Assembly: GCA_002898395.1 (NCBI GenBank)
Contig: BEHE01000010.1
Location: forward strand, 14,976-78,975
DNA from: Candidatus Calditenuaceae archaeon HR02
Lineage (GTDB): Archaea > Thermoproteota > Nitrososphaeria_A > Caldarchaeales > Calditenuaceae
Direction of reading: 5' to 3'
Length of the DNA stretch: 64,000 bases
Below, one piece after another: positions 1 to 64,000 of the stretch. The position numbers and the translations under genes are program-made. The notes under the pieces are model-generated. The model was not told the origin of the DNA and did no database searches. It was given only the letters and a program-made list of their open reading frames with translations. Positions within the stretch are counted from its first letter, which is position 1. Each line of letters opens with the position of its first letter.

Positions 1-2
1 TG

Positions 3-485
3 ATTGCGTGGGCTTTTGTCGAGGACGATGTGGAGAAGGTCATCGATGCCGGGCTATCCGTCATCCCTGAGAGGTGTAGGCTTAGAGAGGCTGTGGAGAT
101 CGTGGTTAATGCTTGGAAGAGGGGTACTGACTGGGATGAGGCAGTAGGCCTAATCGAGAATAGGCTACACCAATACCACCCAGTCCACACAATACCTAAC
201 GCGGCCATAGTCGCTGCATCACTCCTCTGGGGAGAGGGAGACTATACGAAATCGATAACGCTAGCCGTGTCCTGTGGCCTTGACACAGACTGCAACGGAG
301 CAACCGTGGGCTCAATCATAGGGGTCATGAAAGGGTATGATGGGCTTGGAGACCACGCCAAGAGGACTTGGCTCGAACCCCTGAACGACAGGCTTGAGAG
401 CTATATTCCTGGTCTCCAGCGGCTGAAGATGACAGAGGCCGCTGAGCGGATATTCTTAGCGGCACTAAAAGCAAGCCAAGCATGA
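3..485 (+). CDS. ADP-ribosylglycohydrolase family protein (5' end outside window)
   Basis: HTIPNAAIV...GLDTDCNGATVGSIIG is the DTD metal-binding motif of the ARH family; frame is open to the window edge. Confidence 0.8.
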   Translation: MAWAFVEDDVEKVIDAGLSVIPERCRLREAVEIVVNAWKRGTDWDEAVGLIENRLHQYHPVHTIPNAAIVAASLLWGEGDYTKSITLAVSCGLDTDCNGATVGSIIGVMKGYDGLGDHAKRTWLEPLNDRLESYIPGLQRLKMTEAAERIFLAALKASQA

Positions 486-491
486 CCAACC

Positions 492-1349
492 ATGTTTAAA
501 TCGCTGCCCAAAGCATTTGATGTCACTCCCACTTGGAGAAGGGTTGCCATCTACTCAGCCCTCTCCACACTACTGGCAGCCCTAGTGGATATAATCGTCT
601 ACCTAATGGGCGGGTTGACGGGCGTCCCCGTAACTCTAGGCTGGGGGGCCATCAGAATGTATACGCCCACGGCCTCGGCCCTCTTAGTAGCTGGGCATAG
701 AGAAGTTAAGGGTTATCTCCGTCTGGGCAGGAAGGTATTAGTATTCTACCTTACTTCCCCACTGATAGCTTATTTGGCTATCCTCCTCTACCTCCTTATA
801 ATAGCCCCGATAGGTCTACTAACACTTGAGCACCTCCAGGTTGAATTGCCGATTACCCTTGTCCCTGAGGTTCTGATTGTGTTGATGCTTCTCAGCGCCT
901 ACTTCCCAGCCATAACGATAAACACGCTCTTCGCGCTGGGGGAGGAGATAGGGTGGAGGGGGTTCCTCCAAATTGAGCTGGAGGCGCTGGGCCTCAGCCT
1001 CGCAAAGGCGGCACTCCTCGTGGGACTAGTGTGGGGTGTCTGGCACGCACCAGCAATCCTTCTCTTAGGCTACAACTATCCGGATAATCCTGTGCTGGGC
1101 GCCCTCCTGTTTACAGCCTTCACTGTTACGCTATCGCTTCCTCATGCTATAATCAGGCATCTTTCATTAAGCGTCATACCTGCTGCATCTCTTCACGGGA
1201 CCGTAAATGCAATCTGGGGCCTAACAGTAGTGGCAACCCGTCTCCCACGCGAGTTAGGTGGTCTCGGCCCTCTAGGCATTGCCGTGTGGGTAATAATATC
1301 GCTGATACTCCACCTCGCCCTCCGCCGGCAGAGGCGCGCTACCTCTTAG
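492..1349 (+). CDS. CPBP (CAAX protease/Abi) family intramembrane metalloprotease
   Basis: GEEIGWRGFL, WGVWHAP and LHGTVN motifs; multiple TM helices. Confidence 0.9.
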   Translation: MFKSLPKAFDVTPTWRRVAIYSALSTLLAALVDIIVYLMGGLTGVPVTLGWGAIRMYTPTASALLVAGHREVKGYLRLGRKVLVFYLTSPLIAYLAILLYLLIIAPIGLLTLEHLQVELPITLVPEVLIVLMLLSAYFPAITINTLFALGEEIGWRGFLQIELEALGLSLAKAALLVGLVWGVWHAPAILLLGYNYPDNPVLGALLFTAFTVTLSLPHAIIRHLSLSVIPAASLHGTVNAIWGLTVVATRLPRELGGLGPLGIAVWVIISLILHLALRRQRRATS

Positions 1350-1602
1350 ACTGCTCCTGCCTAAGCCCACAGTACGTACACTCTTCGGCCTCAGCTGGAA
1401 TCTCTCTAAGACAATACCAGCAGAACTTCATCCCAGGATTCTCAGGCACTACCTCCTCTCTCTTCTCGGTGAAGAATCCTGCAGCAATCATCAATACCCC
1501 CGCCGCTGCAAGTATCCAGAAGGCCTGAAGACCCACAACGAAGAGAACCAGACCCGTGAGGAAGACGATGAGCCCGGAAAAAATCATCGGCGGATTCAAC
1601 AA
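1339..1602 (-). CDS. small membrane protein with C-terminal zinc ribbon
   Basis: two TM helices, then CWYC...CTYCG; TTTAAA box upstream. Confidence 0.65.
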   Translation of the reverse strand: MLNPPMIFSGLIVFLTGLVLFVVGLQAFWILAAAGVLMIAAGFFTEKREEVVPENPGMKFCWYCLREIPAEAEECTYCGLRQEQSKR

Positions 1603-1704
1603 AGAATAGAATCATAGACCCAGCTTTAAAACTTCGCCAAAAAACGCTGAGACGGGCCATACCTCATCTGCTGTGCGGGCGAATTCAGCAAATTAATTGG
1701 CCCG

Positions 1705-2112
1705 CTACGCGGCTGTAAACCATTTAATATCCAGTATGCTCCCGCTCCTTTGTTCTCTAAAAACCGGCCTAACCCTCATACCTGTCTGTGGGTTTATGGA
1801 CGGGTCGAGAATGTGCAGTAATCCCCCATCAACGCCGTCGAATTTTACGAAGACCCATGTAACTGGTGGGTTAACTGGCTCCCCCTCTATGTTGATGAAG
1901 GAGCGTGTATAGGTGACTATCAGCCCCTTTTCTTCGATTGTTTGGTACTCTTTAATAGGCCTGTAGCATTTCAGGCAATAGGCTCTGGGCGGTATTATCA
2001 TGTGATTGCATGTACCGCATTTGCTTGCAATCAGCCTGCCAAGCCTTAACCCTTCCAGGAATCTCGAGAGGGCTACACCTGCAGGATATTCGTAAAAACT
2101 CTCTATACTCAT
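1705..2112 (-). CDS. DUF35 Zn-ribbon/OB-fold protein
   Basis: CGTC..PPRAYC..C, GMRVRPVF; next to thiolase-fold genes. Confidence 0.9.
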   Translation of the reverse strand: MSIESFYEYPAGVALSRFLEGLRLGRLIASKCGTCNHMIIPPRAYCLKCYRPIKEYQTIEEKGLIVTYTRSFINIEGEPVNPPVTWVFVKFDGVDGGLLHILDPSINPQTGMRVRPVFREQRSGSILDIKWFTAA

Positions 2113-2780
2113 AACGCATCATCCTCAAACGGTGCGAAATATCCTATATCTAATATGCTGCCAACCCTTTCCTCTGGCTTTCTCCAAACAGGCTTTACAC
2201 GCATTCCGACATGAACTTTTTCCGGGTCAACTCCCTGAACCTTATGTAATAGGCCTGCGGCATATAGAACTGTTCTGGACGAATTCACCTTTTTAACAGT
2301 TCCGTCGAACCAAACCACAGCAATAATTAGGGGCCTCTCAAACCTGACCTTAGGATCTGTTCCAATATATGATAACGAGTAGGTCGATATGATACCAGTC
2401 CCCGGGTGCTCGATCCATTTGTCTACGTCTCTAAAACACCACTCACAGAAGGTGCGTGGAGGTATCAACACGCGTCCACAGCTTTCGCACCCTGTTCCAA
2501 GTATCTTACCGTTTTTTAGACCCTCGAGAAAACGGGAGAAAGCCATCCCTGCCGAGTGTCTATACATGCATGCAATATGCCAGTAGCTTAGGACAAGATT
2601 ATCGACCTGCCACCCCTCCATCTCCGTGTGTCTCTTCTCTATTGATGAAGCCCAGCTGTCTAATCTCCCAAACTCTTTATCGAGTCCGTGCCTCTGTATG
2701 TACTTGACCAAGTCTTCTGGTAGTTGTTTTAAGTAGTTTGGCGAGAACCTTGAGGGTGTAACTCTTGTCATGACCTGCAC
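2109..2780 (-). CDS. DUF35 Zn-ribbon/OB-fold protein with N-terminal extension
   Basis: CESCGRVLIPPRTFCEWC, GMRVKPVW; overlaps both neighbours. Confidence 0.85.
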   Translation of the reverse strand: MQVMTRVTPSRFSPNYLKQLPEDLVKYIQRHGLDKEFGRLDSWASSIEKRHTEMEGWQVDNLVLSYWHIACMYRHSAGMAFSRFLEGLKNGKILGTGCESCGRVLIPPRTFCEWCFRDVDKWIEHPGTGIISTYSLSYIGTDPKVRFERPLIIAVVWFDGTVKKVNSSRTVLYAAGLLHKVQGVDPEKVHVGMRVKPVWRKPEERVGSILDIGYFAPFEDDAL

Positions 2781-3922
2781 ACCACTACTTGAGCGACCTG
2801 CATCAAGTCACCCCAAGCCTGCGCAACACCGACACACGCATTCGGAACCTGTCTCTTCCCCGCCCTCCCCGATAGCTGCCAGTAAAGCTCAGCAACCTTC
2901 ATCAGCCCTGCAGCCGCTATCGGGTTTCCAACACCTAAGAGGCCGCCTGAAGGGCATGTGGGATAATCTCCATCCCTTTCCAACTGCCCCTCTGCTAAAA
3001 GCTTGGGTGCGAGACCAGGCTTCCCCAGCAGAGCGTCTAGGTGGTGGAGCTCTTTGTAGGTGAATGGGTCATAGGGCTCAAATACATCGATCTCTTTGAG
3101 CGGATTGGCTATCCCGGCCATCTTGTAGGCTTGCTGCGCCGCCAAATAAACGTAGTAGGGGTATGCGAGGTCGCGGTTGGTCCAGAACTGGCTGTCCAGA
3201 CATGCACCCACGCCGTCAATCCAAACAGGCGTGTCGGTTATCTTCTTGGCCTCCTCTTCCGAGGCGAAGACAAGGGCTACGGCTCCGTCTGACGATGGGC
3301 TGATGTCAAGCCTGTGCACGGGCCAAACCAGTACAGGCGACTTAAGGACGTCTTCAACGGTTATTTTTGCTCCCAGCTGGGCGTATGGATGGTCTAGGGC
3401 GTTACCCTTATTCTTGACCGCGACTCGGGCTATCAGCTCCTTAGACAGTTTATGAGCCTCCATGTAGCGGCGCATCTCTAATGCGAATATCCATATCAGG
3501 TTTGGGCCGAGAGGCTGCTCTATAATGGGGTCGAAGATTGTCTTGAAGAGGGGCTGGGCATGTGGGTATGGGTGACTCATCTTCTCCCATGCCACGACCA
3601 AAACTTTCTTGAAGGCTCCTGACGCGACATGCCACCAGCCTGCAACAGCCACACCCACTCCCGTCCCGCCGCCCACATAGATTCTAGAATAGGGTTTTCC
3701 AACCCCGTCAGAGGGCTCAACCCCAACGAGTCCCTTATGATGGTATCCGTCGAATGCGTCGGGTGCCGACCCAGACACTACTGCGTCAATATCTTTGAAC
3801 TCGAGCCCACAGTCATCCAGGCTCTTTCTAGCGGCCTCGTATATCATTTCTTGAGGGGTCATCGGTAGCATGGAGCGGAAATATGTCATCCCCGCGCCAA
3901 CGATAGCTACTTTTTTCCCCAA
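2768..3922 (-). CDS. thiolase-fold protein (SCP2/Ltp2-like, no nucleophilic Cys)
   Basis: VAIVGAGMT, VAVKNKGNA, SDGAVALV, PSGGLLGVGNP. Confidence 0.88.
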   Translation of the reverse strand: MGKKVAIVGAGMTYFRSMLPMTPQEMIYEAARKSLDDCGLEFKDIDAVVSGSAPDAFDGYHHKGLVGVEPSDGVGKPYSRIYVGGGTGVGVAVAGWWHVASGAFKKVLVVAWEKMSHPYPHAQPLFKTIFDPIIEQPLGPNLIWIFALEMRRYMEAHKLSKELIARVAVKNKGNALDHPYAQLGAKITVEDVLKSPVLVWPVHRLDISPSSDGAVALVFASEEEAKKITDTPVWIDGVGACLDSQFWTNRDLAYPYYVYLAAQQAYKMAGIANPLKEIDVFEPYDPFTYKELHHLDALLGKPGLAPKLLAEGQLERDGDYPTCPSGGLLGVGNPIAAAGLMKVAELYWQLSGRAGKRQVPNACVGVAQAWGDLMQVAQVVVCRS

Positions 3923-3926
3923 CTCA

Positions 3927-5030
3927 TCACACCCCTACACTCAGCACCACAGCCGCGCCCCCATCTACAACCTCACCATCAGGTGAGGCCACTATACACG
4001 AACTCCACTTGCCGGTTCTTAGCAGGTTGATGGACTGGGCCAGTCTCTGGAGCCCTGCAGCGTTTAACGGATAACCCATCCCAATACACCCACCCGAAGG
4101 ATTCACCGGTAAATGACCATCTATGTTAAAATCGCCATCCCGCAGAGACTTGCAAATGCTCTCCCTAACGACGCCTAGTGCCTCCAATACCGTCAGCTCG
4201 CTGTGGGCGAAAGGCTCTGAAATCTCTACAAAATCTATCCTCCTGAGCCTTGTCTGCTTAAAAGCCATGTTTGCCGCAGCCCTTGCCCAGCGTGACTGGC
4301 CCCACACCTTTAAAGAAAAGTCTGGCGAGTAGCTGCCCGCAGCAAATCCGAAAGCCTCAACCCGCACCTCTCCAAGGCTCCTCTCCGTGGTCAACAAGAT
4401 GGCCGCAGCATACTCACAGGGCGCTGCGACGTGACCCCTCCTTAGCGGCTCCGATATAACCTCCGTACCCTCAACCCCCTCGACAGACGTATCTTCAGCA
4501 AATGCCGCCGAAGGGTTTTTGAGAGCATTCCTCTTATTTTTGACTGCGACTAGGGAAAGGTCACTGGCCTCGCAGCCAGAGTTTGCAAGATACGCCTGTG
4601 CATCCAGTGCGGCAATGGTATAGAAATGGGGGGTGAGTGGTCTGATAAGGTGTGGGTCGAAAGAGTTTAAAACGATTTCGGGATAGTTTAGAATATCTGA
4701 GGCCTTGGCATAGGCCGTAACTAAAATGGTTCTGAATTGCCCCGTCCTCAAAAGCATACACCCGTGGATAAACGCGTTCAAGGCGTCATTGGAGACGAGG
4801 GTGTTGAACTTTAGGCGTCCACCCACTTGGTCAGGCGTGTATGAATCAGTAATGCTCATACCCTCATAGAAATCCATGCCGCTGGAAACTATACCATCCA
4901 CGTCTGCTGGTGTAATCCCGGCGTCGAAGTAGGCTTTCACCGCAGCCCTGTACAGCATCTCCCTAAAATCCATGTCATCGTATCTTGATCTACAGGGGAT
5001 TTCACCTACACCAGCAATCCAAATGTCCAT
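3927..5030 (-). CDS. thiolase-fold protein, second divergent subunit
   Basis: IWIAGVG, VAVKNKRNALKNP, VNPSGGCIGMGYP; ATG at 5030 avoids overlap with the upstream gene. Confidence 0.85.
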   Translation of the reverse strand: MDIWIAGVGEIPCRSRYDDMDFREMLYRAAVKAYFDAGITPADVDGIVSSGMDFYEGMSITDSYTPDQVGGRLKFNTLVSNDALNAFIHGCMLLRTGQFRTILVTAYAKASDILNYPEIVLNSFDPHLIRPLTPHFYTIAALDAQAYLANSGCEASDLSLVAVKNKRNALKNPSAAFAEDTSVEGVEGTEVISEPLRRGHVAAPCEYAAAILLTTERSLGEVRVEAFGFAAGSYSPDFSLKVWGQSRWARAAANMAFKQTRLRRIDFVEISEPFAHSELTVLEALGVVRESICKSLRDGDFNIDGHLPVNPSGGCIGMGYPLNAAGLQRLAQSINLLRTGKWSSCIVASPDGEVVDGGAAVVLSVGV

Positions 5031-5040
5031 CCCAACACCC

Positions 5041-6180
5041 CTAGTAGGATTTTGGCAGACCCAAAACATGTCGGCCGATGTAGCTAAGCACAAGCTCGTT
5101 GGTGACTGGGGCGGTTATGAAGAGTCTTATAACTGGATAGAACGTTATAATGTCTGTGTCTATATCGTAGGCATTGCCCCCAAAGGTCTGCATCGCTATC
5201 TCAAAGGCCTCCAAACCAGCCTCAGAGGCGACAAGCTTAGCCATGTTTGCCTCAGCTCCCACCTTTCCCCCACCGTCGAATAGTCTAGCCGCATGATAGT
5301 TCAGGGACCTGGCAGCCTCTAAATGCGCCTTGGCACGCGCCATCCTAAACTGAAGACCCTGATAAGACCCTATCGGCTTATCAAAGACAACCCTCTGCTT
5401 AGCATACTCGACAGCCCTCTTAAGGACATATTCCCCTAAACCTATACTACAGGCAGCTATCAATATTCTCTCCACATTAAGACAGTCGAAAAGATAACTG
5501 GCCCCCTTATCCGCTTCCCCTATCAGATTCTCATCGCCCAGCTCGACATCATCAAAATAAACAGTATACTGACTCTCCGGGGAATATAGCTCAATGTTAA
5601 GTGCCTCGAACGATATTCCACTCGTGCTTGTCTCCACAATAAACAACGATATACCATCCTTCTTATCCTCAACCTCCTCGTATCTTTTCGTCCTAGCCAC
5701 TATAAGCAGGTAGTCTGACTCGCGCGCGCCTGTAATGAATGTCTTCTGCCCGTTCAAGATATAGCCGCCGTCCCTCCTTTTTGCAAATGTTCTTATCCGC
5801 CAAGTATTCGAGCCGGCCTCGGCCTCCGTAATGCAAAAGCTTATCTTCTTTCCCTGCTCACATGTAGGTCTGACAAACTTTTCAAATTGCTGCTCAGTCC
5901 CATACCTATCTATTACCGTCCTAGAGAGATGTGTTGTCAGAAATTGAAGGAGGGGTAGCCCGGCCCTCGCTAGGCCTTCCTGAACAAGGACGGCCTCCAA
6001 GAGCGCTGTGCCCGAAACTCTTTTAACACCTACGCTTGTTAGGTTTGTCTTTAAGAGTTCCCCCCACAACAACTCAGGACTTTTCTTCTCACGAGCACAA
6101 CGCAACCAATAATCCCTGCCAACAATTGTACCTATTCTTTCAGCTGTTTTAAGAATTAATACCTCCTCTTCTGAAAGCAT
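5041..6180 (-). CDS. acyl-CoA dehydrogenase
   Basis: FCITEAEAGSN, LNGQKTFITGA, RVVFDKPIGSYQ, QTFGGNAY. Confidence 0.93.
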   Translation of the reverse strand: MLSEEEVLILKTAERIGTIVGRDYWLRCAREKKSPELLWGELLKTNLTSVGVKRVSGTALLEAVLVQEGLARAGLPLLQFLTTHLSRTVIDRYGTEQQFEKFVRPTCEQGKKISFCITEAEAGSNTWRIRTFAKRRDGGYILNGQKTFITGARESDYLLIVARTKRYEEVEDKKDGISLFIVETSTSGISFEALNIELYSPESQYTVYFDDVELGDENLIGEADKGASYLFDCLNVERILIAACSIGLGEYVLKRAVEYAKQRVVFDKPIGSYQGLQFRMARAKAHLEAARSLNYHAARLFDGGGKVGAEANMAKLVASEAGLEAFEIAMQTFGGNAYDIDTDIITFYPVIRLFITAPVTNELVLSYIGRHVLGLPKSY

Positions 6181-6265
6181 ATGATTAGAAAGGCTCGGAG
6201 ATAATTAAGCATTAAAACAATATCACAAGTAGCCAATTCGCGTTGGGGATAAAAAACCTCGCAGC

Positions 6266-6862
6266 CTAGAGAGGAGTAAATATAGCCGCCCAGAACAAAC
6301 GCCCTTTCTCGAACAGATACGGCTCAAAACCTTTCTGCCTGAGGAGGGGGATGATCTCTGACGGCTCCGTGCCGTGTCCCAGCATCCTAGACGCTATTGG
6401 CTCATAAACCATGAGTAGGCTGTCTTGCTTCATCTTGCGTCTAACCTGGCTAAGCGCCCTCCCCTTATCCTCTATATGGTGGAGGCTTAGCATGAAAACA
6501 ACCCTATCAGCAGACCGGTCAGGAACCCCATCCAACTCTTCAGCCCTAGCCCTCACCGGTAGTATGTTTTTTACACATAGTTTAGCAGCCCTCTGCCTAA
6601 GCTTCCATAGATATTTGTCGGAGATGTCCACTGCATAAACGAGGCCCTTGTCCCCTACTATCGATGCTGCAGGAAAGGCAAGAAAGCCAGTACCACACCC
6701 AACATCCAGCAAAACATGCCCCTCCCTCAGCCCCATAACCCTTAACAACTTGTAGGGATCCTGAGCTAGTTTCCTCAGAGGCATTTCTAGGAAAAACCCC
6801 TCGAGCACAGACTGAGTACTAGTCACGCTGAAGTACCGGTAATATTTTCTCAAAGTAGTCAA
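6266..6862 (-). CDS. class I SAM-dependent methyltransferase (true start probably ~6810 or 6784)
   Basis: LLDVGCGTG motif I, YAVDIS, SLHH. Confidence 0.85.
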   Translation of the reverse strand: MTTLRKYYRYFSVTSTQSVLEGFFLEMPLRKLAQDPYKLLRVMGLREGHVLLDVGCGTGFLAFPAASIVGDKGLVYAVDISDKYLWKLRQRAAKLCVKNILPVRARAEELDGVPDRSADRVVFMLSLHHIEDKGRALSQVRRKMKQDSLLMVYEPIASRMLGHGTEPSEIIPLLRQKGFEPYLFEKGRLFWAAIFTPL

Positions 6863-8789
6863 GCGATTCGGGGTTGATCAAGGCATCCCTGTTTATAACT
6901 CTTCTTCCATTTATGATGTTTGAAACCGCAATTTCCACCTTCTTCATGTTAAAAGTATACGGTATGTCAGGCACCTCTAAGATAATGTCGGGAACATGTC
7001 GAGGTGAGACTTTTTCCCTCAGCTCTTTTTTAATCATCTCCCTGAGCTCTTCCGTCAAAGAATATTTATCCGCCATTTTGACGAAAAGTATTATTCTTTG
7101 GTCACCCCGCCAGTTCTGCCCAACCGCTAGGCTGTCAGCTATCTCCTTGAATCTCTCAACCACACTGTAGATCTCAGCTGTCCCAATCCTAACTCCAGAC
7201 TTCTTGATCACAGCGTCTGATCTCCCTAAGAAAGTAATTCCTCCCGTGTCGCTGTGGAATATGACGTAGTCCCCATGCCTCCACACCCTCTTATGAGTAT
7301 AGAACCTGAAATATGCGTCAAGATATTTCTCATAGTCCGGATCGTTAAGGAAGTAAAGCGGCATAGAGGGGGCTGGAGCCTCGCAAACAAGTTCTCCTTC
7401 CCTGTCGTAAACCGGGTTCCCCTGTTCATCATAACACTTTATCTTCATGCCTAAAGCTGGTGATTGGAGTTGTCCTGCATAGACTGGTAACATCGGGCTA
7501 CCTATAGCAAAGCAGCCATTGATATCGGTGCCGCCTGATATAGAGTTGAAGTGGTGATCCCTCTTAACCTCCTCATATACCCACTTAAACCCATCGGCAG
7601 ACAGGGGGGAACCGGTCTGCGATATCTCCCGTAGTGTTGTGAGGTCAAAGCTTCTCCGCGGTGACGCATTCAGGCTCCTGAGATAATTGATATAGCTTGC
7701 ACTGCATCCAAAAATTGAGACTTCATACTCGTCGATTAGGAGCCACATTCTCCTCCAGTCAGGATAGTTGGGGTCGCCGTCATAAAGTAGTAATGTAGCC
7801 CCTGTCGCGAGAGAAGTCATCAACCAGTTCCACATCATCCAGCTAGTAGAGGTTATGTACGTGATAGTGTCCGTTGGCTTAAGGTCTGTGTATATAATAA
7901 GCTCCTTCAAGTGATTGACAAGTATCCCTGCAACAGATTGTGCCAAGCATTTAGGCTTGCCTGTGGTCCCCGAGGTAAACATTATGTATATTGGGGTTGA
8001 GGAAGGAACTTGTGTAAATGAAAAACCATCTCCAGGCTTGGTGAAGTCGCTGTAAAGAATGGCATTCTCTACCATATCTATCTTAGGGTTCTCCTCTAGG
8101 TATGGTACAACAACCACACATTTTATAGACGGTATATTGTCAACGATTTTCTTCACCCTCTCTAAGACATTGTATCTCTTACCCTTGTAAAAGTATCCAT
8201 CTACTGTGATGAGTACTTTAGGCGAAACCTGTCCAAACCTGTCGACCGCCGCTTCAGCCCCTATTTCTGTGCCTGTTGATGACCATGTTCCCCCCAGCGA
8301 GGCGGTCGCAAGCATGCCTACGCACGCTTCAACAGTGTTAGGAATGTATCCACATACCCTATCACCTTCTCCAACCCCCACGTCCTGCAAGTCTTTAGCC
8401 AACCCCACAACTTCACGGTAGAGATCAAGGTAAGAAATCCTTCTTGAAAACCCATCTTCTCTAACAGCTATGATGGCTGTTTTACCATCCCTTACCCGGA
8501 GAAGGTTTTCAGCAAAGTTGAGCCTCGCACCTATAAACCATGAAGCTCCGGGAAACCTGCTCAAGTCATCAACTACTCGCCAGTAGAGCTTAGAGGCCTT
8601 GATCTCGACAAAGCTCCAGACCGCATCCCAGAATTCAGGTATATTTTCAATAGACCAGTTGTACAGCTTGAAATACGCGTATCTTTCAAACGGGTCTACT
8701 CCAAGTCCTTTCTTTCCATCGACATATTCGATGAATCGCCTCATGTTGGATTTTTCTATCACTTCTGTCGAAGGCTCCCAAAGAAGCAA
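6819..8789 (-). CDS. acetoacetate-CoA ligase
   Basis: IMFTSGTTGKPKC, WMMWNWL, SISGGTDINGCF, WRHGD, GRSDA. Confidence 0.92.
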   Translation of the reverse strand: MLLWEPSTEVIEKSNMRRFIEYVDGKKGLGVDPFERYAYFKLYNWSIENIPEFWDAVWSFVEIKASKLYWRVVDDLSRFPGASWFIGARLNFAENLLRVRDGKTAIIAVREDGFSRRISYLDLYREVVGLAKDLQDVGVGEGDRVCGYIPNTVEACVGMLATASLGGTWSSTGTEIGAEAAVDRFGQVSPKVLITVDGYFYKGKRYNVLERVKKIVDNIPSIKCVVVVPYLEENPKIDMVENAILYSDFTKPGDGFSFTQVPSSTPIYIMFTSGTTGKPKCLAQSVAGILVNHLKELIIYTDLKPTDTITYITSTSWMMWNWLMTSLATGATLLLYDGDPNYPDWRRMWLLIDEYEVSIFGCSASYINYLRSLNASPRRSFDLTTLREISQTGSPLSADGFKWVYEEVKRDHHFNSISGGTDINGCFAIGSPMLPVYAGQLQSPALGMKIKCYDEQGNPVYDREGELVCEAPAPSMPLYFLNDPDYEKYLDAYFRFYTHKRVWRHGDYVIFHSDTGGITFLGRSDAVIKKSGVRIGTAEIYSVVERFKEIADSLAVGQNWRGDQRIILFVKMADKYSLTEELREMIKKELREKVSPRHVPDIILEVPDIPYTFNMKKVEIAVSNIINGRRVINRDALINPESLDYFEKILPVLQRD

Positions 8790-9028
8790 GGTCTACAAAA
8801 CATACGTGGCAACTACCTATAAATTTTTTAATACACATTTAAAAGAGCCTTTCCCTAACAATTACGGATAGACCACTTCATCGCGAGACCCGCGGCTACC
8901 AAAAATATCATGAGTCCCGACACCCTCTCTTCCCCCTAACAGGGACAAAGGTACTCTTATTTTTGGCTAGGGGCGGAGGGTGGAGGTTATCGGTCCACCA
9001 GCGTAGTTAGGGTCCGCTTAACGGGTCA

Positions 9029-9349
9029 CTAGTCTGCGGCCATGGTGCTTTCTGCGTTAAACTCTGAGTCTGTTTTAGCCGCACCAGTATAAACCCTATG
9101 ACCCACATGGTATTCGAGCTCATCTCTATACATGTATTTTCGGCAAGTGTGACACCAGTAAAACTCCACTCCCTCGAGACCCGAGACGCCCAGCTCAGCC
9201 AAGCCGAAGAACTCGCATGGGTCTTCATTTCCAAATCTGATTCTGTCGTAATTTAGGCTGGCCGGGTTGGAGCACGTTCCAACCCCCTCGATGAGGGGGT
9301 AGGGGAGAAAGTGTATACAATCACGGCATTGAAATTCCCTTCTAGTCAC
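9029..9349 (-). CDS. small Cys-rich metal-binding hypothetical protein
   Basis: CRDC..C..C and CHTC..H..H; TATA box upstream. Confidence 0.7.
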   Translation of the reverse strand: MTRREFQCRDCIHFLPYPLIEGVGTCSNPASLNYDRIRFGNEDPCEFFGLAELGVSGLEGVEFYWCHTCRKYMYRDELEYHVGHRVYTGAAKTDSEFNAESTMAAD

Positions 9350-9382
9350 ATGGTTTAAACGATCTATGGCTCTATAATATTA

Positions 9383-10450
9383 TCACATTAATGGATTTTG
9401 TCCAATATTGTTTATAGTCCTAAATTCAAAGGATGGTAGGATCAGTTTTACACCACATAACTCGTCAAGTTTCCTTAAAAGGCCGGCCAGCCTCTCGTCC
9501 TTGACTAACTGCTCCACGTTTTTTACAAGCCTTAGCGTGGTGAGGAGTTTTCGCAACATGCGCGGCCCAAAAGGTGCCATCCTAAGAGACTTGTAGAGGG
9601 TCATTCTTTCCTCGATGCTGAAGGTTTTCCCATAGTTTTCCTTGAAATAGGTCTCCAACTCAACAAGGAGATGCTGTAAGCATTTCTCCTGACTGCTATA
9701 ACCGTAGAAGCAGTTGCGACAGTTTGGTGAAAAGACCTCCCTCATTGGCCCCTGTGGTCTCCTCCGGCTATATCTCACCCGCGCTATATGGTCGGCTTTT
9801 TTGAGTCTCTGCACTATCTTGTATATGGCCGCTATGCTCAAGCCGTAGGGCCGCATCTTCACATATATGTCCTCCACTGATACGTATATCTCTGTACAAA
9901 GGATGGACATGACTAGTTCCTCACTCCACGTGGGAATGCTTCGAAGTATAAGCTCTAAAGCCTCAACCAAATGTCTACTTCCAGCTCTCACCACTCCACC
10001 GTCGATCAGCTTTTCACTGTCGAGCACTCTCATTAGAATCTCCCTACATTTTGCGTGGTCTATGCCACTTACTTCTGCAATCATGTCGAGCGGGATATTT
10101 TCCCATCCTTTAGCGGAAGCTATATATAGTGTAGACCAGATGACTCGAACTGTCTCGTTTCTCCAACTTTTCCTAACTATCCATAGAAAATTTCTTAGAG
10201 CTTTGAAGACCTCGTTTTTCTGAATGAGATACGATGTTGGTGAAGTTTTTTGTTTTTGCAGCCCTAGGAGGCGAATGAGGTTTTCCAGAATAATCTCCGC
10301 CTCAGAGCGGCTTGGAAAGAGGAGGAGTCTCTCATCAAACTCCTCGATCCTGTAAAGTGGTGAGTGTATGAACCGATCCTCGCTCCATGCTAATGGAGGA
10401 TGTAAGGCTAGGAGAGTCATCAATAGGTTAGCTTGACCCTTGCCCCCCAC
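9383..10450 (-). CDS. hypothetical protein, probable multi-wHTH transcriptional regulator
   Basis: two HTH-like segments (LDMIAEVSGID; SIAAIYKIVQRLKK) and CRNC..C; divergent from the oxidoreductase operon. Confidence 0.55.
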   Translation of the reverse strand: MGGKGQANLLMTLLALHPPLAWSEDRFIHSPLYRIEEFDERLLLFPSRSEAEIILENLIRLLGLQKQKTSPTSYLIQKNEVFKALRNFLWIVRKSWRNETVRVIWSTLYIASAKGWENIPLDMIAEVSGIDHAKCREILMRVLDSEKLIDGGVVRAGSRHLVEALELILRSIPTWSEELVMSILCTEIYVSVEDIYVKMRPYGLSIAAIYKIVQRLKKADHIARVRYSRRRPQGPMREVFSPNCRNCFYGYSSQEKCLQHLLVELETYFKENYGKTFSIEERMTLYKSLRMAPFGPRMLRKLLTTLRLVKNVEQLVKDERLAGLLRKLDELCGVKLILPSFEFRTINNIGQNPLM

Positions 10451-10559
10451 AGTAGTTAGTTGGCTTAAAGACCTATATATTGCTTAATGAAGTCCCATTC
10501 AAATATAAGGTATTGTATATTGGACCGAGTAGAATATTTAATAGTGTATATAATTATGC

Positions 10560-10862
10560 ATGCCGATAACGATTTGTTGGGCCTTGTCGGCTCAAGCTTT
10601 GAAAATATTGCGTGAACCGATTAACCTAGCTTTGTTCCGGAGACCGTTGGGGCGGGTCTATGTTATACCTGAGAGGTGTAAAGAGTGTGGGTTTTGCTGG
10701 AGTTTCTGCCCCATGGACGTTCTCGAGCGGTCTGACGAGTTCAATCCAAATGGATATAGGTATCCTAAAGTCAAGTCAGGGAAGGAAAACGACTGCGTCA
10801 ATTGTAAGATGTGTAGCCTGATATGCCCTGAGCTAGCCATCTACACAGTTGAGGTGAGCTAG
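10560..10862 (+). CDS. korD: 2-oxoacid:ferredoxin oxidoreductase delta subunit (2x[4Fe-4S])
   Basis: CKECGFCWSFCP and CVNCKMCSLICP. Confidence 0.85.
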   Translation: MPITICWALSAQALKILREPINLALFRRPLGRVYVIPERCKECGFCWSFCPMDVLERSDEFNPNGYRYPKVKSGKENDCVNCKMCSLICPELAIYTVEVS

Positions 10863-10866
10863 CAGT

Positions 10867-12012
10867 ATGAGTAGCGGCTTGCCGAGGCCTGGTGTCCACT
10901 TCATGATGGGAAACTTCGCCTGTGTCGAGGCTGCCATACTTGCCGGGTGTAGGTTCTTCGCAGGATATCCCATCACTCCCTCCAGCGAGATCTTCGAGAG
11001 GGCTTGTGTAAGGTTTCCACAGGTCGGAGGGATAGCCGTTGAGATGGAGGATGAGATGGCGAGCGTGGCCGCCCTTATCGGCGCATCTTATGCAGGGGCC
11101 AAAGCTATGACTGCTACGTCCGGCCCTGGTTTCAGCTTGATGATGGAGAACATAGGATTGGCGTTCATAATGGAGGCGCCAATAGTGATCGTCAACGTTC
11201 AGAGGGCGGGGCCAAGCACCGGAATCCCCACTCTGATAGGACAGGGTGACGTTATGCAGGCTAGATGGGGTTCTCACGGGGACATTGAGACAGTAGTCTA
11301 CTCTCCCAGCAGCGTCCAAGAGTTCTTCGACCTAACAATTCAGGCATTTAATACGGCGGAAAGACTCCGCACACCCGTCATCGTGCTGACTGACCAGCTA
11401 GTAGGGCTGATGTGGGAGAAAGTAGTCATTCCATCACCTGAGGAGGTGAAAGTCGTGGAGAGAAAGATTATGGATGCGCGGCTCCTCTCTACGAGGCTAC
11501 CATTCGACTACACTGTAGACGTAAATCCAATGCCTATAGTGGGGACGGGCTGCAGAGTAAACATTGACAGCCTCACGCATGATGAGAGAGGCTACCCGAC
11601 CACATCCCAAGAGATTTCTGAAAAAATGCTTCGATATCTACTCGGCAAGATTAGGAACCACGCCCGTGAGCTTTGGCTGTATAAGGAATTCATGATCGAT
11701 GATGCAGAGGTGGTTGTGGTTGCCTATGGATCTACGGCTAGGTCGGCCTTGAATGCTGTTAAGCAGGCCCGTTCACGGGGGATTAAGGCTGGGTTACTTC
11801 AGCTCATCACCCTATGGCCCTTCCCGAGCGATGTGATTGAGAAGGTAAGCCAGCACGTCAACGCCCTCGTAGTGCCTGAGATAAACTTCGGCCAGCTCGT
11901 ACACCCCATCAGGGAGTACGCCAAATGCCCAATCCTAGAGGTTAACTGGGCTCCAGGCAGTCTGATAGAACCGAACGTCATCTTAGACGCCGTGGGGGTG
12001 GCTGCGGCGTGA
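10867..12012 (+). CDS. korA: 2-oxoacid:ferredoxin oxidoreductase alpha subunit
   Basis: GYPITPSSE, TATSGPGFSLM, QRAGPSTG. Confidence 0.93.
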   Translation: MSSGLPRPGVHFMMGNFACVEAAILAGCRFFAGYPITPSSEIFERACVRFPQVGGIAVEMEDEMASVAALIGASYAGAKAMTATSGPGFSLMMENIGLAFIMEAPIVIVNVQRAGPSTGIPTLIGQGDVMQARWGSHGDIETVVYSPSSVQEFFDLTIQAFNTAERLRTPVIVLTDQLVGLMWEKVVIPSPEEVKVVERKIMDARLLSTRLPFDYTVDVNPMPIVGTGCRVNIDSLTHDERGYPTTSQEISEKMLRYLLGKIRNHARELWLYKEFMIDDAEVVVVAYGSTARSALNAVKQARSRGIKAGLLQLITLWPFPSDVIEKVSQHVNALVVPEINFGQLVHPIREYAKCPILEVNWAPGSLIEPNVILDAVGVAAA

Positions 12013-12860
12013 CCCAGGTAGTCAAGGCCCGGCGCCATCCCAGGGATAGCCTATTACGAAGTGAGAGGCTTCCGCACATTTGGTGCCCCGGATGTGGCAT
12101 CGGCATAATCATGGCCGCCTATGCAGACGCCATAGAGGCATCAGGTATTCCACCTGAGAAGCATGTCTGCATCTCCGGAATAGGCTGTACTGGGAGGGTT
12201 TCCGGCTACATGCATCTCGACTCATTCCATACGACACATGGCCGAGCCATAGCCTTCGCCACAGGCCTATCTCTTGTGAGGCCTGACCTGGAGGTCACCG
12301 TCATCTCAGGTGATGGGGACATCTGTACGATAGGTGGGAACCATTTGATACATGCTGCTAGGAGGAACGTCGACATCAACGTGATAATGGTAAACAACTT
12401 CAACTATGGTATGACGGGGGGCCAGCACGGCGGTACCACACCCCTCGGAGCAAAGACATACACATCACCTTACGGCAATTTTGAAGCCCCATTCAACATA
12501 CCCTATCTAGTGGCCGCTGCAGGAGCCTCGTTCGTGGCTAGATGGACGACCCTACACGTAAGGCAGCTGATCAATGCAATGAAGCGCATGATGAGTGTGG
12601 AGGGTTTCTCTTTCATTGAGGTCATATCGCCTTGTCCACCCACGTTCGGCGAGTTCAACAACTTTCCTGAAGCCCTCGATATGATGGAGTACTTCAGGAA
12701 GTATTCGGTGATAGACCATAATGCCGATCTAAGCAAGATAGGCATACGCCTCCAAGGCGAGCCACTGGTTGTCGGAAACTTCGTTGACAAGAGGAGGCCG
12801 AGCTACCAGGAGCTTGTGCAGGAAACTATCAGAAAAGCTGCCGGGAGGGAGAGCGTTTGA
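12009..12860 (+). CDS. korB: 2-oxoacid:ferredoxin oxidoreductase beta subunit
   Basis: WCPGCG, SGIGC, GDGD..NN TPP motif, YGMTGGQ. Confidence 0.93.
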   Translation: MTQVVKARRHPRDSLLRSERLPHIWCPGCGIGIIMAAYADAIEASGIPPEKHVCISGIGCTGRVSGYMHLDSFHTTHGRAIAFATGLSLVRPDLEVTVISGDGDICTIGGNHLIHAARRNVDINVIMVNNFNYGMTGGQHGGTTPLGAKTYTSPYGNFEAPFNIPYLVAAAGASFVARWTTLHVRQLINAMKRMMSVEGFSFIEVISPCPPTFGEFNNFPEALDMMEYFRKYSVIDHNADLSKIGIRLQGEPLVVGNFVDKRRPSYQELVQETIRKAAGRESV

Positions 12861-13414
12861 GACACGAGGTTAGGATCACAGGGCTAGGTGGCCAAGGGGC
12901 CATAACGGCTGGTCATATACTTGGAAGAGCCGCGGCAATATACGGAGACAAGGAAGCAGTAGTGACTGAGGGCTACAGCCCATACATAACCGGCGGCTGG
13001 TCGAGAGCCGACGTAATAATCTCCGACGAACCCATAGACTACCCGCTTATCACCAAGCTAGACGTCTTAGCCACAATGTATGATGAAGGTTTTGTTCAAA
13101 ACCTTAGACACGTCAAAAGCAGAGGTGTAATAATAACCGTGAAAGAGCTAGTCAAACATTCTTCAAAGGATCACAAGGTTTTGCCGATACCTGCCATCGA
13201 GGTAGCTGAGCAGTTAGGAAGAAGGATAGTCGCTAATATCGTGATACTCGGGGCCATAACTGCTGTCTTGGGTACACCACCCCTAGAGTCGGTTGAGAAG
13301 GCACTGGCCGACAGGTTTCCAAAGGCGGTTGAGCTTAACCGCAAAGCTGTACAACAAGGCTACAGCATAGCATCTGAGCTGCTCGCAAGCACAGATGTTT
13401 TGGAGGAGAGGTGA
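12857..13414 (+). CDS. korC: 2-oxoacid:ferredoxin oxidoreductase gamma subunit
   Basis: GLGGQGAITAG, ANIVILGA. Confidence 0.88.
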   Translation: MRHEVRITGLGGQGAITAGHILGRAAAIYGDKEAVVTEGYSPYITGGWSRADVIISDEPIDYPLITKLDVLATMYDEGFVQNLRHVKSRGVIITVKELVKHSSKDHKVLPIPAIEVAEQLGRRIVANIVILGAITAVLGTPPLESVEKALADRFPKAVELNRKAVQQGYSIASELLASTDVLEER

Positions 13415-16400
13415 AAGGGCTGGCAGACGCTGTCCTGGTTATAGGAGGCGGGATAGCGGGGGTTCAGGCATCACTCGACCTAGCCAAGGCCGGTGCCAAG
13501 GTCTACCTTGTCGAAAAAAGTCCCGTGATAGGAGGGCGGATGGCTGCACTAGACAAAAACTTCCCCACCATGGATTGCTCGATCTGTATAGAGGCACCCA
13601 AGCTAAGCGAGGTGATGCAGAACAAAAACATCAAGGTCTTAACGCTGGCGGAGGTCGTTGAAGCTCGAGGCGAGGCTGGAAACTTTCACGTAAAAGTTGT
13701 CCAGAAGCCCCGCTTCGTCACTGATGAATGTACGAGGTGCGGTGACTGTGTGCCCGCATGCCCAGTCATACTGAAGAACGAGTTTGATGTAGGGATGGGT
13801 GCTAGGAAGGCTATATACCTCCCCTTCGACCAAGCCGAGCCGGGGACGTACGTAATAGACATTGAGAACTGTTTAAACAAGCCGCCCAACTATCTGCCCT
13901 GTAACAGATGTGTCGAGGCATGCGGGCCAAAATGCATAGATTTCGAGATGAAAGAGAAAATCCATGAACTGAATGTGGGCGCAATAATAGTTGCAGCTGG
14001 CTCGGACCTCTTCGACGCCTCATTAATTCCGGAGCTAGGCTATGGAAGACACCCCGACATCCTCACAGCAATGGAACTCGAAAGACTTCTACAATCGAGT
14101 GGCCCCTCAAGGGGCGAGGTCATAAAGCCCAGCAACCACCGCCACCCAGAAAGAGTAGCGTTCATCCTATGCGTGGGGGCTCGCGACAATAGGTTTTATG
14201 GTTTCTGTAGCAGGGTCTGCTGCATGTACAGCATCAAGGAGGCGTTGCAGCTTGTTGACCATGGAATCAAAGATGTCACGGTCTTCTACATGGATATAAG
14301 AGCTTATGGAAAAGGCTTCGACGAGATGTTTGAGAGAGCGAAGAAGAGTGGTGTCAGGTTTATACGAAGCAGGCCTGGAAGAGTTATACCCAATGGTGAC
14401 CGCATAGAGGTATTCTATGAGGACACGACTACTGGAGAGTTAAGGAAAGAAACTTTTGACATGGTTGTCCTTTCAACAGCTCTCGTACCATCAGAAGAGT
14501 TAAACAGGTTAGCTAAAACCTTGGGGATAGAGGTGGGCGAAGATGGCTTCATCAAAGCATATGAAATAGACGGAGACTTCGTCGGGACATCGAGGAGGGG
14601 GATATATGTCTGTGGCTGCGCAGCCGGTCCTAAAGACATTCCTGACAGCGTTACAGAGGCCGGTGCGGCTGCTGCAAAAGCGCTAACCCATCTGACTTCA
14701 AGGGTCGTAGAGCCTGAAATCTTCGAGGAGACCATAGACGCCTCGGGGGAGCCCCGGATCGGTGTATTCATCTGCCATTGTGGCTCCAACATAGCGGGAG
14801 TGGTTGATATAAAAACTGCCGTTGAGCAGTCCAAGAAAATACCCTATGTAGTGCATGTAGAAGACCAGAAATTCTCGTGCTCTGGAGCGGGTACGAAGCA
14901 TATAGAGAACGTGATAAGGGAGAAGAGGCTTAACAGGGTTGTTGTGGCGGCCTGCTCGCCGAAGACTCATAGCCCAACCTTCATGAGAGCCTGTGCCAGG
15001 GCTGGACTTAACCCATACCTCCTGGAGATGGCTAACATACGCAACCTTAACTCATGGGTCCACAAAAACCAGCCAGAAGAGGCCACAAGAAAAGCTATAG
15101 ACCTAATCTCTATGGCGGTTGCTAAAGTGGTCTTACAAAACCCAATGACCAAGCTATCAACCCCCGTCCTGCAAAAGGTCCTAGTCATAGGAGGGGGTGT
15201 GGCTGGGATGACTGCCGCCACTGCCCTCGCAGAGATGGGATTCGAGACACATCTAGTTGAGAAGGAACATGAGCTGGGCGGTCTCCTCAGATATTTCAGA
15301 GAAATTGCTCCATCCGGCATAGATGCCCAGAGCTTCTTGCAATGGAAGATAAAACAGCTGGAGAAATCAGGTGCCAAGATTCATCTGGGTACAGAGGTAG
15401 CCGAGGTAACGGGTTTCGTCGGAAACTATCATGTTACACTTTCTAACGGAGAGGAACTCGATGTAGGCGCCATAATATTGGCCACAGGAGGTAAGGTTCA
15501 CGAGCCAAGCTGGCCCAAAATAGAAGCCGATAAGCCAAGGGTCGCGACGCTACTCAGATACGAGATAGATGGCGTCCCAGAAGACGCTAGAAACATAGTC
15601 TTCATAGGATGTGTGGGTTCAAGAAACATGATCAGGGGATGCTCAAGATATTGCTGCCAAACCATCATTTATCATGCCCTCAAGCTTAGGAGAAGTGGCA
15701 AGAACGTCTCAGTAATTGTCAAAGATGTCAGGACCTATGGGAGGGGGGCTGAGAAGCTGTATAGGAAAGCCTGCGAAGAGGGTGTGAGGTTTATCAGAGT
15801 GGAGACAGAGAAGCCAATTGAAGACCTTGTTCGAATAGGAGAAGAAGGCATAACAGTACGAGACATCACAATTGGAGAGACACTAAACATACCCGCAGAC
15901 TACATCGTTCTGGCCACGGCCATAGACCCTCCTGCAGAGATAGCGGCGGCCCAGCAGCTCAGAGTCGCCAAGGACTCGGAGGGATTCTTCCTCGAACTCC
16001 ACCCGAAGCTGGGGCCTGTCGAATCGATAACACAGGGCGTCTTCCTCGCAGGTATCGCCCAAGGACCCAAAGATGTTGGGGAGAGCATTTCGCAGGGATT
16101 GGCCGCCTCAGCAAAGGCAGCCGCACTGCTCACATCATCACAGCTTGAGAAAGAGCCCTTAATCCCAATCATAAATCCGCAAAAATGTACAAAATGTATG
16201 AGGTGCGCCCAGGTCTGCCCATATGGTGCGATTAAGGGCGAGCTGAGGAAATGGATAGAGATTATACCGGGCCTCTGCCAGGGATGTGGCGCATGTGTTT
16301 CTGAGTGCAATGTTGAAGGAGCTATAACAATGCCAGGATTCACGGATGAGCAATTGATGGCGCAAATAGATGCGGCGTTAGCCGAAAACCCAGAAGAGAA

Positions 16401-16797
16401 GGCGATAGTTTTCGCATGTAATTGGTGCAGCTACGCCGGCGCAGACTTGGCCGGCATCCTCAAAATACAGTACCCGCCAACATGCCGGGTTATACGCACA
16501 ATGTGCTCTGCAAGAGTCTCGCAGAAGCTTATTCTATACGCATTCAAAAAAGGCGCAGGTGCCGTCTTCGTCACAGGATGCTGGCCACAAGACTGCCACT
16601 ACAACTATGCCAACCTCAACACAAAGAGGCGTTACGAACACTGGCTCAAAATAGTACAGGCCAGAAACATAGACCCAAAGAGACTCCAGCTCCACTGGAT
16701 AAGCGCCGCCGAGGCCAAGAGATTTGCAGAGAAAATGACAGAGGCCCATGAGGTCGTAATGAGTTTGAAGAAGGATAAGATGCGGGTGGGTGGCTAA
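13411..16797 (+). CDS. hdrA: heterodisulfide reductase A-like flavoprotein (two HdrA modules) fused to MvhD
   Basis: two GGGxAG FAD motifs, LDKNFPTMDC, CSRVCC, CHCGSNIAG, ferredoxin motifs, C-terminal FACNWCSYAGAD..MCSARV..GC..DCHY. Confidence 0.92.
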   Translation: MKGLADAVLVIGGGIAGVQASLDLAKAGAKVYLVEKSPVIGGRMAALDKNFPTMDCSICIEAPKLSEVMQNKNIKVLTLAEVVEARGEAGNFHVKVVQKPRFVTDECTRCGDCVPACPVILKNEFDVGMGARKAIYLPFDQAEPGTYVIDIENCLNKPPNYLPCNRCVEACGPKCIDFEMKEKIHELNVGAIIVAAGSDLFDASLIPELGYGRHPDILTAMELERLLQSSGPSRGEVIKPSNHRHPERVAFILCVGARDNRFYGFCSRVCCMYSIKEALQLVDHGIKDVTVFYMDIRAYGKGFDEMFERAKKSGVRFIRSRPGRVIPNGDRIEVFYEDTTTGELRKETFDMVVLSTALVPSEELNRLAKTLGIEVGEDGFIKAYEIDGDFVGTSRRGIYVCGCAAGPKDIPDSVTEAGAAAAKALTHLTSRVVEPEIFEETIDASGEPRIGVFICHCGSNIAGVVDIKTAVEQSKKIPYVVHVEDQKFSCSGAGTKHIENVIREKRLNRVVVAACSPKTHSPTFMRACARAGLNPYLLEMANIRNLNSWVHKNQPEEATRKAIDLISMAVAKVVLQNPMTKLSTPVLQKVLVIGGGVAGMTAATALAEMGFETHLVEKEHELGGLLRYFREIAPSGIDAQSFLQWKIKQLEKSGAKIHLGTEVAEVTGFVGNYHVTLSNGEELDVGAIILATGGKVHEPSWPKIEADKPRVATLLRYEIDGVPEDARNIVFIGCVGSRNMIRGCSRYCCQTIIYHALKLRRSGKNVSVIVKDVRTYGRGAEKLYRKACEEGVRFIRVETEKPIEDLVRIGEEGITVRDITIGETLNIPADYIVLATAIDPPAEIAAAQQLRVAKDSEGFFLELHPKLGPVESITQGVFLAGIAQGPKDVGESISQGLAASAKAAALLTSSQLEKEPLIPIINPQKCTKCMRCAQVCPYGAIKGELRKWIEIIPGLCQGCGACVSECNVEGAITMPGFTDEQLMAQIDAALAENPEEKAIVFACNWCSYAGADLAGILKIQYPPTCRVIRTMCSARVSQKLILYAFKKGAGAVFVTGCWPQDCHYNYANLNTKRRYEHWLKIVQARNIDPKRLQLHWISAAEAKRFAEKMTEAHEVVMSLKKDKMRVGG

Positions 16798-17937
16798 ATG
16801 TACCGGAGCCTTTCAGAGCTTTTCACCGACAGGGTATTGGCCGAAAGCATCACAGCCTGCTTCCAGTGCGGAGCATGCACAGCAGCCTGCCCCCTCAACA
16901 TCTTCGACGGCCTAAAACTAAGTCCAAGACAGTTTCTCCGAAGGATGCAACTAGGCCTACCCATAAACATCGAGCCGTATCTCTGCATGATGTGCAAAGC
17001 CTGCGAAACAGTCTGTCCGCGAAATGTTAAAATCACAAAAATAATTCACGAGCTAAGAAAAATCTGGTTTAGGAACAATAGAGTCCCCACGCCTCTCACT
17101 CAAGCGCTCTGGAAGATCTATGAGGATGGAAATCCGTGGGGCTACCCGTCACGGACAAGAGGCCAGTGGCTCGATAAGCTAGACGTAAACATATCTAAGA
17201 AGAAGGGCGAAACACTCCTCTATGTCGGATGCATCTCATCTTACGATATACGCCTCCAGGGGATAGCAACTGCTATCGTAAAACTTTTACTTAAAGCGGA
17301 GGTTGATTTCACAGTTCTCGGTGATGAAGAGAGGTGTTGCGGGGACCCAGTATACCATACGGGCGAAACAGACTTCTTAGAGGAGTTGATCAACGAAAAC
17401 ATAGCCAAATTCAACTCCGTGGGTGTGAGAAGAATAGTAGCCCTCTCTCCCCACTGCTACATTATGTTCCGGGATATCTATCCCAAGTATGGAGGTGAAT
17501 ATGAAGTCCTTCACTACACAGAGTATCTTGCAGAACTCATAGACTCTGGAAAACTATCAATCGATACACGATTAGAAGCTAGAGCAACCTATCATGACCC
17601 ATGCTATTTAGGTAGATATGCTAAGATATACGAGCAGCCGCGAAGACTGGTAGAGAGCGTTAAAGGACTCTCATTTTCGGAGATGAGCCTCTCAAAAGAA
17701 CTATCACTCTGCTGTGGTGGAGGAGGGGGACGGATACTGATGGAGTCAAAACCCGAGGAAAGGCCCTCAAACATAAGAGTCAAACAGGCAGTTGAGACGG
17801 GGGCAGAAATCCTGCTAACTTCGTGCCCCTACTGCATAATAAACTTCGAAGACTCCGCAAAGATCCAGAAAGCGCCCCTCAAGGTAATGGATGTTGCAGA
17901 GCTTCTACAAGCTGCAGCAGGTGGTCAAGATGGGTGA
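16798..17937 (+). CDS. HdrD/GlpC-like Fe-S oxidoreductase (CCG domains)
   Basis: CFQCGACTAACP, CMMCKACETVCP, RCCG, YHDPCYLGR, CCGGGGG, SCPYC. Confidence 0.9.
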   Translation: MYRSLSELFTDRVLAESITACFQCGACTAACPLNIFDGLKLSPRQFLRRMQLGLPINIEPYLCMMCKACETVCPRNVKITKIIHELRKIWFRNNRVPTPLTQALWKIYEDGNPWGYPSRTRGQWLDKLDVNISKKKGETLLYVGCISSYDIRLQGIATAIVKLLLKAEVDFTVLGDEERCCGDPVYHTGETDFLEELINENIAKFNSVGVRRIVALSPHCYIMFRDIYPKYGGEYEVLHYTEYLAELIDSGKLSIDTRLEARATYHDPCYLGRYAKIYEQPRRLVESVKGLSFSEMSLSKELSLCCGGGGGRILMESKPEERPSNIRVKQAVETGAEILLTSCPYCIINFEDSAKIQKAPLKVMDVAELLQAAAGGQDG

Positions 17938-18901
17938 GATCTGGTCTTTTGTGGAAGTAGGGCCCGAAGGGATCGAAGCCGTGTCACTGGAGATAATCGG
18001 TAAAGCGGCTGAGCTTGGGGATCAGAGCAACATGAGAACAGCTGCAGTCCTAACGGGGTGGGGAATGGAAAAAATTGTCAAAGAAGTCTCAAGATACCCA
18101 GTCGATAGGGTGTACTATGTTGAACATGGCGAGTTGGCCTTTTACGATCCGGCGAAACACGCAAATGCCCTACACCAACTGGTTGAAAAGGAGAAACCCG
18201 AGATAGTGCTCTTCGGAGCGACATATAATGGAGTCGACATAGCCGCTAGGTTGGCCATTAGGGCTGAAGCAGGCCTAATAGCTCATGTGACATACCTCGG
18301 CATAGACCCCTCAGACGGAAGGCTCGTAGGACATGTACCAGGATTCGGTGGAGGCATCGTAGCAGTCTGCAAATGCAGGCCAGGCGTTCTACAGATAGCC
18401 ACAGTGAGGCCGGGGGTTTTCGAGAGACCAATCCCAACAGGACATGAGGCGGAGATCCATAGGTTTAGCCCGAAGCTCCACCCAACGAATGGGTGGAGAA
18501 TCGTCGAGAGACGTGTAGCGAAGGTGGTGGACATTACGCGGGCTGAAAAAGTCGTCGTGGCGGGCATGGGGACGGGTGGAGAACTCTCCCTCGCTAAGAC
18601 GCTCGCTCAGAAGTTGGGCGCACAACTGGCGGTGACAAGGCCTCTAGCAGACTTGGGGCTCGCTCCCAGAGACGTCCAAGTAGGCTCCACTGGCGTCAGC
18701 CTAAGATCCAATATAGCTTTAATCCTTGGAGTGAGTGGGGCATCACACTTCGTCTCAGGAATACGGGATGTGAAAACAGTAATCTCGATCAATATTGACA
18801 GAAATGCGCCAATATTCCAGTTCTCCGACTACTGTGTAGAGGCCGACCTCTTCAAACTAGTCCCAAAGATTATTGAAGAGTTTGAGAAGGAGGGTGCATA
18901 A
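17930..18901 (+). CDS. etfA: electron transfer flavoprotein alpha subunit
   Basis: ATVRPGVF, QVGSTG, GVSGASHF, INIDRNAPIF. Confidence 0.92.
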   Translation: MGEIWSFVEVGPEGIEAVSLEIIGKAAELGDQSNMRTAAVLTGWGMEKIVKEVSRYPVDRVYYVEHGELAFYDPAKHANALHQLVEKEKPEIVLFGATYNGVDIAARLAIRAEAGLIAHVTYLGIDPSDGRLVGHVPGFGGGIVAVCKCRPGVLQIATVRPGVFERPIPTGHEAEIHRFSPKLHPTNGWRIVERRVAKVVDITRAEKVVVAGMGTGGELSLAKTLAQKLGAQLAVTRPLADLGLAPRDVQVGSTGVSLRSNIALILGVSGASHFVSGIRDVKTVISINIDRNAPIFQFSDYCVEADLFKLVPKIIEEFEKEGA

Positions 18902-19684
18902 ATGGAGATAGTAGTGTGTGTTAAGGTTGTTCCGAAGGTCGAGCAAGTCAGATTGGACCCTATAACCAAAACCGTAGATAGGACATCTGCTGAGAACGAG
19001 CTTAACGACGCTGATAAAAACGCCGTCGAGGCTGCGCTACAACTAAAAGACAGATATGGCAGCAGGGTCACGGTGCTATCAATGGGGCCGCTATTCTTCG
19101 AGCCTCTCCTAAAACTGTGTGTGGCTATGGGTGCTGACGATGCGATACTCCTCTCCGACAAGGCCTTCGCAGGTGCAGACACCTACGCGACATCATACGT
19201 CTTAGCCCAGGCCATAAAGAGGCTAAGACCGGACATAATCCTCTGCGGCGAAAGCACCTCCGACTCAGGGACTGCCCAGGTTCCTCCCCAAATAGCAGAG
19301 TGGCTCGGATACCCGAACATCTCCTACGTATCACACATCAGCATAGAGGATAGAGTTGTAGTGGCTAAACGCACAGTAAAAGGCGGATACGAAGTAGTGA
19401 AAGTACCATTACCTGTAGTTATGTCGGTAGAGCTAGGAAGCAACACGCCGAGATTCCCTGACTTTAAGAGAAAGAGATGGGCCGAACGAGAATTCAAAAT
19501 AACCATATGGACCGCTAACGACCTCGAGCTAGACCTAAACCTCACGGGCAAGACAGGGTCAAAGACAGAAGTAATAGAGCTCCACCCAATAGCACCACCA
19601 CAGAGGCTGAGAAAGTTTCTAGAGGGTTCAGAAGAAGAAAAAGCGAGGGCAATCATAAAAATAATCAGAGAGTCAAAAGGCTAA
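18902..19684 (+). CDS. etfB: electron transfer flavoprotein beta subunit
   Basis: IVVCVKVVP, DKNAVEAAL, AMGAD, FAGADTYAT, DSGTAQV. Confidence 0.93.
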   Translation: MEIVVCVKVVPKVEQVRLDPITKTVDRTSAENELNDADKNAVEAALQLKDRYGSRVTVLSMGPLFFEPLLKLCVAMGADDAILLSDKAFAGADTYATSYVLAQAIKRLRPDIILCGESTSDSGTAQVPPQIAEWLGYPNISYVSHISIEDRVVVAKRTVKGGYEVVKVPLPVVMSVELGSNTPRFPDFKRKRWAEREFKITIWTANDLELDLNLTGKTGSKTEVIELHPIAPPQRLRKFLEGSEEEKARAIIKIIRESKG

Positions 19685-20066
19685 TACTTGAAGCATTCCC
19701 ATCTTCCTCACAGGGATAAGCTTAAACCCACCTAAATAATATCCACGTCTGTGCAAAGATACTTGGTCGAGAGATGGTTTCTAAAGTCAGAGGAATATTT
19801 TTAGAATTAGACCATGAGAGCATGCAATAGGGTAACAGTATAATGCGGTCAAAGACTTTCACGAATTAGAAAGTAATTAATTTTTGATTCTATGCTCCAT
19901 AAAAGGGCTACTTATCCAATAATCAATCACGTCCATCAGTATTTATGTCACTCGCTAAGTGTTCGTTAAGAGGCAGGCTGTTATAACAGTTGATCTGCCC
20001 ACAGTAGTGAGTGTTGCAACCTTTTGATAAGTTTTATATATGAGAAGATGAGTAGCATTTTCTGCT

Positions 20067-21587
20067 ATGTCCAGTCAAGAAGGAAGGGTCTCTAGGAGGG
20101 CGATGCTTGGTACAATCGGCGGTATTGTGGGTGGGTTGGCAATAGGTGCTGCAATAGGGTGGGTCACGAAGCCAGAGGTAGTCAGGACAGTGACACAGAC
20201 TGTAGGAGGTCCAGCTCAGACAGTAACTGCGACGGTTGAAAGAACGATAACGCAGTTAGTTACTGCCCCACCAAGAGAGAAAACCAAGGTAAGCGTTATA
20301 GCATTCGCCCAGGGTTTTGCTTGGCCAGAACTATTCGGCTCTGATGGCACGACTGAGACAAACTTGTTAAAGAGATTTGAGGCATCAGAAAACGTAGACG
20401 TCACTATTGAGTGGGGCGATGAATGGGCCGTAAGAGAAAAAGTAGCTGCGGATGTGATGGCTCAGGTGGGTAAGTACGACATAGTCCTGGTAGGAAGCGA
20501 TGGCGCTGTCCAAGCATACGGGTATGCTGGATACCTAGAACCACTTGATGAATATTTCACTAAGTATCCACAAGACTACTTTGACCCAAACGATGTCTAT
20601 CCATCATTCCTAGACGCCAATAGGATAGAGGGGACACTCTACGCCCTTCCATACTACTCATTCGGCCCAGGCGTCATATATAGGCGGGACATATTCGAAA
20701 AATATGATGCGGAACTTCCGAAAGAGAACTGGACTACCGATGATCTAGAAGCAGCTATGGAGAAGATACTTGAAGGACTTAGGGGTGATGGGATTACAGA
20801 TGTATATCCCCTCACAATGAGAGCAGGTCCTGGTGAGGAGCCAACACTTGACCTAGCAGGCTTCATCTACGCTTATGCTGGTTATCCAGCTTGGTTTGAA
20901 GGAGGCGTGATCTGGCCAGGTGAAATAAAGAATAGAAAAGCCAAGCCAATATTTGATTCGTCAGACTTCGAGGCCGGGTTCAGAGCCTTCACAGACTGGG
21001 CGAAGCGTTTCGGCCCACCAGGCATCTCTACTCATACATGGGTTGACATGATGAATACTTACGCGGTGGGGAAAGCCGCGATTCTGTTGCCATCGGCTAT
21101 TAATGGTTATGCAGCATTGGGAATAACTAAGGATGAAAATGTGAAGAAGAATTCTAAGTTTATGTTGACACCTTTCGGCCCCGGTAAGAAGAGGATAAAC
21201 AGTTATTGGACCTTTTCGCTAGGTATCAACAAATTCTCAAAGAATAAGGAAGCGGCGTGGCGTGTGCTTACCTACTTGACGGGGCGTAAGTCAATGGAAG
21301 CATTTGCGGAGAGGACTGGATGGCCCAATGTAACCATGAGGTCAGTTCTATACTCTTACCCTCTGATAAAGAAGTATGGAATTGAGGAGATTGAGCTTAA
21401 TGAGCGCTCAATATTGGAGAACCCCGCAATATATTTCCCTTACATCCCTGAGCTCGACCTATTCATGGATAAGATAGGAACGATGGCCTCAGAGGTAGTA
21501 GCGGGGGCAAAGACAGTTGAGTCCGCGTTATCAGAACTGCAGAAGTGGGCTACCGAGTTAATGACTAGCCGGGGATACTACGGCTAG
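20067..21587 (+). CDS. sugar-type ABC transporter substrate-binding protein (Tat signal, Thr-rich linker)
   Basis: VSRRAML + TM helix + T-rich linker; GYLEPLD, LYALPY, YRRDIF. Confidence 0.85.
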   Translation: MSSQEGRVSRRAMLGTIGGIVGGLAIGAAIGWVTKPEVVRTVTQTVGGPAQTVTATVERTITQLVTAPPREKTKVSVIAFAQGFAWPELFGSDGTTETNLLKRFEASENVDVTIEWGDEWAVREKVAADVMAQVGKYDIVLVGSDGAVQAYGYAGYLEPLDEYFTKYPQDYFDPNDVYPSFLDANRIEGTLYALPYYSFGPGVIYRRDIFEKYDAELPKENWTTDDLEAAMEKILEGLRGDGITDVYPLTMRAGPGEEPTLDLAGFIYAYAGYPAWFEGGVIWPGEIKNRKAKPIFDSSDFEAGFRAFTDWAKRFGPPGISTHTWVDMMNTYAVGKAAILLPSAINGYAALGITKDENVKKNSKFMLTPFGPGKKRINSYWTFSLGINKFSKNKEAAWRVLTYLTGRKSMEAFAERTGWPNVTMRSVLYSYPLIKKYGIEEIELNERSILENPAIYFPYIPELDLFMDKIGTMASEVVAGAKTVESALSELQKWATELMTSRGYYG

Positions 21588-21627
21588 TGGACGTAAAGAT
21601 ATTTAGGTAATTTTTAATTATCCTTGA

Positions 21628-22491
21628 TTGGTGTTAAGACAATTGAGAGAAGAATACAAGTTACTATTGCCCGCAGTGGGAGTGTTAGCGTTCCTCGTTG
21701 CAGCTCCTACATTCTATCTGTTTTACACGAGTCTACTAAGATGGTTTCTGAGAGACCCAGCCGGACCAATATTTGTGGGGGTTGAGAACTATATTAGACT
21801 AATACAGTCTGCAGACTTCTCAACTTCACTAATCGTGACTTTAATATTTAGCTCTGCATCAGTAGTCTGTTCTTTGATGCTGGGGCTTGGACTAGCATTA
21901 TTATTTAGTGAGAATGTACGCGGCAAAAGAGTTATGAGGACTATCATTGTCTTACCCATCGTTCTCCCACCAGTGGTGGTAGGATTTACATGGAAGTTCC
22001 TTCTGAGCAGTGAGGTAGGAGTTATAGGTGCATACTTCATACGGCTGATAGGCTTAGGGAACTTTAGCCTCCTTGGTGACCCGCAACTAGCACTGGCATC
22101 CGTAATCATTGCAGACATTTGGGGAAAAACGCCTCTACCATTTCTGATTTTCTTGGCCGGTCTTGCTGGAATACCACCAGTATTTTATGAATCAGCTAAG
22201 ATAGATGGCGCTGGCGGATGGCAAACTTTTCGTTCCATCACACTTCCGAACCTGAAAAAACCATTAGTAGTAGCTGCAATCCTAAGGACAATAGACGCGT
22301 TTAACAGCTTCGATGTAATATTTGTGATGACGAAAGGTGGGCCCGGAATGGCGACGCATACTTTACCAATGCTGGGCTGGAAGATTGGTTTTTATTATTT
22401 TGATGTGGGGACAGCCTCTGCTATCGGAGTGATATTGCTGTTGATTGTCATGTTTCTGAGTATGCCGCTAATTAGGTCCATTAGTAGGTGA
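21628..22491 (+). CDS. carbohydrate ABC transporter permease
   Basis: FVGVENY, EAA loop YESAKIDGA, MTKGGPG. Confidence 0.9.
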   Translation: MVLRQLREEYKLLLPAVGVLAFLVAAPTFYLFYTSLLRWFLRDPAGPIFVGVENYIRLIQSADFSTSLIVTLIFSSASVVCSLMLGLGLALLFSENVRGKRVMRTIIVLPIVLPPVVVGFTWKFLLSSEVGVIGAYFIRLIGLGNFSLLGDPQLALASVIIADIWGKTPLPFLIFLAGLAGIPPVFYESAKIDGAGGWQTFRSITLPNLKKPLVVAAILRTIDAFNSFDVIFVMTKGGPGMATHTLPMLGWKIGFYYFDVGTASAIGVILLLIVMFLSMPLIRSISR

Positions 22492-23321
22492 GTGTTATGC
22501 GGGGCGACTTAATTAGGTCAATCCTTTTACATACGTTGGCAATTATAGCGTGCATATTAATTGTTTTTCCGATAGCCTGGCTAGTAATCTCTTCATTTAA
22601 GACTATGTATCAAATATTCCAGATTCCGCCTCCACTGATATTTGAGCCCACGCTCGATAATTATCGAAGACTCTTTTTTGGTGGACAGCTAATGAACGCA
22701 TTCTTCAATAGCTTAATTATCTCAGCCATAACAGTAATAGTATCGTTAGTTTTAGCGATTCCCGCCTCATATTCCTTATCAAGGCTGAATAATGCTGTAG
22801 GAAGGAATATAGGATTTTGGATCCTCTCAGTACGGATGGCCCCCTCATTTGCAGTAATAGTCCCATACTTTATAATCATGTACCACTTAAAGCTCATCGA
22901 TACAATATGGGCTGTCGCAGTCACATATCTAGTCTTCGCTATACCCTTCTCCACGTGGTTGCTAAAAATCACCTTTGAAGAGCTTCCGAGGGAGCTCGAG
23001 GAATCGGCCCTCGTAGACGGAGCTACAAAGGCAGCGGCGCTTATGAGAATTATTCTTCCAAACGCCGTACCAATGATAGCTTCAGTAAGCATACTTACAT
23101 TTGTACTCGCATGGAACGAATTCCTGATGGCATTTATCTTAACTTCAAGGGACGCGAGGACAGTTCCTGTACTAATAACAGCGCTATCAGGAACACATAA
23201 ACTAGATTGGCCAATAATGGCCGCTATAACTACCATTTCAATGATACCTGCATTCATATTCATAACATTCGTGCAAAGATATTTGGTTAAGGGCCTTACG
23301 ATGGGTTCGCTGAAGTCATAA
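22488..23321 (+). CDS. carbohydrate ABC transporter permease
   Basis: PTLDNY, LEESALVDGA, AWNEFL. Confidence 0.9.
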   Translation: MSVMRGDLIRSILLHTLAIIACILIVFPIAWLVISSFKTMYQIFQIPPPLIFEPTLDNYRRLFFGGQLMNAFFNSLIISAITVIVSLVLAIPASYSLSRLNNAVGRNIGFWILSVRMAPSFAVIVPYFIIMYHLKLIDTIWAVAVTYLVFAIPFSTWLLKITFEELPRELEESALVDGATKAAALMRIILPNAVPMIASVSILTFVLAWNEFLMAFILTSRDARTVPVLITALSGTHKLDWPIMAAITTISMIPAFIFITFVQRYLVKGLTMGSLKS

Positions 23322-23505
23322 CCATACTGGAATAATACCTCATGTTATGTCCAATCAGGGGATGCTTACGTAGCCTGAAATAATAAATGAGGTGGGTTGC
23401 TAGATGATATTAGTGTGAGATTGCCGCAATTAATTTTACCGCACTATTATGTGGTTATTGTCCTACACTTTTTGCTAAACTTTCTTGCCTTTATATATTG
23501 GGTAA

Positions 23506-24591
23506 TTACATGTTTAGTATAGTGCAACTGTTAAACCCAATAACAATCTCCTTGCCCTTAGAGTCTAGAAAGTTGAATCGTTCAGAGCCGTATGTGTCTA
23601 CCTTTAGTACCAGCCCATTAATGTTTATGTTTAATCTTACAATTGTTCCAATGAAGATGGCATCTTCAATAGTGCCCTTAAAAGAATTTAGATAACTTTC
23701 CTGATCATTAGGGTTAATCACTTTTATGTCTTCTGGTCTTATGCTGATGAAGTATCTCTTCCGCTTGTCTAGGATGCTTGGATGCCTGACTTTTATCTCT
23801 AGTCCAGCAGCCTCAAGTGTCGCGATACCACTCTTCTCGTCATAATCCTTTATGCTCGTCTCTATGAAGTTAGTTGTTCCTATGAATGCGGCGATGAAAG
23901 GTGTTCTAGGATTCATGTATATTTCAAGCGGTGTTCCTTCTTGTTCGATTCTCCCATTGTTCATGACGTAGATTCTGTCGGATATCGCGAAAGCCTCAGC
24001 CTGGTCGTGGGTCACGTATATCAACGTCTTCCTAGTCTCTCTTTGTATCCTTCTAATCTCGTACTTCAGCTCGTCCTTGAGCTTAGCGTCTATGTTGCTG
24101 AGAGGCTCGTCAAAGAGGAGGACCGCGGGATCAGTGGCCAGGACTCGCGCAATTTCCACCCTTTGGGCTTGACCACCGCTTAGCTGGGAGGGCATTCTAT
24201 CCTCATACCCTTCCATGTGTACCAGCCGCAGAGCTTCCTTTACTTTTTCCTTAATCATACTTTTTGGCATTTTCCTCATTTCTAGCCCAAAAGCAACATT
24301 CTTGTATACATTCATGTGAGGAAACAGAGCTACCCGTTGAAAGACGAATCCTATGTTCCTCTTGTCCGGAGGAAGAGAAGTGACATCTTTCTCGTCAAAA
24401 AATATTCGCCCCCCATCAGGCGGTATGAGGCCCGCGAGTATACGCAGTGTTGTGGATTTGCCACAACCACTTGGACCAAGAATGGTTACTAACTCGCCTT
24501 CTCGTGCCCTGAGAGTAACCCTATCTACAGCAACGAATGAGCCATATCTCTTGACGAGATCTATGGCCTCCACTCTCGTCATAAACTCCAC
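23506..24591 (-). CDS. ABC transporter ATP-binding protein (PotA/MalK type)
   Basis: GPSGCGKS, LSGGQAQR, DEPLSN, YVTHDQ; TOBE-like tail. Confidence 0.93.
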   Translation of the reverse strand: MEFMTRVEAIDLVKRYGSFVAVDRVTLRAREGELVTILGPSGCGKSTTLRILAGLIPPDGGRIFFDEKDVTSLPPDKRNIGFVFQRVALFPHMNVYKNVAFGLEMRKMPKSMIKEKVKEALRLVHMEGYEDRMPSQLSGGQAQRVEIARVLATDPAVLLFDEPLSNIDAKLKDELKYEIRRIQRETRKTLIYVTHDQAEAFAISDRIYVMNNGRIEQEGTPLEIYMNPRTPFIAAFIGTTNFIETSIKDYDEKSGIATLEAAGLEIKVRHPSILDKRKRYFISIRPEDIKVINPNDQESYLNSFKGTIEDAIFIGTIVRLNININGLVLKVDTYGSERFNFLDSKGKEIVIGFNSCTILNM

Positions 24592-24596
24592 CCAGA

Positions 24597-25409
24597 TTAG
24601 ATCATTATGGCCCCCCTCAAATATTTTGTGCCAAAGAATTTTAGATAGAGAACTACGATGGCGAGTGATACTAGTTGGAGGACAGTCGCCTCTGCGGCAA
24701 CGAATGGCTGAATCCCTGCATGTCTAATGTCGCTGAAAACCTGTAGCGGAGCAGTCTTGACCCTTGTTGGACCGGATAATAACAGGGCAGTGATAAATTC
24801 ATTCAACGATAATACCAGGATGAGGACAACACCAGCGGTAATGCCAGGGCCAACCAAGGGTAATGTTACTTTGAAGAAGGTTTTCAGTCTTCCAGCCCCA
24901 AGACACCTAGCCGCCTCTTCATAAACAGGGTCAAGATTCCTGAAGGCTACTATCGCGGTTAAGAGCGCTAAAAGCATGAAGCCGGTGGAATATGCAACTA
25001 CAAATCCCCAGAATCCTAAGAGGAATTTATAGACAAAGTAATAACTTAGAACAAGTGCGAGACCATATGATATGCCAGGAACGTACCAGACGCCGTTAAG
25101 ATACGTGAAGAGCAGCCTCTTAGCCTTAAATTCATATTTCACAAGGGCATAGGCCGCTGGGACGGCTACAGCAACATCTATCGCAACGGTAAGCAACGAA
25201 ATTGAAACATTTACTAGCACCTTGTCCCAGAATGCTTCAGATATCATTGTGTAGGATTGGAATGATATTGTCATGCTGCCGTCAGGCCTGGTGACGACAA
25301 CGGCCCTATAGAGAGTTATGGACAGGGGGAGGAGTATCGCTGTGCAAATGAGGATAAGGTAAAGATAAGATAGAGTGGATGAAAGTCTTTCATGCATTCT
25401 TCTGCTCAT
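24597..25409 (-). CDS. ABC permease (PotC-like)
   Basis: YEEAARCLGA, TLPLVGPG, SLNEF. Confidence 0.88.
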   Translation of the reverse strand: MSRRMHERLSSTLSYLYLILICTAILLPLSITLYRAVVVTRPDGSMTISFQSYTMISEAFWDKVLVNVSISLLTVAIDVAVAVPAAYALVKYEFKAKRLLFTYLNGVWYVPGISYGLALVLSYYFVYKFLLGFWGFVVAYSTGFMLLALLTAIVAFRNLDPVYEEAARCLGAGRLKTFFKVTLPLVGPGITAGVVLILVLSLNEFITALLLSGPTRVKTAPLQVFSDIRHAGIQPFVAAEATVLQLVSLAIVVLYLKFFGTKYLRGAIMI

Positions 25410-26251
25410 CAGACCAGAACACCTCGGCTTAACTTAACCACAACGTAGAAGACAACCATAGTTATTGCTACGACCATGACGCCAATAGCAGCGCCCATTC
25501 CGAAGTCGGACGTTACTAGGCTTGTTGTCCATATCTGGTTGGATAAGACTCTGGTTCCAAGTATTGGTCCACCGAGAAGTACAGGTATGGCAAGGGTGCC
25601 AAGATTCCATCCAAAGCTTGTTAGCCAGCCAGTTATTATTCCGGGAAGACTTAGCGGTAGGGTCACCCTCATAAAAGTCTTCAGTCTACTAGCCCCTAGG
25701 CATCTTGCAGCCTCTTCATATGAGCGGTCTATCCCTTGTAGTGATATGCCAATGTTGTATACCGCGAATGGTAAGGTATAAAGTGACATTCCAAATATAG
25801 CCATAGGGGCTGAGTATAGGACATCTAGAGGTGATATGCCGAGGGCGTCAAGGAGGCGGGAGACAGGCCCGCCAGGAAGGATTAGATATAGGAGACCGTA
25901 AGCTATGTAGAGCTCGCCGAAGAGGGGTATAATTAGTATCGCCCTGAATACATCTGCAAACCGTGTGACTTTGCGTAGAAGTATATATGCAAATGGATAG
26001 CCTATTATTATATCTATTACACCAGCTGTACCGGCCAAGAAAAATGTGTTCTGAAAATCTATCCTATATATTCTAAACATCTTGACATAATTGTCAAAGG
26101 TATAGATAGGTGAAAAGAAGAATGAATCTCTGATTGTAAAGCTCACAATTAAGATCATGAAAAGCGGCAAAAAGAAAAAGAGGGATTGGAGAGCGATAGC
26201 AGGGGTTACCAGAGGAAGCGTTACCCATCTACGTCCCACAGACGGCATCAC
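25409..26251 (-). CDS. ABC permease (PotB-like)
   Basis: GYPFAY, YEEAARCLGA, TLPLSLPG, PVLLGG. Confidence 0.88.
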   Translation of the reverse strand: MMPSVGRRWVTLPLVTPAIALQSLFFFLPLFMILIVSFTIRDSFFFSPIYTFDNYVKMFRIYRIDFQNTFFLAGTAGVIDIIIGYPFAYILLRKVTRFADVFRAILIIPLFGELYIAYGLLYLILPGGPVSRLLDALGISPLDVLYSAPMAIFGMSLYTLPFAVYNIGISLQGIDRSYEEAARCLGASRLKTFMRVTLPLSLPGIITGWLTSFGWNLGTLAIPVLLGGPILGTRVLSNQIWTTSLVTSDFGMGAAIGVMVVAITMVVFYVVVKLSRGVLV

Positions 26252-26263
26252 CTATTGTATTTT

Positions 26264-27577
26264 TCAGGCGCCTATCAATTCTTTATAAATGTTAATCCAT
26301 TCTGGAGCATGTTCGTTCACATATAGCCAATCAATCTTCGGGAATTTTCGAGCTTCCTCAATGGTGGGAAAGACTTCATATATGCCTTTGGGTCCAAGAG
26401 CGTTTACCCAATCAGGCACGTATTGCTCATAGTCAGGGCCCAGAGGTCCTTCTTCTGTTCTTAACCAGAGTTCTTTCGTGTATTGTTTGTATTTGTTTAT
26501 GTCGGGGAGTTGGTGCAATGGGCTAATTAACCAATCAGCAGCCACTTGTGCGAGGAGAGGATGCTCAACGTCTTTTGGAATCCATAGCACCCCCGGCAGG
26601 TTCGGGTGTTGGCTGTTAAACTTCCAAGGTAAAACTTGACTTCCCTTAAGCTCGGGTCGAGTTATAGAGTACCCTTCCCCTAAGGCGCACCAGTATGCAG
26701 AAACCCAACTTATGTCTCTGCCAAGCAGCTCATCTAATTCGGCTTCATCGCTGGTGTACTTTAAAACATTGGGGTGCACATTCTCTGCCACCCACTTAAG
26801 GACTTCTCTCATCTCTTCTGGGTTCTTATAATTCTTGCCCAGCTCTTGTGCCATTACGACAAGCCATCCCCAGAAGCCATTGTCCTCGAATACCCATAAC
26901 GTTATTTTTCCTTCGAGCCTCTTGTCTGCCAGCGCACGCCAGGAATTGAACCAATCTCCAACCTGCTTTGTGTTTACTGTGAAATTCGCGAGAGCATGTT
27001 GCTGAAACTGTATTCCGTATGGTAGCTTTAAGAAGTAATAGTCAACCATTGCCGCATTTGGCACTAGTGGTGATGGTAGGAAGGGCATAGCTATTCCCTT
27101 TGCCACAGCTTCTTCAAAGAAATTTTCTTCGATGTGCATTATATCATATGGTGCTTTAAGACCTGCTGAGTACGCTGAATAAAGCTGGAACATGAATCCG
27201 CCCTTAGCCTCTTGGGTTCCCAGAATATCGATATCTACATTAACATCGTACATCATAGCCACATAGTCCTTAAACTCTTGGACAAAGGCTGTATCAACCA
27301 GGCCCCAGTATGTCCAATTGGCTACTGTAAGCTTTCCCTCGCTCGCTAATGAGTCTTGGACCTCTTTAAAGGTCATATACTTGTTCACGATTGGTATCCA
27401 CCGCTTTCCCTCCCAGCCTTTTTTAGCAACAGGCACCTCAACCTCCGTTGTTACTATTTGGGTGATCCTTTGTGGGAAGGCCAATGAACCAAGGGCAGCA
27501 CCGACGACTAATCCACCGACCGTCCCTGCGACGGTTCCTAGAAATGCGCGTCTATTTGACTTTGGTTTTTCGGCCAT
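26264..27577 (-). CDS. ABC substrate-binding protein (PotD-like fold, Tat signal)
   Basis: SNRRAFL + TM; EGKLTVANW; HPLLAQVAADWLISP; first gene of a Pot-like operon. Confidence 0.75.
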   Translation of the reverse strand: MAEKPKSNRRAFLGTVAGTVGGLVVGAALGSLAFPQRITQIVTTEVEVPVAKKGWEGKRWIPIVNKYMTFKEVQDSLASEGKLTVANWTYWGLVDTAFVQEFKDYVAMMYDVNVDIDILGTQEAKGGFMFQLYSAYSAGLKAPYDIMHIEENFFEEAVAKGIAMPFLPSPLVPNAAMVDYYFLKLPYGIQFQQHALANFTVNTKQVGDWFNSWRALADKRLEGKITLWVFEDNGFWGWLVVMAQELGKNYKNPEEMREVLKWVAENVHPNVLKYTSDEAELDELLGRDISWVSAYWCALGEGYSITRPELKGSQVLPWKFNSQHPNLPGVLWIPKDVEHPLLAQVAADWLISPLHQLPDINKYKQYTKELWLRTEEGPLGPDYEQYVPDWVNALGPKGIYEVFPTIEEARKFPKIDWLYVNEHAPEWINIYKELIGA

Positions 27578-27815
27578 TTTCGAAATTGTAGAGATGGTAG
27601 CAGCATATAAATTTTAACTACTAAGCTCTAATTGCTTTACTCAAAGCTAGCTATTTTGAGGAGGTAGTAGCTGTCCGGTCTGTCTGCATCCGCTCGGAAA
27701 GCCCAGACTTGTGCTGCTCAAGGATATCTCAAACCTTTCTACTTACACGCTTCTAAAGGAGACGTCATAACTCGAAGACCGCCTCGCCTCTGAAGCTGAT
27801 AAATAGTTTGTATGT

Positions 27816-28247
27816 TTATTGCGGCTGTCTACTCCATATTAAATGGATGAGACCTAGAACTATTGGAGTCAGCCCGGACAGCAGACCTAGGGCATACATC
27901 GCTACTAAGTTGAAACTGAATAGCCACCTCCACATGATCAGCATGATGAGTGTAGTCGTCACAACACCAGAGGATATCAAAAGAATCCCTACATAGCGTT
28001 TTGAACCTACGCTAGTCAGTAAGAATAAGGACGTTGAAGCTGCTTGCAACAGAAATCCGGTAACCCAGAGAGCTAGATATGGATGGGGGAGCAGGAGGGT
28101 CTGGAGCAAGGTGAGGTCGCCGAATAGGACTGATTGGCGCCCTTTTAAACCCATAGATGAGAAGGGCAGATTAACCCAAACCCAGTTTACAGCCAGCGAT
28201 GAGATGGAGCCAGCAAATAAAATCAGTCTAATGGCTCTCCCCATCAA
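27816..28247 (-). CDS. hypothetical membrane protein
   Basis: 143 aa with about 4 hydrophobic helices. Confidence 0.5.
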   Translation of the reverse strand: MMGRAIRLILFAGSISSLAVNWVWVNLPFSSMGLKGRQSVLFGDLTLLQTLLLPHPYLALWVTGFLLQAASTSLFLLTSVGSKRYVGILLISSGVVTTTLIMLIMWRWLFSFNLVAMYALGLLSGLTPIVLGLIHLIWSRQPQ

Positions 28248-28426
28248 AGTCAGAAAACAGACCTTATGCTAAAAACCTTTACAAAAATTCTTTCAAATGC
28301 TCACAGGCATAATACACAGAACCTGAAATATGCATTCCCAGGCGGGAATCTTATGGGGACAGAACATGGAATCAGCTATTATTACGTTGGCTTGAAGCGT
28401 ACTCATTTCTTTTTATATACCTCCAG

Positions 28427-29572
28427 TTGTATGAAAATCCCGTGAAGGTTGAGGAATTAGCAGCCCAACTAGTATCTTTCCCAACCGAGATGCCGCCGGG
28501 GAATGAGGAAGAGTGCGCAGCATATCTCAGAGACTATTTCAACGACTTGCATATAGAAGGGAGCGTGGTTGAAATGCATAGGTTTGCTGATAAGAGAGCA
28601 AACCTTGTTGTTCGTATCGGTCCTTCAGGCAAGGCAGGGCTTCTCTTATCTGGGCATCTTGATGTCGTTCCGGCTGGTGATCCGACTTTATGGGACACCC
28701 CGGCCTTTGAACCTAAAATCCGCGAGGGACGACTCTATGGAAGAGGAGCTGCCGACATGAAGGGGGGAGTAGCCGCCATGGTTAAAGCTATTGAGACTTT
28801 CAAGAACAAAGAATTGGAGCGTGGAATAATCTTCGTGGCCACAGCTGGCGAGGAAATGGGCTTCGACGGGCTCAAGGCTCTCATCAGAGACGGAAAACTG
28901 AAGGATAATGATGCGCTTTATGGGGTTATTGGGGAGCCAACAGAGCTACGCCCAGTCAGGGCCCATAAGGGAGGCACAATATTCAAGATAACTTTTCATG
29001 GGCGTAGCGCCCACTCAAGCAGGCCCGACCTAGGCATAAACGCCATAGAGAACGCTGCGCATTTCATAGTAGAGTTGATAAATATGAGGAAGAGACTAGG
29101 CGAAATACAGGATCCTGATCTCGGGGCGTCAGTACTCTCCACAACAATTATCGAAGGTGGGATAAAAGAAAACGTAATACCGGAAAGCTGCCAAGTGGTC
29201 GTTGACTGCCGCAGAATCCCATCACACAGCAGAGAATATATCTACTCAAAGCTCGAAGAATTAGCGTCAAGCCTCAGAGAAAGACTCCCCACCCTCCAGT
29301 TAACTATAGCGGAGATACTCAGCTACGACCCACTCAACACGCCGATAGACCACCCACTCGTTAAGCTATGCGAAGAAATTACAGGCCAAGCATCCGAAAC
29401 CGCCCCGTACGGCACAGAAGGCTCACTATACCAAAAATTGAATATACCCACAATAATACTCGGACCTGGAAGCGTAAAGCAAGCACACATTCCAAACGAG
29501 TATGTGGAGATAAAACAGCTCCACCAGGCACAATCACTTTACGAGGAACTCATAAGACGTATCTGCCTCTAA
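28427..29572 (+). CDS. M20 family metallopeptidase (ArgE/DapE-like)
   Basis: SGHLDVVP, GRGAADMKGG, GEE, GEPT, AHIPNEYV. Confidence 0.92.
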   Translation: MYENPVKVEELAAQLVSFPTEMPPGNEEECAAYLRDYFNDLHIEGSVVEMHRFADKRANLVVRIGPSGKAGLLLSGHLDVVPAGDPTLWDTPAFEPKIREGRLYGRGAADMKGGVAAMVKAIETFKNKELERGIIFVATAGEEMGFDGLKALIRDGKLKDNDALYGVIGEPTELRPVRAHKGGTIFKITFHGRSAHSSRPDLGINAIENAAHFIVELINMRKRLGEIQDPDLGASVLSTTIIEGGIKENVIPESCQVVVDCRRIPSHSREYIYSKLEELASSLRERLPTLQLTIAEILSYDPLNTPIDHPLVKLCEEITGQASETAPYGTEGSLYQKLNIPTIILGPGSVKQAHIPNEYVEIKQLHQAQSLYEELIRRICL

Positions 29573-29669
29573 ACTCGCATGCTACGCATAGCTAACAAAT
29601 AGCTAGGGGTAATTTTCTAGCTCAACTAACATTACAATCACGCCACTATACAACTTAAATACAACATTT

Positions 29670-30695
29670 GTGATGAGTGTTGGTGATTTGGAGGTAAATA
29701 GAGTTTCTTTAGGGTTTTATCCTACACCATTCCATCCAATGACTAACCTGTCCCGCCATCTTAAGGGTCCGCGGATATATGTAAAGAGAGATGATTTAAC
29801 TGGTCTAGCACTAGGAGGAAATAAGACGCGCATATTAGAGTACGTTTTAGGGGATGTCGTGAGTAGGGGTGCCGATGTGGTGATTGCCACATCGGGGGTC
29901 CAATCTAATTGGGCTAGACAAATCACTGCAGCGGCAAGAATTCTTGGAATTAAGCCCGTATTAGTCCTAAGAACTGCTCAGTTTACAGGCACAAGTATTG
30001 ACTATACTGGGAACCTACTTCTTGACTATTTGATGGGGGCGGATGCGCGAATAGTTGAGGCCTCAATAAGGGATAACATTTTAAGGGAGATGGAGAAGGT
30101 CGCGGACGAGTATAGAGCTATGGGACATAATCCTGCAATAATCACCGATGAACCCGCGGTCGGGGTGTTAGGATATTATGATTGTGCACGAGAAATAATA
30201 GAGCAGTCGGAAAAGCTAGGCATAGAGGTTGATTATGTGGTGCACGCCACTAGTGGTGGGCCGACGCAGGCAGGGTTAATCCTTGGATTCTCAGCCGCGG
30301 GCAAAAGAACTAAAGTTATAGGGGTAAATTCCGCAGCATATGACAGGGCCACAACAGCATCTAGGATACGCAACTTTATAGAGAAAGGGGCCGAGCTTAT
30401 TAATTTAGATAAGGAGAAGCTATCTAGTATCGCTGTAGAAGTACTAGATGGGTATGGCGATTATGGTGAAGCTACTGAGGAGGTCATTGACGCCATACTA
30501 CTAACAGCGAGGCTCGAAGGAATAATTCTCGACCCTGTATACTCTGGGAAAGCCATGGCCGGCCTAATCGATATGATCCAGCAGAGGCAGATTGACAATG
30601 ACGCTAACGTGGTTTTCATACATACTGGAGGCATACCCGCTGTATTCGCATATAAAGAACTATTGTTCAAAAAGATTCAAAGCCTGCCCCAATAA
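29670..30695 (+). CDS. D-cysteine desulfhydrase family PLP enzyme
   Basis: VKRDDL..GGNK, QSNW, LDPVYSGKA, FIHTGG; Ser (not Glu) at the ACC-deaminase diagnostic site. Confidence 0.88.
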   Translation: MMSVGDLEVNRVSLGFYPTPFHPMTNLSRHLKGPRIYVKRDDLTGLALGGNKTRILEYVLGDVVSRGADVVIATSGVQSNWARQITAAARILGIKPVLVLRTAQFTGTSIDYTGNLLLDYLMGADARIVEASIRDNILREMEKVADEYRAMGHNPAIITDEPAVGVLGYYDCAREIIEQSEKLGIEVDYVVHATSGGPTQAGLILGFSAAGKRTKVIGVNSAAYDRATTASRIRNFIEKGAELINLDKEKLSSIAVEVLDGYGDYGEATEEVIDAILLTARLEGIILDPVYSGKAMAGLIDMIQQRQIDNDANVVFIHTGGIPAVFAYKELLFKKIQSLPQ

Positions 30696-30700
30696 TATCC

Positions 30701-31711
30701 TTGACGATCCATATGAGGAAGGTTGGAGTGGGGGTAATCGGGCTAGGTGATTTCGGAGAAAGGCACGTACAGGCTATCAAAGCAATTCCATGGGCGGAGC
30801 TAATCGCGGTTTGTTCAAGGTCTGAGAGTAGGGCCAAAGAGGTGGCGCAAAGATACGGTGCGAAGAGATGGTATATTGATAGAAGAAAGATCGTGGAGGA
30901 TGTGGAAGTAGACGTTGTTACAATAGCCACGGCTGACGATGACCATGCCGAACCCACCATACTAGCGAGTGAGGCGGGTAAACATGTTCTGCTCGAGAAG
31001 CCCATAGCTACAACACTTGAAGATGCAGATAAAATCATATCGACTATTAAGAGTTCCGGTGTGATATTCATGGTGGGACACATTTTACGGTTCGACAGGA
31101 GATACAGGATGGTGAGGGAGATGAGACTGAGGGGCGAACTCGGCGAAATTATCTCGGTCTATGCCAGAAGAGTTGGCTCATCCCGCGCAGCCGAGAGATT
31201 TCTCAACAGAGTTTCACCAATAGTCCAACACGGGATACATGATATAGACATCATCAGGTGGGTCTGGGGGAAGGAGGCAAAAAAAGTTTATGCAAATGCT
31301 ATAAAGTTTAGAGAGTATAAATATCCGGACGTCTTCTGGACCATTGTAGAGTTTGAAGGCGGTAAGGTCGGCGTAGTTGAGTGCGGTTTCATACTCCCAA
31401 ATACATACCCACACTTCATAGACTCTTTCTTTGAACTTCTGTCGGAGGATGCAGCGATACACATATACACGCCTGGAGAATATTTCACCATCTATCATGA
31501 TAAGCACTTATCTAAGCCTGACGTGACATACTGGCCCCAATTAAACCAGTATGCAGAGGGCGCGCTAAAAGATGAGATCGAGTACTTCTTACGATGTGTT
31601 GTGAGTGGGGTGCAACCTGACCTCATAGCCCCAGAAGATGCGAGAAGAGCCCTAGAGATAGCCTTAGCAGCGGAAAAATCCGCTCTAGTTGGATCAACTG
31701 TGATGCTCTAA
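30701..31711 (+). CDS. Gfo/Idh/MocA family oxidoreductase
   Basis: GVIGLG, HVLLEKPIA, VGHILRF, GIHDID. Confidence 0.92.
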   Translation: MTIHMRKVGVGVIGLGDFGERHVQAIKAIPWAELIAVCSRSESRAKEVAQRYGAKRWYIDRRKIVEDVEVDVVTIATADDDHAEPTILASEAGKHVLLEKPIATTLEDADKIISTIKSSGVIFMVGHILRFDRRYRMVREMRLRGELGEIISVYARRVGSSRAAERFLNRVSPIVQHGIHDIDIIRWVWGKEAKKVYANAIKFREYKYPDVFWTIVEFEGGKVGVVECGFILPNTYPHFIDSFFELLSEDAAIHIYTPGEYFTIYHDKHLSKPDVTYWPQLNQYAEGALKDEIEYFLRCVVSGVQPDLIAPEDARRALEIALAAEKSALVGSTVML

Positions 31712-31855
31712 ACGTATACAATGTAGCGGAGATGCTCTTGTATAGTAGTATCCTCTAACCCACTGTTATGAACTTTAGGTAAATTTGTTACATCTATGTT
31801 TAAGACTATGGTGTGGATTAAACTTATCTCCTAGTGGAACATAGGCTTAACTGAG

Positions 31856-32599
31856 TTGAGAATAACTAGAGAAATTTACATGGTGGGAGATGGGAAGCGA
31901 GGGCTATCTCACCCACTAGATTGTTGCATATACCTAGTAGATTGTGGCGGGATATATGTCTTGATCGATGCCGGTGTTGGATTAGATAGCCCGCGTATAC
32001 CTGATAACATAGTTAGCGAGGACATTAGTCTCGACAAGGTTCGGCACCTATTCGTAACCCACGCCCACTCAGATCATGCTGGAGGTGCAAAATACTTCCA
32101 AGAGAACTTGAGTATCGAGGTTTTAGCACCTTCAATAGAATCAGAGATAATGTCTGCTGGAAGCGATGAGGAGCTTGGATTAAACATGACTCGCGGGTCC
32201 ATATATCCTCCTGAATATAAATTCATGCATTGTAAGCCCGATAGGGTGCTGGTTGATGGTGAAGAGATTAAGATTGGAGGGAAAACCTTTAAACTGATTC
32301 AGGTTCCGGGGCACTCGCCGGGCGCTTCTTGTATCCTAGTTAAAGAGGAAAAGACCCTCTTTTCCGGCGATGTGGTCTTCCATGGCGGTACTATAGGCCT
32401 AGGTAATTGGCCTGGATGTAGCCTAGATGAGTATAGGAAGAATATTGGAAAGCTAGGGGGTCTAGGCATTAAGAAACTCTTCCCTGGACATTTTCTCTTC
32501 ACACTCGACGACGGACAAAAACACATCGATACGGCTATAAATAATCTAAAAGGGCCATGGATACCCCCCGCGTGGCAGCATAATCATCCACATTACTAG
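31856..32599 (+). CDS. MBL-fold metallo-hydrolase
   Basis: THAHSDHAGG, PGHSPG, FSGD, PGH. Confidence 0.9.
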   Translation: MRITREIYMVGDGKRGLSHPLDCCIYLVDCGGIYVLIDAGVGLDSPRIPDNIVSEDISLDKVRHLFVTHAHSDHAGGAKYFQENLSIEVLAPSIESEIMSAGSDEELGLNMTRGSIYPPEYKFMHCKPDRVLVDGEEIKIGGKTFKLIQVPGHSPGASCILVKEEKTLFSGDVVFHGGTIGLGNWPGCSLDEYRKNIGKLGGLGIKKLFPGHFLFTLDDGQKHIDTAINNLKGPWIPPAWQHNHPHY

Positions 32600-32627
32600 G
32601 AAGACTCATCCTTTTTGGGAGGGTAGG

Positions 32628-33104
32628 CTAGATGTAGCGTGGGTGCCATTCTACACCTTCCCAGCTCACCAAACTCCTAGGAGTCACTCTAATCAGATAT
32701 CGTGGCCGATTCAACGTGGGGGTAAGATATTCTGGTCCTCTCTCACCCAGATATCTCAGGGCCATCTTATTTGCGATCTCAACCCACCTGCCACCAACAA
32801 TGGGCCCCTCAACTATCTCTGCAAGCCCCTCCACAAGAACCCGTGTATAAGGTGGGTCGTCTCTGCTTATCTGTACCGCCACCCGCGGATCGTTCTTGAT
32901 GTGTTCAACCCACACCGATTTTGCACGGGCGACAAAATAAAAATACGGCTCCTCGTAATAGAACCATGCAGGAACTATGTAAGGCGATCCATCCTTTTTT
33001 AAAGTCGCAATCCTAGCAATATATGGCTTTGCCAAAAACTGGGAAAGCTCCTCTTTAGTTAGACCACGCATCTTACCCATCCATTGGGGATACTTATCTC
33101 CCAT
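32628..33104 (-). CDS. pyridoxamine 5'-phosphate oxidase-like (PPOX class) protein
   Basis: IATLKKDGSPYIVPAW, DPRVAV. Confidence 0.85.
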   Translation of the reverse strand: MGDKYPQWMGKMRGLTKEELSQFLAKPYIARIATLKKDGSPYIVPAWFYYEEPYFYFVARAKSVWVEHIKNDPRVAVQISRDDPPYTRVLVEGLAEIVEGPIVGGRWVEIANKMALRYLGERGPEYLTPTLNRPRYLIRVTPRSLVSWEGVEWHPRYI

Positions 33105-33799
33105 CGAATATCATCTATTCGGCTTTGTATATTAAAATTTCCTCTATAAGAGCAGGGTTATAACATCTTTAAGATACAAGCTCGTTTCTCAGCTATGTGG
33201 TCGAAAGAGTTTAATATCTTGGTGCGCGGAGTTATGGGATAATTTTTATTGTAGAATTAATTACTTCAGAAACTATTCACGTGGTGAGATATATAAGAAG
33301 GGTGGATAATTGAAACTAAGCGTAATACCGTGACATTTAAATGTATATAACTGGTTTTAAGAATCTTGCTCGGTACTGCCGAGTTAAGTCTGCCCATTCC
33401 TTGATCCATCTCTCAGATATCTTGGGTTTGTAAGTAGAGAAGCACGTATTGAATTATTTTATCTTCCCATGACACAATCGAGGAGATGAGAAGATGCCGA
33501 AGACGTGTTAGAATGCCCCAGCTGGCCCCTCTCTAGACCGTTATTCTCCATTATCTTCGGGCCGCTGGCATAAGGAGAAAGGGAATGGAGTCCGATGCCA
33601 ATGTCAGCTCGCTGGTCATGCTATTCGCGTTACTGGAAGAACCTCTTTATTGCGTCCTGATCTCTTCGCGGTGATCGATGTGGGTCAGTAGGTTGCAGGA
33701 GTCTGAGGAGGAATGGTCTTATGGGCCTTAATCCTATGTACTCCCTGCAGGAAGTGCGGGATTCGTCACGAGGGAGATTCTCCGAAGGTTCGGTAAGTC

Positions 33800-34456
33800 T
33801 CAGGAGAGGTAACCCTGCGTGGCTATGTAGCTCCTGACCATCCTCCTCACCCCCCTCCTGATCATGACGGAGAGCGATGCAGGTGATAATCCGAACTCCC
33901 TAGCTGCTTCGCGGATGGAGACCTTTCTAGGGACGTCGAAGTAGCCCATCTCCAGTGTCCTCATTATCACGTTTAGCTGGGGGGACAAGATCTCGCTATG
34001 GCCCTCGAGCTCGACGCACTCGGTCAGCTCCGCTTCTTCTCCCCTCTCTCTCAACGCCTCTAATATCTTAGGGACCTCTCTATCCGTAGCGACGAATGTC
34101 CAGAACAGTTTCCCCTCCTTAACCCTGTACTCCCCTCTTTTCATCAGACACCTCTTTGCCACGACGCCGCACAAATCACACTTACTCGATCTCACCAGTC
34201 CTGAGACAGAGCTGTTCGGCTTGTTCGGTCTGACGAAGACAATTTCATCGACGTTCATCGACTTCTTGAGAATGCTCATTACCTTCGAGGACGTCATACT
34301 ATTTCCTGTCTTTATGAGGAAGAGGTGTGTTATCGATCCGTCGTCGTTTTGGATGCAGTCCAGAATACTTATCGATTTCACACCACACCCCACGATATCT
34401 CTAGCCCATGCGGTCAGTGGGACTTTTAAAGCAACCGTGACCCTCTTTAAAGTCAA
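33800..34456 (-). CDS. Bat/HTH-10 family transcriptional regulator with Cys-rich N-terminal domain
   Basis: C-terminal MGYFDVPRKVSIREAAREFGLSPASLSVMIRRG. Confidence 0.85.
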   Translation of the reverse strand: MTLKRVTVALKVPLTAWARDIVGCGVKSISILDCIQNDDGSITHLFLIKTGNSMTSSKVMSILKKSMNVDEIVFVRPNKPNSSVSGLVRSSKCDLCGVVAKRCLMKRGEYRVKEGKLFWTFVATDREVPKILEALRERGEEAELTECVELEGHSEILSPQLNVIMRTLEMGYFDVPRKVSIREAAREFGLSPASLSVMIRRGVRRMVRSYIATQGYLS

Positions 34457-34575
34457 GGCTGACTCCTTTTAAAATAGCGGACCCTTGAAATATAACTTAA
34501 TGTATTCAAGTGTGTGCGAATGCATACAAATGTATACAAGATCCTGGTGAAATGTGGTGTATAGGGGACTATCGG

Positions 34576-35400
34576 TCAGAGGTCGCCTTTGGAGAACGTG
34601 AGCATCGCTATTAAAGTGCAGGCGGTTCCGATGGCGATCTGGGAGCCGATAAGCACGGATGCCAGGGTTTCGCCGAACTCCCTCTGGATGAAGGCTCCGA
34701 ACTCTCCTAGGAGCGACATCGAGGGGTCGAAGGTCTTCACAATAACGAGCCTCGAGGCTTGGACGGGGTTGGCCAGCAAGAGGGGGGTGACGTCCAACGG
34801 ACTTAGGTTGAGGAGGATGACCGCCGCCATTAGGACGACCTCATAGACCATCACGAGGCCTATCCAGACTCCGAGGGAGAGGGCCAAGGCCGCGAACCTG
34901 CTCCTAACGAGGGAGGAGATCAGGAGACCTATGCCGGCAAAGGAGTAGGCCAGCACGATCGATGCCCACAGTATACTTAGGTAGATCAAGAGGTCTGTCT
35001 CGGAGACGAGGAGCCATAGGAGCCAAGACGCGAGGCCGTAGCCCAAGACGATAGCAGCCGATATCGAGACTACATTTGATACTAGTCTGCTGAAGACTAT
35101 CTCCCACCTTGAGGTCGGGAGCGAGAGCAGAAATTCCATCGTTCCCTTCTCCCTCTCCGATACTAGTGAGAGAGAAGAGGCTATGACCGCTGCTAATGGG
35201 ACTGCATAAAGGTTCAGGTTGATGATCCCGGCTATTGCGGCGCTATAGGCCCTGAAGCCGACCTCTCCGAGGCCTAGGGCCCCTAGATAGGAGAAAGCCG
35301 AGCCTAATCCGGCGAAGGAGATTGAGAAGCCGTAGAGCCACCTGCTGCGGAGCGCGGAGATTAGGTCGCGCTTCAAAAGCAGAAGGACTGTAGCCTTCAT
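34576..35400 (-). CDS. nosY: ABC permease for Cu-S centre maturation
   Basis: EREKGTMEFLLSLP, LANPVQASR; position in nos cluster. Confidence 0.85.
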   Translation of the reverse strand: MKATVLLLLKRDLISALRSRWLYGFSISFAGLGSAFSYLGALGLGEVGFRAYSAAIAGIINLNLYAVPLAAVIASSLSLVSEREKGTMEFLLSLPTSRWEIVFSRLVSNVVSISAAIVLGYGLASWLLWLLVSETDLLIYLSILWASIVLAYSFAGIGLLISSLVRSRFAALALSLGVWIGLVMVYEVVLMAAVILLNLSPLDVTPLLLANPVQASRLVIVKTFDPSMSLLGEFGAFIQREFGETLASVLIGSQIAIGTACTLIAMLTFSKGDL

Positions 35401-36221
35401 CCTCCCACGAACTTCAACAGCTCCTCAGCATCAGGCTCCTCTATCCACGCATTCCGGAGATCCTTTCCACTCTCCTGAAGCTCTGTAAGGGTAGCGAAGA
35501 GGTCCTCGGTCCTGTATGTGGTCCAGCCATTATCACTCTTCACATGTACCTTGTAGACCGGTCTCAGGGTCCTCAGCACGTCCTCTGAATGGTAGACGCC
35601 TACCATTCTCCCCTCCTTCAGGACCACTATCTTCTCGAAGGCCGTGATCAGGCCGCTGATGTTGTGAATGCTTACGATCAGACTCTTCCCCCCTCTCATC
35701 ATCTCCCTCATCATATCGTGAACCGTGTTCCTCATCATGGGGTCGAGGTTGTTGAATGGCTCGTCCATGATTATCAGTCTAGGGTTTCCAATCAGTGAGA
35801 GCGCGATGGCGAGCCTCTGGCGTAGGCCGCCCGAGAGTGACCCGACCGGGCTGTTGACGGTGTCCATCAGCCCGAAAGGGCTGAGGGTCTCCTCCAGCGT
35901 GATGTCGACCCCCTTCATGTCGGATACGAAGTCAACGAGGTCGTAGACCGTCATCTCCTCGGGGAACCTGACCTGCTGAGGAACGTACCCGACCATTCTC
36001 CTGACATCCTTCCCCTTCTTCCTGACATCGAGACCCATTACCATCACTTCGCCCTCGAAGTCGATTAAACCCAAGATGCATCTTAGGAGTGTGGTCTTGC
36101 CGGCACCGTTAGCACCCATTACCAGCACTGATTCCTTGAGCCCGAGCTCGAGGTAGATCGAATCCAGAGCCACGTTCTCTCTGAAGCGCTTCGTCAGGTT
36201 CCTGACCTCTATCGCCTTCAT
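35397..36221 (-). CDS. nosF: ABC ATPase for Cu-S centre maturation
   Basis: GANGAGKTT, LSGGLRQR, DEP; between nosD and nosY. Confidence 0.85.
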   Translation of the reverse strand: MKAIEVRNLTKRFRENVALDSIYLELGLKESVLVMGANGAGKTTLLRCILGLIDFEGEVMVMGLDVRKKGKDVRRMVGYVPQQVRFPEEMTVYDLVDFVSDMKGVDITLEETLSPFGLMDTVNSPVGSLSGGLRQRLAIALSLIGNPRLIIMDEPFNNLDPMMRNTVHDMMREMMRGGKSLIVSIHNISGLITAFEKIVVLKEGRMVGVYHSEDVLRTLRPVYKVHVKSDNGWTTYRTEDLFATLTELQESGKDLRNAWIEEPDAEELLKFVGG

Positions 36222-37543
36222 CGCCGGCTCGCCGCGATGGCGGCAGCCACGGGTGGGAGCGTTAGCGCTAAAGCAGCAGCTAGCCAGACTGATGACCCTG
36301 CATTGACTGTTGGTCTGAGGGCATTGGGTGACTTGGCTGGGAACTCGTCAATCGCCTTGACGGAGGATCCGAGCCCGCTTAGCGACCTAGAGGTCTTGAT
36401 TGCTGAGAATCCAGGTCCGTAGGCGAAGGCCCAGAGCACCGGCCATCTATCTAAGAGATCTTCGACCGTCGACTTGGCGAGGTACTTCTCGCCGATCTGG
36501 AGGCCTCTATCGCTCCAGAAGTTCCTCATCCAAAGGCTCGTGGCCGAGGGCGTTAGGAGAGATATCTGCTGGGCGTTCTCGACTAGGTCGTTCCTCTCGA
36601 AGACCGCCGAAGCCCAGCCGTCAAATCGTACCCCAACGTTATTGAAGGCTATGACGTTCATCCTGAAGCGAAGGCCACCCTCCCTAGGATATGGGGAGTT
36701 GACTACGTGGAGGCCTACCGCGTTGCCGACGACCAAGTTGCGCTCGAGATAGACATCGGACGACTCCCTAATGAATATCCCCTCGCTGACCGCAAGGCCT
36801 CTATTCTCCCTAACGGTGTTGTTGGTGACCATCAATCTGAATGAGTACATCAACGCCATGCCCACTAGGTTCCCACGTATCACATTCCGATCGATGACAT
36901 GGCGCGCCGAGTACATCAGGTGTATCCCATATCTTGAGCCGAATATCTCATTCGCCATCACTGTGACATTATATGAGTGGTCTGAGTAGACGCCGTCCTT
37001 GACGTTCTCAATCCTGTTCTCTGAGACCCCAACCCCTACCGAGTACCAAAGGTAAACTCCATGTCCCCTATCGTTGACCGATCTCTCGGGGAAGCTCGTC
37101 AGGTGGTTTTTGGTGACCTTCACGTCCGTAGAGTTGACGACGTAAATTGCGTGGATCACGTTCTCTATCCGGTTACCAGTAATTGTGACGTTCCTGCTGT
37201 TGACGATCTTAATTCCAGCAGGCTCGAACGCCACATCGGGAAAGGAGTTTATGATCCTGAAGCCCTCGAAGATGACGTCATCCGCCTTGATAACGACCAC
37301 ATCACCAGACCCTTTTCCGTCTACCACAACGTCACCCGCCCCCTTGAGCGCAAGTGGCTTCCATATCCTTATGGGTCCCGCGTAGATTCCCGGCGGAGCC
37401 GGTATCGTCGAGTAAGGTTCGGCGGAATCGATTAGCGATTGGAGATCGGAGATCTGGTGTTTTTCTGGGTAAGCCATGTCGGGAGCGGACTGGACAAGCA
37501 AAAAGGTCGTTAAGGATATGAGAAGGAATATTGTGTGTAGCAT
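36218..37543 (-). CDS. nosD: NosD beta-helix maturation protein
   Basis: DRGHGVYLW, DGVY, RYGIHLMYS, parallel beta-helix repeats. Confidence 0.92.
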   Translation of the reverse strand: MLHTIFLLISLTTFLLVQSAPDMAYPEKHQISDLQSLIDSAEPYSTIPAPPGIYAGPIRIWKPLALKGAGDVVVDGKGSGDVVVIKADDVIFEGFRIINSFPDVAFEPAGIKIVNSRNVTITGNRIENVIHAIYVVNSTDVKVTKNHLTSFPERSVNDRGHGVYLWYSVGVGVSENRIENVKDGVYSDHSYNVTVMANEIFGSRYGIHLMYSARHVIDRNVIRGNLVGMALMYSFRLMVTNNTVRENRGLAVSEGIFIRESSDVYLERNLVVGNAVGLHVVNSPYPREGGLRFRMNVIAFNNVGVRFDGWASAVFERNDLVENAQQISLLTPSATSLWMRNFWSDRGLQIGEKYLAKSTVEDLLDRWPVLWAFAYGPGFSAIKTSRSLSGLGSSVKAIDEFPAKSPNALRPTVNAGSSVWLAAALALTLPPVAAAIAASRR

Positions 37544-37547
37544 CGCA

Positions 37548-38123
37548 TCAGCTCGCTTTCCTTAAGGTCACTAAACCGATGGCGATGGCGGCCATCATGA
37601 GACCGATTGAGAGCCCGAAGTAGCTGCGGACCGTAATGTTTGCTATCCTATACTCTCCCAAGAACGGGGGGTCGAAGGGCTCTATCTTGATCGGTGCGTC
37701 TGGATGAATCGTGTGCGTGAACCTGTAGAGCCATATGTAGACGAAAGTGAAGAGGCTGATCACCAATGCTGCCAGAAGGATGAGCAAGACCGGCGCCGAC
37801 TTCCTCCGTCTGGTTGAGACGGAGAAGCTGTAGGCTGCAGTCACAGCGATCACAGAGGCGTAGAAGTATGGCAGATAAGATATCTCAGGTACGTGTTCGT
37901 TGCCGATCATGCTGAGCCCAACGTAGTGGTTTATGACGTTGACGTCGTTCACAGCTCCCTGTATGCCGCTGAGTGGATAGATGGTGACCTCAGGCCACTT
38001 CTGTCCGAAAAACGGGGCGTTGAATTGGAAGTGCCAGAGGGGGAAGAAGATAGACATGGCTACGAGAAGAAGCGGTACAGCTGAGGCCGCTGCAAGGATG
38101 AATCCGCGCTTTTGCATGCACAT
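37548..38123 (-). CDS. nosB: clade II nos-associated membrane protein (NosB-like)
   Basis: PLW...AP, VNVINHYVG, APIKIEPFDPP; ATG overlaps the nosL stop. Confidence 0.7.
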   Translation of the reverse strand: MCMQKRGFILAAASAVPLLLVAMSIFFPLWHFQFNAPFFGQKWPEVTIYPLSGIQGAVNDVNVINHYVGLSMIGNEHVPEISYLPYFYASVIAVTAAYSFSVSTRRRKSAPVLLILLAALVISLFTFVYIWLYRFTHTIHPDAPIKIEPFDPPFLGEYRIANITVRSYFGLSIGLMMAAIAIGLVTLRKAS

Positions 38124-38605
38124 CACCGGAACCTGCTGAGCATGGACCAAAAGTCCATCACCTCTCCTTGAAACCTCTCGGCCAGGTTTTCGGCCTCCCC
38201 TCGCGACCCAACGGCCACCACGCCGTAGCTCATGGGCGTCCAGAGGTTCTTGGGGTCAGCTAGGACGTAGTAAGCTCTTTGCGCATCCAGTTCCTCCTTC
38301 GAGATGTAGTCGAAGACCCTGGCATCGGCTACAGTTTTACCGGCAGATAATAGGTCGTTGTAATCGCTCGCGAAGCAGCCTACGTCGTCGTAGAAGCGCC
38401 ATCTTTGCTCGCCTTGGAGAAGTAGTCCAGCCGCGAACTCGAGCCTGCTGATGAACATCCCACACCTCCTGCATCTGTCCTCACCCAACCTGATCTGAAG
38501 ACGTGGAGCCACACCTATACGCCACTGCAGCGCGATCGCGGCTGCGGCGCCCACCACGGCGACCCCACCTAGCGCAATAAGAAAGGCCCTGCGCTTCATG
38601 CTCAC
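38123..38605 (-). CDS. nosL: NosL copper chaperone
   Basis: CRRCGMFI, DDVGC, TPMSYG; twin-Arg N-terminus. Confidence 0.9.
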   Translation of the reverse strand: MSMKRRAFLIALGGVAVVGAAAAIALQWRIGVAPRLQIRLGEDRCRRCGMFISRLEFAAGLLLQGEQRWRFYDDVGCFASDYNDLLSAGKTVADARVFDYISKEELDAQRAYYVLADPKNLWTPMSYGVVAVGSRGEAENLAERFQGEVMDFWSMLSRFR

Positions 38606-39069
38606 GGCAGTACGTTGATCACGGCTCCCTTATGCGGGTGAAGTGTGCAGTAGATGTTGTACTCGCCTGGGGTCCTGAAGGTGTACCTGAAACTCGCACC
38701 AGGATTGATGGGACCAGAATCGAAATCCGCCGGCGCCTTCCCCTTCATAGTAGTGAAGGTGTGCGGGGTCTCATCCTCGTTGACGTATTCGATGGTGTCC
38801 CCCACGTTGAGCGTCACTCTGCTGGGGTTGTAGTACTTGTCGCTTATGGTCGGTGGATCTCCAAGCTTCCACCCCTCCGGGGGGAGATATGAGCCTTTCT
38901 GGCTGACGATCCTAACTACCTTACCCTGCCTCGGCGCTGCACCCCCTCCCAGCATACCTGAAGCGAAGATGGCTCCAACCACTGCTGCCACCACGATTAC
39001 CACCACAACAGCAGCAACGAGAGTCCTGCCCGCCAATCCAACCACCTCAAAGATAATTGGGTTGGGCAC
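38602..39069 (-). CDS. membrane-anchored cupredoxin (plastocyanin/halocyanin-like); start may be TTG at 39036
   Basis: TM anchor, N.D..PHTF, FDSG, PGEY.IYCTLHP. Confidence 0.85.
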   Translation of the reverse strand: MPNPIIFEVVGLAGRTLVAAVVVVIVVAAVVGAIFASGMLGGGAAPRQGKVVRIVSQKGSYLPPEGWKLGDPPTISDKYYNPSRVTLNVGDTIEYVNEDETPHTFTTMKGKAPADFDSGPINPGASFRYTFRTPGEYNIYCTLHPHKGAVINVLP

Positions 39070-39092
39070 GTTATAAATGCGTGGTTAACGTG

Positions 39093-41144
39093 TTAATCGG
39101 GCTCAACCTCAAGCCACCCAGCCATCTCTAGGTGTAGTGGCGAGCAGAACTCGACGCAGTAGAAGCAGAACACGCCTGACACGTCTGCGACGAACTCTAC
39201 TGTAGTTGTCTCGCCGGGCTCGACGCTGGCCATCACGTTATACTCGCTGACAGCGAACGCGTGGGTTGCGTCCTTCGTCGTCTCCACGTTCGTCAGGTGT
39301 ATCCTCACCAGATCGCCCTGCTTCACCCTGATGATGTCGGGCGTGATCGTGCTCCTAATGAGGGTGGCGTAAACCTCGGTCACCCACTTCCCATTCTCCT
39401 GCTTCCTCTCGATCCTCTCCTGGCCCTTCTTAATGGCGTACGGGCTGACCTCGAAGGTCTCGGGATCGAACCCCACCGGCGAGTAGACCTCCCACGGCTT
39501 CAGCTTCGTCGTGAGGATCATCTTGGCGTAGTGTGGCTCGCCGATTCCGATCGGCATGTCGTAAAGGAGCTCCATCTTGTCTCCGGAGATGTCGATCAGC
39601 TGGAAGTTCTGCGGCAGCAGCGGCCCCACGTCAACGAACCTGTCAACCGACCACTTGTTCAGGGCGATGAGGTACTTCCCCTTCGGCGAAGGCGAGTTGC
39701 TCTCAGTGGTGCAGATGTGTCCGACGTTGTAGTGGATGGGTATCTCGCCGATTTTAGTGAAGGGCTTGTCTCCGGTATAGTCCGGAGGCCCGAGCGTGTA
39801 CTGGTCCACGGTGTTCCCGATGAAGCAGCTCACGTACCCGCGCCCCTTGTCGTCGAACTCGTTGTGCAGGGGGCCGAGGCTCGTCTCGATCTGCGCCGCC
39901 TTGACGTCCTCGAACCTGAGGACCGGTACGCCGTACCTGTCAGTCCCCGCGAACCTCTGGTTCCTGATGGCGTCCTTGATCTTCTCGACGTCGTAGATCG
40001 TCACCGCTGGCGCCAGCTTCCCTCCTATAACGACGTACCTGCCGCTGGGAGAGATGTCGCAGCCGTGCGGACTCTTGGGCTCAGGAGCGAAAAAGAGGAC
40101 GCCCTCCTTGGCAGCCACATCGAGCGGCACCGCCTTAATCCCGTTCATCTCGACGTACTTACCCTGCCTGACCAGCTCCTCAGCCCTCTTCCAGTTGATG
40201 ATGTGGAGGTAGTCGAAGTCGTTCTTGGAGGCACCGACCTCCAGCGACGGCTTACCCTCCAGAACGCCCCCTATGTGGAGCTCCGTGTTGATGGAGTTCA
40301 TGAAGGCCCAGCCGTCGCTCGGCCCCCATCCGACGACCTCAAGGTCCTGCATGTACGGCGGAAGCTCGATCTGGAAGCTCCTGCTCAGGTCGAACCTACC
40401 GGTCTTCCTGTCAAAGGCGATGAAGTTGGCTGTACCCCTGAAGAACTCCTCGAAGTTCTTCTCGGTGAGCTTGATGTAAGTCTTCCCGGGCTTATATCCC
40501 TTGCCCGGCTCCCATGGCGCTGGGAACTGGCTGCCACATGCCACGTACTCGGTGTTCGGCGTCGCGCATGCTCCTCCGTGCTGGGTCTGGGTGTTAGGGA
40601 GCTTCACGATGTCCTTCGTCTCGAAGTCCCTGAGGCTGATCGAAGCTATTCGGGCGTTGAGCTTGTCGCCGATGAAGGCCCACTCGCCGTCGTACTCCGC
40701 ATTCGTCCTGCTGATCTCCGGATGGTGCGTGTCGCCCAGCGTCAGGAGTCTGATGCCGTTAGATCCCTTGTAGAGGAGCTTCATTGTCTTGACGTCTCCG
40801 TATCCGTAACCCTGCCAGGGCTCGGGCGTGAAGACCGCGATGACCTTGAGGAGCCTCATCGAGGGTACGCCTATCACTAGGACCTGACCCGAGTGGCCGC
40901 CCGAGGAGATCATGAGGAACTCGTCCTTCCATCCTCCAGGGACGTATGTCTTCAGGGCGGCCCTAGCGTGGATCAGTTCGAGCTTCCTCTGCTCGATTAT
41001 TTCGACGAGCTCCTTCCCTAGCGGGGGTGCCGTCGGCGTGAGGAGTCTTCCCCCCGTGAAGCCGGCCGCGGCCCCGGCCACTAGTCCGGCACTGAGAACT
41101 GATAGGAACTTCCTCCGGCTGCTGTTAGACTTAACTACGCCCAA
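39093..41144 (-). CDS. nosZ: nitrous-oxide reductase (clade II-type sequence, Tat signal)
   Basis: SGGHSGQV, DTHHP, PHGCD, GPLH, NVGH, EPHY (CuZ); H..CVEFCSPLHLEM (CuA); SRRKFL. Confidence 0.97.
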   Translation of the reverse strand: MGVVKSNSSRRKFLSVLSAGLVAGAAAGFTGGRLLTPTAPPLGKELVEIIEQRKLELIHARAALKTYVPGGWKDEFLMISSGGHSGQVLVIGVPSMRLLKVIAVFTPEPWQGYGYGDVKTMKLLYKGSNGIRLLTLGDTHHPEISRTNAEYDGEWAFIGDKLNARIASISLRDFETKDIVKLPNTQTQHGGACATPNTEYVACGSQFPAPWEPGKGYKPGKTYIKLTEKNFEEFFRGTANFIAFDRKTGRFDLSRSFQIELPPYMQDLEVVGWGPSDGWAFMNSINTELHIGGVLEGKPSLEVGASKNDFDYLHIINWKRAEELVRQGKYVEMNGIKAVPLDVAAKEGVLFFAPEPKSPHGCDISPSGRYVVIGGKLAPAVTIYDVEKIKDAIRNQRFAGTDRYGVPVLRFEDVKAAQIETSLGPLHNEFDDKGRGYVSCFIGNTVDQYTLGPPDYTGDKPFTKIGEIPIHYNVGHICTTESNSPSPKGKYLIALNKWSVDRFVDVGPLLPQNFQLIDISGDKMELLYDMPIGIGEPHYAKMILTTKLKPWEVYSPVGFDPETFEVSPYAIKKGQERIERKQENGKWVTEVYATLIRSTITPDIIRVKQGDLVRIHLTNVETTKDATHAFAVSEYNVMASVEPGETTTVEFVADVSGVFCFYCVEFCSPLHLEMAGWLEVEPD

Positions 41145-41193
41145 CCTTCACCACATCCTTCCAACATTATCGATTTAGCGGATAAAGAAAAGT

Positions 41194-41217
41194 ATGTGTT
41201 TAACATGTTAGACACAT
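41194..41217. promoter_or_regulatory. palindromic operator candidate upstream of nosZ
   Basis: ATGTGTTTAACATGTTAGACACAT, a 24-bp palindrome with one mismatched pair; related core TTAACGTGTTAA at 39085-39096. Confidence 0.6.
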
Positions 41218-41347
41218 CTTAAGGAGCACCCTATTCTTTCCCTCACACCGTGTTTCCCCCGGCATCAACCTAGAGTATACGATATCACTGAAGATAGATA
41301 TTACCACGACCTCTGAATTCTTAGCGTTGAAGACCCGGTCGACTAAA

Positions 41348-41900
41348 TTAAAACAGAGTGCGTAGTATTGGGTTCGAGATTATGTATTTTTCATCCTTTT
41401 TCTCCACTACCCTTGTTTTATCAACGTTTCTAGGAGGCGTGATAGTTGTGCATTTGGGATTGACCTGTTCTCCCATAGCTCTACAGCACGTTTAATATCT
41501 GACCATCTCACATTACCCTTAATTATGGCTCTCAAAATCTGTTTGTAATGTCGTGAACGGTGGAATAGGTGGGATAATTCGCTTTTAACCATCGCCATTG
41601 CCTCCGCCAAAACAGCCTCTAGAAGATTCTCATCAACTCTTTTTTCATGGATGCTCTATATCCGAAATAGGTTAACCATCCCACGACTTTGTCCAGAACA
41701 TCCATGGTCCTTCGCAACACATTTTCATCGGGGTTTATGCCTTGCTCCCTAAAGCCTTCTCTGAGGAAGCGGAGGGACTTTTCACTGCTAAACTTTTCAA
41801 GCACTATTTCTTCTCTGACTCTGCGTGCAGCGGGCTTTCAGGGTCATCGGCTCCTATAAAATCCATCAGCAGGCCGACCTCGAAGCCAGTGAGATGGGAC
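41348..41900 (-). pseudogene. archaeal AAA-family ATPase (PF01637-like) remnant, C-terminal half
   Basis: frameshifted pieces LTGFEVGLLMDFIGADDPESPL / EKFSSEKSLRFLREGF..GWLTYFG / RHYKQILRAI..RWSDIK / EKKDEKYIISNPIL. Confidence 0.8.
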
Positions 41901-41950
41901 CTGATGCGTGGGAGATTGTCGTGTGAATAGGTTGATGACGCTCCTGAAAT

Positions 41951-42101
41951 CTAATAAAGCGCCGACGAGGGAAGAGCTTAGGAAAATAGTTATGGCAGCG
42001 GACTTGAGAGGAGAGGCCTTATTAACGATGTTCCGTCAAGCGAAATGGGAATAGGAGAGCTTCTAAGCCTAAGGGTTAAAGATGTAGACTTCAACAAGAG
42101 G
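41951..42101 (+). pseudogene. tyrosine recombinase remnant (start of catalytic domain)
   Basis: KAPTREELRKIVMAADLRG.ALLTM, frameshift, then SSEMGIGELLSLRVKDVDFNKR (box I with Arg lost). Confidence 0.75.
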
Positions 42102-42129
42102 CTAAGGTGCAAAGTTTTTATGTCCTAGT

Positions 42130-42176
42130 GTGATGAGTGCCCCCATAATATTGTGTAGAGCGCTATGCCTAGCTGA
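42130..42176 (+). ncRNA. possible box C/D sRNA
   Basis: GTGATGA...CTGA spanning 47 nt; internal D'/C' boxes poor. Confidence 0.25.
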
Positions 42177-42309
42177 AAACAGGCATGAGAGCTTAGCAAC
42201 TATGCAGAAAGCAGACAGATATGTATATGACCCAAGAAGACGTCTCTTCTAAAGGTTGGTCTGGATGAGGACGGACAGCCATATGTCTATTTGGACATGG
42301 GAGGAAAGG

Positions 42310-42670
42310 GAAGATCGAGCGTTATCGCAAACTGTCTTGGAGTTCAACTTTTTCATGAAGCTTTGCGCTCTTGATGTCGGCATCATTAAAATCAAACACT
42401 TCTTAACACCGTGGACATAATCCTTTATCGTGTGCGGAGCAATACCTATTCTGCTCAAGTAGCTTACAAACTCATCATAGGAGCTAGTATGGATCAGGCC
42501 TTCCTGCCTTTATTTCCCATAGTACATCGTTAGGTAGCCGTTTTTGAAGCTGCAGATGACGCATAAGGTAGTTAGCCTTACCTCCTTGGAGTTGGTGCTC
42601 TTAAACCTTCTATAAGTCTTCTCGAGGAAGCCTTTTATCTGTGCTTCTATCTTGTTTTTATGTTCCTTTC
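42310..42670 (-). pseudogene. tyrosine recombinase remnant (N-terminal core-binding domain)
   Basis: frameshifted FLEKTYRRFKS / EIKAGRPDPY / DEFVSYLSRIGIAPHTIKDYVHGVKK / DIKSAKLHEKVEL / RQFAITLD. Confidence 0.6.
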
Positions 42671-42763
42671 CTCACCGGTAAGCTTCTTGGTCTAGTATCT
42701 TCGTCTTCAATAAATAGAAACGAATTTTGCTTATAATATTTTATAAAAAGTCAAAGTATATAG

Positions 42764-44281
42764 CTAGATGTCGAAGTAGAGGTAGAATTCGTAGGGGTGT
42801 GGGCGTGCGGAGACCTGTGTGTGTTCTTTCAGACCGTTCTCTATTATTGTCTCTATGAGTTCGCTTGGGAATATGGGTTTTAGGAAGTCGTGGTCTGATT
42901 CAAGCTCTTCTATGGACTCTCTGAGGCTTCCGGGGAGCTGCTTGATTCCAAGCTGCCTCCTCTTTTCAGGCGATAGCTTGTATATGTCCTCGTCGACTGG
43001 GTCTCCTATGTCGATCTTCTTCTTGATTCCGTCGAGTCCGGCAGCCATCATGGCTGCGAAGCAGAGGTATGGGTTGCATGATGGGTCTGGTGTCCTGAAT
43101 TCGATTCTTTTCTTCGCGCTTGCGGCGCGGCCCCTGTGGTATACGGGTACTCTCACGTTTGCTGATCTGTTGCTTCTGCTCCAGGCTATGAAGACTGGGG
43201 CCTCGTATCCGGGTACGAGTCTCCTGTAGCTGTTGGTTGTGGGTGCTACTATTGCGCAGAGGGCTCTGCTGTGCTCTAGTAATCCTCCTCCGAAGTATCT
43301 GCCGAGCTGGCTTAGCTCAGCGTAGTCATCATTCTCGTCGTAGAACAGGTTTTCATGACCATCTAGCTGTAGGATGGTGTGGCCGGGGTTTGACTTGGTC
43401 TTTCCGCTTCTCTGCCATAGGCTGACGTGGGTGTGCATGCCTGATGCGTTGTCGCCAAAGATTGGTTTTGGCATAAATGTGGCGATCATTCCGCTCTTGG
43501 CTGCTAGGTTTTTGACAACGAATTTGTATGTTATGGAGTTGTCTGCCATATTTGTGAGGGTGTCCCTGTACATGTCTATCTCACACTGCCCCGCTGTAGC
43601 TACTTCGTGGTGGTGGGCGTCGCAAGGTATGTGGAAATGATCCGAAAGTATATTGACGCACTCGGACCTGAAGACCATTAACGTGTCGTGGGGTGGAGCG
43701 GGGTAGTAGCCCTCCTTAAACCTGATGGGATAGTTGGTTCCTGCGCTACTCCAGGCCGCCTCCTTCGACTCAATGCTATAAGACTGTCCCCTGTAGGCGT
43801 CTAGGACGTCCCAGTGGACTTTGTCGAAGACGAAAAACTCGATCTCGGGCCCCCAGAAGGAGAGGTCATATCCCTGCTCAGCCGCATACATCTCCGCCTT
43901 CTGAGCAACATGGCGTGGGTCCTTCTCCAGCCTTCCACGCGCCATTCCCCAGCCGACATTGCATATCATCCTCGCGGTCTTCACATGGTCAGGTATCCAT
44001 GGGATGATGGCATAGGTTGAGGGGTCTGGATATAGCACTAGGTCGGACTCGTGTATGTCTACGAATCCCCTGATAGATGAGCCGTCAAGCTTTGGGACGC
44101 CTGAGGAGAATGAATCCTCGTCAAGGAATTTGGCTGGAATCGTTACGTGCTGGAGCCTGCCCGGAACATCCGTGAACTGGAGGTCAATGTATTTTATGCC
44201 ATCCCTTTCAACGCTCTCCAACACTTGGTCAAGGCCCATCCTCCACGGTACGAGTTCGCCGTTCTCAAAGACAAATGGCAT
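42764..44281 (-). CDS. glnA: glutamine synthetase type I
   Basis: DGSSIRGF, HHHEVATAGQCEI, FMPKP..DNASGMH, NSYRRLVPGYEAP, IEFRTPD. Confidence 0.97.
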   Translation of the reverse strand: MPFVFENGELVPWRMGLDQVLESVERDGIKYIDLQFTDVPGRLQHVTIPAKFLDEDSFSSGVPKLDGSSIRGFVDIHESDLVLYPDPSTYAIIPWIPDHVKTARMICNVGWGMARGRLEKDPRHVAQKAEMYAAEQGYDLSFWGPEIEFFVFDKVHWDVLDAYRGQSYSIESKEAAWSSAGTNYPIRFKEGYYPAPPHDTLMVFRSECVNILSDHFHIPCDAHHHEVATAGQCEIDMYRDTLTNMADNSITYKFVVKNLAAKSGMIATFMPKPIFGDNASGMHTHVSLWQRSGKTKSNPGHTILQLDGHENLFYDENDDYAELSQLGRYFGGGLLEHSRALCAIVAPTTNSYRRLVPGYEAPVFIAWSRSNRSANVRVPVYHRGRAASAKKRIEFRTPDPSCNPYLCFAAMMAAGLDGIKKKIDIGDPVDEDIYKLSPEKRRQLGIKQLPGSLRESIEELESDHDFLKPIFPSELIETIIENGLKEHTQVSARPHPYEFYLYFDI

Positions 44282-44635
44282 GCCTTCGACACACCCCCAC
44301 TAAGGAATTAGGCTGAGGAGTTGCCGCGGCCGCGTTGACTGTCTGTCCATCAATAAAGGCTACTTTGTGTCCATCTGCTACGATTTTTCCACGTCTTACC
44401 GTTTTATGGACCATCATTTGGCGAATATTGGCTAATAAGTCATATTTAAACATGTCATTAGCCGAGGCGATAAATATTGAGTAAAGTAAACAATTTCTCC
44501 CCCAATCCGGGCATTCATTAAACATTATTCAAATCGTGCTGACGTGTAATGCAGGCGCTCATGAGCCGAAGGTAAAACTCCTTTCGCTCTGCGCGGGAAG
44601 TAGATATTTAGGTGAGAGTACCTTAGTTTTCATCT

Positions 44636-46933
44636 GTGCAGTCAGCGGTCTATGTCGGTAAGCCTATTCCGCGGAAGGAGGATCTGAGGTTTTTAACAGG
44701 TAGGGGCAGGTTCATAGATGATATAAGTCTCCCGAGGATGCTCTATGCGGCCTTTCTTAGGAGCCCTTACGCCCACGCGAGGATAACTAGTATCGATGTA
44801 TCTGGCGCACTTCAAAACGGCGCGGTGGCCGCCTTCACCGGCCAAGAGCTTAACAAGATGTGTGGTGGCATACATCTAGATGTACCGCGGGGGCGGAAGG
44901 ATTTTGTGGTTAAGCCTCTCGCAGAGGGCAAGGTTAGGTATGTTGGCGAGCCTGTCGCTGTTGTAGTTGCTAACGACCCCTACACCGCGCGGGACGCTCT
45001 GGAGTACATTAACGTGGATTACGAGAGGCTTGAGCCGGTTGTGGATCCTCTTGAGGCTTCTAAGCCCGGTGCGCCTATCATACACGATGATTTCCCGGAC
45101 AATATCTGCTTTACTAGGAAGCGTGTCTATGGCGATATCGAGGCGGCCTTCAGGGAGGCCGACAAGGTCGTTGATGTCCAGTTGAGGATACAGCGGCTTG
45201 TCCCCTCTGCGATGGAGTGTCGTGGTGTGGTGGCCATTTTTGACGAGGGTGTCGGATACCTGAGGATCTGGGCCACTAAACAATTCCCGCACGACTTTCG
45301 AGGCTGGACGGCAGAGGCCCTCGGAATATCTGAGTCGAAGATTCATGTTATAGCGCCAGACATAGGCGGGGCATTTGGCTCGAAACTCGAGCACTACCCT
45401 GAAGATGTAGTGATTCCCCTCTTAGCTAAATTGCTTGGACGGCCTATAAAGTGGATTGAGACGCGTAGTGAGAACTTCCACTCCACAACTCATGGAAGGG
45501 GTAGTGCGGCTTGGGTTGAGGCGGCCGTGAAGAATGACGGCAGGCTACTCGGGGTTAGAGCTAAGATCTTGACAGATCTCGGCGCCTATCCATACTTCTC
45601 CACGATACAGGTTCCCGAGGGGATTGTCGGGATGTTGCCGGGTTGCTATAAGCTGAGAGGCTTGGAGGCTGAGGTAACTGGCGTCTTCACCAATAAAGTT
45701 CCAACGGCGGCGTATAGGGGTGCGGGCAGGCCAGAGGCCTCATACATTATTGAGCGGACTATGGATAGAATTGCGAGAGAGCTGGGAATCGACCCAGCCG
45801 AGGCTCGGAGAAGAAATTTCATCAGGCCAGAGGAGTTCCCCTACGAGACAATAACCGGCCACAAGTATGACTCTGGGAACTATGAACAAGCGCTTAACAA
45901 GGCGCTCAAGATTGTGGGCTATGAGGAGCTCAGGCATAGACAGTCAGAGCTAAGGGCTGCTGGGAAGCTGCTGGGCATAGGAATCTCAAGCTACATCGAG
46001 GTATGTAACTTTGCCCCTACCCCCGCTATAGTGAGTGTGGAGAAGGATGGGAGGGTCAAGGTGGTATCTGGAACGCTGCCGCACGGTCAGGGCGAGGAGA
46101 CTGCATTCGCCCAGATAGCTGCTGACGCGTTGGGTGTGGATATAAAAGATGTCGACGTCATATTTGGAGATACTTCTCTAATCGGGTGGGGGCCGGGGAC
46201 AGCGGGTAGCTGGACACTAGCGTCCGGCGGTAATGCGGTCCTACAAGCTTCTATGAAGGTGAGAGACAAGATATTGAGACTTGCAGCCCACATGCTGGAG
46301 GTTAGGCCCGAGGACTTGGAGATCGTTGACGGCAAGGTTGGAGTGAAAGGCGTCCCAGAGAAGTCCGTGAAGATTAAGGAGGTCGCTGCCCTAGCGTATG
46401 ACCCTTCAGGACTGCCTGCCGGTATTGAGCCTGGACTCTCTGCAGAGGTGGGCTACAGTCCACAGCTGACGTATCCATTTGGGACGCATGTGGCCGTAGT
46501 CGAGATTGATTTGGAGACGGGAAGGGTAGAGGTGAAGAGGCTAGTGCTTGTCGATGACTGTGGAAGGGTTGTTAACCCGCTTCTAGTTGAGGGGCAGGTA
46601 ATTGGCGGGGCGGTCCAGGCCCTAGCTCAAGCCCTCTACGAAGAGGCTTTCTTTGATAGTGATGGAAACCTAGTCAACTCCAACTTTGGGGACTATCTTA
46701 TTCCTACTGCCGTCGAGATACCTGAAATCCAGACGGAGAGGACCGAGACGCCTGCCCCTAACCCGCTGGGGGCAAAAGGTGTCGGGGAGGCTGCGACAAT
46801 AGGCTTGACACAGGCCGTGGTAAATGCTGTTGAGGATGCACTCGCACCGCTCGGTGTAAGGGTAGTGGATACGCCGCTAACACCCTACCAGGTTTGGCGC
46901 ATAATACGGGAAAAACTCCCGAAATCGGGTTGA
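44636..46933 (+). CDS. xanthine-dehydrogenase family molybdopterin large subunit (CoxL form II/CutA-like)
   Basis: RKEDLRFLTGRG, IGGAFGSK, AYRGAGRPEA, GAKGVGE. Confidence 0.92.
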   Translation: MQSAVYVGKPIPRKEDLRFLTGRGRFIDDISLPRMLYAAFLRSPYAHARITSIDVSGALQNGAVAAFTGQELNKMCGGIHLDVPRGRKDFVVKPLAEGKVRYVGEPVAVVVANDPYTARDALEYINVDYERLEPVVDPLEASKPGAPIIHDDFPDNICFTRKRVYGDIEAAFREADKVVDVQLRIQRLVPSAMECRGVVAIFDEGVGYLRIWATKQFPHDFRGWTAEALGISESKIHVIAPDIGGAFGSKLEHYPEDVVIPLLAKLLGRPIKWIETRSENFHSTTHGRGSAAWVEAAVKNDGRLLGVRAKILTDLGAYPYFSTIQVPEGIVGMLPGCYKLRGLEAEVTGVFTNKVPTAAYRGAGRPEASYIIERTMDRIARELGIDPAEARRRNFIRPEEFPYETITGHKYDSGNYEQALNKALKIVGYEELRHRQSELRAAGKLLGIGISSYIEVCNFAPTPAIVSVEKDGRVKVVSGTLPHGQGEETAFAQIAADALGVDIKDVDVIFGDTSLIGWGPGTAGSWTLASGGNAVLQASMKVRDKILRLAAHMLEVRPEDLEIVDGKVGVKGVPEKSVKIKEVAALAYDPSGLPAGIEPGLSAEVGYSPQLTYPFGTHVAVVEIDLETGRVEVKRLVLVDDCGRVVNPLLVEGQVIGGAVQALAQALYEEAFFDSDGNLVNSNFGDYLIPTAVEIPEIQTERTETPAPNPLGAKGVGEAATIGLTQAVVNAVEDALAPLGVRVVDTPLTPYQVWRIIREKLPKSG

Positions 46934-46975
46934 AGTAATACTTTCGTATTATTCTAAATAAGTTGATGCAAATGT

Positions 46976-46983
46976 TTATATAG
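46976..46983 (+). promoter_or_regulatory. TATA box of putative ncRNA
   Basis: TTTATATA about 20-25 nt before the GC-rich structured segment; no + strand ORF follows. Confidence 0.55.
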
Positions 46984-47004
46984 GGGACCATAATTTCTTA
47001 TGGA

Positions 47005-47188
47005 GCGGGGCGCCCGGGATAGGGGAGATCCGAGAGGCGTCAGGGAAACCTGGCGTCTCTGGGAGCCTCCAGTCTCGTGGACCCAACGGGAAACCGTGGG
47101 CAAAGGGATTGGAGAGGGTGCTCACGGTGTGCGTGGGGCCTAGGGGTCTAACACGCACGTCGCGCGCCCTCCCCGAAAGGCGCCCCGT
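47005..47188 (+). ncRNA. putative structured non-coding RNA of unknown family
   Basis: terminal helix 47006-47014/47179-47187 and three internal helices, two with GAAA tetraloops; G-U pairs; upstream TATA. Confidence 0.7.
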
Positions 47189-47193
47189 CTAAT

Positions 47194-47892
47194 TTACGGA
47201 GCAAACATGTGTCTGAGGACCCTCTCATAATACTGTTCCGGGGAATATTCTATCATCTCCAGGTCGTCGATGTTGAGGACGATTATGGAGTGTATTCTGC
47301 AGTTGCGTAGCTCGTCTATCTGGATGGGAGGCCTGCTGTAGTAGATGTCGCAGAGGCTCTTCAGCGACTCCACTTCTCCAGCCTCTCTAAGCCTTGGCGG
47401 CTTCAACAAGGGTTCCGGGATCTCCAGAATGTTGTAGCGGGGGGTTGCTAGGCTGAACTTGTCAGCATACTTACTGTATCGCGCAACCTTACTAACCACT
47501 CGGGCCCGGAGATACCTCTGAGGGTCGAGGGCGGCTTCAGGCGGGGCGAAACCGGTTTCTATCTCAATGATGTGGGTGCTTCCTCCCTTCTCGCCAAAGA
47601 CGTCACAGACGAGTGAATCGCCGAGATACCTTTCCACATCAACCTCATACCCAAGCCTCGCCAAGTGCCCCGCGCAGATAACCTCCATCACCGAATGATT
47701 AATCTTAACTAGTCCTCTCTGATGCATGTCGATGAGCTTCGCTCCAATCCTGTAGAGCTGATCTCTGAGAGACTGGCCTAGCAACCCTGCTAGCCTCTCT
47801 ACCAACGCGGTGATGTCTCTAGCAAAATCGCTTTCACTCGGTCTATCAGCGTGCTTGGCTACTTCCCGCTCACTCGGCTGGTCGCTGCTCAC
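47194..47892 (-). CDS. hypothetical protein with PD-(D/E)XK-like motif
   Basis: 232-aa ORF; GYEVDVE..CDVFGEK..IIEIETG. Confidence 0.7.
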   Translation of the reverse strand: MSSDQPSEREVAKHADRPSESDFARDITALVERLAGLLGQSLRDQLYRIGAKLIDMHQRGLVKINHSVMEVICAGHLARLGYEVDVERYLGDSLVCDVFGEKGGSTHIIEIETGFAPPEAALDPQRYLRARVVSKVARYSKYADKFSLATPRYNILEIPEPLLKPPRLREAGEVESLKSLCDIYYSRPPIQIDELRNCRIHSIIVLNIDDLEMIEYSPEQYYERVLRHMFAP

Positions 47893-48009
47893 TGATGAAT
47901 AAGTAGGTTTGGTCTTGTCATTAAAGTCTATCTCTTTCCGCCTGGCCCTTCACTTTAAAACGTTTCGCGACGAGTAATTCTTAGCTAGGGTGGAGGGGTG
48001 GTGTCAGTG

Positions 48010-48780
48010 TCACTCCAGCCTCGGTGCTATGAGGTATTCGAGCCTGCCTGCGGGGAGTGTGAAGGTCAGCTTTACGGGCTTGTTGCTGCTCAACTGTATA
48101 AGCGTCTCCTCGGACAGATCCCTACCAGGCTTAACTATCCGCTCCAGGTAGGCTAGACTAAAACTTGCTACAACCTCGTGGGGAGCCTCCACCTCGTATA
48201 CTAGCGCGCCGTCCCTTGAGAGCTTGTTCTCGACCACGCCCATGTCGCCCTTAGCCATCAGTATCACAGCGGAGGGCTGGATGATTATCTTAACGGAGTC
48301 GGAGACTAGGCTTGCATCCTCCACGGCCTCCCATAGCGCCTCCGAGTTTACCCTTGCCCTCGCCTCGAAGACTAGCTTGGGAGAGGCACTGGTGCCCGCG
48401 ACGGGTTCGAGCGTGTTGAGCTGGTATCTCCTCTCCCGCGACTTGGTCGGGTCTGTCAGGATTATATCCAGCTTCCTCTTCTCCTCTTCGTATACGAGTG
48501 TCAGGGACTCACCCTTCTTAGCCCTCTTGAGGAATTTGAGTAGCTCCTGAAGGTTGACTGTCAGCTCTGTCTCCTTGTCTGCCACGAACTCCTCGGCGGC
48601 CTCCTTCCTCAGCTCAAAGTCTACAAGACTCACGTGAGCTGGATCCATAGACACGAGCCTCAACGAGTCTTGAGTAATCTTGAATGAGGCCTCATCAACT
48701 ACAGCGGCAACTGCCTTAAAGAGGTCTGCGGCATAATCTGCGTTAGGGATCCTCATAGTAAACATGGTGCTCCCTCCCAC
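48010..48780 (-). CDS. pcn: DNA polymerase sliding clamp PCNA
   Basis: MDPAHVSLVDF, FSLAYL, C-terminal YLIAPRLE. Confidence 0.95.
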   Translation of the reverse strand: MGGSTMFTMRIPNADYAADLFKAVAAVVDEASFKITQDSLRLVSMDPAHVSLVDFELRKEAAEEFVADKETELTVNLQELLKFLKRAKKGESLTLVYEEEKRKLDIILTDPTKSRERRYQLNTLEPVAGTSASPKLVFEARARVNSEALWEAVEDASLVSDSVKIIIQPSAVILMAKGDMGVVENKLSRDGALVYEVEAPHEVVASFSLAYLERIVKPGRDLSEETLIQLSSNKPVKLTFTLPAGRLEYLIAPRLE

Positions 48781-48829
48781 TTATTAGTTACTGGTCTCCT
48801 TGCTTAAAATATTTGGCTGTAAGCGGTGC

Positions 48830-49080
48830 GGGAAGCCTATGCTGGCTATACCTGGGAAATAGCTTCAGAAGCCAAGTGGCCGGAAGCCTACTCTAAACTG
48901 ATATGTGCGAAGCGGGTGGTCTGCCGTAATTGCTAGTCAAATCCCTGCGGAGAGAATACATCCAAACCCTGTTAAGCTCATGTTGATGAGGGCATAGATA
49001 TAAGTCATCAAAAACCCAAGACCATATGCGAGAGCTTAAGGAGTGGTCCGACTTTGCTGTACTAGGCCCGATTGAGGGTT
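48830..49080 (+). pseudogene. LMW-PTP/ArsC-type arsenate reductase remnant
   Basis: LGNSFRSQVA, frameshift, EAY...PAERIHPNPVKLM, frameshift, DEGIDISHQKPKTI; P-loop Cys lost. Confidence 0.7.
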
Positions 49081-49246
49081 ACAGAAAGGTTAAGTGGACG
49101 CTCTAGGCTTTTCAAATACATTCTTTTCCCACCCCCTCACCGCCTAGTTATGTAGCCGTTAACTAAGCCTGCTAGATAAAACGTAGCCCGGAACCTATAA
49201 CTGACTTATATCCTAGTTTAAAGCATGGGCGCCGCACAGAAGGACC

Positions 49247-50044
49247 GTGCCGATCTTCAGTCCTGTTAAAGAGTCAGACATTACGAGAGCCATAGCCTCA
49301 TCCTTCATAGAGATGTTCAGCGAGTATGCGCGGAGCGACGTGATCGTGGTGGGTGCAGGCCCTGCGGGCCTAATGGCGGCTAGGGAGCTGGCGAGAAGTG
49401 GAGTACGCGTCCTAGTGATTGAGCAGAACAACTACCTCGGTGGGGGGTTCTGGATTGGAGGATATCTGATGAACCCTGTAACCTTCAGGGCTCCGGCCCA
49501 AGAGATACTCGACGAGCTCGAAGTTCCGTATAAGAAGTATGTCGAGGGGCTTTACGTGGCTCACGGACCGCATGCATGCTCTAAACTCATAGCCTCAGCC
49601 TGCGACGCCGGCGTCAAATTCCTCAACCTGACAAAGCTCGACGACGTTGTTGTTAGGGATAATGCTGTGAGGGGTGTTGTGGTTAACTGGACCCCAGTCG
49701 AGGGTCTTCCAAGACAGATCACTTGTGTCGACCCGATAGCCTTGGAGGCCAGCCTTGTGATCGACGCCTCCGGGCATGACGCTGCTGCGGTGAAAAAGCT
49801 TGAGGCGCGAGGCCTTGTTAAGATTAGGGGGATGGGGGCGATGTGGGTGGAGAGGTCTGAGGACGCCGTGGTCGAGTATACCGGCGTTGTCTACCCGGGG
49901 CTGATAGTCGCTGGAATGGCCGTGGTGGAGACCTATGGTCTACCTAGGATGGGGCCGACCTTCGGGGCGATGCTGCTGTCTGGCAGGAGGGCGGCTGAGA
50001 TAGCCCTAGAAGAGCTCAAGAGGCTGGAGGCCGAGACCGTCTAG
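49247..50044 (+). CDS. thi4: thiazole biosynthesis enzyme Thi4
   Basis: [40 protein letters not shown]. Confidence 0.95.
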
Positions 50045-50059
50045 CGCGCTGGGAAACAT

Positions 50060-50893
50060 TTGTCCCTTAAGCCCTACAGAGGGCTCAGGCTATACATCTA
50101 CAAAGACCCGTCTACGCGGGCAATCAGATATCCCGAGCTGACCTGGTACCTCCAAGAACACATTCCCCACTGCACCGTCGAGGTTAGGGATGAATTCCTA
50201 ACATACGCCCGTGAGCACTGGGGCGCCGAGCCGCGGCGCCTCTCACCAGCGATAGCCTCTGCTAGGGTTATCGATGTTTTGAGATGTGAACCTGTAGGTG
50301 AACCTCTGCCAGGCGAGGTTACATTCGAGGAGAGAATACTGTCAGACCCGGCTAGGAGGGTTGGGGGTGTCCTCTACGAGGGCTATACACTCCAAAACCT
50401 CTTCCAATCACTCATCCCACGCGAAGAGCTAAGACTCGGGATACTACACGCTATACTGACTCAGAGGATGCTAGTCACAAAGGAGCTGGGCGACGGGAGG
50501 GGCCACGCTAGGACCATTATTCTGGGCCAGCCCGTCCTCATCTCGACGACAGGGCTCGTGGAGGCCCCAGCCCTCCCCAGGGAGGTCTACGTCAAGCTAC
50601 AGCTCTTCAGGAGCCCCGATATGCAGCAGCTCCTCCTCGAGGAGGAGAGGCGAAAGCTAGGGGAACTAGTCCTCTCACCAGATGATGAGAGGTTAACAGA
50701 GGTTGTCAAGGGCTACGTGCTTATGGGAGTCTTCTACTACCTCTTCGGCGAGGCCTTCTGCGACGACATGAGGTGCAGACTATACAATGCCCACACCCAT
50801 GAGGAGCTGGTTGAGGCTCAGATCAGAAGCGGGAGACTCTGCACCACTCATCAGCAGATGCTAGACTCTCTGAAAACAGCTCCAGCAACCTAG
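50060..50893 (+). CDS. putative archaeal metallopeptidase-like protein (DUF6775-like)
   Basis: HAR, ISTTGLVEAPA, FC....CRLYNAH, C..H. Confidence 0.7.
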   Translation: MSLKPYRGLRLYIYKDPSTRAIRYPELTWYLQEHIPHCTVEVRDEFLTYAREHWGAEPRRLSPAIASARVIDVLRCEPVGEPLPGEVTFEERILSDPARRVGGVLYEGYTLQNLFQSLIPREELRLGILHAILTQRMLVTKELGDGRGHARTIILGQPVLISTTGLVEAPALPREVYVKLQLFRSPDMQQLLLEEERRKLGELVLSPDDERLTEVVKGYVLMGVFYYLFGEAFCDDMRCRLYNAHTHEELVEAQIRSGRLCTTHQQMLDSLKTAPAT

Positions 50894-50894
50894 G

Positions 50895-51866
50895 CTATTC
50901 CTCAACCATAGGGAAAACCCGCTTAGCGTTACCGTAGGTCATCTTCCAGAGAATCTTATCGGAGACCGAGTTCTCCAGAAGCCATCTGACACATCTGGAA
51001 TAGCTCTCAAGGCTTCTTATCCCTGAGAGGTATGGTGGTCCATACTTTTCCCACGGAGCATGCGGCGCGTGGTCTGTCTCGAGAAAGTCAACCTCATCGT
51101 TCCTGACCCGCTCAAGGAGTCCCTTAGCAAGCCCCTTCTCCCTAAGCGGCGGATTCACCTTAAGGGCTATGCCGCCGGGACCGGCCATATCCTCCACGCT
51201 CAGCATGAGATGGTGAGGAGTTACTCCACAGACCACGCGAAGGCCACGCTCTCTCGCCTCCTTGACATGGTCTAGGGACGCAGGGTTACTTATGTGGACG
51301 AAGTAGAGGGTCCCGGAGAACCCTGCCTCTATAGCTAGCGATATCTGGTCCTTGACAGACTCGGACTCCGCCTCCGGAGGTCTACAGAGGCTCCAAGTCC
51401 AGGGGTGGCTAGGGTCCCACAAATCCTCGCGAAAGAGGCTTGCCTTCTCGCAGTGAACCGCTATAACGCCTCCGTAGCCGAGCTCGGACAACCTCCGGTA
51501 GACGAGGCGCTGACTCTCGACGTCTCGTGCCTCAAGACCCTTCATGGGTGCAGTATACATTTTGAACCCTACCACCCGCCTTAGCTTCTTGGCGGCATCC
51601 ACCGCCTCCTCGAGCTGCCTCTCATCTGGAGTGGCTGCAAGGTATAGATAGTAGCCACTCTCTACACCCTCGCGCCTCGCGGTCTCTAGCCGCCTCTCCG
51701 CAAGCTCCAAACTCGTGATCGGTGGCACCGTGTTCGGCATATCGAGTATGGCTACTACTCCCTGACGCCTAGCAAGTTCCGCGACCTCCCTAATTGTCGA
51801 CTTGTAAGCCTCCCCCCAATCCCTACAGTGCACGTGCGGATCAATACATCTCCATTCCAGGGCCAA
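50895..51866 (-). CDS. pyrC: dihydroorotase
   Basis: IDPHVHCR, DMPNT.PP, VNPPLR, TDHAPH; in operon with pyrBI. Confidence 0.92.
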   Translation of the reverse strand: MALEWRCIDPHVHCRDWGEAYKSTIREVAELARRQGVVAILDMPNTVPPITSLELAERRLETARREGVESGYYLYLAATPDERQLEEAVDAAKKLRRVVGFKMYTAPMKGLEARDVESQRLVYRRLSELGYGGVIAVHCEKASLFREDLWDPSHPWTWSLCRPPEAESESVKDQISLAIEAGFSGTLYFVHISNPASLDHVKEARERGLRVVCGVTPHHLMLSVEDMAGPGGIALKVNPPLREKGLAKGLLERVRNDEVDFLETDHAPHAPWEKYGPPYLSGIRSLESYSRCVRWLLENSVSDKILWKMTYGNAKRVFPMVEE

Positions 51867-51878
51867 CCAGGGCTCACA

Positions 51879-52355
51879 CTAGTCGACCAGAAAATCTGGG
51901 ATCCTCTCTATCTCTAGTAAGGTATCGCAGTACTCGCAGGCTATGACGCCGTGCTCCTTCATAACGATGTAGCGCGGAGTCGCGGGCTCCCTCTCCACGT
52001 TGGTAATGCAGCTCGTCTCAGGGCATCGTATCTTACCCACGATCCTCTCAGGCAGGCCTGGGCTATGCTTCTTGACCTTCCAGTCCCTGATGTAGTTTAT
52101 GGTTATCTGTGGGAGGACGAGTGCAAGTATCTTGGCCTCATCCTCGCTGACCATGTAGTGGTATAGCTTTACGATGTCTTTCCTGCCGAGTTTTTTGCTA
52201 GGTACGTTATGAAGCACTATGACTGAGACGTCGGGGTCCTGTTTGAGGGATTCTAAGTTCAGGAGTTTTATCACTTGGTCCGCCTTCCAGGCCGGTATAT
52301 GGTCGAGGACTGTGCCCCAGTCAATTTTTCTAACTAGGAGCGACTCGCTACTCAT
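51879..52355 (-). CDS. pyrI: aspartate carbamoyltransferase regulatory subunit
   Basis: GTVLDHIP, GRKDIVK, CPETSCIT..E, CEYC. Confidence 0.93.
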   Translation of the reverse strand: MSSESLLVRKIDWGTVLDHIPAWKADQVIKLLNLESLKQDPDVSVIVLHNVPSKKLGRKDIVKLYHYMVSEDEAKILALVLPQITINYIRDWKVKKHSPGLPERIVGKIRCPETSCITNVEREPATPRYIVMKEHGVIACEYCDTLLEIERIPDFLVD

Positions 52356-53359
52356 CCTGCCCCACCAAGAACTAGGTGGAGGAGTGCTTTCCTTATAGGT
52401 AAACCATTCCTAGCTTGCTCAAAATACCACGCGTTGGGGAGCTTATCCACCTCGGGCGAGAGCTCGTCGACCCTGGGGAGCGGGTGCATGATGCCCAAAT
52501 CTCTCCTACCATAGGAGAGGAGTTTAGCGTCAACAACGTATGAGCCTCTCACGCGTTCGTACTCTGTCGGGTCAGGAAACCTCTCCTTCTGTATGCGCGT
52601 TACATACAAGACATCCAGATCAGGCATCACTTCCTTGATCTCATCAGCCGCCATCGCCTTCCTATAAGTCACGCCCCTCTCAGAGAGGTAGAGCTCCACC
52701 TCTCTTCTTACTTGGAGAAGTGGTGGCGCCATGAAAAATATCTCGACGCCGTTATAGTTTGCGAGGAGATAGCAGAGCGAGGGGATGGTCCTAGAGTATC
52801 TAAGGTCTCCCAGCATACCTATCTTGGCCCCGTCGACCCTGCCGAGCCTAGACTTGATTGTGAATACGTCCAATAAGGCCTGTGTGGGGTGTTCTTGGCT
52901 TCCGCTTCCAGCGTTGATGACAGGCACAGAAGTAGTCTCTGCCACGAACCTTGCCGAGCCGCGCGCAGGGTGTCTCAAAACAATACAGTCCACCCCATAC
53001 CCCTCAATCATCTTCACAGTATCATAGAGCGTCTCTCCCTTCGCGATAGAGGACACCGCAGGGTCATGTATCGAGAGGACTTCTGCGCCGAGCGACCTCG
53101 CAGCTACGTAGAAGCTTTGGAAAGTCCTCGTCGAAGGCTCGACAAAGATTAAAGCAACCCTCCTCCCGGCGAGGGTGTCCTCTAAATGAATGGTTCCGGA
53201 ATTGACCCCCTCAGCCAGCCTGAAGACTAGCTCCGCATCCTCTCGGCTTAGGTCCTTGCAGCTTATGATGTCCCGGCCAGCGAGAGTGTTTTTGAGGCCC
53301 AGTGGGGCTCCAACCTCTCGCCCCCCACTTAGTGATGAGGGCAAAACTAAACCCACCAA
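52352..53359 (-). CDS. pyrB: aspartate carbamoyltransferase catalytic subunit
   Basis: EPSTRT, KGETLYDT, HPTQALLD, RIQKERF, HPLPRVDE. Confidence 0.96.
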   Translation of the reverse strand: MVGLVLPSSLSGGREVGAPLGLKNTLAGRDIISCKDLSREDAELVFRLAEGVNSGTIHLEDTLAGRRVALIFVEPSTRTFQSFYVAARSLGAEVLSIHDPAVSSIAKGETLYDTVKMIEGYGVDCIVLRHPARGSARFVAETTSVPVINAGSGSQEHPTQALLDVFTIKSRLGRVDGAKIGMLGDLRYSRTIPSLCYLLANYNGVEIFFMAPPLLQVRREVELYLSERGVTYRKAMAADEIKEVMPDLDVLYVTRIQKERFPDPTEYERVRGSYVVDAKLLSYGRRDLGIMHPLPRVDELSPEVDKLPNAWYFEQARNGLPIRKALLHLVLGGAG

Positions 53360-53426
53360 CTCGTACGGTTGGCGCGGATTTAAGCATATACCAGGAAAAT
53401 TTTCGATAGGAGCCAGGGTGGCGAAA

Positions 53427-53765
53427 CTATGGTTTTATGCCAAAGGCCCGGGCAAGGGCCTCAAAACGCCTAAACTCTTCTATAAACTTGGCTCCGTTCA
53501 CGGTTAAAGTATAGACGGGTTGGCCACCATCCCGCCTCTCTAGGAGGCCGCGGTTTACGAGCTCATCCAAATACTTCACAAGCCTGTCATGCGGAAGATT
53601 CGCATCCCTCATGATCGTTGTTATTCGGGCGGCGCCCTCAGAGGAAACAGACTCCAAAATATCCACGTAGATTCTAAGCCTAGACCTGTATTCTTTCCCC
53701 CCACGCGGTCGGTCCTCCCCAATTGGCGCCATACCTGAACTAACACCATCCTCCGCGGCTCTCAA
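53427..53765 (-). CDS. small winged-helix transcriptional regulator
   Basis: YRSRLRIYVDIL..TTIMRDANL..YLDEL..YTLT.NG. Confidence 0.8.
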   Translation of the reverse strand: MRAAEDGVSSGMAPIGEDRPRGGKEYRSRLRIYVDILESVSSEGAARITTIMRDANLPHDRLVKYLDELVNRGLLERRDGGQPVYTLTVNGAKFIEEFRRFEALARAFGIKP

Positions 53766-53775
53766 AAAGGCTCAT

Positions 53776-55623
53776 CTAGCTTTTCTCCAATTTAGACGCG
53801 TTTGTCCCTTTTCTACCACCTATGCTGAATACACGTATCCTCTCCCCCTTTAAGAGGCTCTTCATGGTCGCTACCCCCACATCTCCCTTCTTCGAGAGCC
53901 TGATCCTTCCCCCCTTACCCACAGTAGCCAATGTTACGAACTTGTCTCCGACATAAATTGCGACCTTCTCACCCTCCCTCTCCACCGGTAACCTGAGCTC
54001 AAGGGAGGCGCCCCCCTCGCTAACAGTACACTCTATCTCCTCGCCCGTGGTCAGGAGTTTTGGGACTAGTTCGATCTCGACCCCGAGTCTCTTTTCAAGC
54101 CTCCTAATACTCTTAGCATGGTGTTTGAGAAGCCTCGCTAAGTCCTCCCGCTCACACTTGACCACGACCTTCTCGCCCTCTAGCGAGACTTGAAAATCCC
54201 TGAGAAACCGTCCCAGGGTCCTTGACACGACACTCACAGCCCTCTCAACGTCAACGGCCTTTATCTCTCGGTCTGACAGTTTAACCACTGTGACCTGCTC
54301 CCCAAAAACATAGATCTCATACTCTAGCCTCGAGGTTTCTAGGTCTACTACCTCGACTATGGGCCTCGCCAGGTCCCTGTCAGACATGCCTGTGGGTACT
54401 CGGACAGCCTGTCTGAGCTCGTAAACCCTGTCAACCCGGCCATCCCTTATGAAGATGACCGTGTCAACTATGTAGGGGAGGAGTCCGAGGTCAATTTTAG
54501 AGATGAAGCGCTGAATCGCGTCTATTGGGTCGCTCGCATGTATCACGCCGACCATCCCCACTCCCGCAAGCCTCATGTCTACATAGACTTGGAAGTCCCT
54601 CTGCTTTCTCATCTCGTCGAATATGGTGAAGTCGGGCCTGATTAAGAGGAGAATCTCGGCGCTTTTTTCGAAATCGCCCTCCAGCGGTCCGAACTGCGTT
54701 ATCTCGGGACCCACCTGAAGGTCTCGCGGCGATTCAAAAGTCTTGACAATCTTTCCGAGGCTCCAATAGTATTCGGCGAGGCTTGAGGCGAATGTCGTCT
54801 TGCCCGAGCCAGGCGGGCCAGCTATGAGTATACCCTCCGCCTTGGTGGATAGGCGTTGAAAGAGCTTCTCCGATAGGTTATAGTCATGTATCGTAAGCTT
54901 GGTTATCGGTCTTACAATCGTTATCTCGATGTCGTCGCTGAAAGGAGGCCTAGTCATCGAGACGCGGTACTGGCCCATCTGGATGACGGACGCCCCACTC
55001 CTAGAGATCTCCACCGACGAGTCTTCACTGTGCTGCACCAGCCACATGATGTCGTTAATCATTGCTTCAGCCTCTTCGCGGGTAAAGGGCTCTTCTCTAA
55101 GTTTGACGAGGGCGAAGCTCCCGGGCCTACCCCTCTTCGCCATGGGGGGTGCACCAACCTTCAGGTGGAGGCTCATAGTGTCCTCTGTAAAATATTGCTG
55201 GAAGGGCGGCTCCCTCCTCGGCTCCACCACCTTAAAGTGCCTAGCGGCGACCCCCTCAGCCTCCGCCACAAGGTACTGGACGTAGTCTGAGGTGTAGAGG
55301 GTTCCACCCTCCTTACGGGCCACATCCCGGATAAGCGCGTCTATCCTCCCGCCTCGCGCCAGTCTGATGTCCTCCAGGCTAGGCCTCTCACCCGCAAACC
55401 TAACCTCAACTCCATGCGCCGCGGCAAGCTCCCTAATCCGTTTCACCTCACCGATCCCAACAAAACCCTCAGCCCTACCCCTCGAAGCCTGTGCCTGAAG
55501 CTCATCTAGCGCGGCCATAGGTATCACTATCTCGACATCCCTCAGCTCTCCGCGCTCCAACATGGAGGAGAGAATCCGGTTAATCAGCACACTAGTGTCC
55601 GGAACTATCTTCTCCCTGCTCAA
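53776..55623 (-). CDS. PIN-domain ATPase with KH domain (PINA, Holliday-junction branch migration ATPase family)
   Basis: IVPDTSVLI (PIN), AGPPGSGKTTF, ESPRDL, FDEMR, GMVGVIHA. Confidence 0.9.
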   Translation of the reverse strand: MSREKIVPDTSVLINRILSSMLERGELRDVEIVIPMAALDELQAQASRGRAEGFVGIGEVKRIRELAAAHGVEVRFAGERPSLEDIRLARGGRIDALIRDVARKEGGTLYTSDYVQYLVAEAEGVAARHFKVVEPRREPPFQQYFTEDTMSLHLKVGAPPMAKRGRPGSFALVKLREEPFTREEAEAMINDIMWLVQHSEDSSVEISRSGASVIQMGQYRVSMTRPPFSDDIEITIVRPITKLTIHDYNLSEKLFQRLSTKAEGILIAGPPGSGKTTFASSLAEYYWSLGKIVKTFESPRDLQVGPEITQFGPLEGDFEKSAEILLLIRPDFTIFDEMRKQRDFQVYVDMRLAGVGMVGVIHASDPIDAIQRFISKIDLGLLPYIVDTVIFIRDGRVDRVYELRQAVRVPTGMSDRDLARPIVEVVDLETSRLEYEIYVFGEQVTVVKLSDREIKAVDVERAVSVVSRTLGRFLRDFQVSLEGEKVVVKCEREDLARLLKHHAKSIRRLEKRLGVEIELVPKLLTTGEEIECTVSEGGASLELRLPVEREGEKVAIYVGDKFVTLATVGKGGRIRLSKKGDVGVATMKSLLKGERIRVFSIGGRKGTNASKLEKS

Positions 55624-55723
55624 CCCGTCAAGTAATAGGTTGGTAAGGACTATTTATCAGGTGAGAGGACAAGGTGTTTTGAGGAGATAAGGATAAGAGG
55701 ACAGAAGTCTATCTATTGGCTGG

Positions 55724-56299
55724 ATGCTTAACAGGCTGCGTCCGAGGTTAGATCCCTTCGTTCCAACAGGCTGGGATTTGGTTGGAAAGATCATAGACTT
55801 CGCGGGGCCTGGTGAGGACTCTGTAGTCGTAGACCTCGGCTCAGGCGATGGAAGACTCGTCATTGAGGCAGCCAAGAGATACGGTTCTCTCTCTATGGGT
55901 ATTGAGCTCAACCCACATCTGGTAGAGATAGCTAAGAGGAGGGCGGGGGAGCTTAGACTGGAGAACGTGGCCTTCCTAAACACTGACGTAAGAGTGGTCA
56001 GCCTCCAGGGTGTCACACACATTGTAGCCTACCTCACAAGCAGAGCGTTAAAGAAGATTGAGCACGTGCTTCTAACGGCTCCAAAAGACGCAGTCATTGT
56101 GACGCATAATTACCCTATTCGCGGCTGGATCCCCATTGAGGTTTTGGAGACATGGTCAAGCAGTGATGGGAAACTGCATAGGCTCTACAAATATACTCCA
56201 AGGCTGAGTGCGCCAGCTTCCAAGCAAGCTAGACCTCCAGAGACGAGGGCCCTGAGGCTAGACACTGTTCTAAACTCACTTAAGGCCCGGCACCTCTGA
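55724..56299 (+). CDS. SAM-dependent (protein-lysine type) methyltransferase
   Basis: PFVPT, DLGSGDGRLVI, GIELN. Confidence 0.85.
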   Translation: MLNRLRPRLDPFVPTGWDLVGKIIDFAGPGEDSVVVDLGSGDGRLVIEAAKRYGSLSMGIELNPHLVEIAKRRAGELRLENVAFLNTDVRVVSLQGVTHIVAYLTSRALKKIEHVLLTAPKDAVIVTHNYPIRGWIPIEVLETWSSSDGKLHRLYKYTPRLSAPASKQARPPETRALRLDTVLNSLKARHL

Positions 56300-57316
56300 G
56301 GCATGGCGCGGCAGTTTATTAAAATGGGTCCTCAGCCTCTTCAATACATAGTAAGTAAGCATAGCTCCACTTACTAGTAGCGTTAAGTAATATGTAAGTA
56401 TCCGCCACAGTATGACTGCAGTCCACGAATAAACCCCTAGGACCCTGCTGGAGAAGAGGTAGACTCCGGCCTCGGTCAAGCCCGCGCCACCGGCAGTCAC
56501 GGGAAGGACTCCTAATGTATTCCCTGCGTGAAAAGCGTAGATTGCGTCCACGAATCTTATCGCCGTATAGCTCGAGAAGACTGCGTAGAGTGTGACGGCG
56601 GGTATAAGCATCACGACCACCGTAGCGGATAGGAGGCCTGCGGAAATTGATTTACCCCGACTAAAAATCAGCGGCTTGAGAAAACCCTGCGGGTCAGGGC
56701 CTGGCTGTTTAAACATATTTAATACTCCTCCAAATACTGGTAGGCGCCCCTCAATCCGGCTTATCAATCTGTTGAGGCGCGCCAATCCCCGATGCCTAGA
56801 TTGCGTAAGCAAGGCGGTGACCAGTATGAGCTGTAGAGCAGGTATGGTGACCAGCACCATCGCCACGCTTATCACGCCATGGGACATGGCTGCGAAACCT
56901 GATAGGAGGGCTATCGGGGCAGCGACCAGCACGTCTAGAATTAGCTCGACGAACGCTATCCAGAGGGCTACGACAGGGTTCTCTCCCCTCTCCATCAGTA
57001 TCCACGCCCTGACGGCCTCGTCTGCCATGAAGGGGATGGTGGTCAGTGCAAAGAACTCGCTCACACCCCTAACCATGAACGCTTCGCCCATACTCATAGA
57101 CGTGGTCGAGTAATGCCGCACCAACAGGTGAAATCTCAGCCCCTGTGCTAGAAGCCTGGCTAGGCACAGGCCCATAGACAGCAGTAGAAGAGAGGGGCGG
57201 ATGGAGAGCACTGTTGCCAGCGGTATATTAAACAGCATGATAATGAGGAACGTTATACCTATACTGAATACGAGACCGGCCAGGGATCTTTTGAGAAGGT
57301 GCCTCCCCCCACTCAT
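56276..57316 (-). CDS. UPF0104/lysylphosphatidylglycerol-synthase TM (flippase-like) protein
   Basis: LPVTAGGAGLTE, LWRILTYY; many TM helices. Confidence 0.85.
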   Translation of the reverse strand: MSGGRHLLKRSLAGLVFSIGITFLIIMLFNIPLATVLSIRPSLLLLSMGLCLARLLAQGLRFHLLVRHYSTTSMSMGEAFMVRGVSEFFALTTIPFMADEAVRAWILMERGENPVVALWIAFVELILDVLVAAPIALLSGFAAMSHGVISVAMVLVTIPALQLILVTALLTQSRHRGLARLNRLISRIEGRLPVFGGVLNMFKQPGPDPQGFLKPLIFSRGKSISAGLLSATVVVMLIPAVTLYAVFSSYTAIRFVDAIYAFHAGNTLGVLPVTAGGAGLTEAGVYLFSSRVLGVYSWTAVILWRILTYYLTLLVSGAMLTYYVLKRLRTHFNKLPRHASEVPGLK

Positions 57317-57864
57317 CTCCTAGCCACCACACAGATCGACTGTTGAAGGGGGATTAGCCTATGTGAGCGTAGGAGGCGTAGCGGCCAGAATATGTGCAGG
57401 TGGAGCGGTATACGCTTCTCCACCCTCAACCCATTTCTTCTAAGCATCTTCTCCAGGCTAGACCAGTTGAAGTGGTGTATGTGTGTCCTGTCTGCGAAGC
57501 TGTCGTAAATCCCAAACCCGCGGGTGTTGGGAGTTGTAATTAACAGCTTGCCGCGATCCTTGAGAACCCTTACACACTCCCTCAGGGCAGCATCCGCATC
57601 GGCTACATGCTCGAGGACATCCAACATGACAATGACTTCAAAACATGAGTCGCGGAAGGGTAGCCTCACAGCGTCGGCGAGAATATTCGGTCTCACCGAC
57701 GCATCTACATCCACACCCACGTACTCCGGACCCCTATAATAGCTCTCGTACAGCCGTGGTCCACACCCGATCTCTAGAACCCTATGGGCATGCCTTGTAA
57801 AAGCCTCGACCAGCTCAGCTTTGTAGCGCCTAAACCTGTGAGGCTCGATCCGCAGCAGAGGCAT
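57313..57864 (-). CDS. class I SAM-dependent methyltransferase
   Basis: VLEIGCG, LPF.D..F, VLEHV, ITTPN. Confidence 0.85.
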   Translation of the reverse strand: MPLLRIEPHRFRRYKAELVEAFTRHAHRVLEIGCGPRLYESYYRGPEYVGVDVDASVRPNILADAVRLPFRDSCFEVIVMLDVLEHVADADAALRECVRVLKDRGKLLITTPNTRGFGIYDSFADRTHIHHFNWSSLEKMLRRNGLRVEKRIPLHLHIFWPLRLLRSHRLIPLQQSICVVARR

Positions 57865-57953
57865 CCGACCCTCCCCACCCCTCCATAATAGGATAGCCTT
57901 TTCGGTTTTCCGGCTAAATACTTTAAAACCCAGGCTCATAAATTGATTAATCC

Positions 57954-58403
57954 GTGCGGAGGCGCGTGGCCGTCGGCTCAGATGACCGGTATATCGCGGC
58001 GGTGGAGGCGGTCAGGTATCTTTCAGAGAAGGGGTTTGAGGTCGTCGAGCTAGGGTCCCTCAAGAGTGGAAAGACAGAACCATGGCCCGAGGTTGGCTTC
58101 GAGGTTGGGCGTATGGTCGCGGAGGGGAAGGTGGATTGGGGGATAGTAGTGTGCTACACCGGTACTGGTGTCTCAATCGCCGCTAACAAGGTCAAGGGAG
58201 TTAGAGCTGCCCTCTGCTTCGACGCTCAGACAGCCCGCGGAGCCCGTCTCTGGAACGACGCCAACGTGCTAGCCATGAGCGGGAGGCTCACGACACCCGA
58301 GGTTGCTCGGGAGATAATAGACGCTTGGCTTGCTGTAGAGAATATTGATGAGAGCGAGAGGCAAAATATTGAAAGGCTGAAGATGGCGGACGGGTCTAAA
58401 TAA
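57954..58403 (+). CDS. rpiB: RpiB/LacA/LacB family sugar-phosphate isomerase
   Basis: CYTGTGVSIAANKVKGVRAALC, NDANVL. Confidence 0.9.
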   Translation: MRRRVAVGSDDRYIAAVEAVRYLSEKGFEVVELGSLKSGKTEPWPEVGFEVGRMVAEGKVDWGIVVCYTGTGVSIAANKVKGVRAALCFDAQTARGARLWNDANVLAMSGRLTTPEVAREIIDAWLAVENIDESERQNIERLKMADGSK

Positions 58404-58495
58404 TGCTATTTCAGTTCGGATCGTAATAAAGCAATGAACCTTAATAATATCCCAGTTGGTGGTGAGCGTGAGAGCTGGTGTGTCCATGGTAGCTG

Positions 58496-60433
58496 GTGAG
58501 CCAGTTGGGGAATCCCCCTCCGTCTCCAGCATCCAGACCATTTAGGGGCAGGCGTGCGGGGACTCCGCTGGAGCAGCTACTAGACCCTGAGTGGTGGTCA
58601 AAAATCTTCAACGAGTTCTATCTGAAGACAGACTCAAGCATAGTAATGAATGAGGGCCTCACGAAGAGGGAGGTCGACCTTATAGTACGGATGCTGGACC
58701 TTGAGCCCTCTGAGAAAATACTAGACCTCTGCTGTGGGCAAGGAAGGCACTCCATCGAGCTGGCTAGAAGAGGCTTCAGGAACGTCGAGGGGCTCGACCT
58801 GTCAGAATACCTAGTCAGAATGGCGCAGAGAGTGGCCCGACAGCAGGGGGTTAAAGCCACATTCAGGGTGGGCGATGCGCGGAGTACACCGTATCCAAAC
58901 AACACATTCGATGCGGTGATACTAATGGGAAACAGTTTTGGCTACTTCACAGACAAGAACGATGACGTAAAGCTGCTCAGGGAGGTTCATAGGGTCTTGA
59001 GGCCCTACGGGAGGCTGCTCTTAGACTTAGCCGCCGGTGACGCCGTAAGACGAAATTATGCAAAAAGGAGCTGGGAGTGGATAGACGACAAGACTATCGT
59101 GGTAAGGGAGAGGGAGATGTCGTCGGATGGTGAAAGAATCATAACAAGGGAAATTGTAATAGATGTGGAGGAGGGGGTCCGCGCCGACAATGTCTACGCC
59201 ATCAGACTCTACTCCTACGCAGAGCTAAAGAGCATCCTCGAGTCGGTGGGATTCGTCAACGTGACCCTCAGAATACTTATGGATTCCGAGGATTCGAGCA
59301 GCGATCCTGGATTGATGGCTACGCGCATGATGGTGACGGCTTTGGCGGGCAAGGAGGATGGAGAGCAGGAGGAGGGCAAAGAGGTTTATGTTCTGCTGGG
59401 CGACCCACGCATCCCTAATCCCGTAAAGCCCGGCTCAGTATTCGACGAGGATGACCAGTATGCGGTAAACGAGCTCAAGTCAGCCCTCTACGGCATAAGG
59501 GGCTACAGGTTCAACTTCATAGACAACCACTCAGAGATGCTTAGAATATTAGAGCAGAACCGTAGCAAAATATATCTAGTACTGAATCTCTGCGATGATG
59601 GGTTCCGCAACGACCCATTCAAAGAACCACACATAACCGCGGTGCTGGATATACTCGGCCTACCATACACAGGCGCGGGGCAACGCTGCCTCACACTGTG
59701 TTACGATAAGAGCCTGGTGAAACTGGTAGCTCACCAGCTGGGAATACCTACACCAAGGTTCGTGCTACTGGAGCCCGGAGAGGCTCCACTCCGCGTAAAG
59801 GGTCTGAAATATCCGCTCGTAGTCAAGCCGAACTTCGGGGACAATAGCTGGGGCATAACGGAGAAGAGCATAGCTAGGAGCGCGGCGGAGCTTATAGCCG
59901 CTATCGAGAACCTGCGGAGAGAATGGGGATACAGCGGGCCCATACTAGTGGAAGAGTACATCGAGGGTGAGGACTTAACCGTCTCCATAATAGGCAATCC
60001 ACCTCACGACTATGTTGTAGCTCCGATACTGAGGGAGGACTACAGCGGGGTCCCAGCCAATCTTCCGAGAATATGCACCTACCAAGCAAAATGGATACCT
60101 GCTAGCAGCTATGGCGCTGTGAGGTCCGTACCTGCTAACCTATCGCCGAGCATAAAATCTTTGCTAACGAAGTGGTCCATCCAACTGTTTAAGAAGTTGG
60201 AATGTAGAGATTATGCCCGATTTGACTGGAGGCTCAGCAGTGATGGGGTGCCATACCTCTTAGAGGCTAATCCTAATCCGGGGTGGGTGTGGGACGGTCA
60301 CCTCCGTAAGGCGTGCAGCTACATTGGGTGGACATACAAGCGCATGCTCCTAGAGATAATCAAGAGGGCCGAGAGAAGGATTATGCAGCAGCGGAACGAA
60401 GCGCTTGCACAAGCCGTCAGACACGCGCACTAG
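58496..60433 (+). CDS. methyltransferase / D-Ala-D-Ala-ligase-like ATP-grasp fusion protein
   Basis: N-terminal LDLCCGQGRH, GNSFGYF; C-terminal GLPYTG, DK, PLVVKP..S.GI, VEEYIEG, YARFDWR, LEANPNPG. Confidence 0.88.
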   Translation: MSQLGNPPPSPASRPFRGRRAGTPLEQLLDPEWWSKIFNEFYLKTDSSIVMNEGLTKREVDLIVRMLDLEPSEKILDLCCGQGRHSIELARRGFRNVEGLDLSEYLVRMAQRVARQQGVKATFRVGDARSTPYPNNTFDAVILMGNSFGYFTDKNDDVKLLREVHRVLRPYGRLLLDLAAGDAVRRNYAKRSWEWIDDKTIVVREREMSSDGERIITREIVIDVEEGVRADNVYAIRLYSYAELKSILESVGFVNVTLRILMDSEDSSSDPGLMATRMMVTALAGKEDGEQEEGKEVYVLLGDPRIPNPVKPGSVFDEDDQYAVNELKSALYGIRGYRFNFIDNHSEMLRILEQNRSKIYLVLNLCDDGFRNDPFKEPHITAVLDILGLPYTGAGQRCLTLCYDKSLVKLVAHQLGIPTPRFVLLEPGEAPLRVKGLKYPLVVKPNFGDNSWGITEKSIARSAAELIAAIENLRREWGYSGPILVEEYIEGEDLTVSIIGNPPHDYVVAPILREDYSGVPANLPRICTYQAKWIPASSYGAVRSVPANLSPSIKSLLTKWSIQLFKKLECRDYARFDWRLSSDGVPYLLEANPNPGWVWDGHLRKACSYIGWTYKRMLLEIIKRAERRIMQQRNEALAQAVRHAH

Positions 60434-60476
60434 GATTGATGTGACCGAAAAGAAATAAAGACGTGGGCACTATTCC

Positions 60477-60538
60477 GCTCTCCGCAGATTCCAACCTCCA
60501 AGTGTGGGTTAGACCTCTTACCCTCCTCCGTCGCGAGC
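60477..60538. repeat. 62-bp exact direct copy of ppdK-internal segment 61156-61217
   Basis: GCTCTCCGCAGATTCC...CCGTCGCGAGC is identical at both loci. Confidence 0.95.
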
Positions 60539-60633
60539 CACACGGCACAGCCTAACCCTCCGGAGCTATCCACCACGCCGCCCGCCCCCAGTAGCCAAAA
60601 CCATTATTATCAGCGCCCACCCAGTCTAAATCC

Positions 60634-60987
60634 ATGTTAATCGTTAAAAGAGGCGTCAAGGGTGAGGATAGGACAGGCGGCCTATTCATAGGCACAGCCA
60701 ACGTGGCGACACTTGTGAACGAGGAGCTAGGGTCAAAGGAGTTTCTAGCCGCGATAGTTACCTTTACGCCAGGCTCGAAGACCAAGAGCCACACTCACAA
60801 CCACGAGCAGATACTCTTCATTCTCAGGGGCAGGGGATATGTTGGGACAGTGGATCAAACTTGGGAGGTGAGTGAAGGCGACTTCGTCCTCATACCCGCG
60901 GGCCTGGTGCACTGGCACGGCGCTGCATCCGACTCTGAGTTCTCGCACCTCGCGATACTGAACTGTAAGACGGAGACAAAGTACTGA
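60634..60987 (+). CDS. cupin domain protein
   Basis: HTHNHEQ..G.G..GD..IPAG..HWHGA. Confidence 0.88.
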   Translation: MLIVKRGVKGEDRTGGLFIGTANVATLVNEELGSKEFLAAIVTFTPGSKTKSHTHNHEQILFILRGRGYVGTVDQTWEVSEGDFVLIPAGLVHWHGAASDSEFSHLAILNCKTETKY

Positions 60988-61009
60988 AAAGAGGGGCGTG
61001 GTATGTGGG

Positions 61010-63664
61010 CTAAACAGTTACGGGCGCCTTCTCAGCTATAGCGATCGCCGCCTGGGCGGCCGCTATCCTGGCTATCGGGATGCGGTATGGCGAGCAGCTC
61101 ACATAATCAAGACCGGCCGAGTGGAAGAACTTGACACTATTCGGCTCTCCGCCATGCTCTCCGCAGATTCCAACCTCCAAGTGTGGGTTAGACCTCTTAC
61201 CCTCCTCCGTCGCGAGCTTTACCAGCCTTCCAACACCCTCAGTGTCAAGGACCTCGAAAGGATTCTCCTTCAAGATCTTCTTCTCCAAATAGTCTGCCAT
61301 AAACTTGGCCTCTACATCGTCCCTGCTAAACCCGAACGTTGTCTGTGTCAAGTCGTTGGTCCCGAATGAGAAGAAGTCTGCGACCTCAGCTATCCTAGCA
61401 GCGGTAAGCGCAGCTCTTGGAGTCTCTATCATCGTCCCGACCTTGTATGGTATCCTTATCCCCTGCTCCTGGAAGACCTTCTCAGCCGTTTTATCGATTA
61501 TCTCCCTGAGGTATGCGAGCTCAGAGGCCTCAGAGACAAGCGGGATCATTATCTGGACGTGGACGGTCTCGCCATCCGACTTCAACACCTTTATCGCCGC
61601 CGTGAGTATCGCTCTGACCTGCATCTCATATATCTCGGGGTATCTTATTGCAAGCCTGCATCCTCTATGCCCTATCATGGGGTTGTGTTCCTGGAGCTGA
61701 CGGACCTTCTGGAGTATCTTCACCTTTTCATCTACCTCCTTCTGCGGCGCTCCCATGGACTTCAGCTCGTATATTTCGGTGAGTAGCTGGGCCTCGGAGG
61801 GTAAGAACTCGTGGAGTGGGAGGTCTAGGAGTCTAACGGTCACAGGCAGGCCCTTCATTATCTTGAATATCTCGATAAAGTCGCCCAGCTGGAGTGGGAA
61901 GAGCTTTTCAAGCGCCCTCCTCCTCTCCTCCCCCGTCTCAGCCATAATCATCTCCCTCACGATAGGCAGCCTGTCCGGAGCGTTGAACATTCTCTCCGTC
62001 CTGCATAGACCAATCCCCTCCGCTCCAAACTCCCGCGCCTTTGCAGCCGCCTCGGGCGTGTCAGCATTAGCCCTGACACCCAACCTCTTCGCTTCATTAG
62101 CCCAGGAGAGTAGGAGTCTAAACTCTTCCGTCAGCTCAGGCTCTATCGTTGGGGCCTCTCCAAGGATAACATAACCAGTAGTCCCATCTATCGTGATTAT
62201 GTCCCCCTTATTGATGCGGACTCCCTTATCTGTTAAGAAGTAGCCCTCCTCCATGTTTATCTTGATACTCTCACAACCGACAACCGCCGGCTTCCCCATC
62301 CCCCTCGCGACAACAGCCGCGTGGCTGGTCATCCCGCCCCTACTAGTGAGAACTCCTTGAGCAGCGATAACCCCTTTAATATCCTCTGGTGTTGTCTCTG
62401 GTCTCACAAGTATCACCTTCTCGCCCTTTCCTCCGAGCTCAGCCGCCTCGTCCGTGTCAAAGATTACCTTTCCGGTGGCAACTCCCGGAGATGCGTTCAG
62501 CCCTTTTGCTATTGGGTCAATTTTAGCCCGCGGGTCCAGTCTACGGTGTAGTAGCTGATTTAGATCATTGGGCTCAATTCTAGATAACGCCTCCTCTTTG
62601 GTTATGAGGCCCTCTCTGACCATGTCTACAGCGATCTTCACAGCCGCTTGGGCTGTGCGCTTACCATTCCGCGTCTGGAGCATGTAGAGTTTTCCGCGCT
62701 CGACCGTAAACTCGAAATCCTGCATATCTTTGAAGTATCTCTCAAGCTTCCTTGCAATCTCAACCAGCTGCTGATAGATTACGTGGTCGACCTTGTCTAT
62801 CGGGATGGGGGTCCTTATCCCCGCGACCACGTCCTCGCCCTGAGAGTTGGGAAGATATTCGCCGTAGAGTTTTCCCTCGCCTGTGGACGGATTCCTAGTG
62901 AATCCGACACCTGAGCCTGAGTCCATACCCATATTTCCGAAGACCATTAGCTGGACATTGACTGCCGTTCCGAGGTCATCTGGGATCTTATAGTATCGTC
63001 TATACTCGATTGCTCGCGGATTATTCCAGGACTTGAAGACAGCCTCGATAGCCATGACTAGCTGGTCCCAAGGATCCTGAGGAAAGTCCTTCCCAGTCTC
63101 CCTCCTCACGATTTCTTTAAACTCTTGCACAAGCTTTTCGAGATCTGAGGCTGGTATCTCATAGTCGTGTTTCACGCCTAGCCTGTGTTTAGTTTTCTCA
63201 AGAGCTTGCTCGAATAGCTCGCCTTTAACCCCCATCGCTATTCTTGCGAACATCTGGATGAAGCGGCGGTAGGCGTCATATGCGAATCGTCGGTCTCCTG
63301 TCAGCTTTGCAAGCCCCTCAACAACCCTGTCGTTCAGCCCAAGGTTTAGTATGGTGTCCATCATCCCTGGCATGGAGTAGGGGGCCCCAGACCTCACGGA
63401 GACAAGCAGAGGCCTCTCAGGGTCGTTAAACTTCTTCCCAGTCATCTCCTCCAACTTCTTCAGCTTCTCACGAACTTCATCTAGCAGCCCGCTGGGAATC
63501 TTGCCCCCATTAGAGTAATATTCCTTACAAGCTGATGTAAGTATTGTGAAGCCTGGAGGTACTGGTAAACCCGCAGCAGTCATCTCTACGAGGCCGTAGC
63601 CCTTGCCTCCAAGTTCGAACCGCGTCAAACCCTTGGCCTCGTGGAAGAGATAAACCCTACCCAA
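61010..63664 (-). CDS. ppdK: pyruvate, phosphate dikinase
   Basis: LGGKG, VSVRSGA..SMPGMMDT, GGMTSHAAVVARG, GIGLCRTE, FSFGTNDLTQ, GICGEHGG. Confidence 0.97.
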   Translation of the reverse strand: MGRVYLFHEAKGLTRFELGGKGYGLVEMTAAGLPVPPGFTILTSACKEYYSNGGKIPSGLLDEVREKLKKLEEMTGKKFNDPERPLLVSVRSGAPYSMPGMMDTILNLGLNDRVVEGLAKLTGDRRFAYDAYRRFIQMFARIAMGVKGELFEQALEKTKHRLGVKHDYEIPASDLEKLVQEFKEIVRRETGKDFPQDPWDQLVMAIEAVFKSWNNPRAIEYRRYYKIPDDLGTAVNVQLMVFGNMGMDSGSGVGFTRNPSTGEGKLYGEYLPNSQGEDVVAGIRTPIPIDKVDHVIYQQLVEIARKLERYFKDMQDFEFTVERGKLYMLQTRNGKRTAQAAVKIAVDMVREGLITKEEALSRIEPNDLNQLLHRRLDPRAKIDPIAKGLNASPGVATGKVIFDTDEAAELGGKGEKVILVRPETTPEDIKGVIAAQGVLTSRGGMTSHAAVVARGMGKPAVVGCESIKINMEEGYFLTDKGVRINKGDIITIDGTTGYVILGEAPTIEPELTEEFRLLLSWANEAKRLGVRANADTPEAAAKAREFGAEGIGLCRTERMFNAPDRLPIVREMIMAETGEERRRALEKLFPLQLGDFIEIFKIMKGLPVTVRLLDLPLHEFLPSEAQLLTEIYELKSMGAPQKEVDEKVKILQKVRQLQEHNPMIGHRGCRLAIRYPEIYEMQVRAILTAAIKVLKSDGETVHVQIMIPLVSEASELAYLREIIDKTAEKVFQEQGIRIPYKVGTMIETPRAALTAARIAEVADFFSFGTNDLTQTTFGFSRDDVEAKFMADYLEKKILKENPFEVLDTEGVGRLVKLATEEGKRSNPHLEVGICGEHGGEPNSVKFFHSAGLDYVSCSPYRIPIARIAAAQAAIAIAEKAPVTV

Positions 63665-63689
63665 GCCTGTCCTCGTGGTTTATGCGAAT

Positions 63690-63713
63690 CAGCCACGATA
63701 TAAATCGTGGCTG
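63690..63713. promoter_or_regulatory. perfect inverted repeat over the ppdK TATA box
   Basis: CAGCCACGAT-ATAA-ATCGTGGCTG, about 25-50 bp upstream of the ppdK start. Confidence 0.6.
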
Positions 63714-63800
63714 GCTCGTAGCGTGGCAAGGATGATGATAACAAGAATGAGTTTAAAGAGAGGAAGAATAGGGGGAGGGTGTGGCCATAGACACCAGCCC

Positions 63801-63958
63801 AGACAACATCTAAGAACCCCAAAAGAGGCAGACACTTTATATGTAAGGGTGGAGTAGCGACTATCGCTACTCCACTATATATCGTGGGGTGCCGGCCTCT
63901 TTGGGGTTTTTCTCTGTTGTCTAGGCCGGCACCCGCAGCCTCTCTTGGGGTTCCTTAG
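63801..63958. repeat. nested inverted-repeat cluster
   Basis: 12-bp arms GTGGAGTAGCGA/TCGCTACTCCAC; GGGTGCCGGCCT/AGGCCGGCACCC; three near-copies of a GCCTCT..TTGGGGTT unit, one inverted. Confidence 0.8.
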
Positions 63959-64000
63959 CGATTCTCCAGATTCTTTTGAGTAGTTTTTCCTCGTCTCTTG

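Follow-up and report, generated by a model that had tools for sequence, protein, structure and literature searches.

A conserved operon encoding a candidate soluble HdrA-type bifurcating unit with a Kor-like oxidoreductase and an Etf

A 64,000-nucleotide stretch of the genome of a hot-spring Calditenuaceae archaeon (the window, hereafter) raises the question of why a 2-oxoacid:ferredoxin oxidoreductase (OFOR), an HdrA-type protein, a CCG-domain protein and an Etf should be encoded in one tight string, and in which direction electrons would pass between them. Our literature search found no paper describing this combination of OFOR with Hdr and Etf genes.

Organization of the operon

Eight co-directional open reading frames on the forward strand at 10560-19684 encode, in order, the OFOR subunits delta, alpha, beta and gamma, a double HdrA-MvhD protein, an HdrD-like CCG protein, EtfA and EtfB. 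All of these tightly spaced genes lie where the original prediction had placed them, and each assignment is backed by Pfam and NCBIfam. The successive junctions measure +4, -4, -4, -4, 0, -8 and 0 bases, with the gamma stop overlapping the start of HdrA, if EtfA begins at 17930. This is most likely its start rather than that of the longest reading frame (17891), judging from an in-frame ATG at 17930 that overlaps the HdrD stop (ATGGGTGA) and from the PDB alignment of EtfA, which takes in the long form only from residue 16 onward. GGAGG/GGTG-like motifs lie upstream of the internal genes; the ATG of delta, the first gene, is without a preceding Shine-Dalgarno-like motif and has a TATA-like AT-rich sequence immediately 5' of it. 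Read directly, the intergenic region at 10451..10559 (forward strand) is AT-rich and contains TATA-like boxes, and it is probably a promoter whose first cistron is leaderless. Beyond it, and outside the conserved eight-gene block, lies a reverse-strand gene for a 355-aa protein (9383..10450), which is found divergently upstream in 7/7 Caldarchaeales loci (26-91% identity) and is absent from all loci of other phyla. It has zero Pfam and zero PDB matches, and its protein atlas lead is a weak one to HTH regulators (0.82), making it a possible lineage-specific regulator.

The operon is flanked by acyl-CoA genes and an ABC transporter. Neither the operon nor its flanks contain a hydrogenase or formate dehydrogenase, and the block has no free ferredoxin gene. 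Every 19-residue window of the eight proteins scores at most 1.83 on the Kyte-Doolittle scale and no transmembrane segment was found in them, compared with peaks of 2.1-2.4 in a 668-aa EtfD-like membrane protein of the same genome. The picture of a single operon-like block with neither these enzymes nor a membrane anchor is thus borne out by junctions, flanking genes and hydropathy, and by the conserved gene order described below.

The double HdrA-MvhD protein

Examination of the 1128-aa HdrA-type protein (13411-16797, forward strand; FlpD/MvhD 2.2e-41, Pyr_redox_2 6.1e-28) reveals two HdrA cores in one polypeptide, 34% identical to each other over a stretch of 254 residues (E 3e-26), a refinement of the HdrA-MvhD assignment in the original prediction. 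Unit 1 (residues 1-445; 13411..14745, forward strand) aligns with residues 141-515 of HdrA (5odc_A); besides an FAD domain with bifurcation hallmarks, it contains two [4Fe-4S] clusters in an inserted ferredoxin domain, and one cluster more. It displays GGGIAG at residue 12, the residues C56/C59 and K276, invariant in 12/12 cross-phylum homologues, and further cysteines at 107, 110, 113, 117, 154, 164, 167, 171 and 175 and at 254, 266, 270 and 271. Unit 2 (residues 447-990; 14749..16380, forward strand), in which residues 447-618 align with HdrA 3-174 and 852-989 with HdrA 510-649, contains the N-terminal cluster domain of HdrA and, at its C-terminal end, a ferredoxin domain that has two [4Fe-4S] clusters; its FAD domain, the second of the protein, shows GGGVAG at residue 594 but not the hallmarks. 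It lacks both the CxxC and the inserted ferredoxin domain, and its Y754, which aligns with K276, is variable across the 12 homologues (Y, K, Q, N, Q, R, A, G, G, Y, Q, S). The fused MvhD-like [2Fe-2S] adaptor domain (residues 995-1119; 16393..16767, forward strand; FlpD 2.2e-41) matches MvhD chains in the PDB at 1.7e-33 to 1.6e-18, and its C1003, C1006, C1032, C1057 and C1062 are invariant in 12/12 homologues. The original prediction is supported in that the operon is a candidate for a soluble unit that bifurcates or confurcates electrons at a flavin.

The HdrD-like, Etf and OFOR subunits

The HdrD-like protein (16798..17937, forward strand; CCG 9.5e-30 in two stretches, Fer4_8), with two cubane clusters and two CCG domains, matches Mycobacterium smegmatis EtfD (PDB 9ojn_A) at 1.7e-50, as against 5e-5 for HdrB. 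Its AF2 model (pLDDT 91.5) likewise recovers 9ojn in Foldseek with E 2.2e-24 and a TMq of 0.87, versus 0.50-0.52 for HdrB. Across 23 orthologues the five cysteines of the second CCG motif (C269, C305, C306, C343, C346) and H219 are invariant, and S217, a Cys-to-Ser change in the first motif, is at least 90% conserved. H219 aligns with H583 of MsEtfD, which occupies the CoM site according to the EMO preprint. The protein also shares 31% identity with the soluble half of the 668-aa EtfD-like membrane protein mentioned above; it is a membrane-less head of the EtfD/EMO/BamD type. A PF02754 search of the genome finds only three proteins and no other HdrB-type CCG partner.

The large Etf subunit, EtfA (17930..18901, forward strand; ETF 1.1e-31, ETF_alpha 1e-18), has its best PDB match in 6fah_A (9e-53), followed by 5ol2_A, 7koe_B, 7qh2_A and 4kpu_A, with 1efv_A behind at 1.1e-24. 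For the small subunit, EtfB (18902..19684, forward strand; ETF 9.9e-44), the order is 4kpu_B (2.2e-49), 5ol2_B, 6fah_B, 7qh2_B and 7koe_A (2.2e-38), with 1o94_C (3e-25), 1efv_B (1.1e-16) and 5ow0_B (5.9e-12) lower. By this similarity ranking the operon Etf resembles the bifurcating, two-FAD, NADH-linked kind, whereas the Etf of a separate beta-oxidation cluster in the genome best matches 1o94_C, which we take to be a non-bifurcating ETF.

In the OFOR, alpha (10867..12012; POR_N 5.6e-64, PFOR_II 1.5e-19) scores above the cut-off of NCBIfam PRK08659 (501 bits vs 411), and its top PDB match is 1yd7_A (3.1e-120), with 8ys5_A ('2-oxoglutarate synthase subunit alpha') at 3.7e-70. The ferredoxin-like delta (10560..10862; Fer4 2.8e-10) would bind two [4Fe-4S] clusters through two CxxCxxCxxxC motifs, both invariant in 25 orthologues; beta (12009..12860; TPP_enzyme_C 8e-33) is the TPP-binding subunit, and gamma (12857..13414; POR 4.8e-31) completes the set, all on the forward strand. 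These similarities suggest a Kor-like, four-subunit enzyme whose substrate is probably 2-oxoglutarate, the specificity being unsettled because delta (best NCBIfam OGOR_delta, 48.5 bits vs 125), beta (best 2-oxoglutarate Fd oxidoreductase beta, 235 vs 364) and gamma (PRK08537, 153.8 vs 235) score below the cut-offs. The genome encodes three further OFORs and respiratory genes. The notion that this OFOR serves as a low-potential electron source is weakened; it may instead consume such electrons.

Conservation of the block

The block is present in 8/41 related genomes. From a representative collection of 185,579 species, 80 loci were kept, 31 of them with an HdrA fusion of at least 49% identity, and setting aside three partial ones left 28. 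Wherever the flanks are long enough, gamma lies directly upstream of the HdrA fusion (25/25 loci with at least 700 nt), all four OFOR genes are upstream (21/21 with at least 3200 nt), and HdrD (23/24 with at least 1300 nt) or HdrD, EtfA and EtfB together (19/19 with at least 3300 nt) are downstream; the sole exception, L037, ends after the HdrA fusion, without HdrD-Etf. Among the carriers are Thermoplasmatota, Chloroflexota, Elusimicrobiota and Bathyarchaeia, with the same gene order in numerous unrelated lineages of archaea and bacteria, and the arrangement is far beyond chance because that order is conserved across phyla. The linkage is clearly not unique to one genome; uniqueness would have refuted the original prediction by its own account.

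In a tree of 86 HdrA fusions, whose groups were set by sequence independently of gene context, the orthologous loci form one clade (35 rows, SH-like support 100); a second, distant clade (L043, L045) also embeds Kor genes among Hdr genes. The distance matrices of six subunits from 23 loci correlate with r of 0.80-0.94 (Mantel p 0.001), reaching 0.94 for alpha with HdrAA and 0.87 for alpha with beta. Across 34 loci there is no fusion between neighbouring block genes and no other recurrent gene family in the flanks, which makes the block self-contained. In this genus the operon adjoins genes for an acyl-CoA synthetase, an acyl-CoA dehydrogenase (ACAD) and thiolase-like/DUF35 proteins, a catabolic setting that fits an oxidative reading. 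The fetched flanks hold an ACAD homologue in 0/28 orthologous loci of other phyla and 0/4 loci from two other Caldarchaeales families. This genus-only neighbourhood, together with the separate beta-oxidation Etf and the EtfD-like protein, makes the coupling once predicted to the dehydrogenase at 5041-6180 less likely.

Proposed wiring and its alternatives

We propose, with a probability of roughly 0.5, that the eight proteins constitute one soluble complex with the OFOR on the low-potential and the Etf on the high-potential branch. Such a self-contained redox machine would employ reversible flavin-based electron bifurcation of the HdrA type, with the bifurcating FAD in unit 1 of the double HdrA, a non-bifurcating FAD in unit 2 and the fused MvhD as adaptor. 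The HdrD-like protein, acting as an electron wire, would carry high-potential electrons from the bifurcating FAD to the alpha-FAD of the operon's Etf. Low-potential electrons would pass along the ferredoxin-type clusters in the double HdrA and reach the Kor-like OFOR at its delta subunit. NAD(H) would most likely be the mid-potential partner, because the Etf resembles the two-FAD, NADH-linked kind. Standard potentials are about -500 mV for 2-oxoglutarate/succinyl-CoA+CO2 and -320 mV for NADH, and a preprint on class II benzoyl-CoA reductase puts ETF near 0 mV (+16 mV; 10.64898/2026.04.10.717634). With these standard values and ETF at ~0 mV, a mid-potential partner satisfying 2 x E(mid) = E(high) + E(low) would lie at about -250 mV, so NADH suits as donor. 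NADH would then drive the reductive carboxylation of an acyl-CoA, probably of succinyl-CoA to 2-oxoglutarate, while the second electron would leave via Etf to the respiratory chain, with the EtfD-like membrane protein as a potential taker; the same wiring could reverse as confurcation. If true, cells without a cheap low-potential reductant could carboxylate acyl-CoA using NADH. The sequences themselves establish gene order, domains, hallmark residues, conservation between phyla and co-inheritance; physical assembly, the docking port of the OFOR, the use of NADH, the substrate and the direction are all points that we infer, and that the reductive direction is the physiological one is tentative and, taken by itself, doubtful. 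Several observations count against the proposal. An NADH-linked bifurcating Etf might in principle suffice to power an OFOR, which leaves the need for a second bifurcating flavin unexplained, and the MvhD-side port of the Hdr core has no assigned partner. The three further OFORs and the respiratory genes of this genome, the unsettled substrate specificity, the absence of fusions between neighbouring block genes, the L037 locus and the acyl-CoA catabolic neighbourhood in this genus weigh the same way.

Given that such enzymes are reversible, identical wiring could run oxidatively, as in the original prediction, with low-potential electrons from 2-oxoacid oxidation and high-potential ones from an Etf loaded by acyl-CoA dehydrogenase merging at the HdrA flavin onto NAD+ or another mid-potential carrier, thereby upgrading the acyl-CoA electrons. 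In amino-acid catabolism acyl-CoA dehydrogenation directly follows 2-oxoacid oxidation, which favors this possibility along with the acyl-CoA genes next to the operon in this genus. However, that neighbourhood is missing from 28/28 loci of other phyla and from the loci of two other Caldarchaeales families, the genome already has a presumably non-bifurcating beta-oxidation Etf as well as a path to quinone through the EtfD-like protein, genes for a mid-potential exit module are absent, and at about -250 mV NAD+ (-320 mV) would have to be reduced uphill in the absence of favourable concentration ratios. We consider this direction unlikely. It is still less likely that there is no supercomplex and that the Hdr/Etf unit simply shares a transcript with a Kor-type OFOR, whose reductant it would handle as a ferredoxin:Etf or ferredoxin:NAD+ oxidoreductase system linked through free ferredoxin. 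Metabolically linked but physically separate enzymes are often co-transcribed, OFOR-Hdr gene fusions are absent from the 34 loci, and the same preprint (10.64898/2026.04.10.717634) describes the inserted ferredoxin domain of canonical HdrA as the reductant of external ferredoxin. Yet the block lacks a free ferredoxin gene, the overlapping gamma is the upstream neighbour of HdrA in all 25 loci with enough flanking sequence, the OFOR matrices correlate with those of Hdr/Etf as strongly as among themselves, and Kor genes are also embedded among Hdr genes in the distant clade and in the Endoriftia cluster.

The remaining alternative concerns the CCG protein, where the original prediction had placed a thiol/disulfide. 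If the protein were a true disulfide reductase, the complex would be an analogue of heterodisulfide reductase that reduces a disulfide (e.g. CoA- or protein-bound) as the exergonic branch, with Etf as NADH input, in the role of Flx in the Flx-Hdr/Kor clusters, and OFOR/ferredoxin as the low-potential branch. The two CCG domains, with an intact second motif, speak for this, as does the best NCBIfam match, the thiol:fumarate reductase subunit TfrB (7.8e-52), although its 176.5 bits fall far under the cut-off of 385. The serine in the first CxxC, a histidine in the position where EMO/EtfD have the one blocking or ligating the CoM site and the much closer likeness to EtfD than to HdrB argue against it, and we regard a true disulfide reductase as very improbable. 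Sequence and model together make it more likely that the protein docks ETF, with electron transfer to Etf in place of disulfide chemistry.

Comparison with known systems

A precedent comes from Endoriftia, where Kor genes embedded in an Hdr cluster have been read as serving NADH-driven 2-oxoglutarate synthesis (PMC11636981, PMC13147460). The core is built like BamDEF+ETF within class II benzoyl-CoA reductase, for which the preprint describes BamE as a fused HdrA dimer in which only the N-terminal unit has a bifurcating FAD, with Lys280 and the pair Cys59-Cys62, and BamD as handing the high-potential electron to ETF (10.64898/2026.04.10.717634). The protein described here matches this pattern, with K276 and C56/C59 likewise confined to the N-terminal unit, and we propose that the OFOR takes the place that BamBC holds in the benzoyl-CoA enzyme.

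Organization of the gene block

Examination of the open reading frames in the window confirms eight forward-strand genes at 10560-19684, in the composition originally predicted. The first four code for the complete subunit set of a four-subunit Kor/Oor-type 2-oxoacid:ferredoxin oxidoreductase (OFOR), recognized with Pfam and NCBIfam: a delta subunit with two [4Fe-4S] motifs, alpha (POR_N, 5.6e-64, along with PFOR_II), beta (TPP_enzyme_C, 8e-33) and gamma (POR, 4.8e-31). They are followed by genes for a 1128-aa HdrA-type protein with a C-terminal MvhD/FlpD domain (2.2e-41; 13411-16797; hereafter HdrAA), a 379-aa HdrD-like protein with two [4Fe-4S] motifs and two CCG domains (9.5e-30; 16798-17937; hereafter the CCG protein), EtfA and EtfB. 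With the EtfA start placed at the in-frame ATG at 17930, successive genes are separated by +4, -4, -4, -4, 0, -8 and 0 bases; GGAGG/GGTG-like motifs precede the internal genes, and TATA-like AT-rich DNA precedes the first. Hydropathy analysis revealed no transmembrane-like segment in any of the eight proteins. Both the co-directional, operon-like arrangement and the predicted solubility of its products are as the original prediction had claimed.

In the window the block is flanked by acyl-CoA genes, one gene without a family and an ABC transporter. Three consecutive reverse-strand genes at 2109-5093, two thiolase-like and one of the DUF35/ChsH2-type OB-fold, adjoin genes for an acyl-CoA dehydrogenase, a methyltransferase and an acetyl-CoA-synthetase-like ligase; this neighborhood is kept within the genus only. 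A divergently oriented gene for a 355-aa protein (9383-10450, reverse strand) is found upstream of the block in 7 of 7 Caldarchaeales loci (26-91% identity) and nowhere else; searches against Pfam, the PDB and the protein atlas yielded no firm assignment to any family, with weak protein-atlas leads to HTH regulators.

The double HdrA-MvhD core

Alignment of HdrAA with the methanogen HdrA (5odc_A, E 1.1e-183) shows that residues 3-378 correspond to the FAD domain with its inserted ferredoxin domain, 447-618 to the HdrA N-terminal domain and 852-989 to the C-terminal ferredoxin domain, after which follows MvhD (residues 995-1119; 1.7e-33 to MvhD chains in the PDB). The two FAD units (residues 1-445 and 447-990) are 34% identical and contain the dinucleotide-binding motifs GGGIAG at residue 12 and GGGVAG at 594 (Pyr_redox_2, 6.1e-28). 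Unit 1 has C56-x-x-C59 and K276, all of which recur in 12 of 12 homologues from across phyla; K276 aligns to the lysine of the CCMYxxK stretch of 5odc_A, presumably the one next to flavin N5. Unit 2 lacks the Cys pair and varies among homologues at the residue matching K276. The predicted bifurcation site is, by homology, the FAD of unit 1, and the earlier view of this block as a candidate bifurcating or confurcating system holds.

HdrAA passes the NCBIfam model "CoB-CoM heterodisulfide reductase HdrA2" (1149 bits, cut-off 1100), though the source genome encodes no HdrB-type partner besides the EtfD-like head discussed below; thus, automatic annotation would misname it. The AF2 model of the 1128-aa fusion, with a pLDDT of 75.8 overall and below 50 in both the ferredoxin insertion and the CxxC loop, was set aside.

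Two related genomes show unusual versions of this gene. In G027 (contig C25, protein P0004; locus L015) a ~530-aa intein (Pfam Intein_splicing and LAGLIDADG_3) is inserted directly before the second Cys of C56-x-x-C59; the frame is open over 1657 aa, and the intein flanks rejoin to the exact window sequence (residues ~54-64). In G006, a member of the source genus (contig C29; locus L019), the fusion is encoded as two ORFs that match query residues 3-573 and 530-1128 and duplicate ~40 residues where the sequence breaks, either a genuine split or an artefact of assembly or frameshift.

The HdrD-like protein resembles the head of EtfD

Among solved structures, the CCG protein comes closest to the soluble head of M. 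smegmatis EtfD (9ojn_A, E 1.7e-50), with HdrB matching at only 5e-5. Likewise, in Foldseek comparisons its AF2 model (pLDDT 91.5) gave a TMq of 0.87 to EtfD and ~0.5 to HdrB and LutA. C21/24/27/31 and C63/66/69/73 are invariant, and the first CCG motif takes the form C145...C180 C181...S217-P-H219-C220, with nine Cys in all. In 23 orthologues H219 never varies and S217 is kept in at least 90%; counted on the 9ojn_A alignment, H219 falls on EtfD H583 and S217 on EtfD C581. The ten-Cys pattern of catalytic HdrB/HdrD, comprising two CX(n)CCX(n)CXXC motifs, is absent from the CCG protein. So is the membrane heme-b domain: its maximum hydropathy is 1.52 and there is no N-terminal extension. The source genome has a separate 668-aa EtfD/EMO-like protein, encoded outside the window (G000:C14:28242-30248), which combines five hydrophobic segments with an HdrD-like head and whose soluble half is 31% identical to the CCG protein.

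According to the EMO preprint, a His at the proximal site of EtfD/EMO occupies the CoM site, the distal cluster is variable, and the clusters pass electrons from ETF and are not catalytic (bioRxiv 10.64898/2026.08.18.745454); the EtfD paper gives the same cluster ligands (PMC13083937). By analogy with EMO and BamD, the substrate site of the CCG protein is probably closed. In light of the EtfD match, the H219/S217 pair, the EMO description and the membrane EtfD-like paralogue, the CCG protein is best read as a putative ETF-docking wire, which would have lost its membrane part and been plugged into HdrAA, rather than as a disulfide reductase.

Conservation and spread of the block

Across 41 related genomes of the Caldarchaeales, a full-length orthologue of the HdrA fusion (60-100% identity) is found in eight, namely the source genome G000, G002, G005, G006 (in two pieces), G027, G033, G037 and G039. 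All seven Caldarchaeales loci that were fetched preserve the whole string in the same order along with the divergent 355-aa gene. The distribution within the order is patchy: the block occurs in 4 of 8 genomes of its own genus, in none of three sister genera, in 1 of 9 genomes of family f4 and in 3 of 9 of family f3. A protein database search further recovered fusions of ~1130 aa at 53-60% identity under the names Aigarchaeota, Nitrososphaerota, Thermoplasmata, Rokubacteria/Methylomirabilia, Elusimicrobia, Armatimonadota and Kariarchaeaceae.

A search of a collection representing 185,579 species recovered at least 600 matching stretches, of which the best 80 loci were analyzed. In 31 of these 80 the fusion is at least 49% identical; three without a full match, which show the same neighbors, were set aside, and 28 were counted. 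Among these 28 loci from the best 80, gamma lies directly upstream of the fusion in 25 of the 25 with at least 700 nt of room, and all four OFOR genes in 21 of the 21 with at least 3200 nt; downstream, HdrD is present in 23 of the 24 with at least 1300 nt, and HdrD, EtfA and EtfB together in 19 of the 19 with at least 3300 nt. The single miss is L037, where the string stops after the HdrA fusion. Thus the gene string, whose restriction to a single genome would have told against the original prediction, is kept across phyla. The acyl-CoA dehydrogenase, which had been thought to feed electrons into the system, did not fare as well: its link to the block is genus-specific and is seen in 0 of 28 loci elsewhere. 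Among the other 49 of the best 80 loci (37-44% identity), the OFOR is present in 2, an HdrD-like gene in 25 and Etf in none.

The OFOR-linked loci group together (35 rows, SH-like support 100) in a FastTree phylogeny that includes 86 fusions, and this clade mixes archaea with bacteria. Over 23 loci, the distance matrices for six subunits correlate with r 0.80-0.94 (Mantel p 0.001, in a type of test that kinship inflates), and the fit of the OFOR to the Hdr/Etf genes is as close as that of the OFOR subunits to one another. Clustering of 233 ORFs from the flanks of 34 loci revealed no family common beyond close relatives and no hint of a substrate. Given the conserved order, patchy spread, mixed clade, co-inheritance and lack of recurrent flank genes, the block is an autonomous unit that moves horizontally.

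The block of L015 (G027, family f4) is 70-91% identical to that of the source genus and sister to it on the tree, and six other genomes of the genus of G027 lack the block, which suggests a recent transfer within the order. The two OFOR-bearing loci of the 37-44% set, L043 (Calditrichota) and L045 (Pseudomonadota), belong to a distant fusion clade (40-42% identity); in both, OFOR delta-alpha-beta-gamma immediately precedes the fusion and an HdrD-like gene follows it, with no Etf. Hence the OFOR-HdrA link recurs with different partner modules.

Affinities of the Etf and OFOR subunits

EtfB scores 171-135 bits against 4kpu_B, 5ol2_B, 6fah_B, 7qh2_B and 7koe_A (E 2.2e-49 to 2.2e-38) and at most 92 bits against 1o94, 1efv, 1efp and 5ow0 (3e-25 or weaker), with EtfA showing the same ranking. 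The PDB search output names 6fah and 7qh2 as bifurcating; we take 4kpu, 5ol2 and 7koe to be bifurcating too, and 1o94, 1efv, 1efp and 5ow0 not to be. By this similarity ranking the block Etf appears closer to the bifurcating-like kind (group 2). The source genome encodes four Etf pairs: one beside a complete beta-oxidation cluster has its best PDB match in 1o94_C, presumably a non-bifurcating ETF, and another adjoins a FixC-like flavoprotein. Hence the block Etf is a dedicated extra copy.

OFOR alpha passes its NCBIfam equivalog cut-off (501 versus 411 bits). The best named relatives of the OFOR are 2-oxoglutarate enzymes, in NCBIfam (beta and delta) and in the PDB (8ys5_A, 6n2n_A), all at scores below curated cut-offs and with a generically named top PDB match. 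The OFOR may thus be described as Kor-like, its specificity for 2-oxoglutarate being unproven. Three further OFORs are encoded in the genome, which, at 93.65% completeness, yielded no match to PF01512 (NuoF) or to the ETF-QO ferredoxin domain.

A possible mechanism and its alternatives

We propose that the eight proteins form one complex, in which a high-potential branch would run, by homology, from the unit-1 FAD through the HdrD-like protein to the Etf alpha-FAD, while the OFOR, via delta, would have to connect to either of the two HdrAA ports of the ferredoxin type. We favor a position of the OFOR on the low-potential branch. Such a system would reversibly couple NAD(H), a 2-oxoacid versus acyl-CoA plus CO2, and Etf; this type of Etf would offer an NADH site, and NADH would fit as the mid-potential partner. 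The standard potentials are about -500 mV for the 2-oxoacid couple and -320 mV for NADH. With the OFOR as the low branch and ETF near 0 mV, simple arithmetic on these values places the mid-potential partner at about -250 mV. The OFOR was also considered as the mid-potential donor and rejected, as the low branch would then need an acceptor at about -1000 mV, and none is encoded. It is the fit of NADH to ~-250 mV and the lack of a ~-1000 mV acceptor that favor the OFOR as the low-potential partner. A precedent is the Endoriftia hdr-kor-flx cluster, interpreted in its published descriptions as NADH-driven 2-oxoglutarate synthesis (PMC11636981, PMC13147460). We give one complex with this wiring a probability of about 0.5.

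Since the proposed coupling is reversible, the physiological mode of the source archaeon, a respiring heterotroph, might instead be oxidative confurcation, a possibility that we regard as rather doubtful. The lack of any physical complex between the products is less probable still; in its favor, no fusion between neighboring block genes, sought as evidence of contact, was found in 34 loci. Least probable of all is that the CCG protein is a true disulfide reductase, in line with the thiol/disulfide substrate suggested for it in the original prediction: the EtfD match (1.7e-50, TMq 0.87) versus that to HdrB (5e-5, ~0.5), the Ser217 and invariant His219 of the first CCG motif and the presence of nine rather than ten Cys all speak for an EtfD/EMO-type head. 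Returning to the single complex with the OFOR on the low-potential branch, we only tentatively suggest that it constitutes a new class of flavin-based electron bifurcation, a mobile, self-contained eight-subunit complex combining HdrA-type and Etf-type bifurcation modules with a 2-oxoglutarate synthase.

Implications

Flavin-based bifurcation is a route to ferredoxin-level potentials without ATP, and to our knowledge only about a dozen such enzyme types have been characterized. The block would add a type with a carbon-carbon bond-forming or bond-breaking OFOR as the low-potential partner. If this is true, organisms that have no hydrogenase or other donor of low potential, aerobes and denitrifiers like the source archaeon among them, could use NADH as the only reductant for CO2 fixation into 2-oxoglutarate and send the spare electron to the respiratory chain. 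The high-potential partner would be ETF, as in benzoyl-CoA reductase according to its preprint (10.64898/2026.04.10.717634). The block has a wide distribution among uncultured Thermoplasmatota, Chloroflexota, Elusimicrobiota, Bathyarchaeia, Methylomirabilota-type bacteria and Aigarchaeota. In standard annotation it is split into "heterodisulfide reductase", "2-oxoacid oxidoreductase" and "Etf", and hence metabolic reconstructions of these groups probably miss the coupling site. Being compact and autonomous, the block makes the hypothesis directly testable by heterologous expression.

Comparison with known systems

A full-text search of the main text of articles found no description of the gene string; this clade could already appear among the BamD homologues in the Extended Data of the Bam preprint and in the NCB-domain phylogeny that supplements the EMO preprint. 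HdrA-HdrA(-MvhD) fusions as such are already known, but without the OFOR/Etf context in the published text available. These "type II HdrA" or archaeal HdrA-HdrA-MvhD fusions (PMC12054007, PMC11237513) share the architecture of HdrAA but are tied, in the accessible text, to molybdopterin oxidoreductase/FdhB clusters and keep the key residues in both domains, whereas HdrAA has them in unit 1 only; Etf or oxoacid enzymes beside them are not mentioned there (0 occurrences in the text available for PMC12054007). With the Mvh/Fdh-HdrABC complexes of methanogens (5ODC, 7BKB, 8RVU) and HdrA2B2C2 the block shares the HdrA fold, cluster motifs and MvhD adaptor, but it has two HdrA units in one chain in place of a homodimer, and lacks HdrB/HdrC, hydrogenase, formate dehydrogenase and any sign of CoM/CoB chemistry.

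The EtfD/EMO membrane ETF:(methyl)menaquinone oxidoreductases (9OJN; PMC13083937; 10.64898/2026.08.18.745454) have in common with the CCG protein, as far as their accessible descriptions go, the His and the cluster sites, two cubane and two non-cubane with the distal one variable, in a head that takes electrons from ETF. Without the heme-b membrane domain of EtfD, the CCG protein cannot itself reduce quinone; in its first CCG motif it keeps a CC pair where EtfD has CT, and Ser in place of EtfD Cys581. The Endoriftia hdr-korDABC-flx cluster (PMC11636981, PMC13147460) likewise places a four-subunit Kor-type OFOR among Hdr genes, and its published model, in the part available, has NADH-driven bifurcation feeding 2-oxoglutarate synthesis. 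There, however, Flx is the NADH input, HdrA is single, HdrBC are separate, no Etf is described and the surrounding rTCA locus contains aclAB and tfrAB; the block has no Flx, ACL or Tfr, and its HdrA is a double fusion with MvhD.

In class II benzoyl-CoA reductase, Bam[(BC)2DEFGHI]2 of Geobacter metallireducens, the available preprint text describes BamE as a fused HdrA dimer with a bifurcating unit-1 FAD (Lys280 and Cys59-Cys62) and a non-bifurcating unit-2 FAD, BamF as an MvhD-like adaptor, and BamD as passing the high-potential electron to ETF, which in Geobacter has a potential of +16 mV (10.64898/2026.04.10.717634). A Desulfospira locus of the 37-44% clade (L049) was rejected as a Bam reference, having an HdrD-HdrAA-polyferredoxin-HdrA-molybdopterin oxidoreductase cluster. 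The block and BamDEF with ETF, on this description, appear to share a fused double HdrA with its hallmarks at the N-terminal FAD only (residues being equated by the position numbers in the preprint text), an MvhD-type [2Fe-2S] adaptor, solubility, and an HdrD-like CCG protein that has a His ligand, a second non-cubane site that is degenerate, and ETF as its partner. No domain of the tungsten AOR-type BamBC or NuoEFG-like BamGHI is found in the eight proteins or flanking genes. Unlike the Bam system as described in that text, the block has a fused MvhD with Cys rather than Sec (the frame is open without TGA) and an Etf apparently of the bifurcating-like kind, and it encodes neither the tungsten module BamBC nor the input module BamGHI but a Kor-like OFOR.
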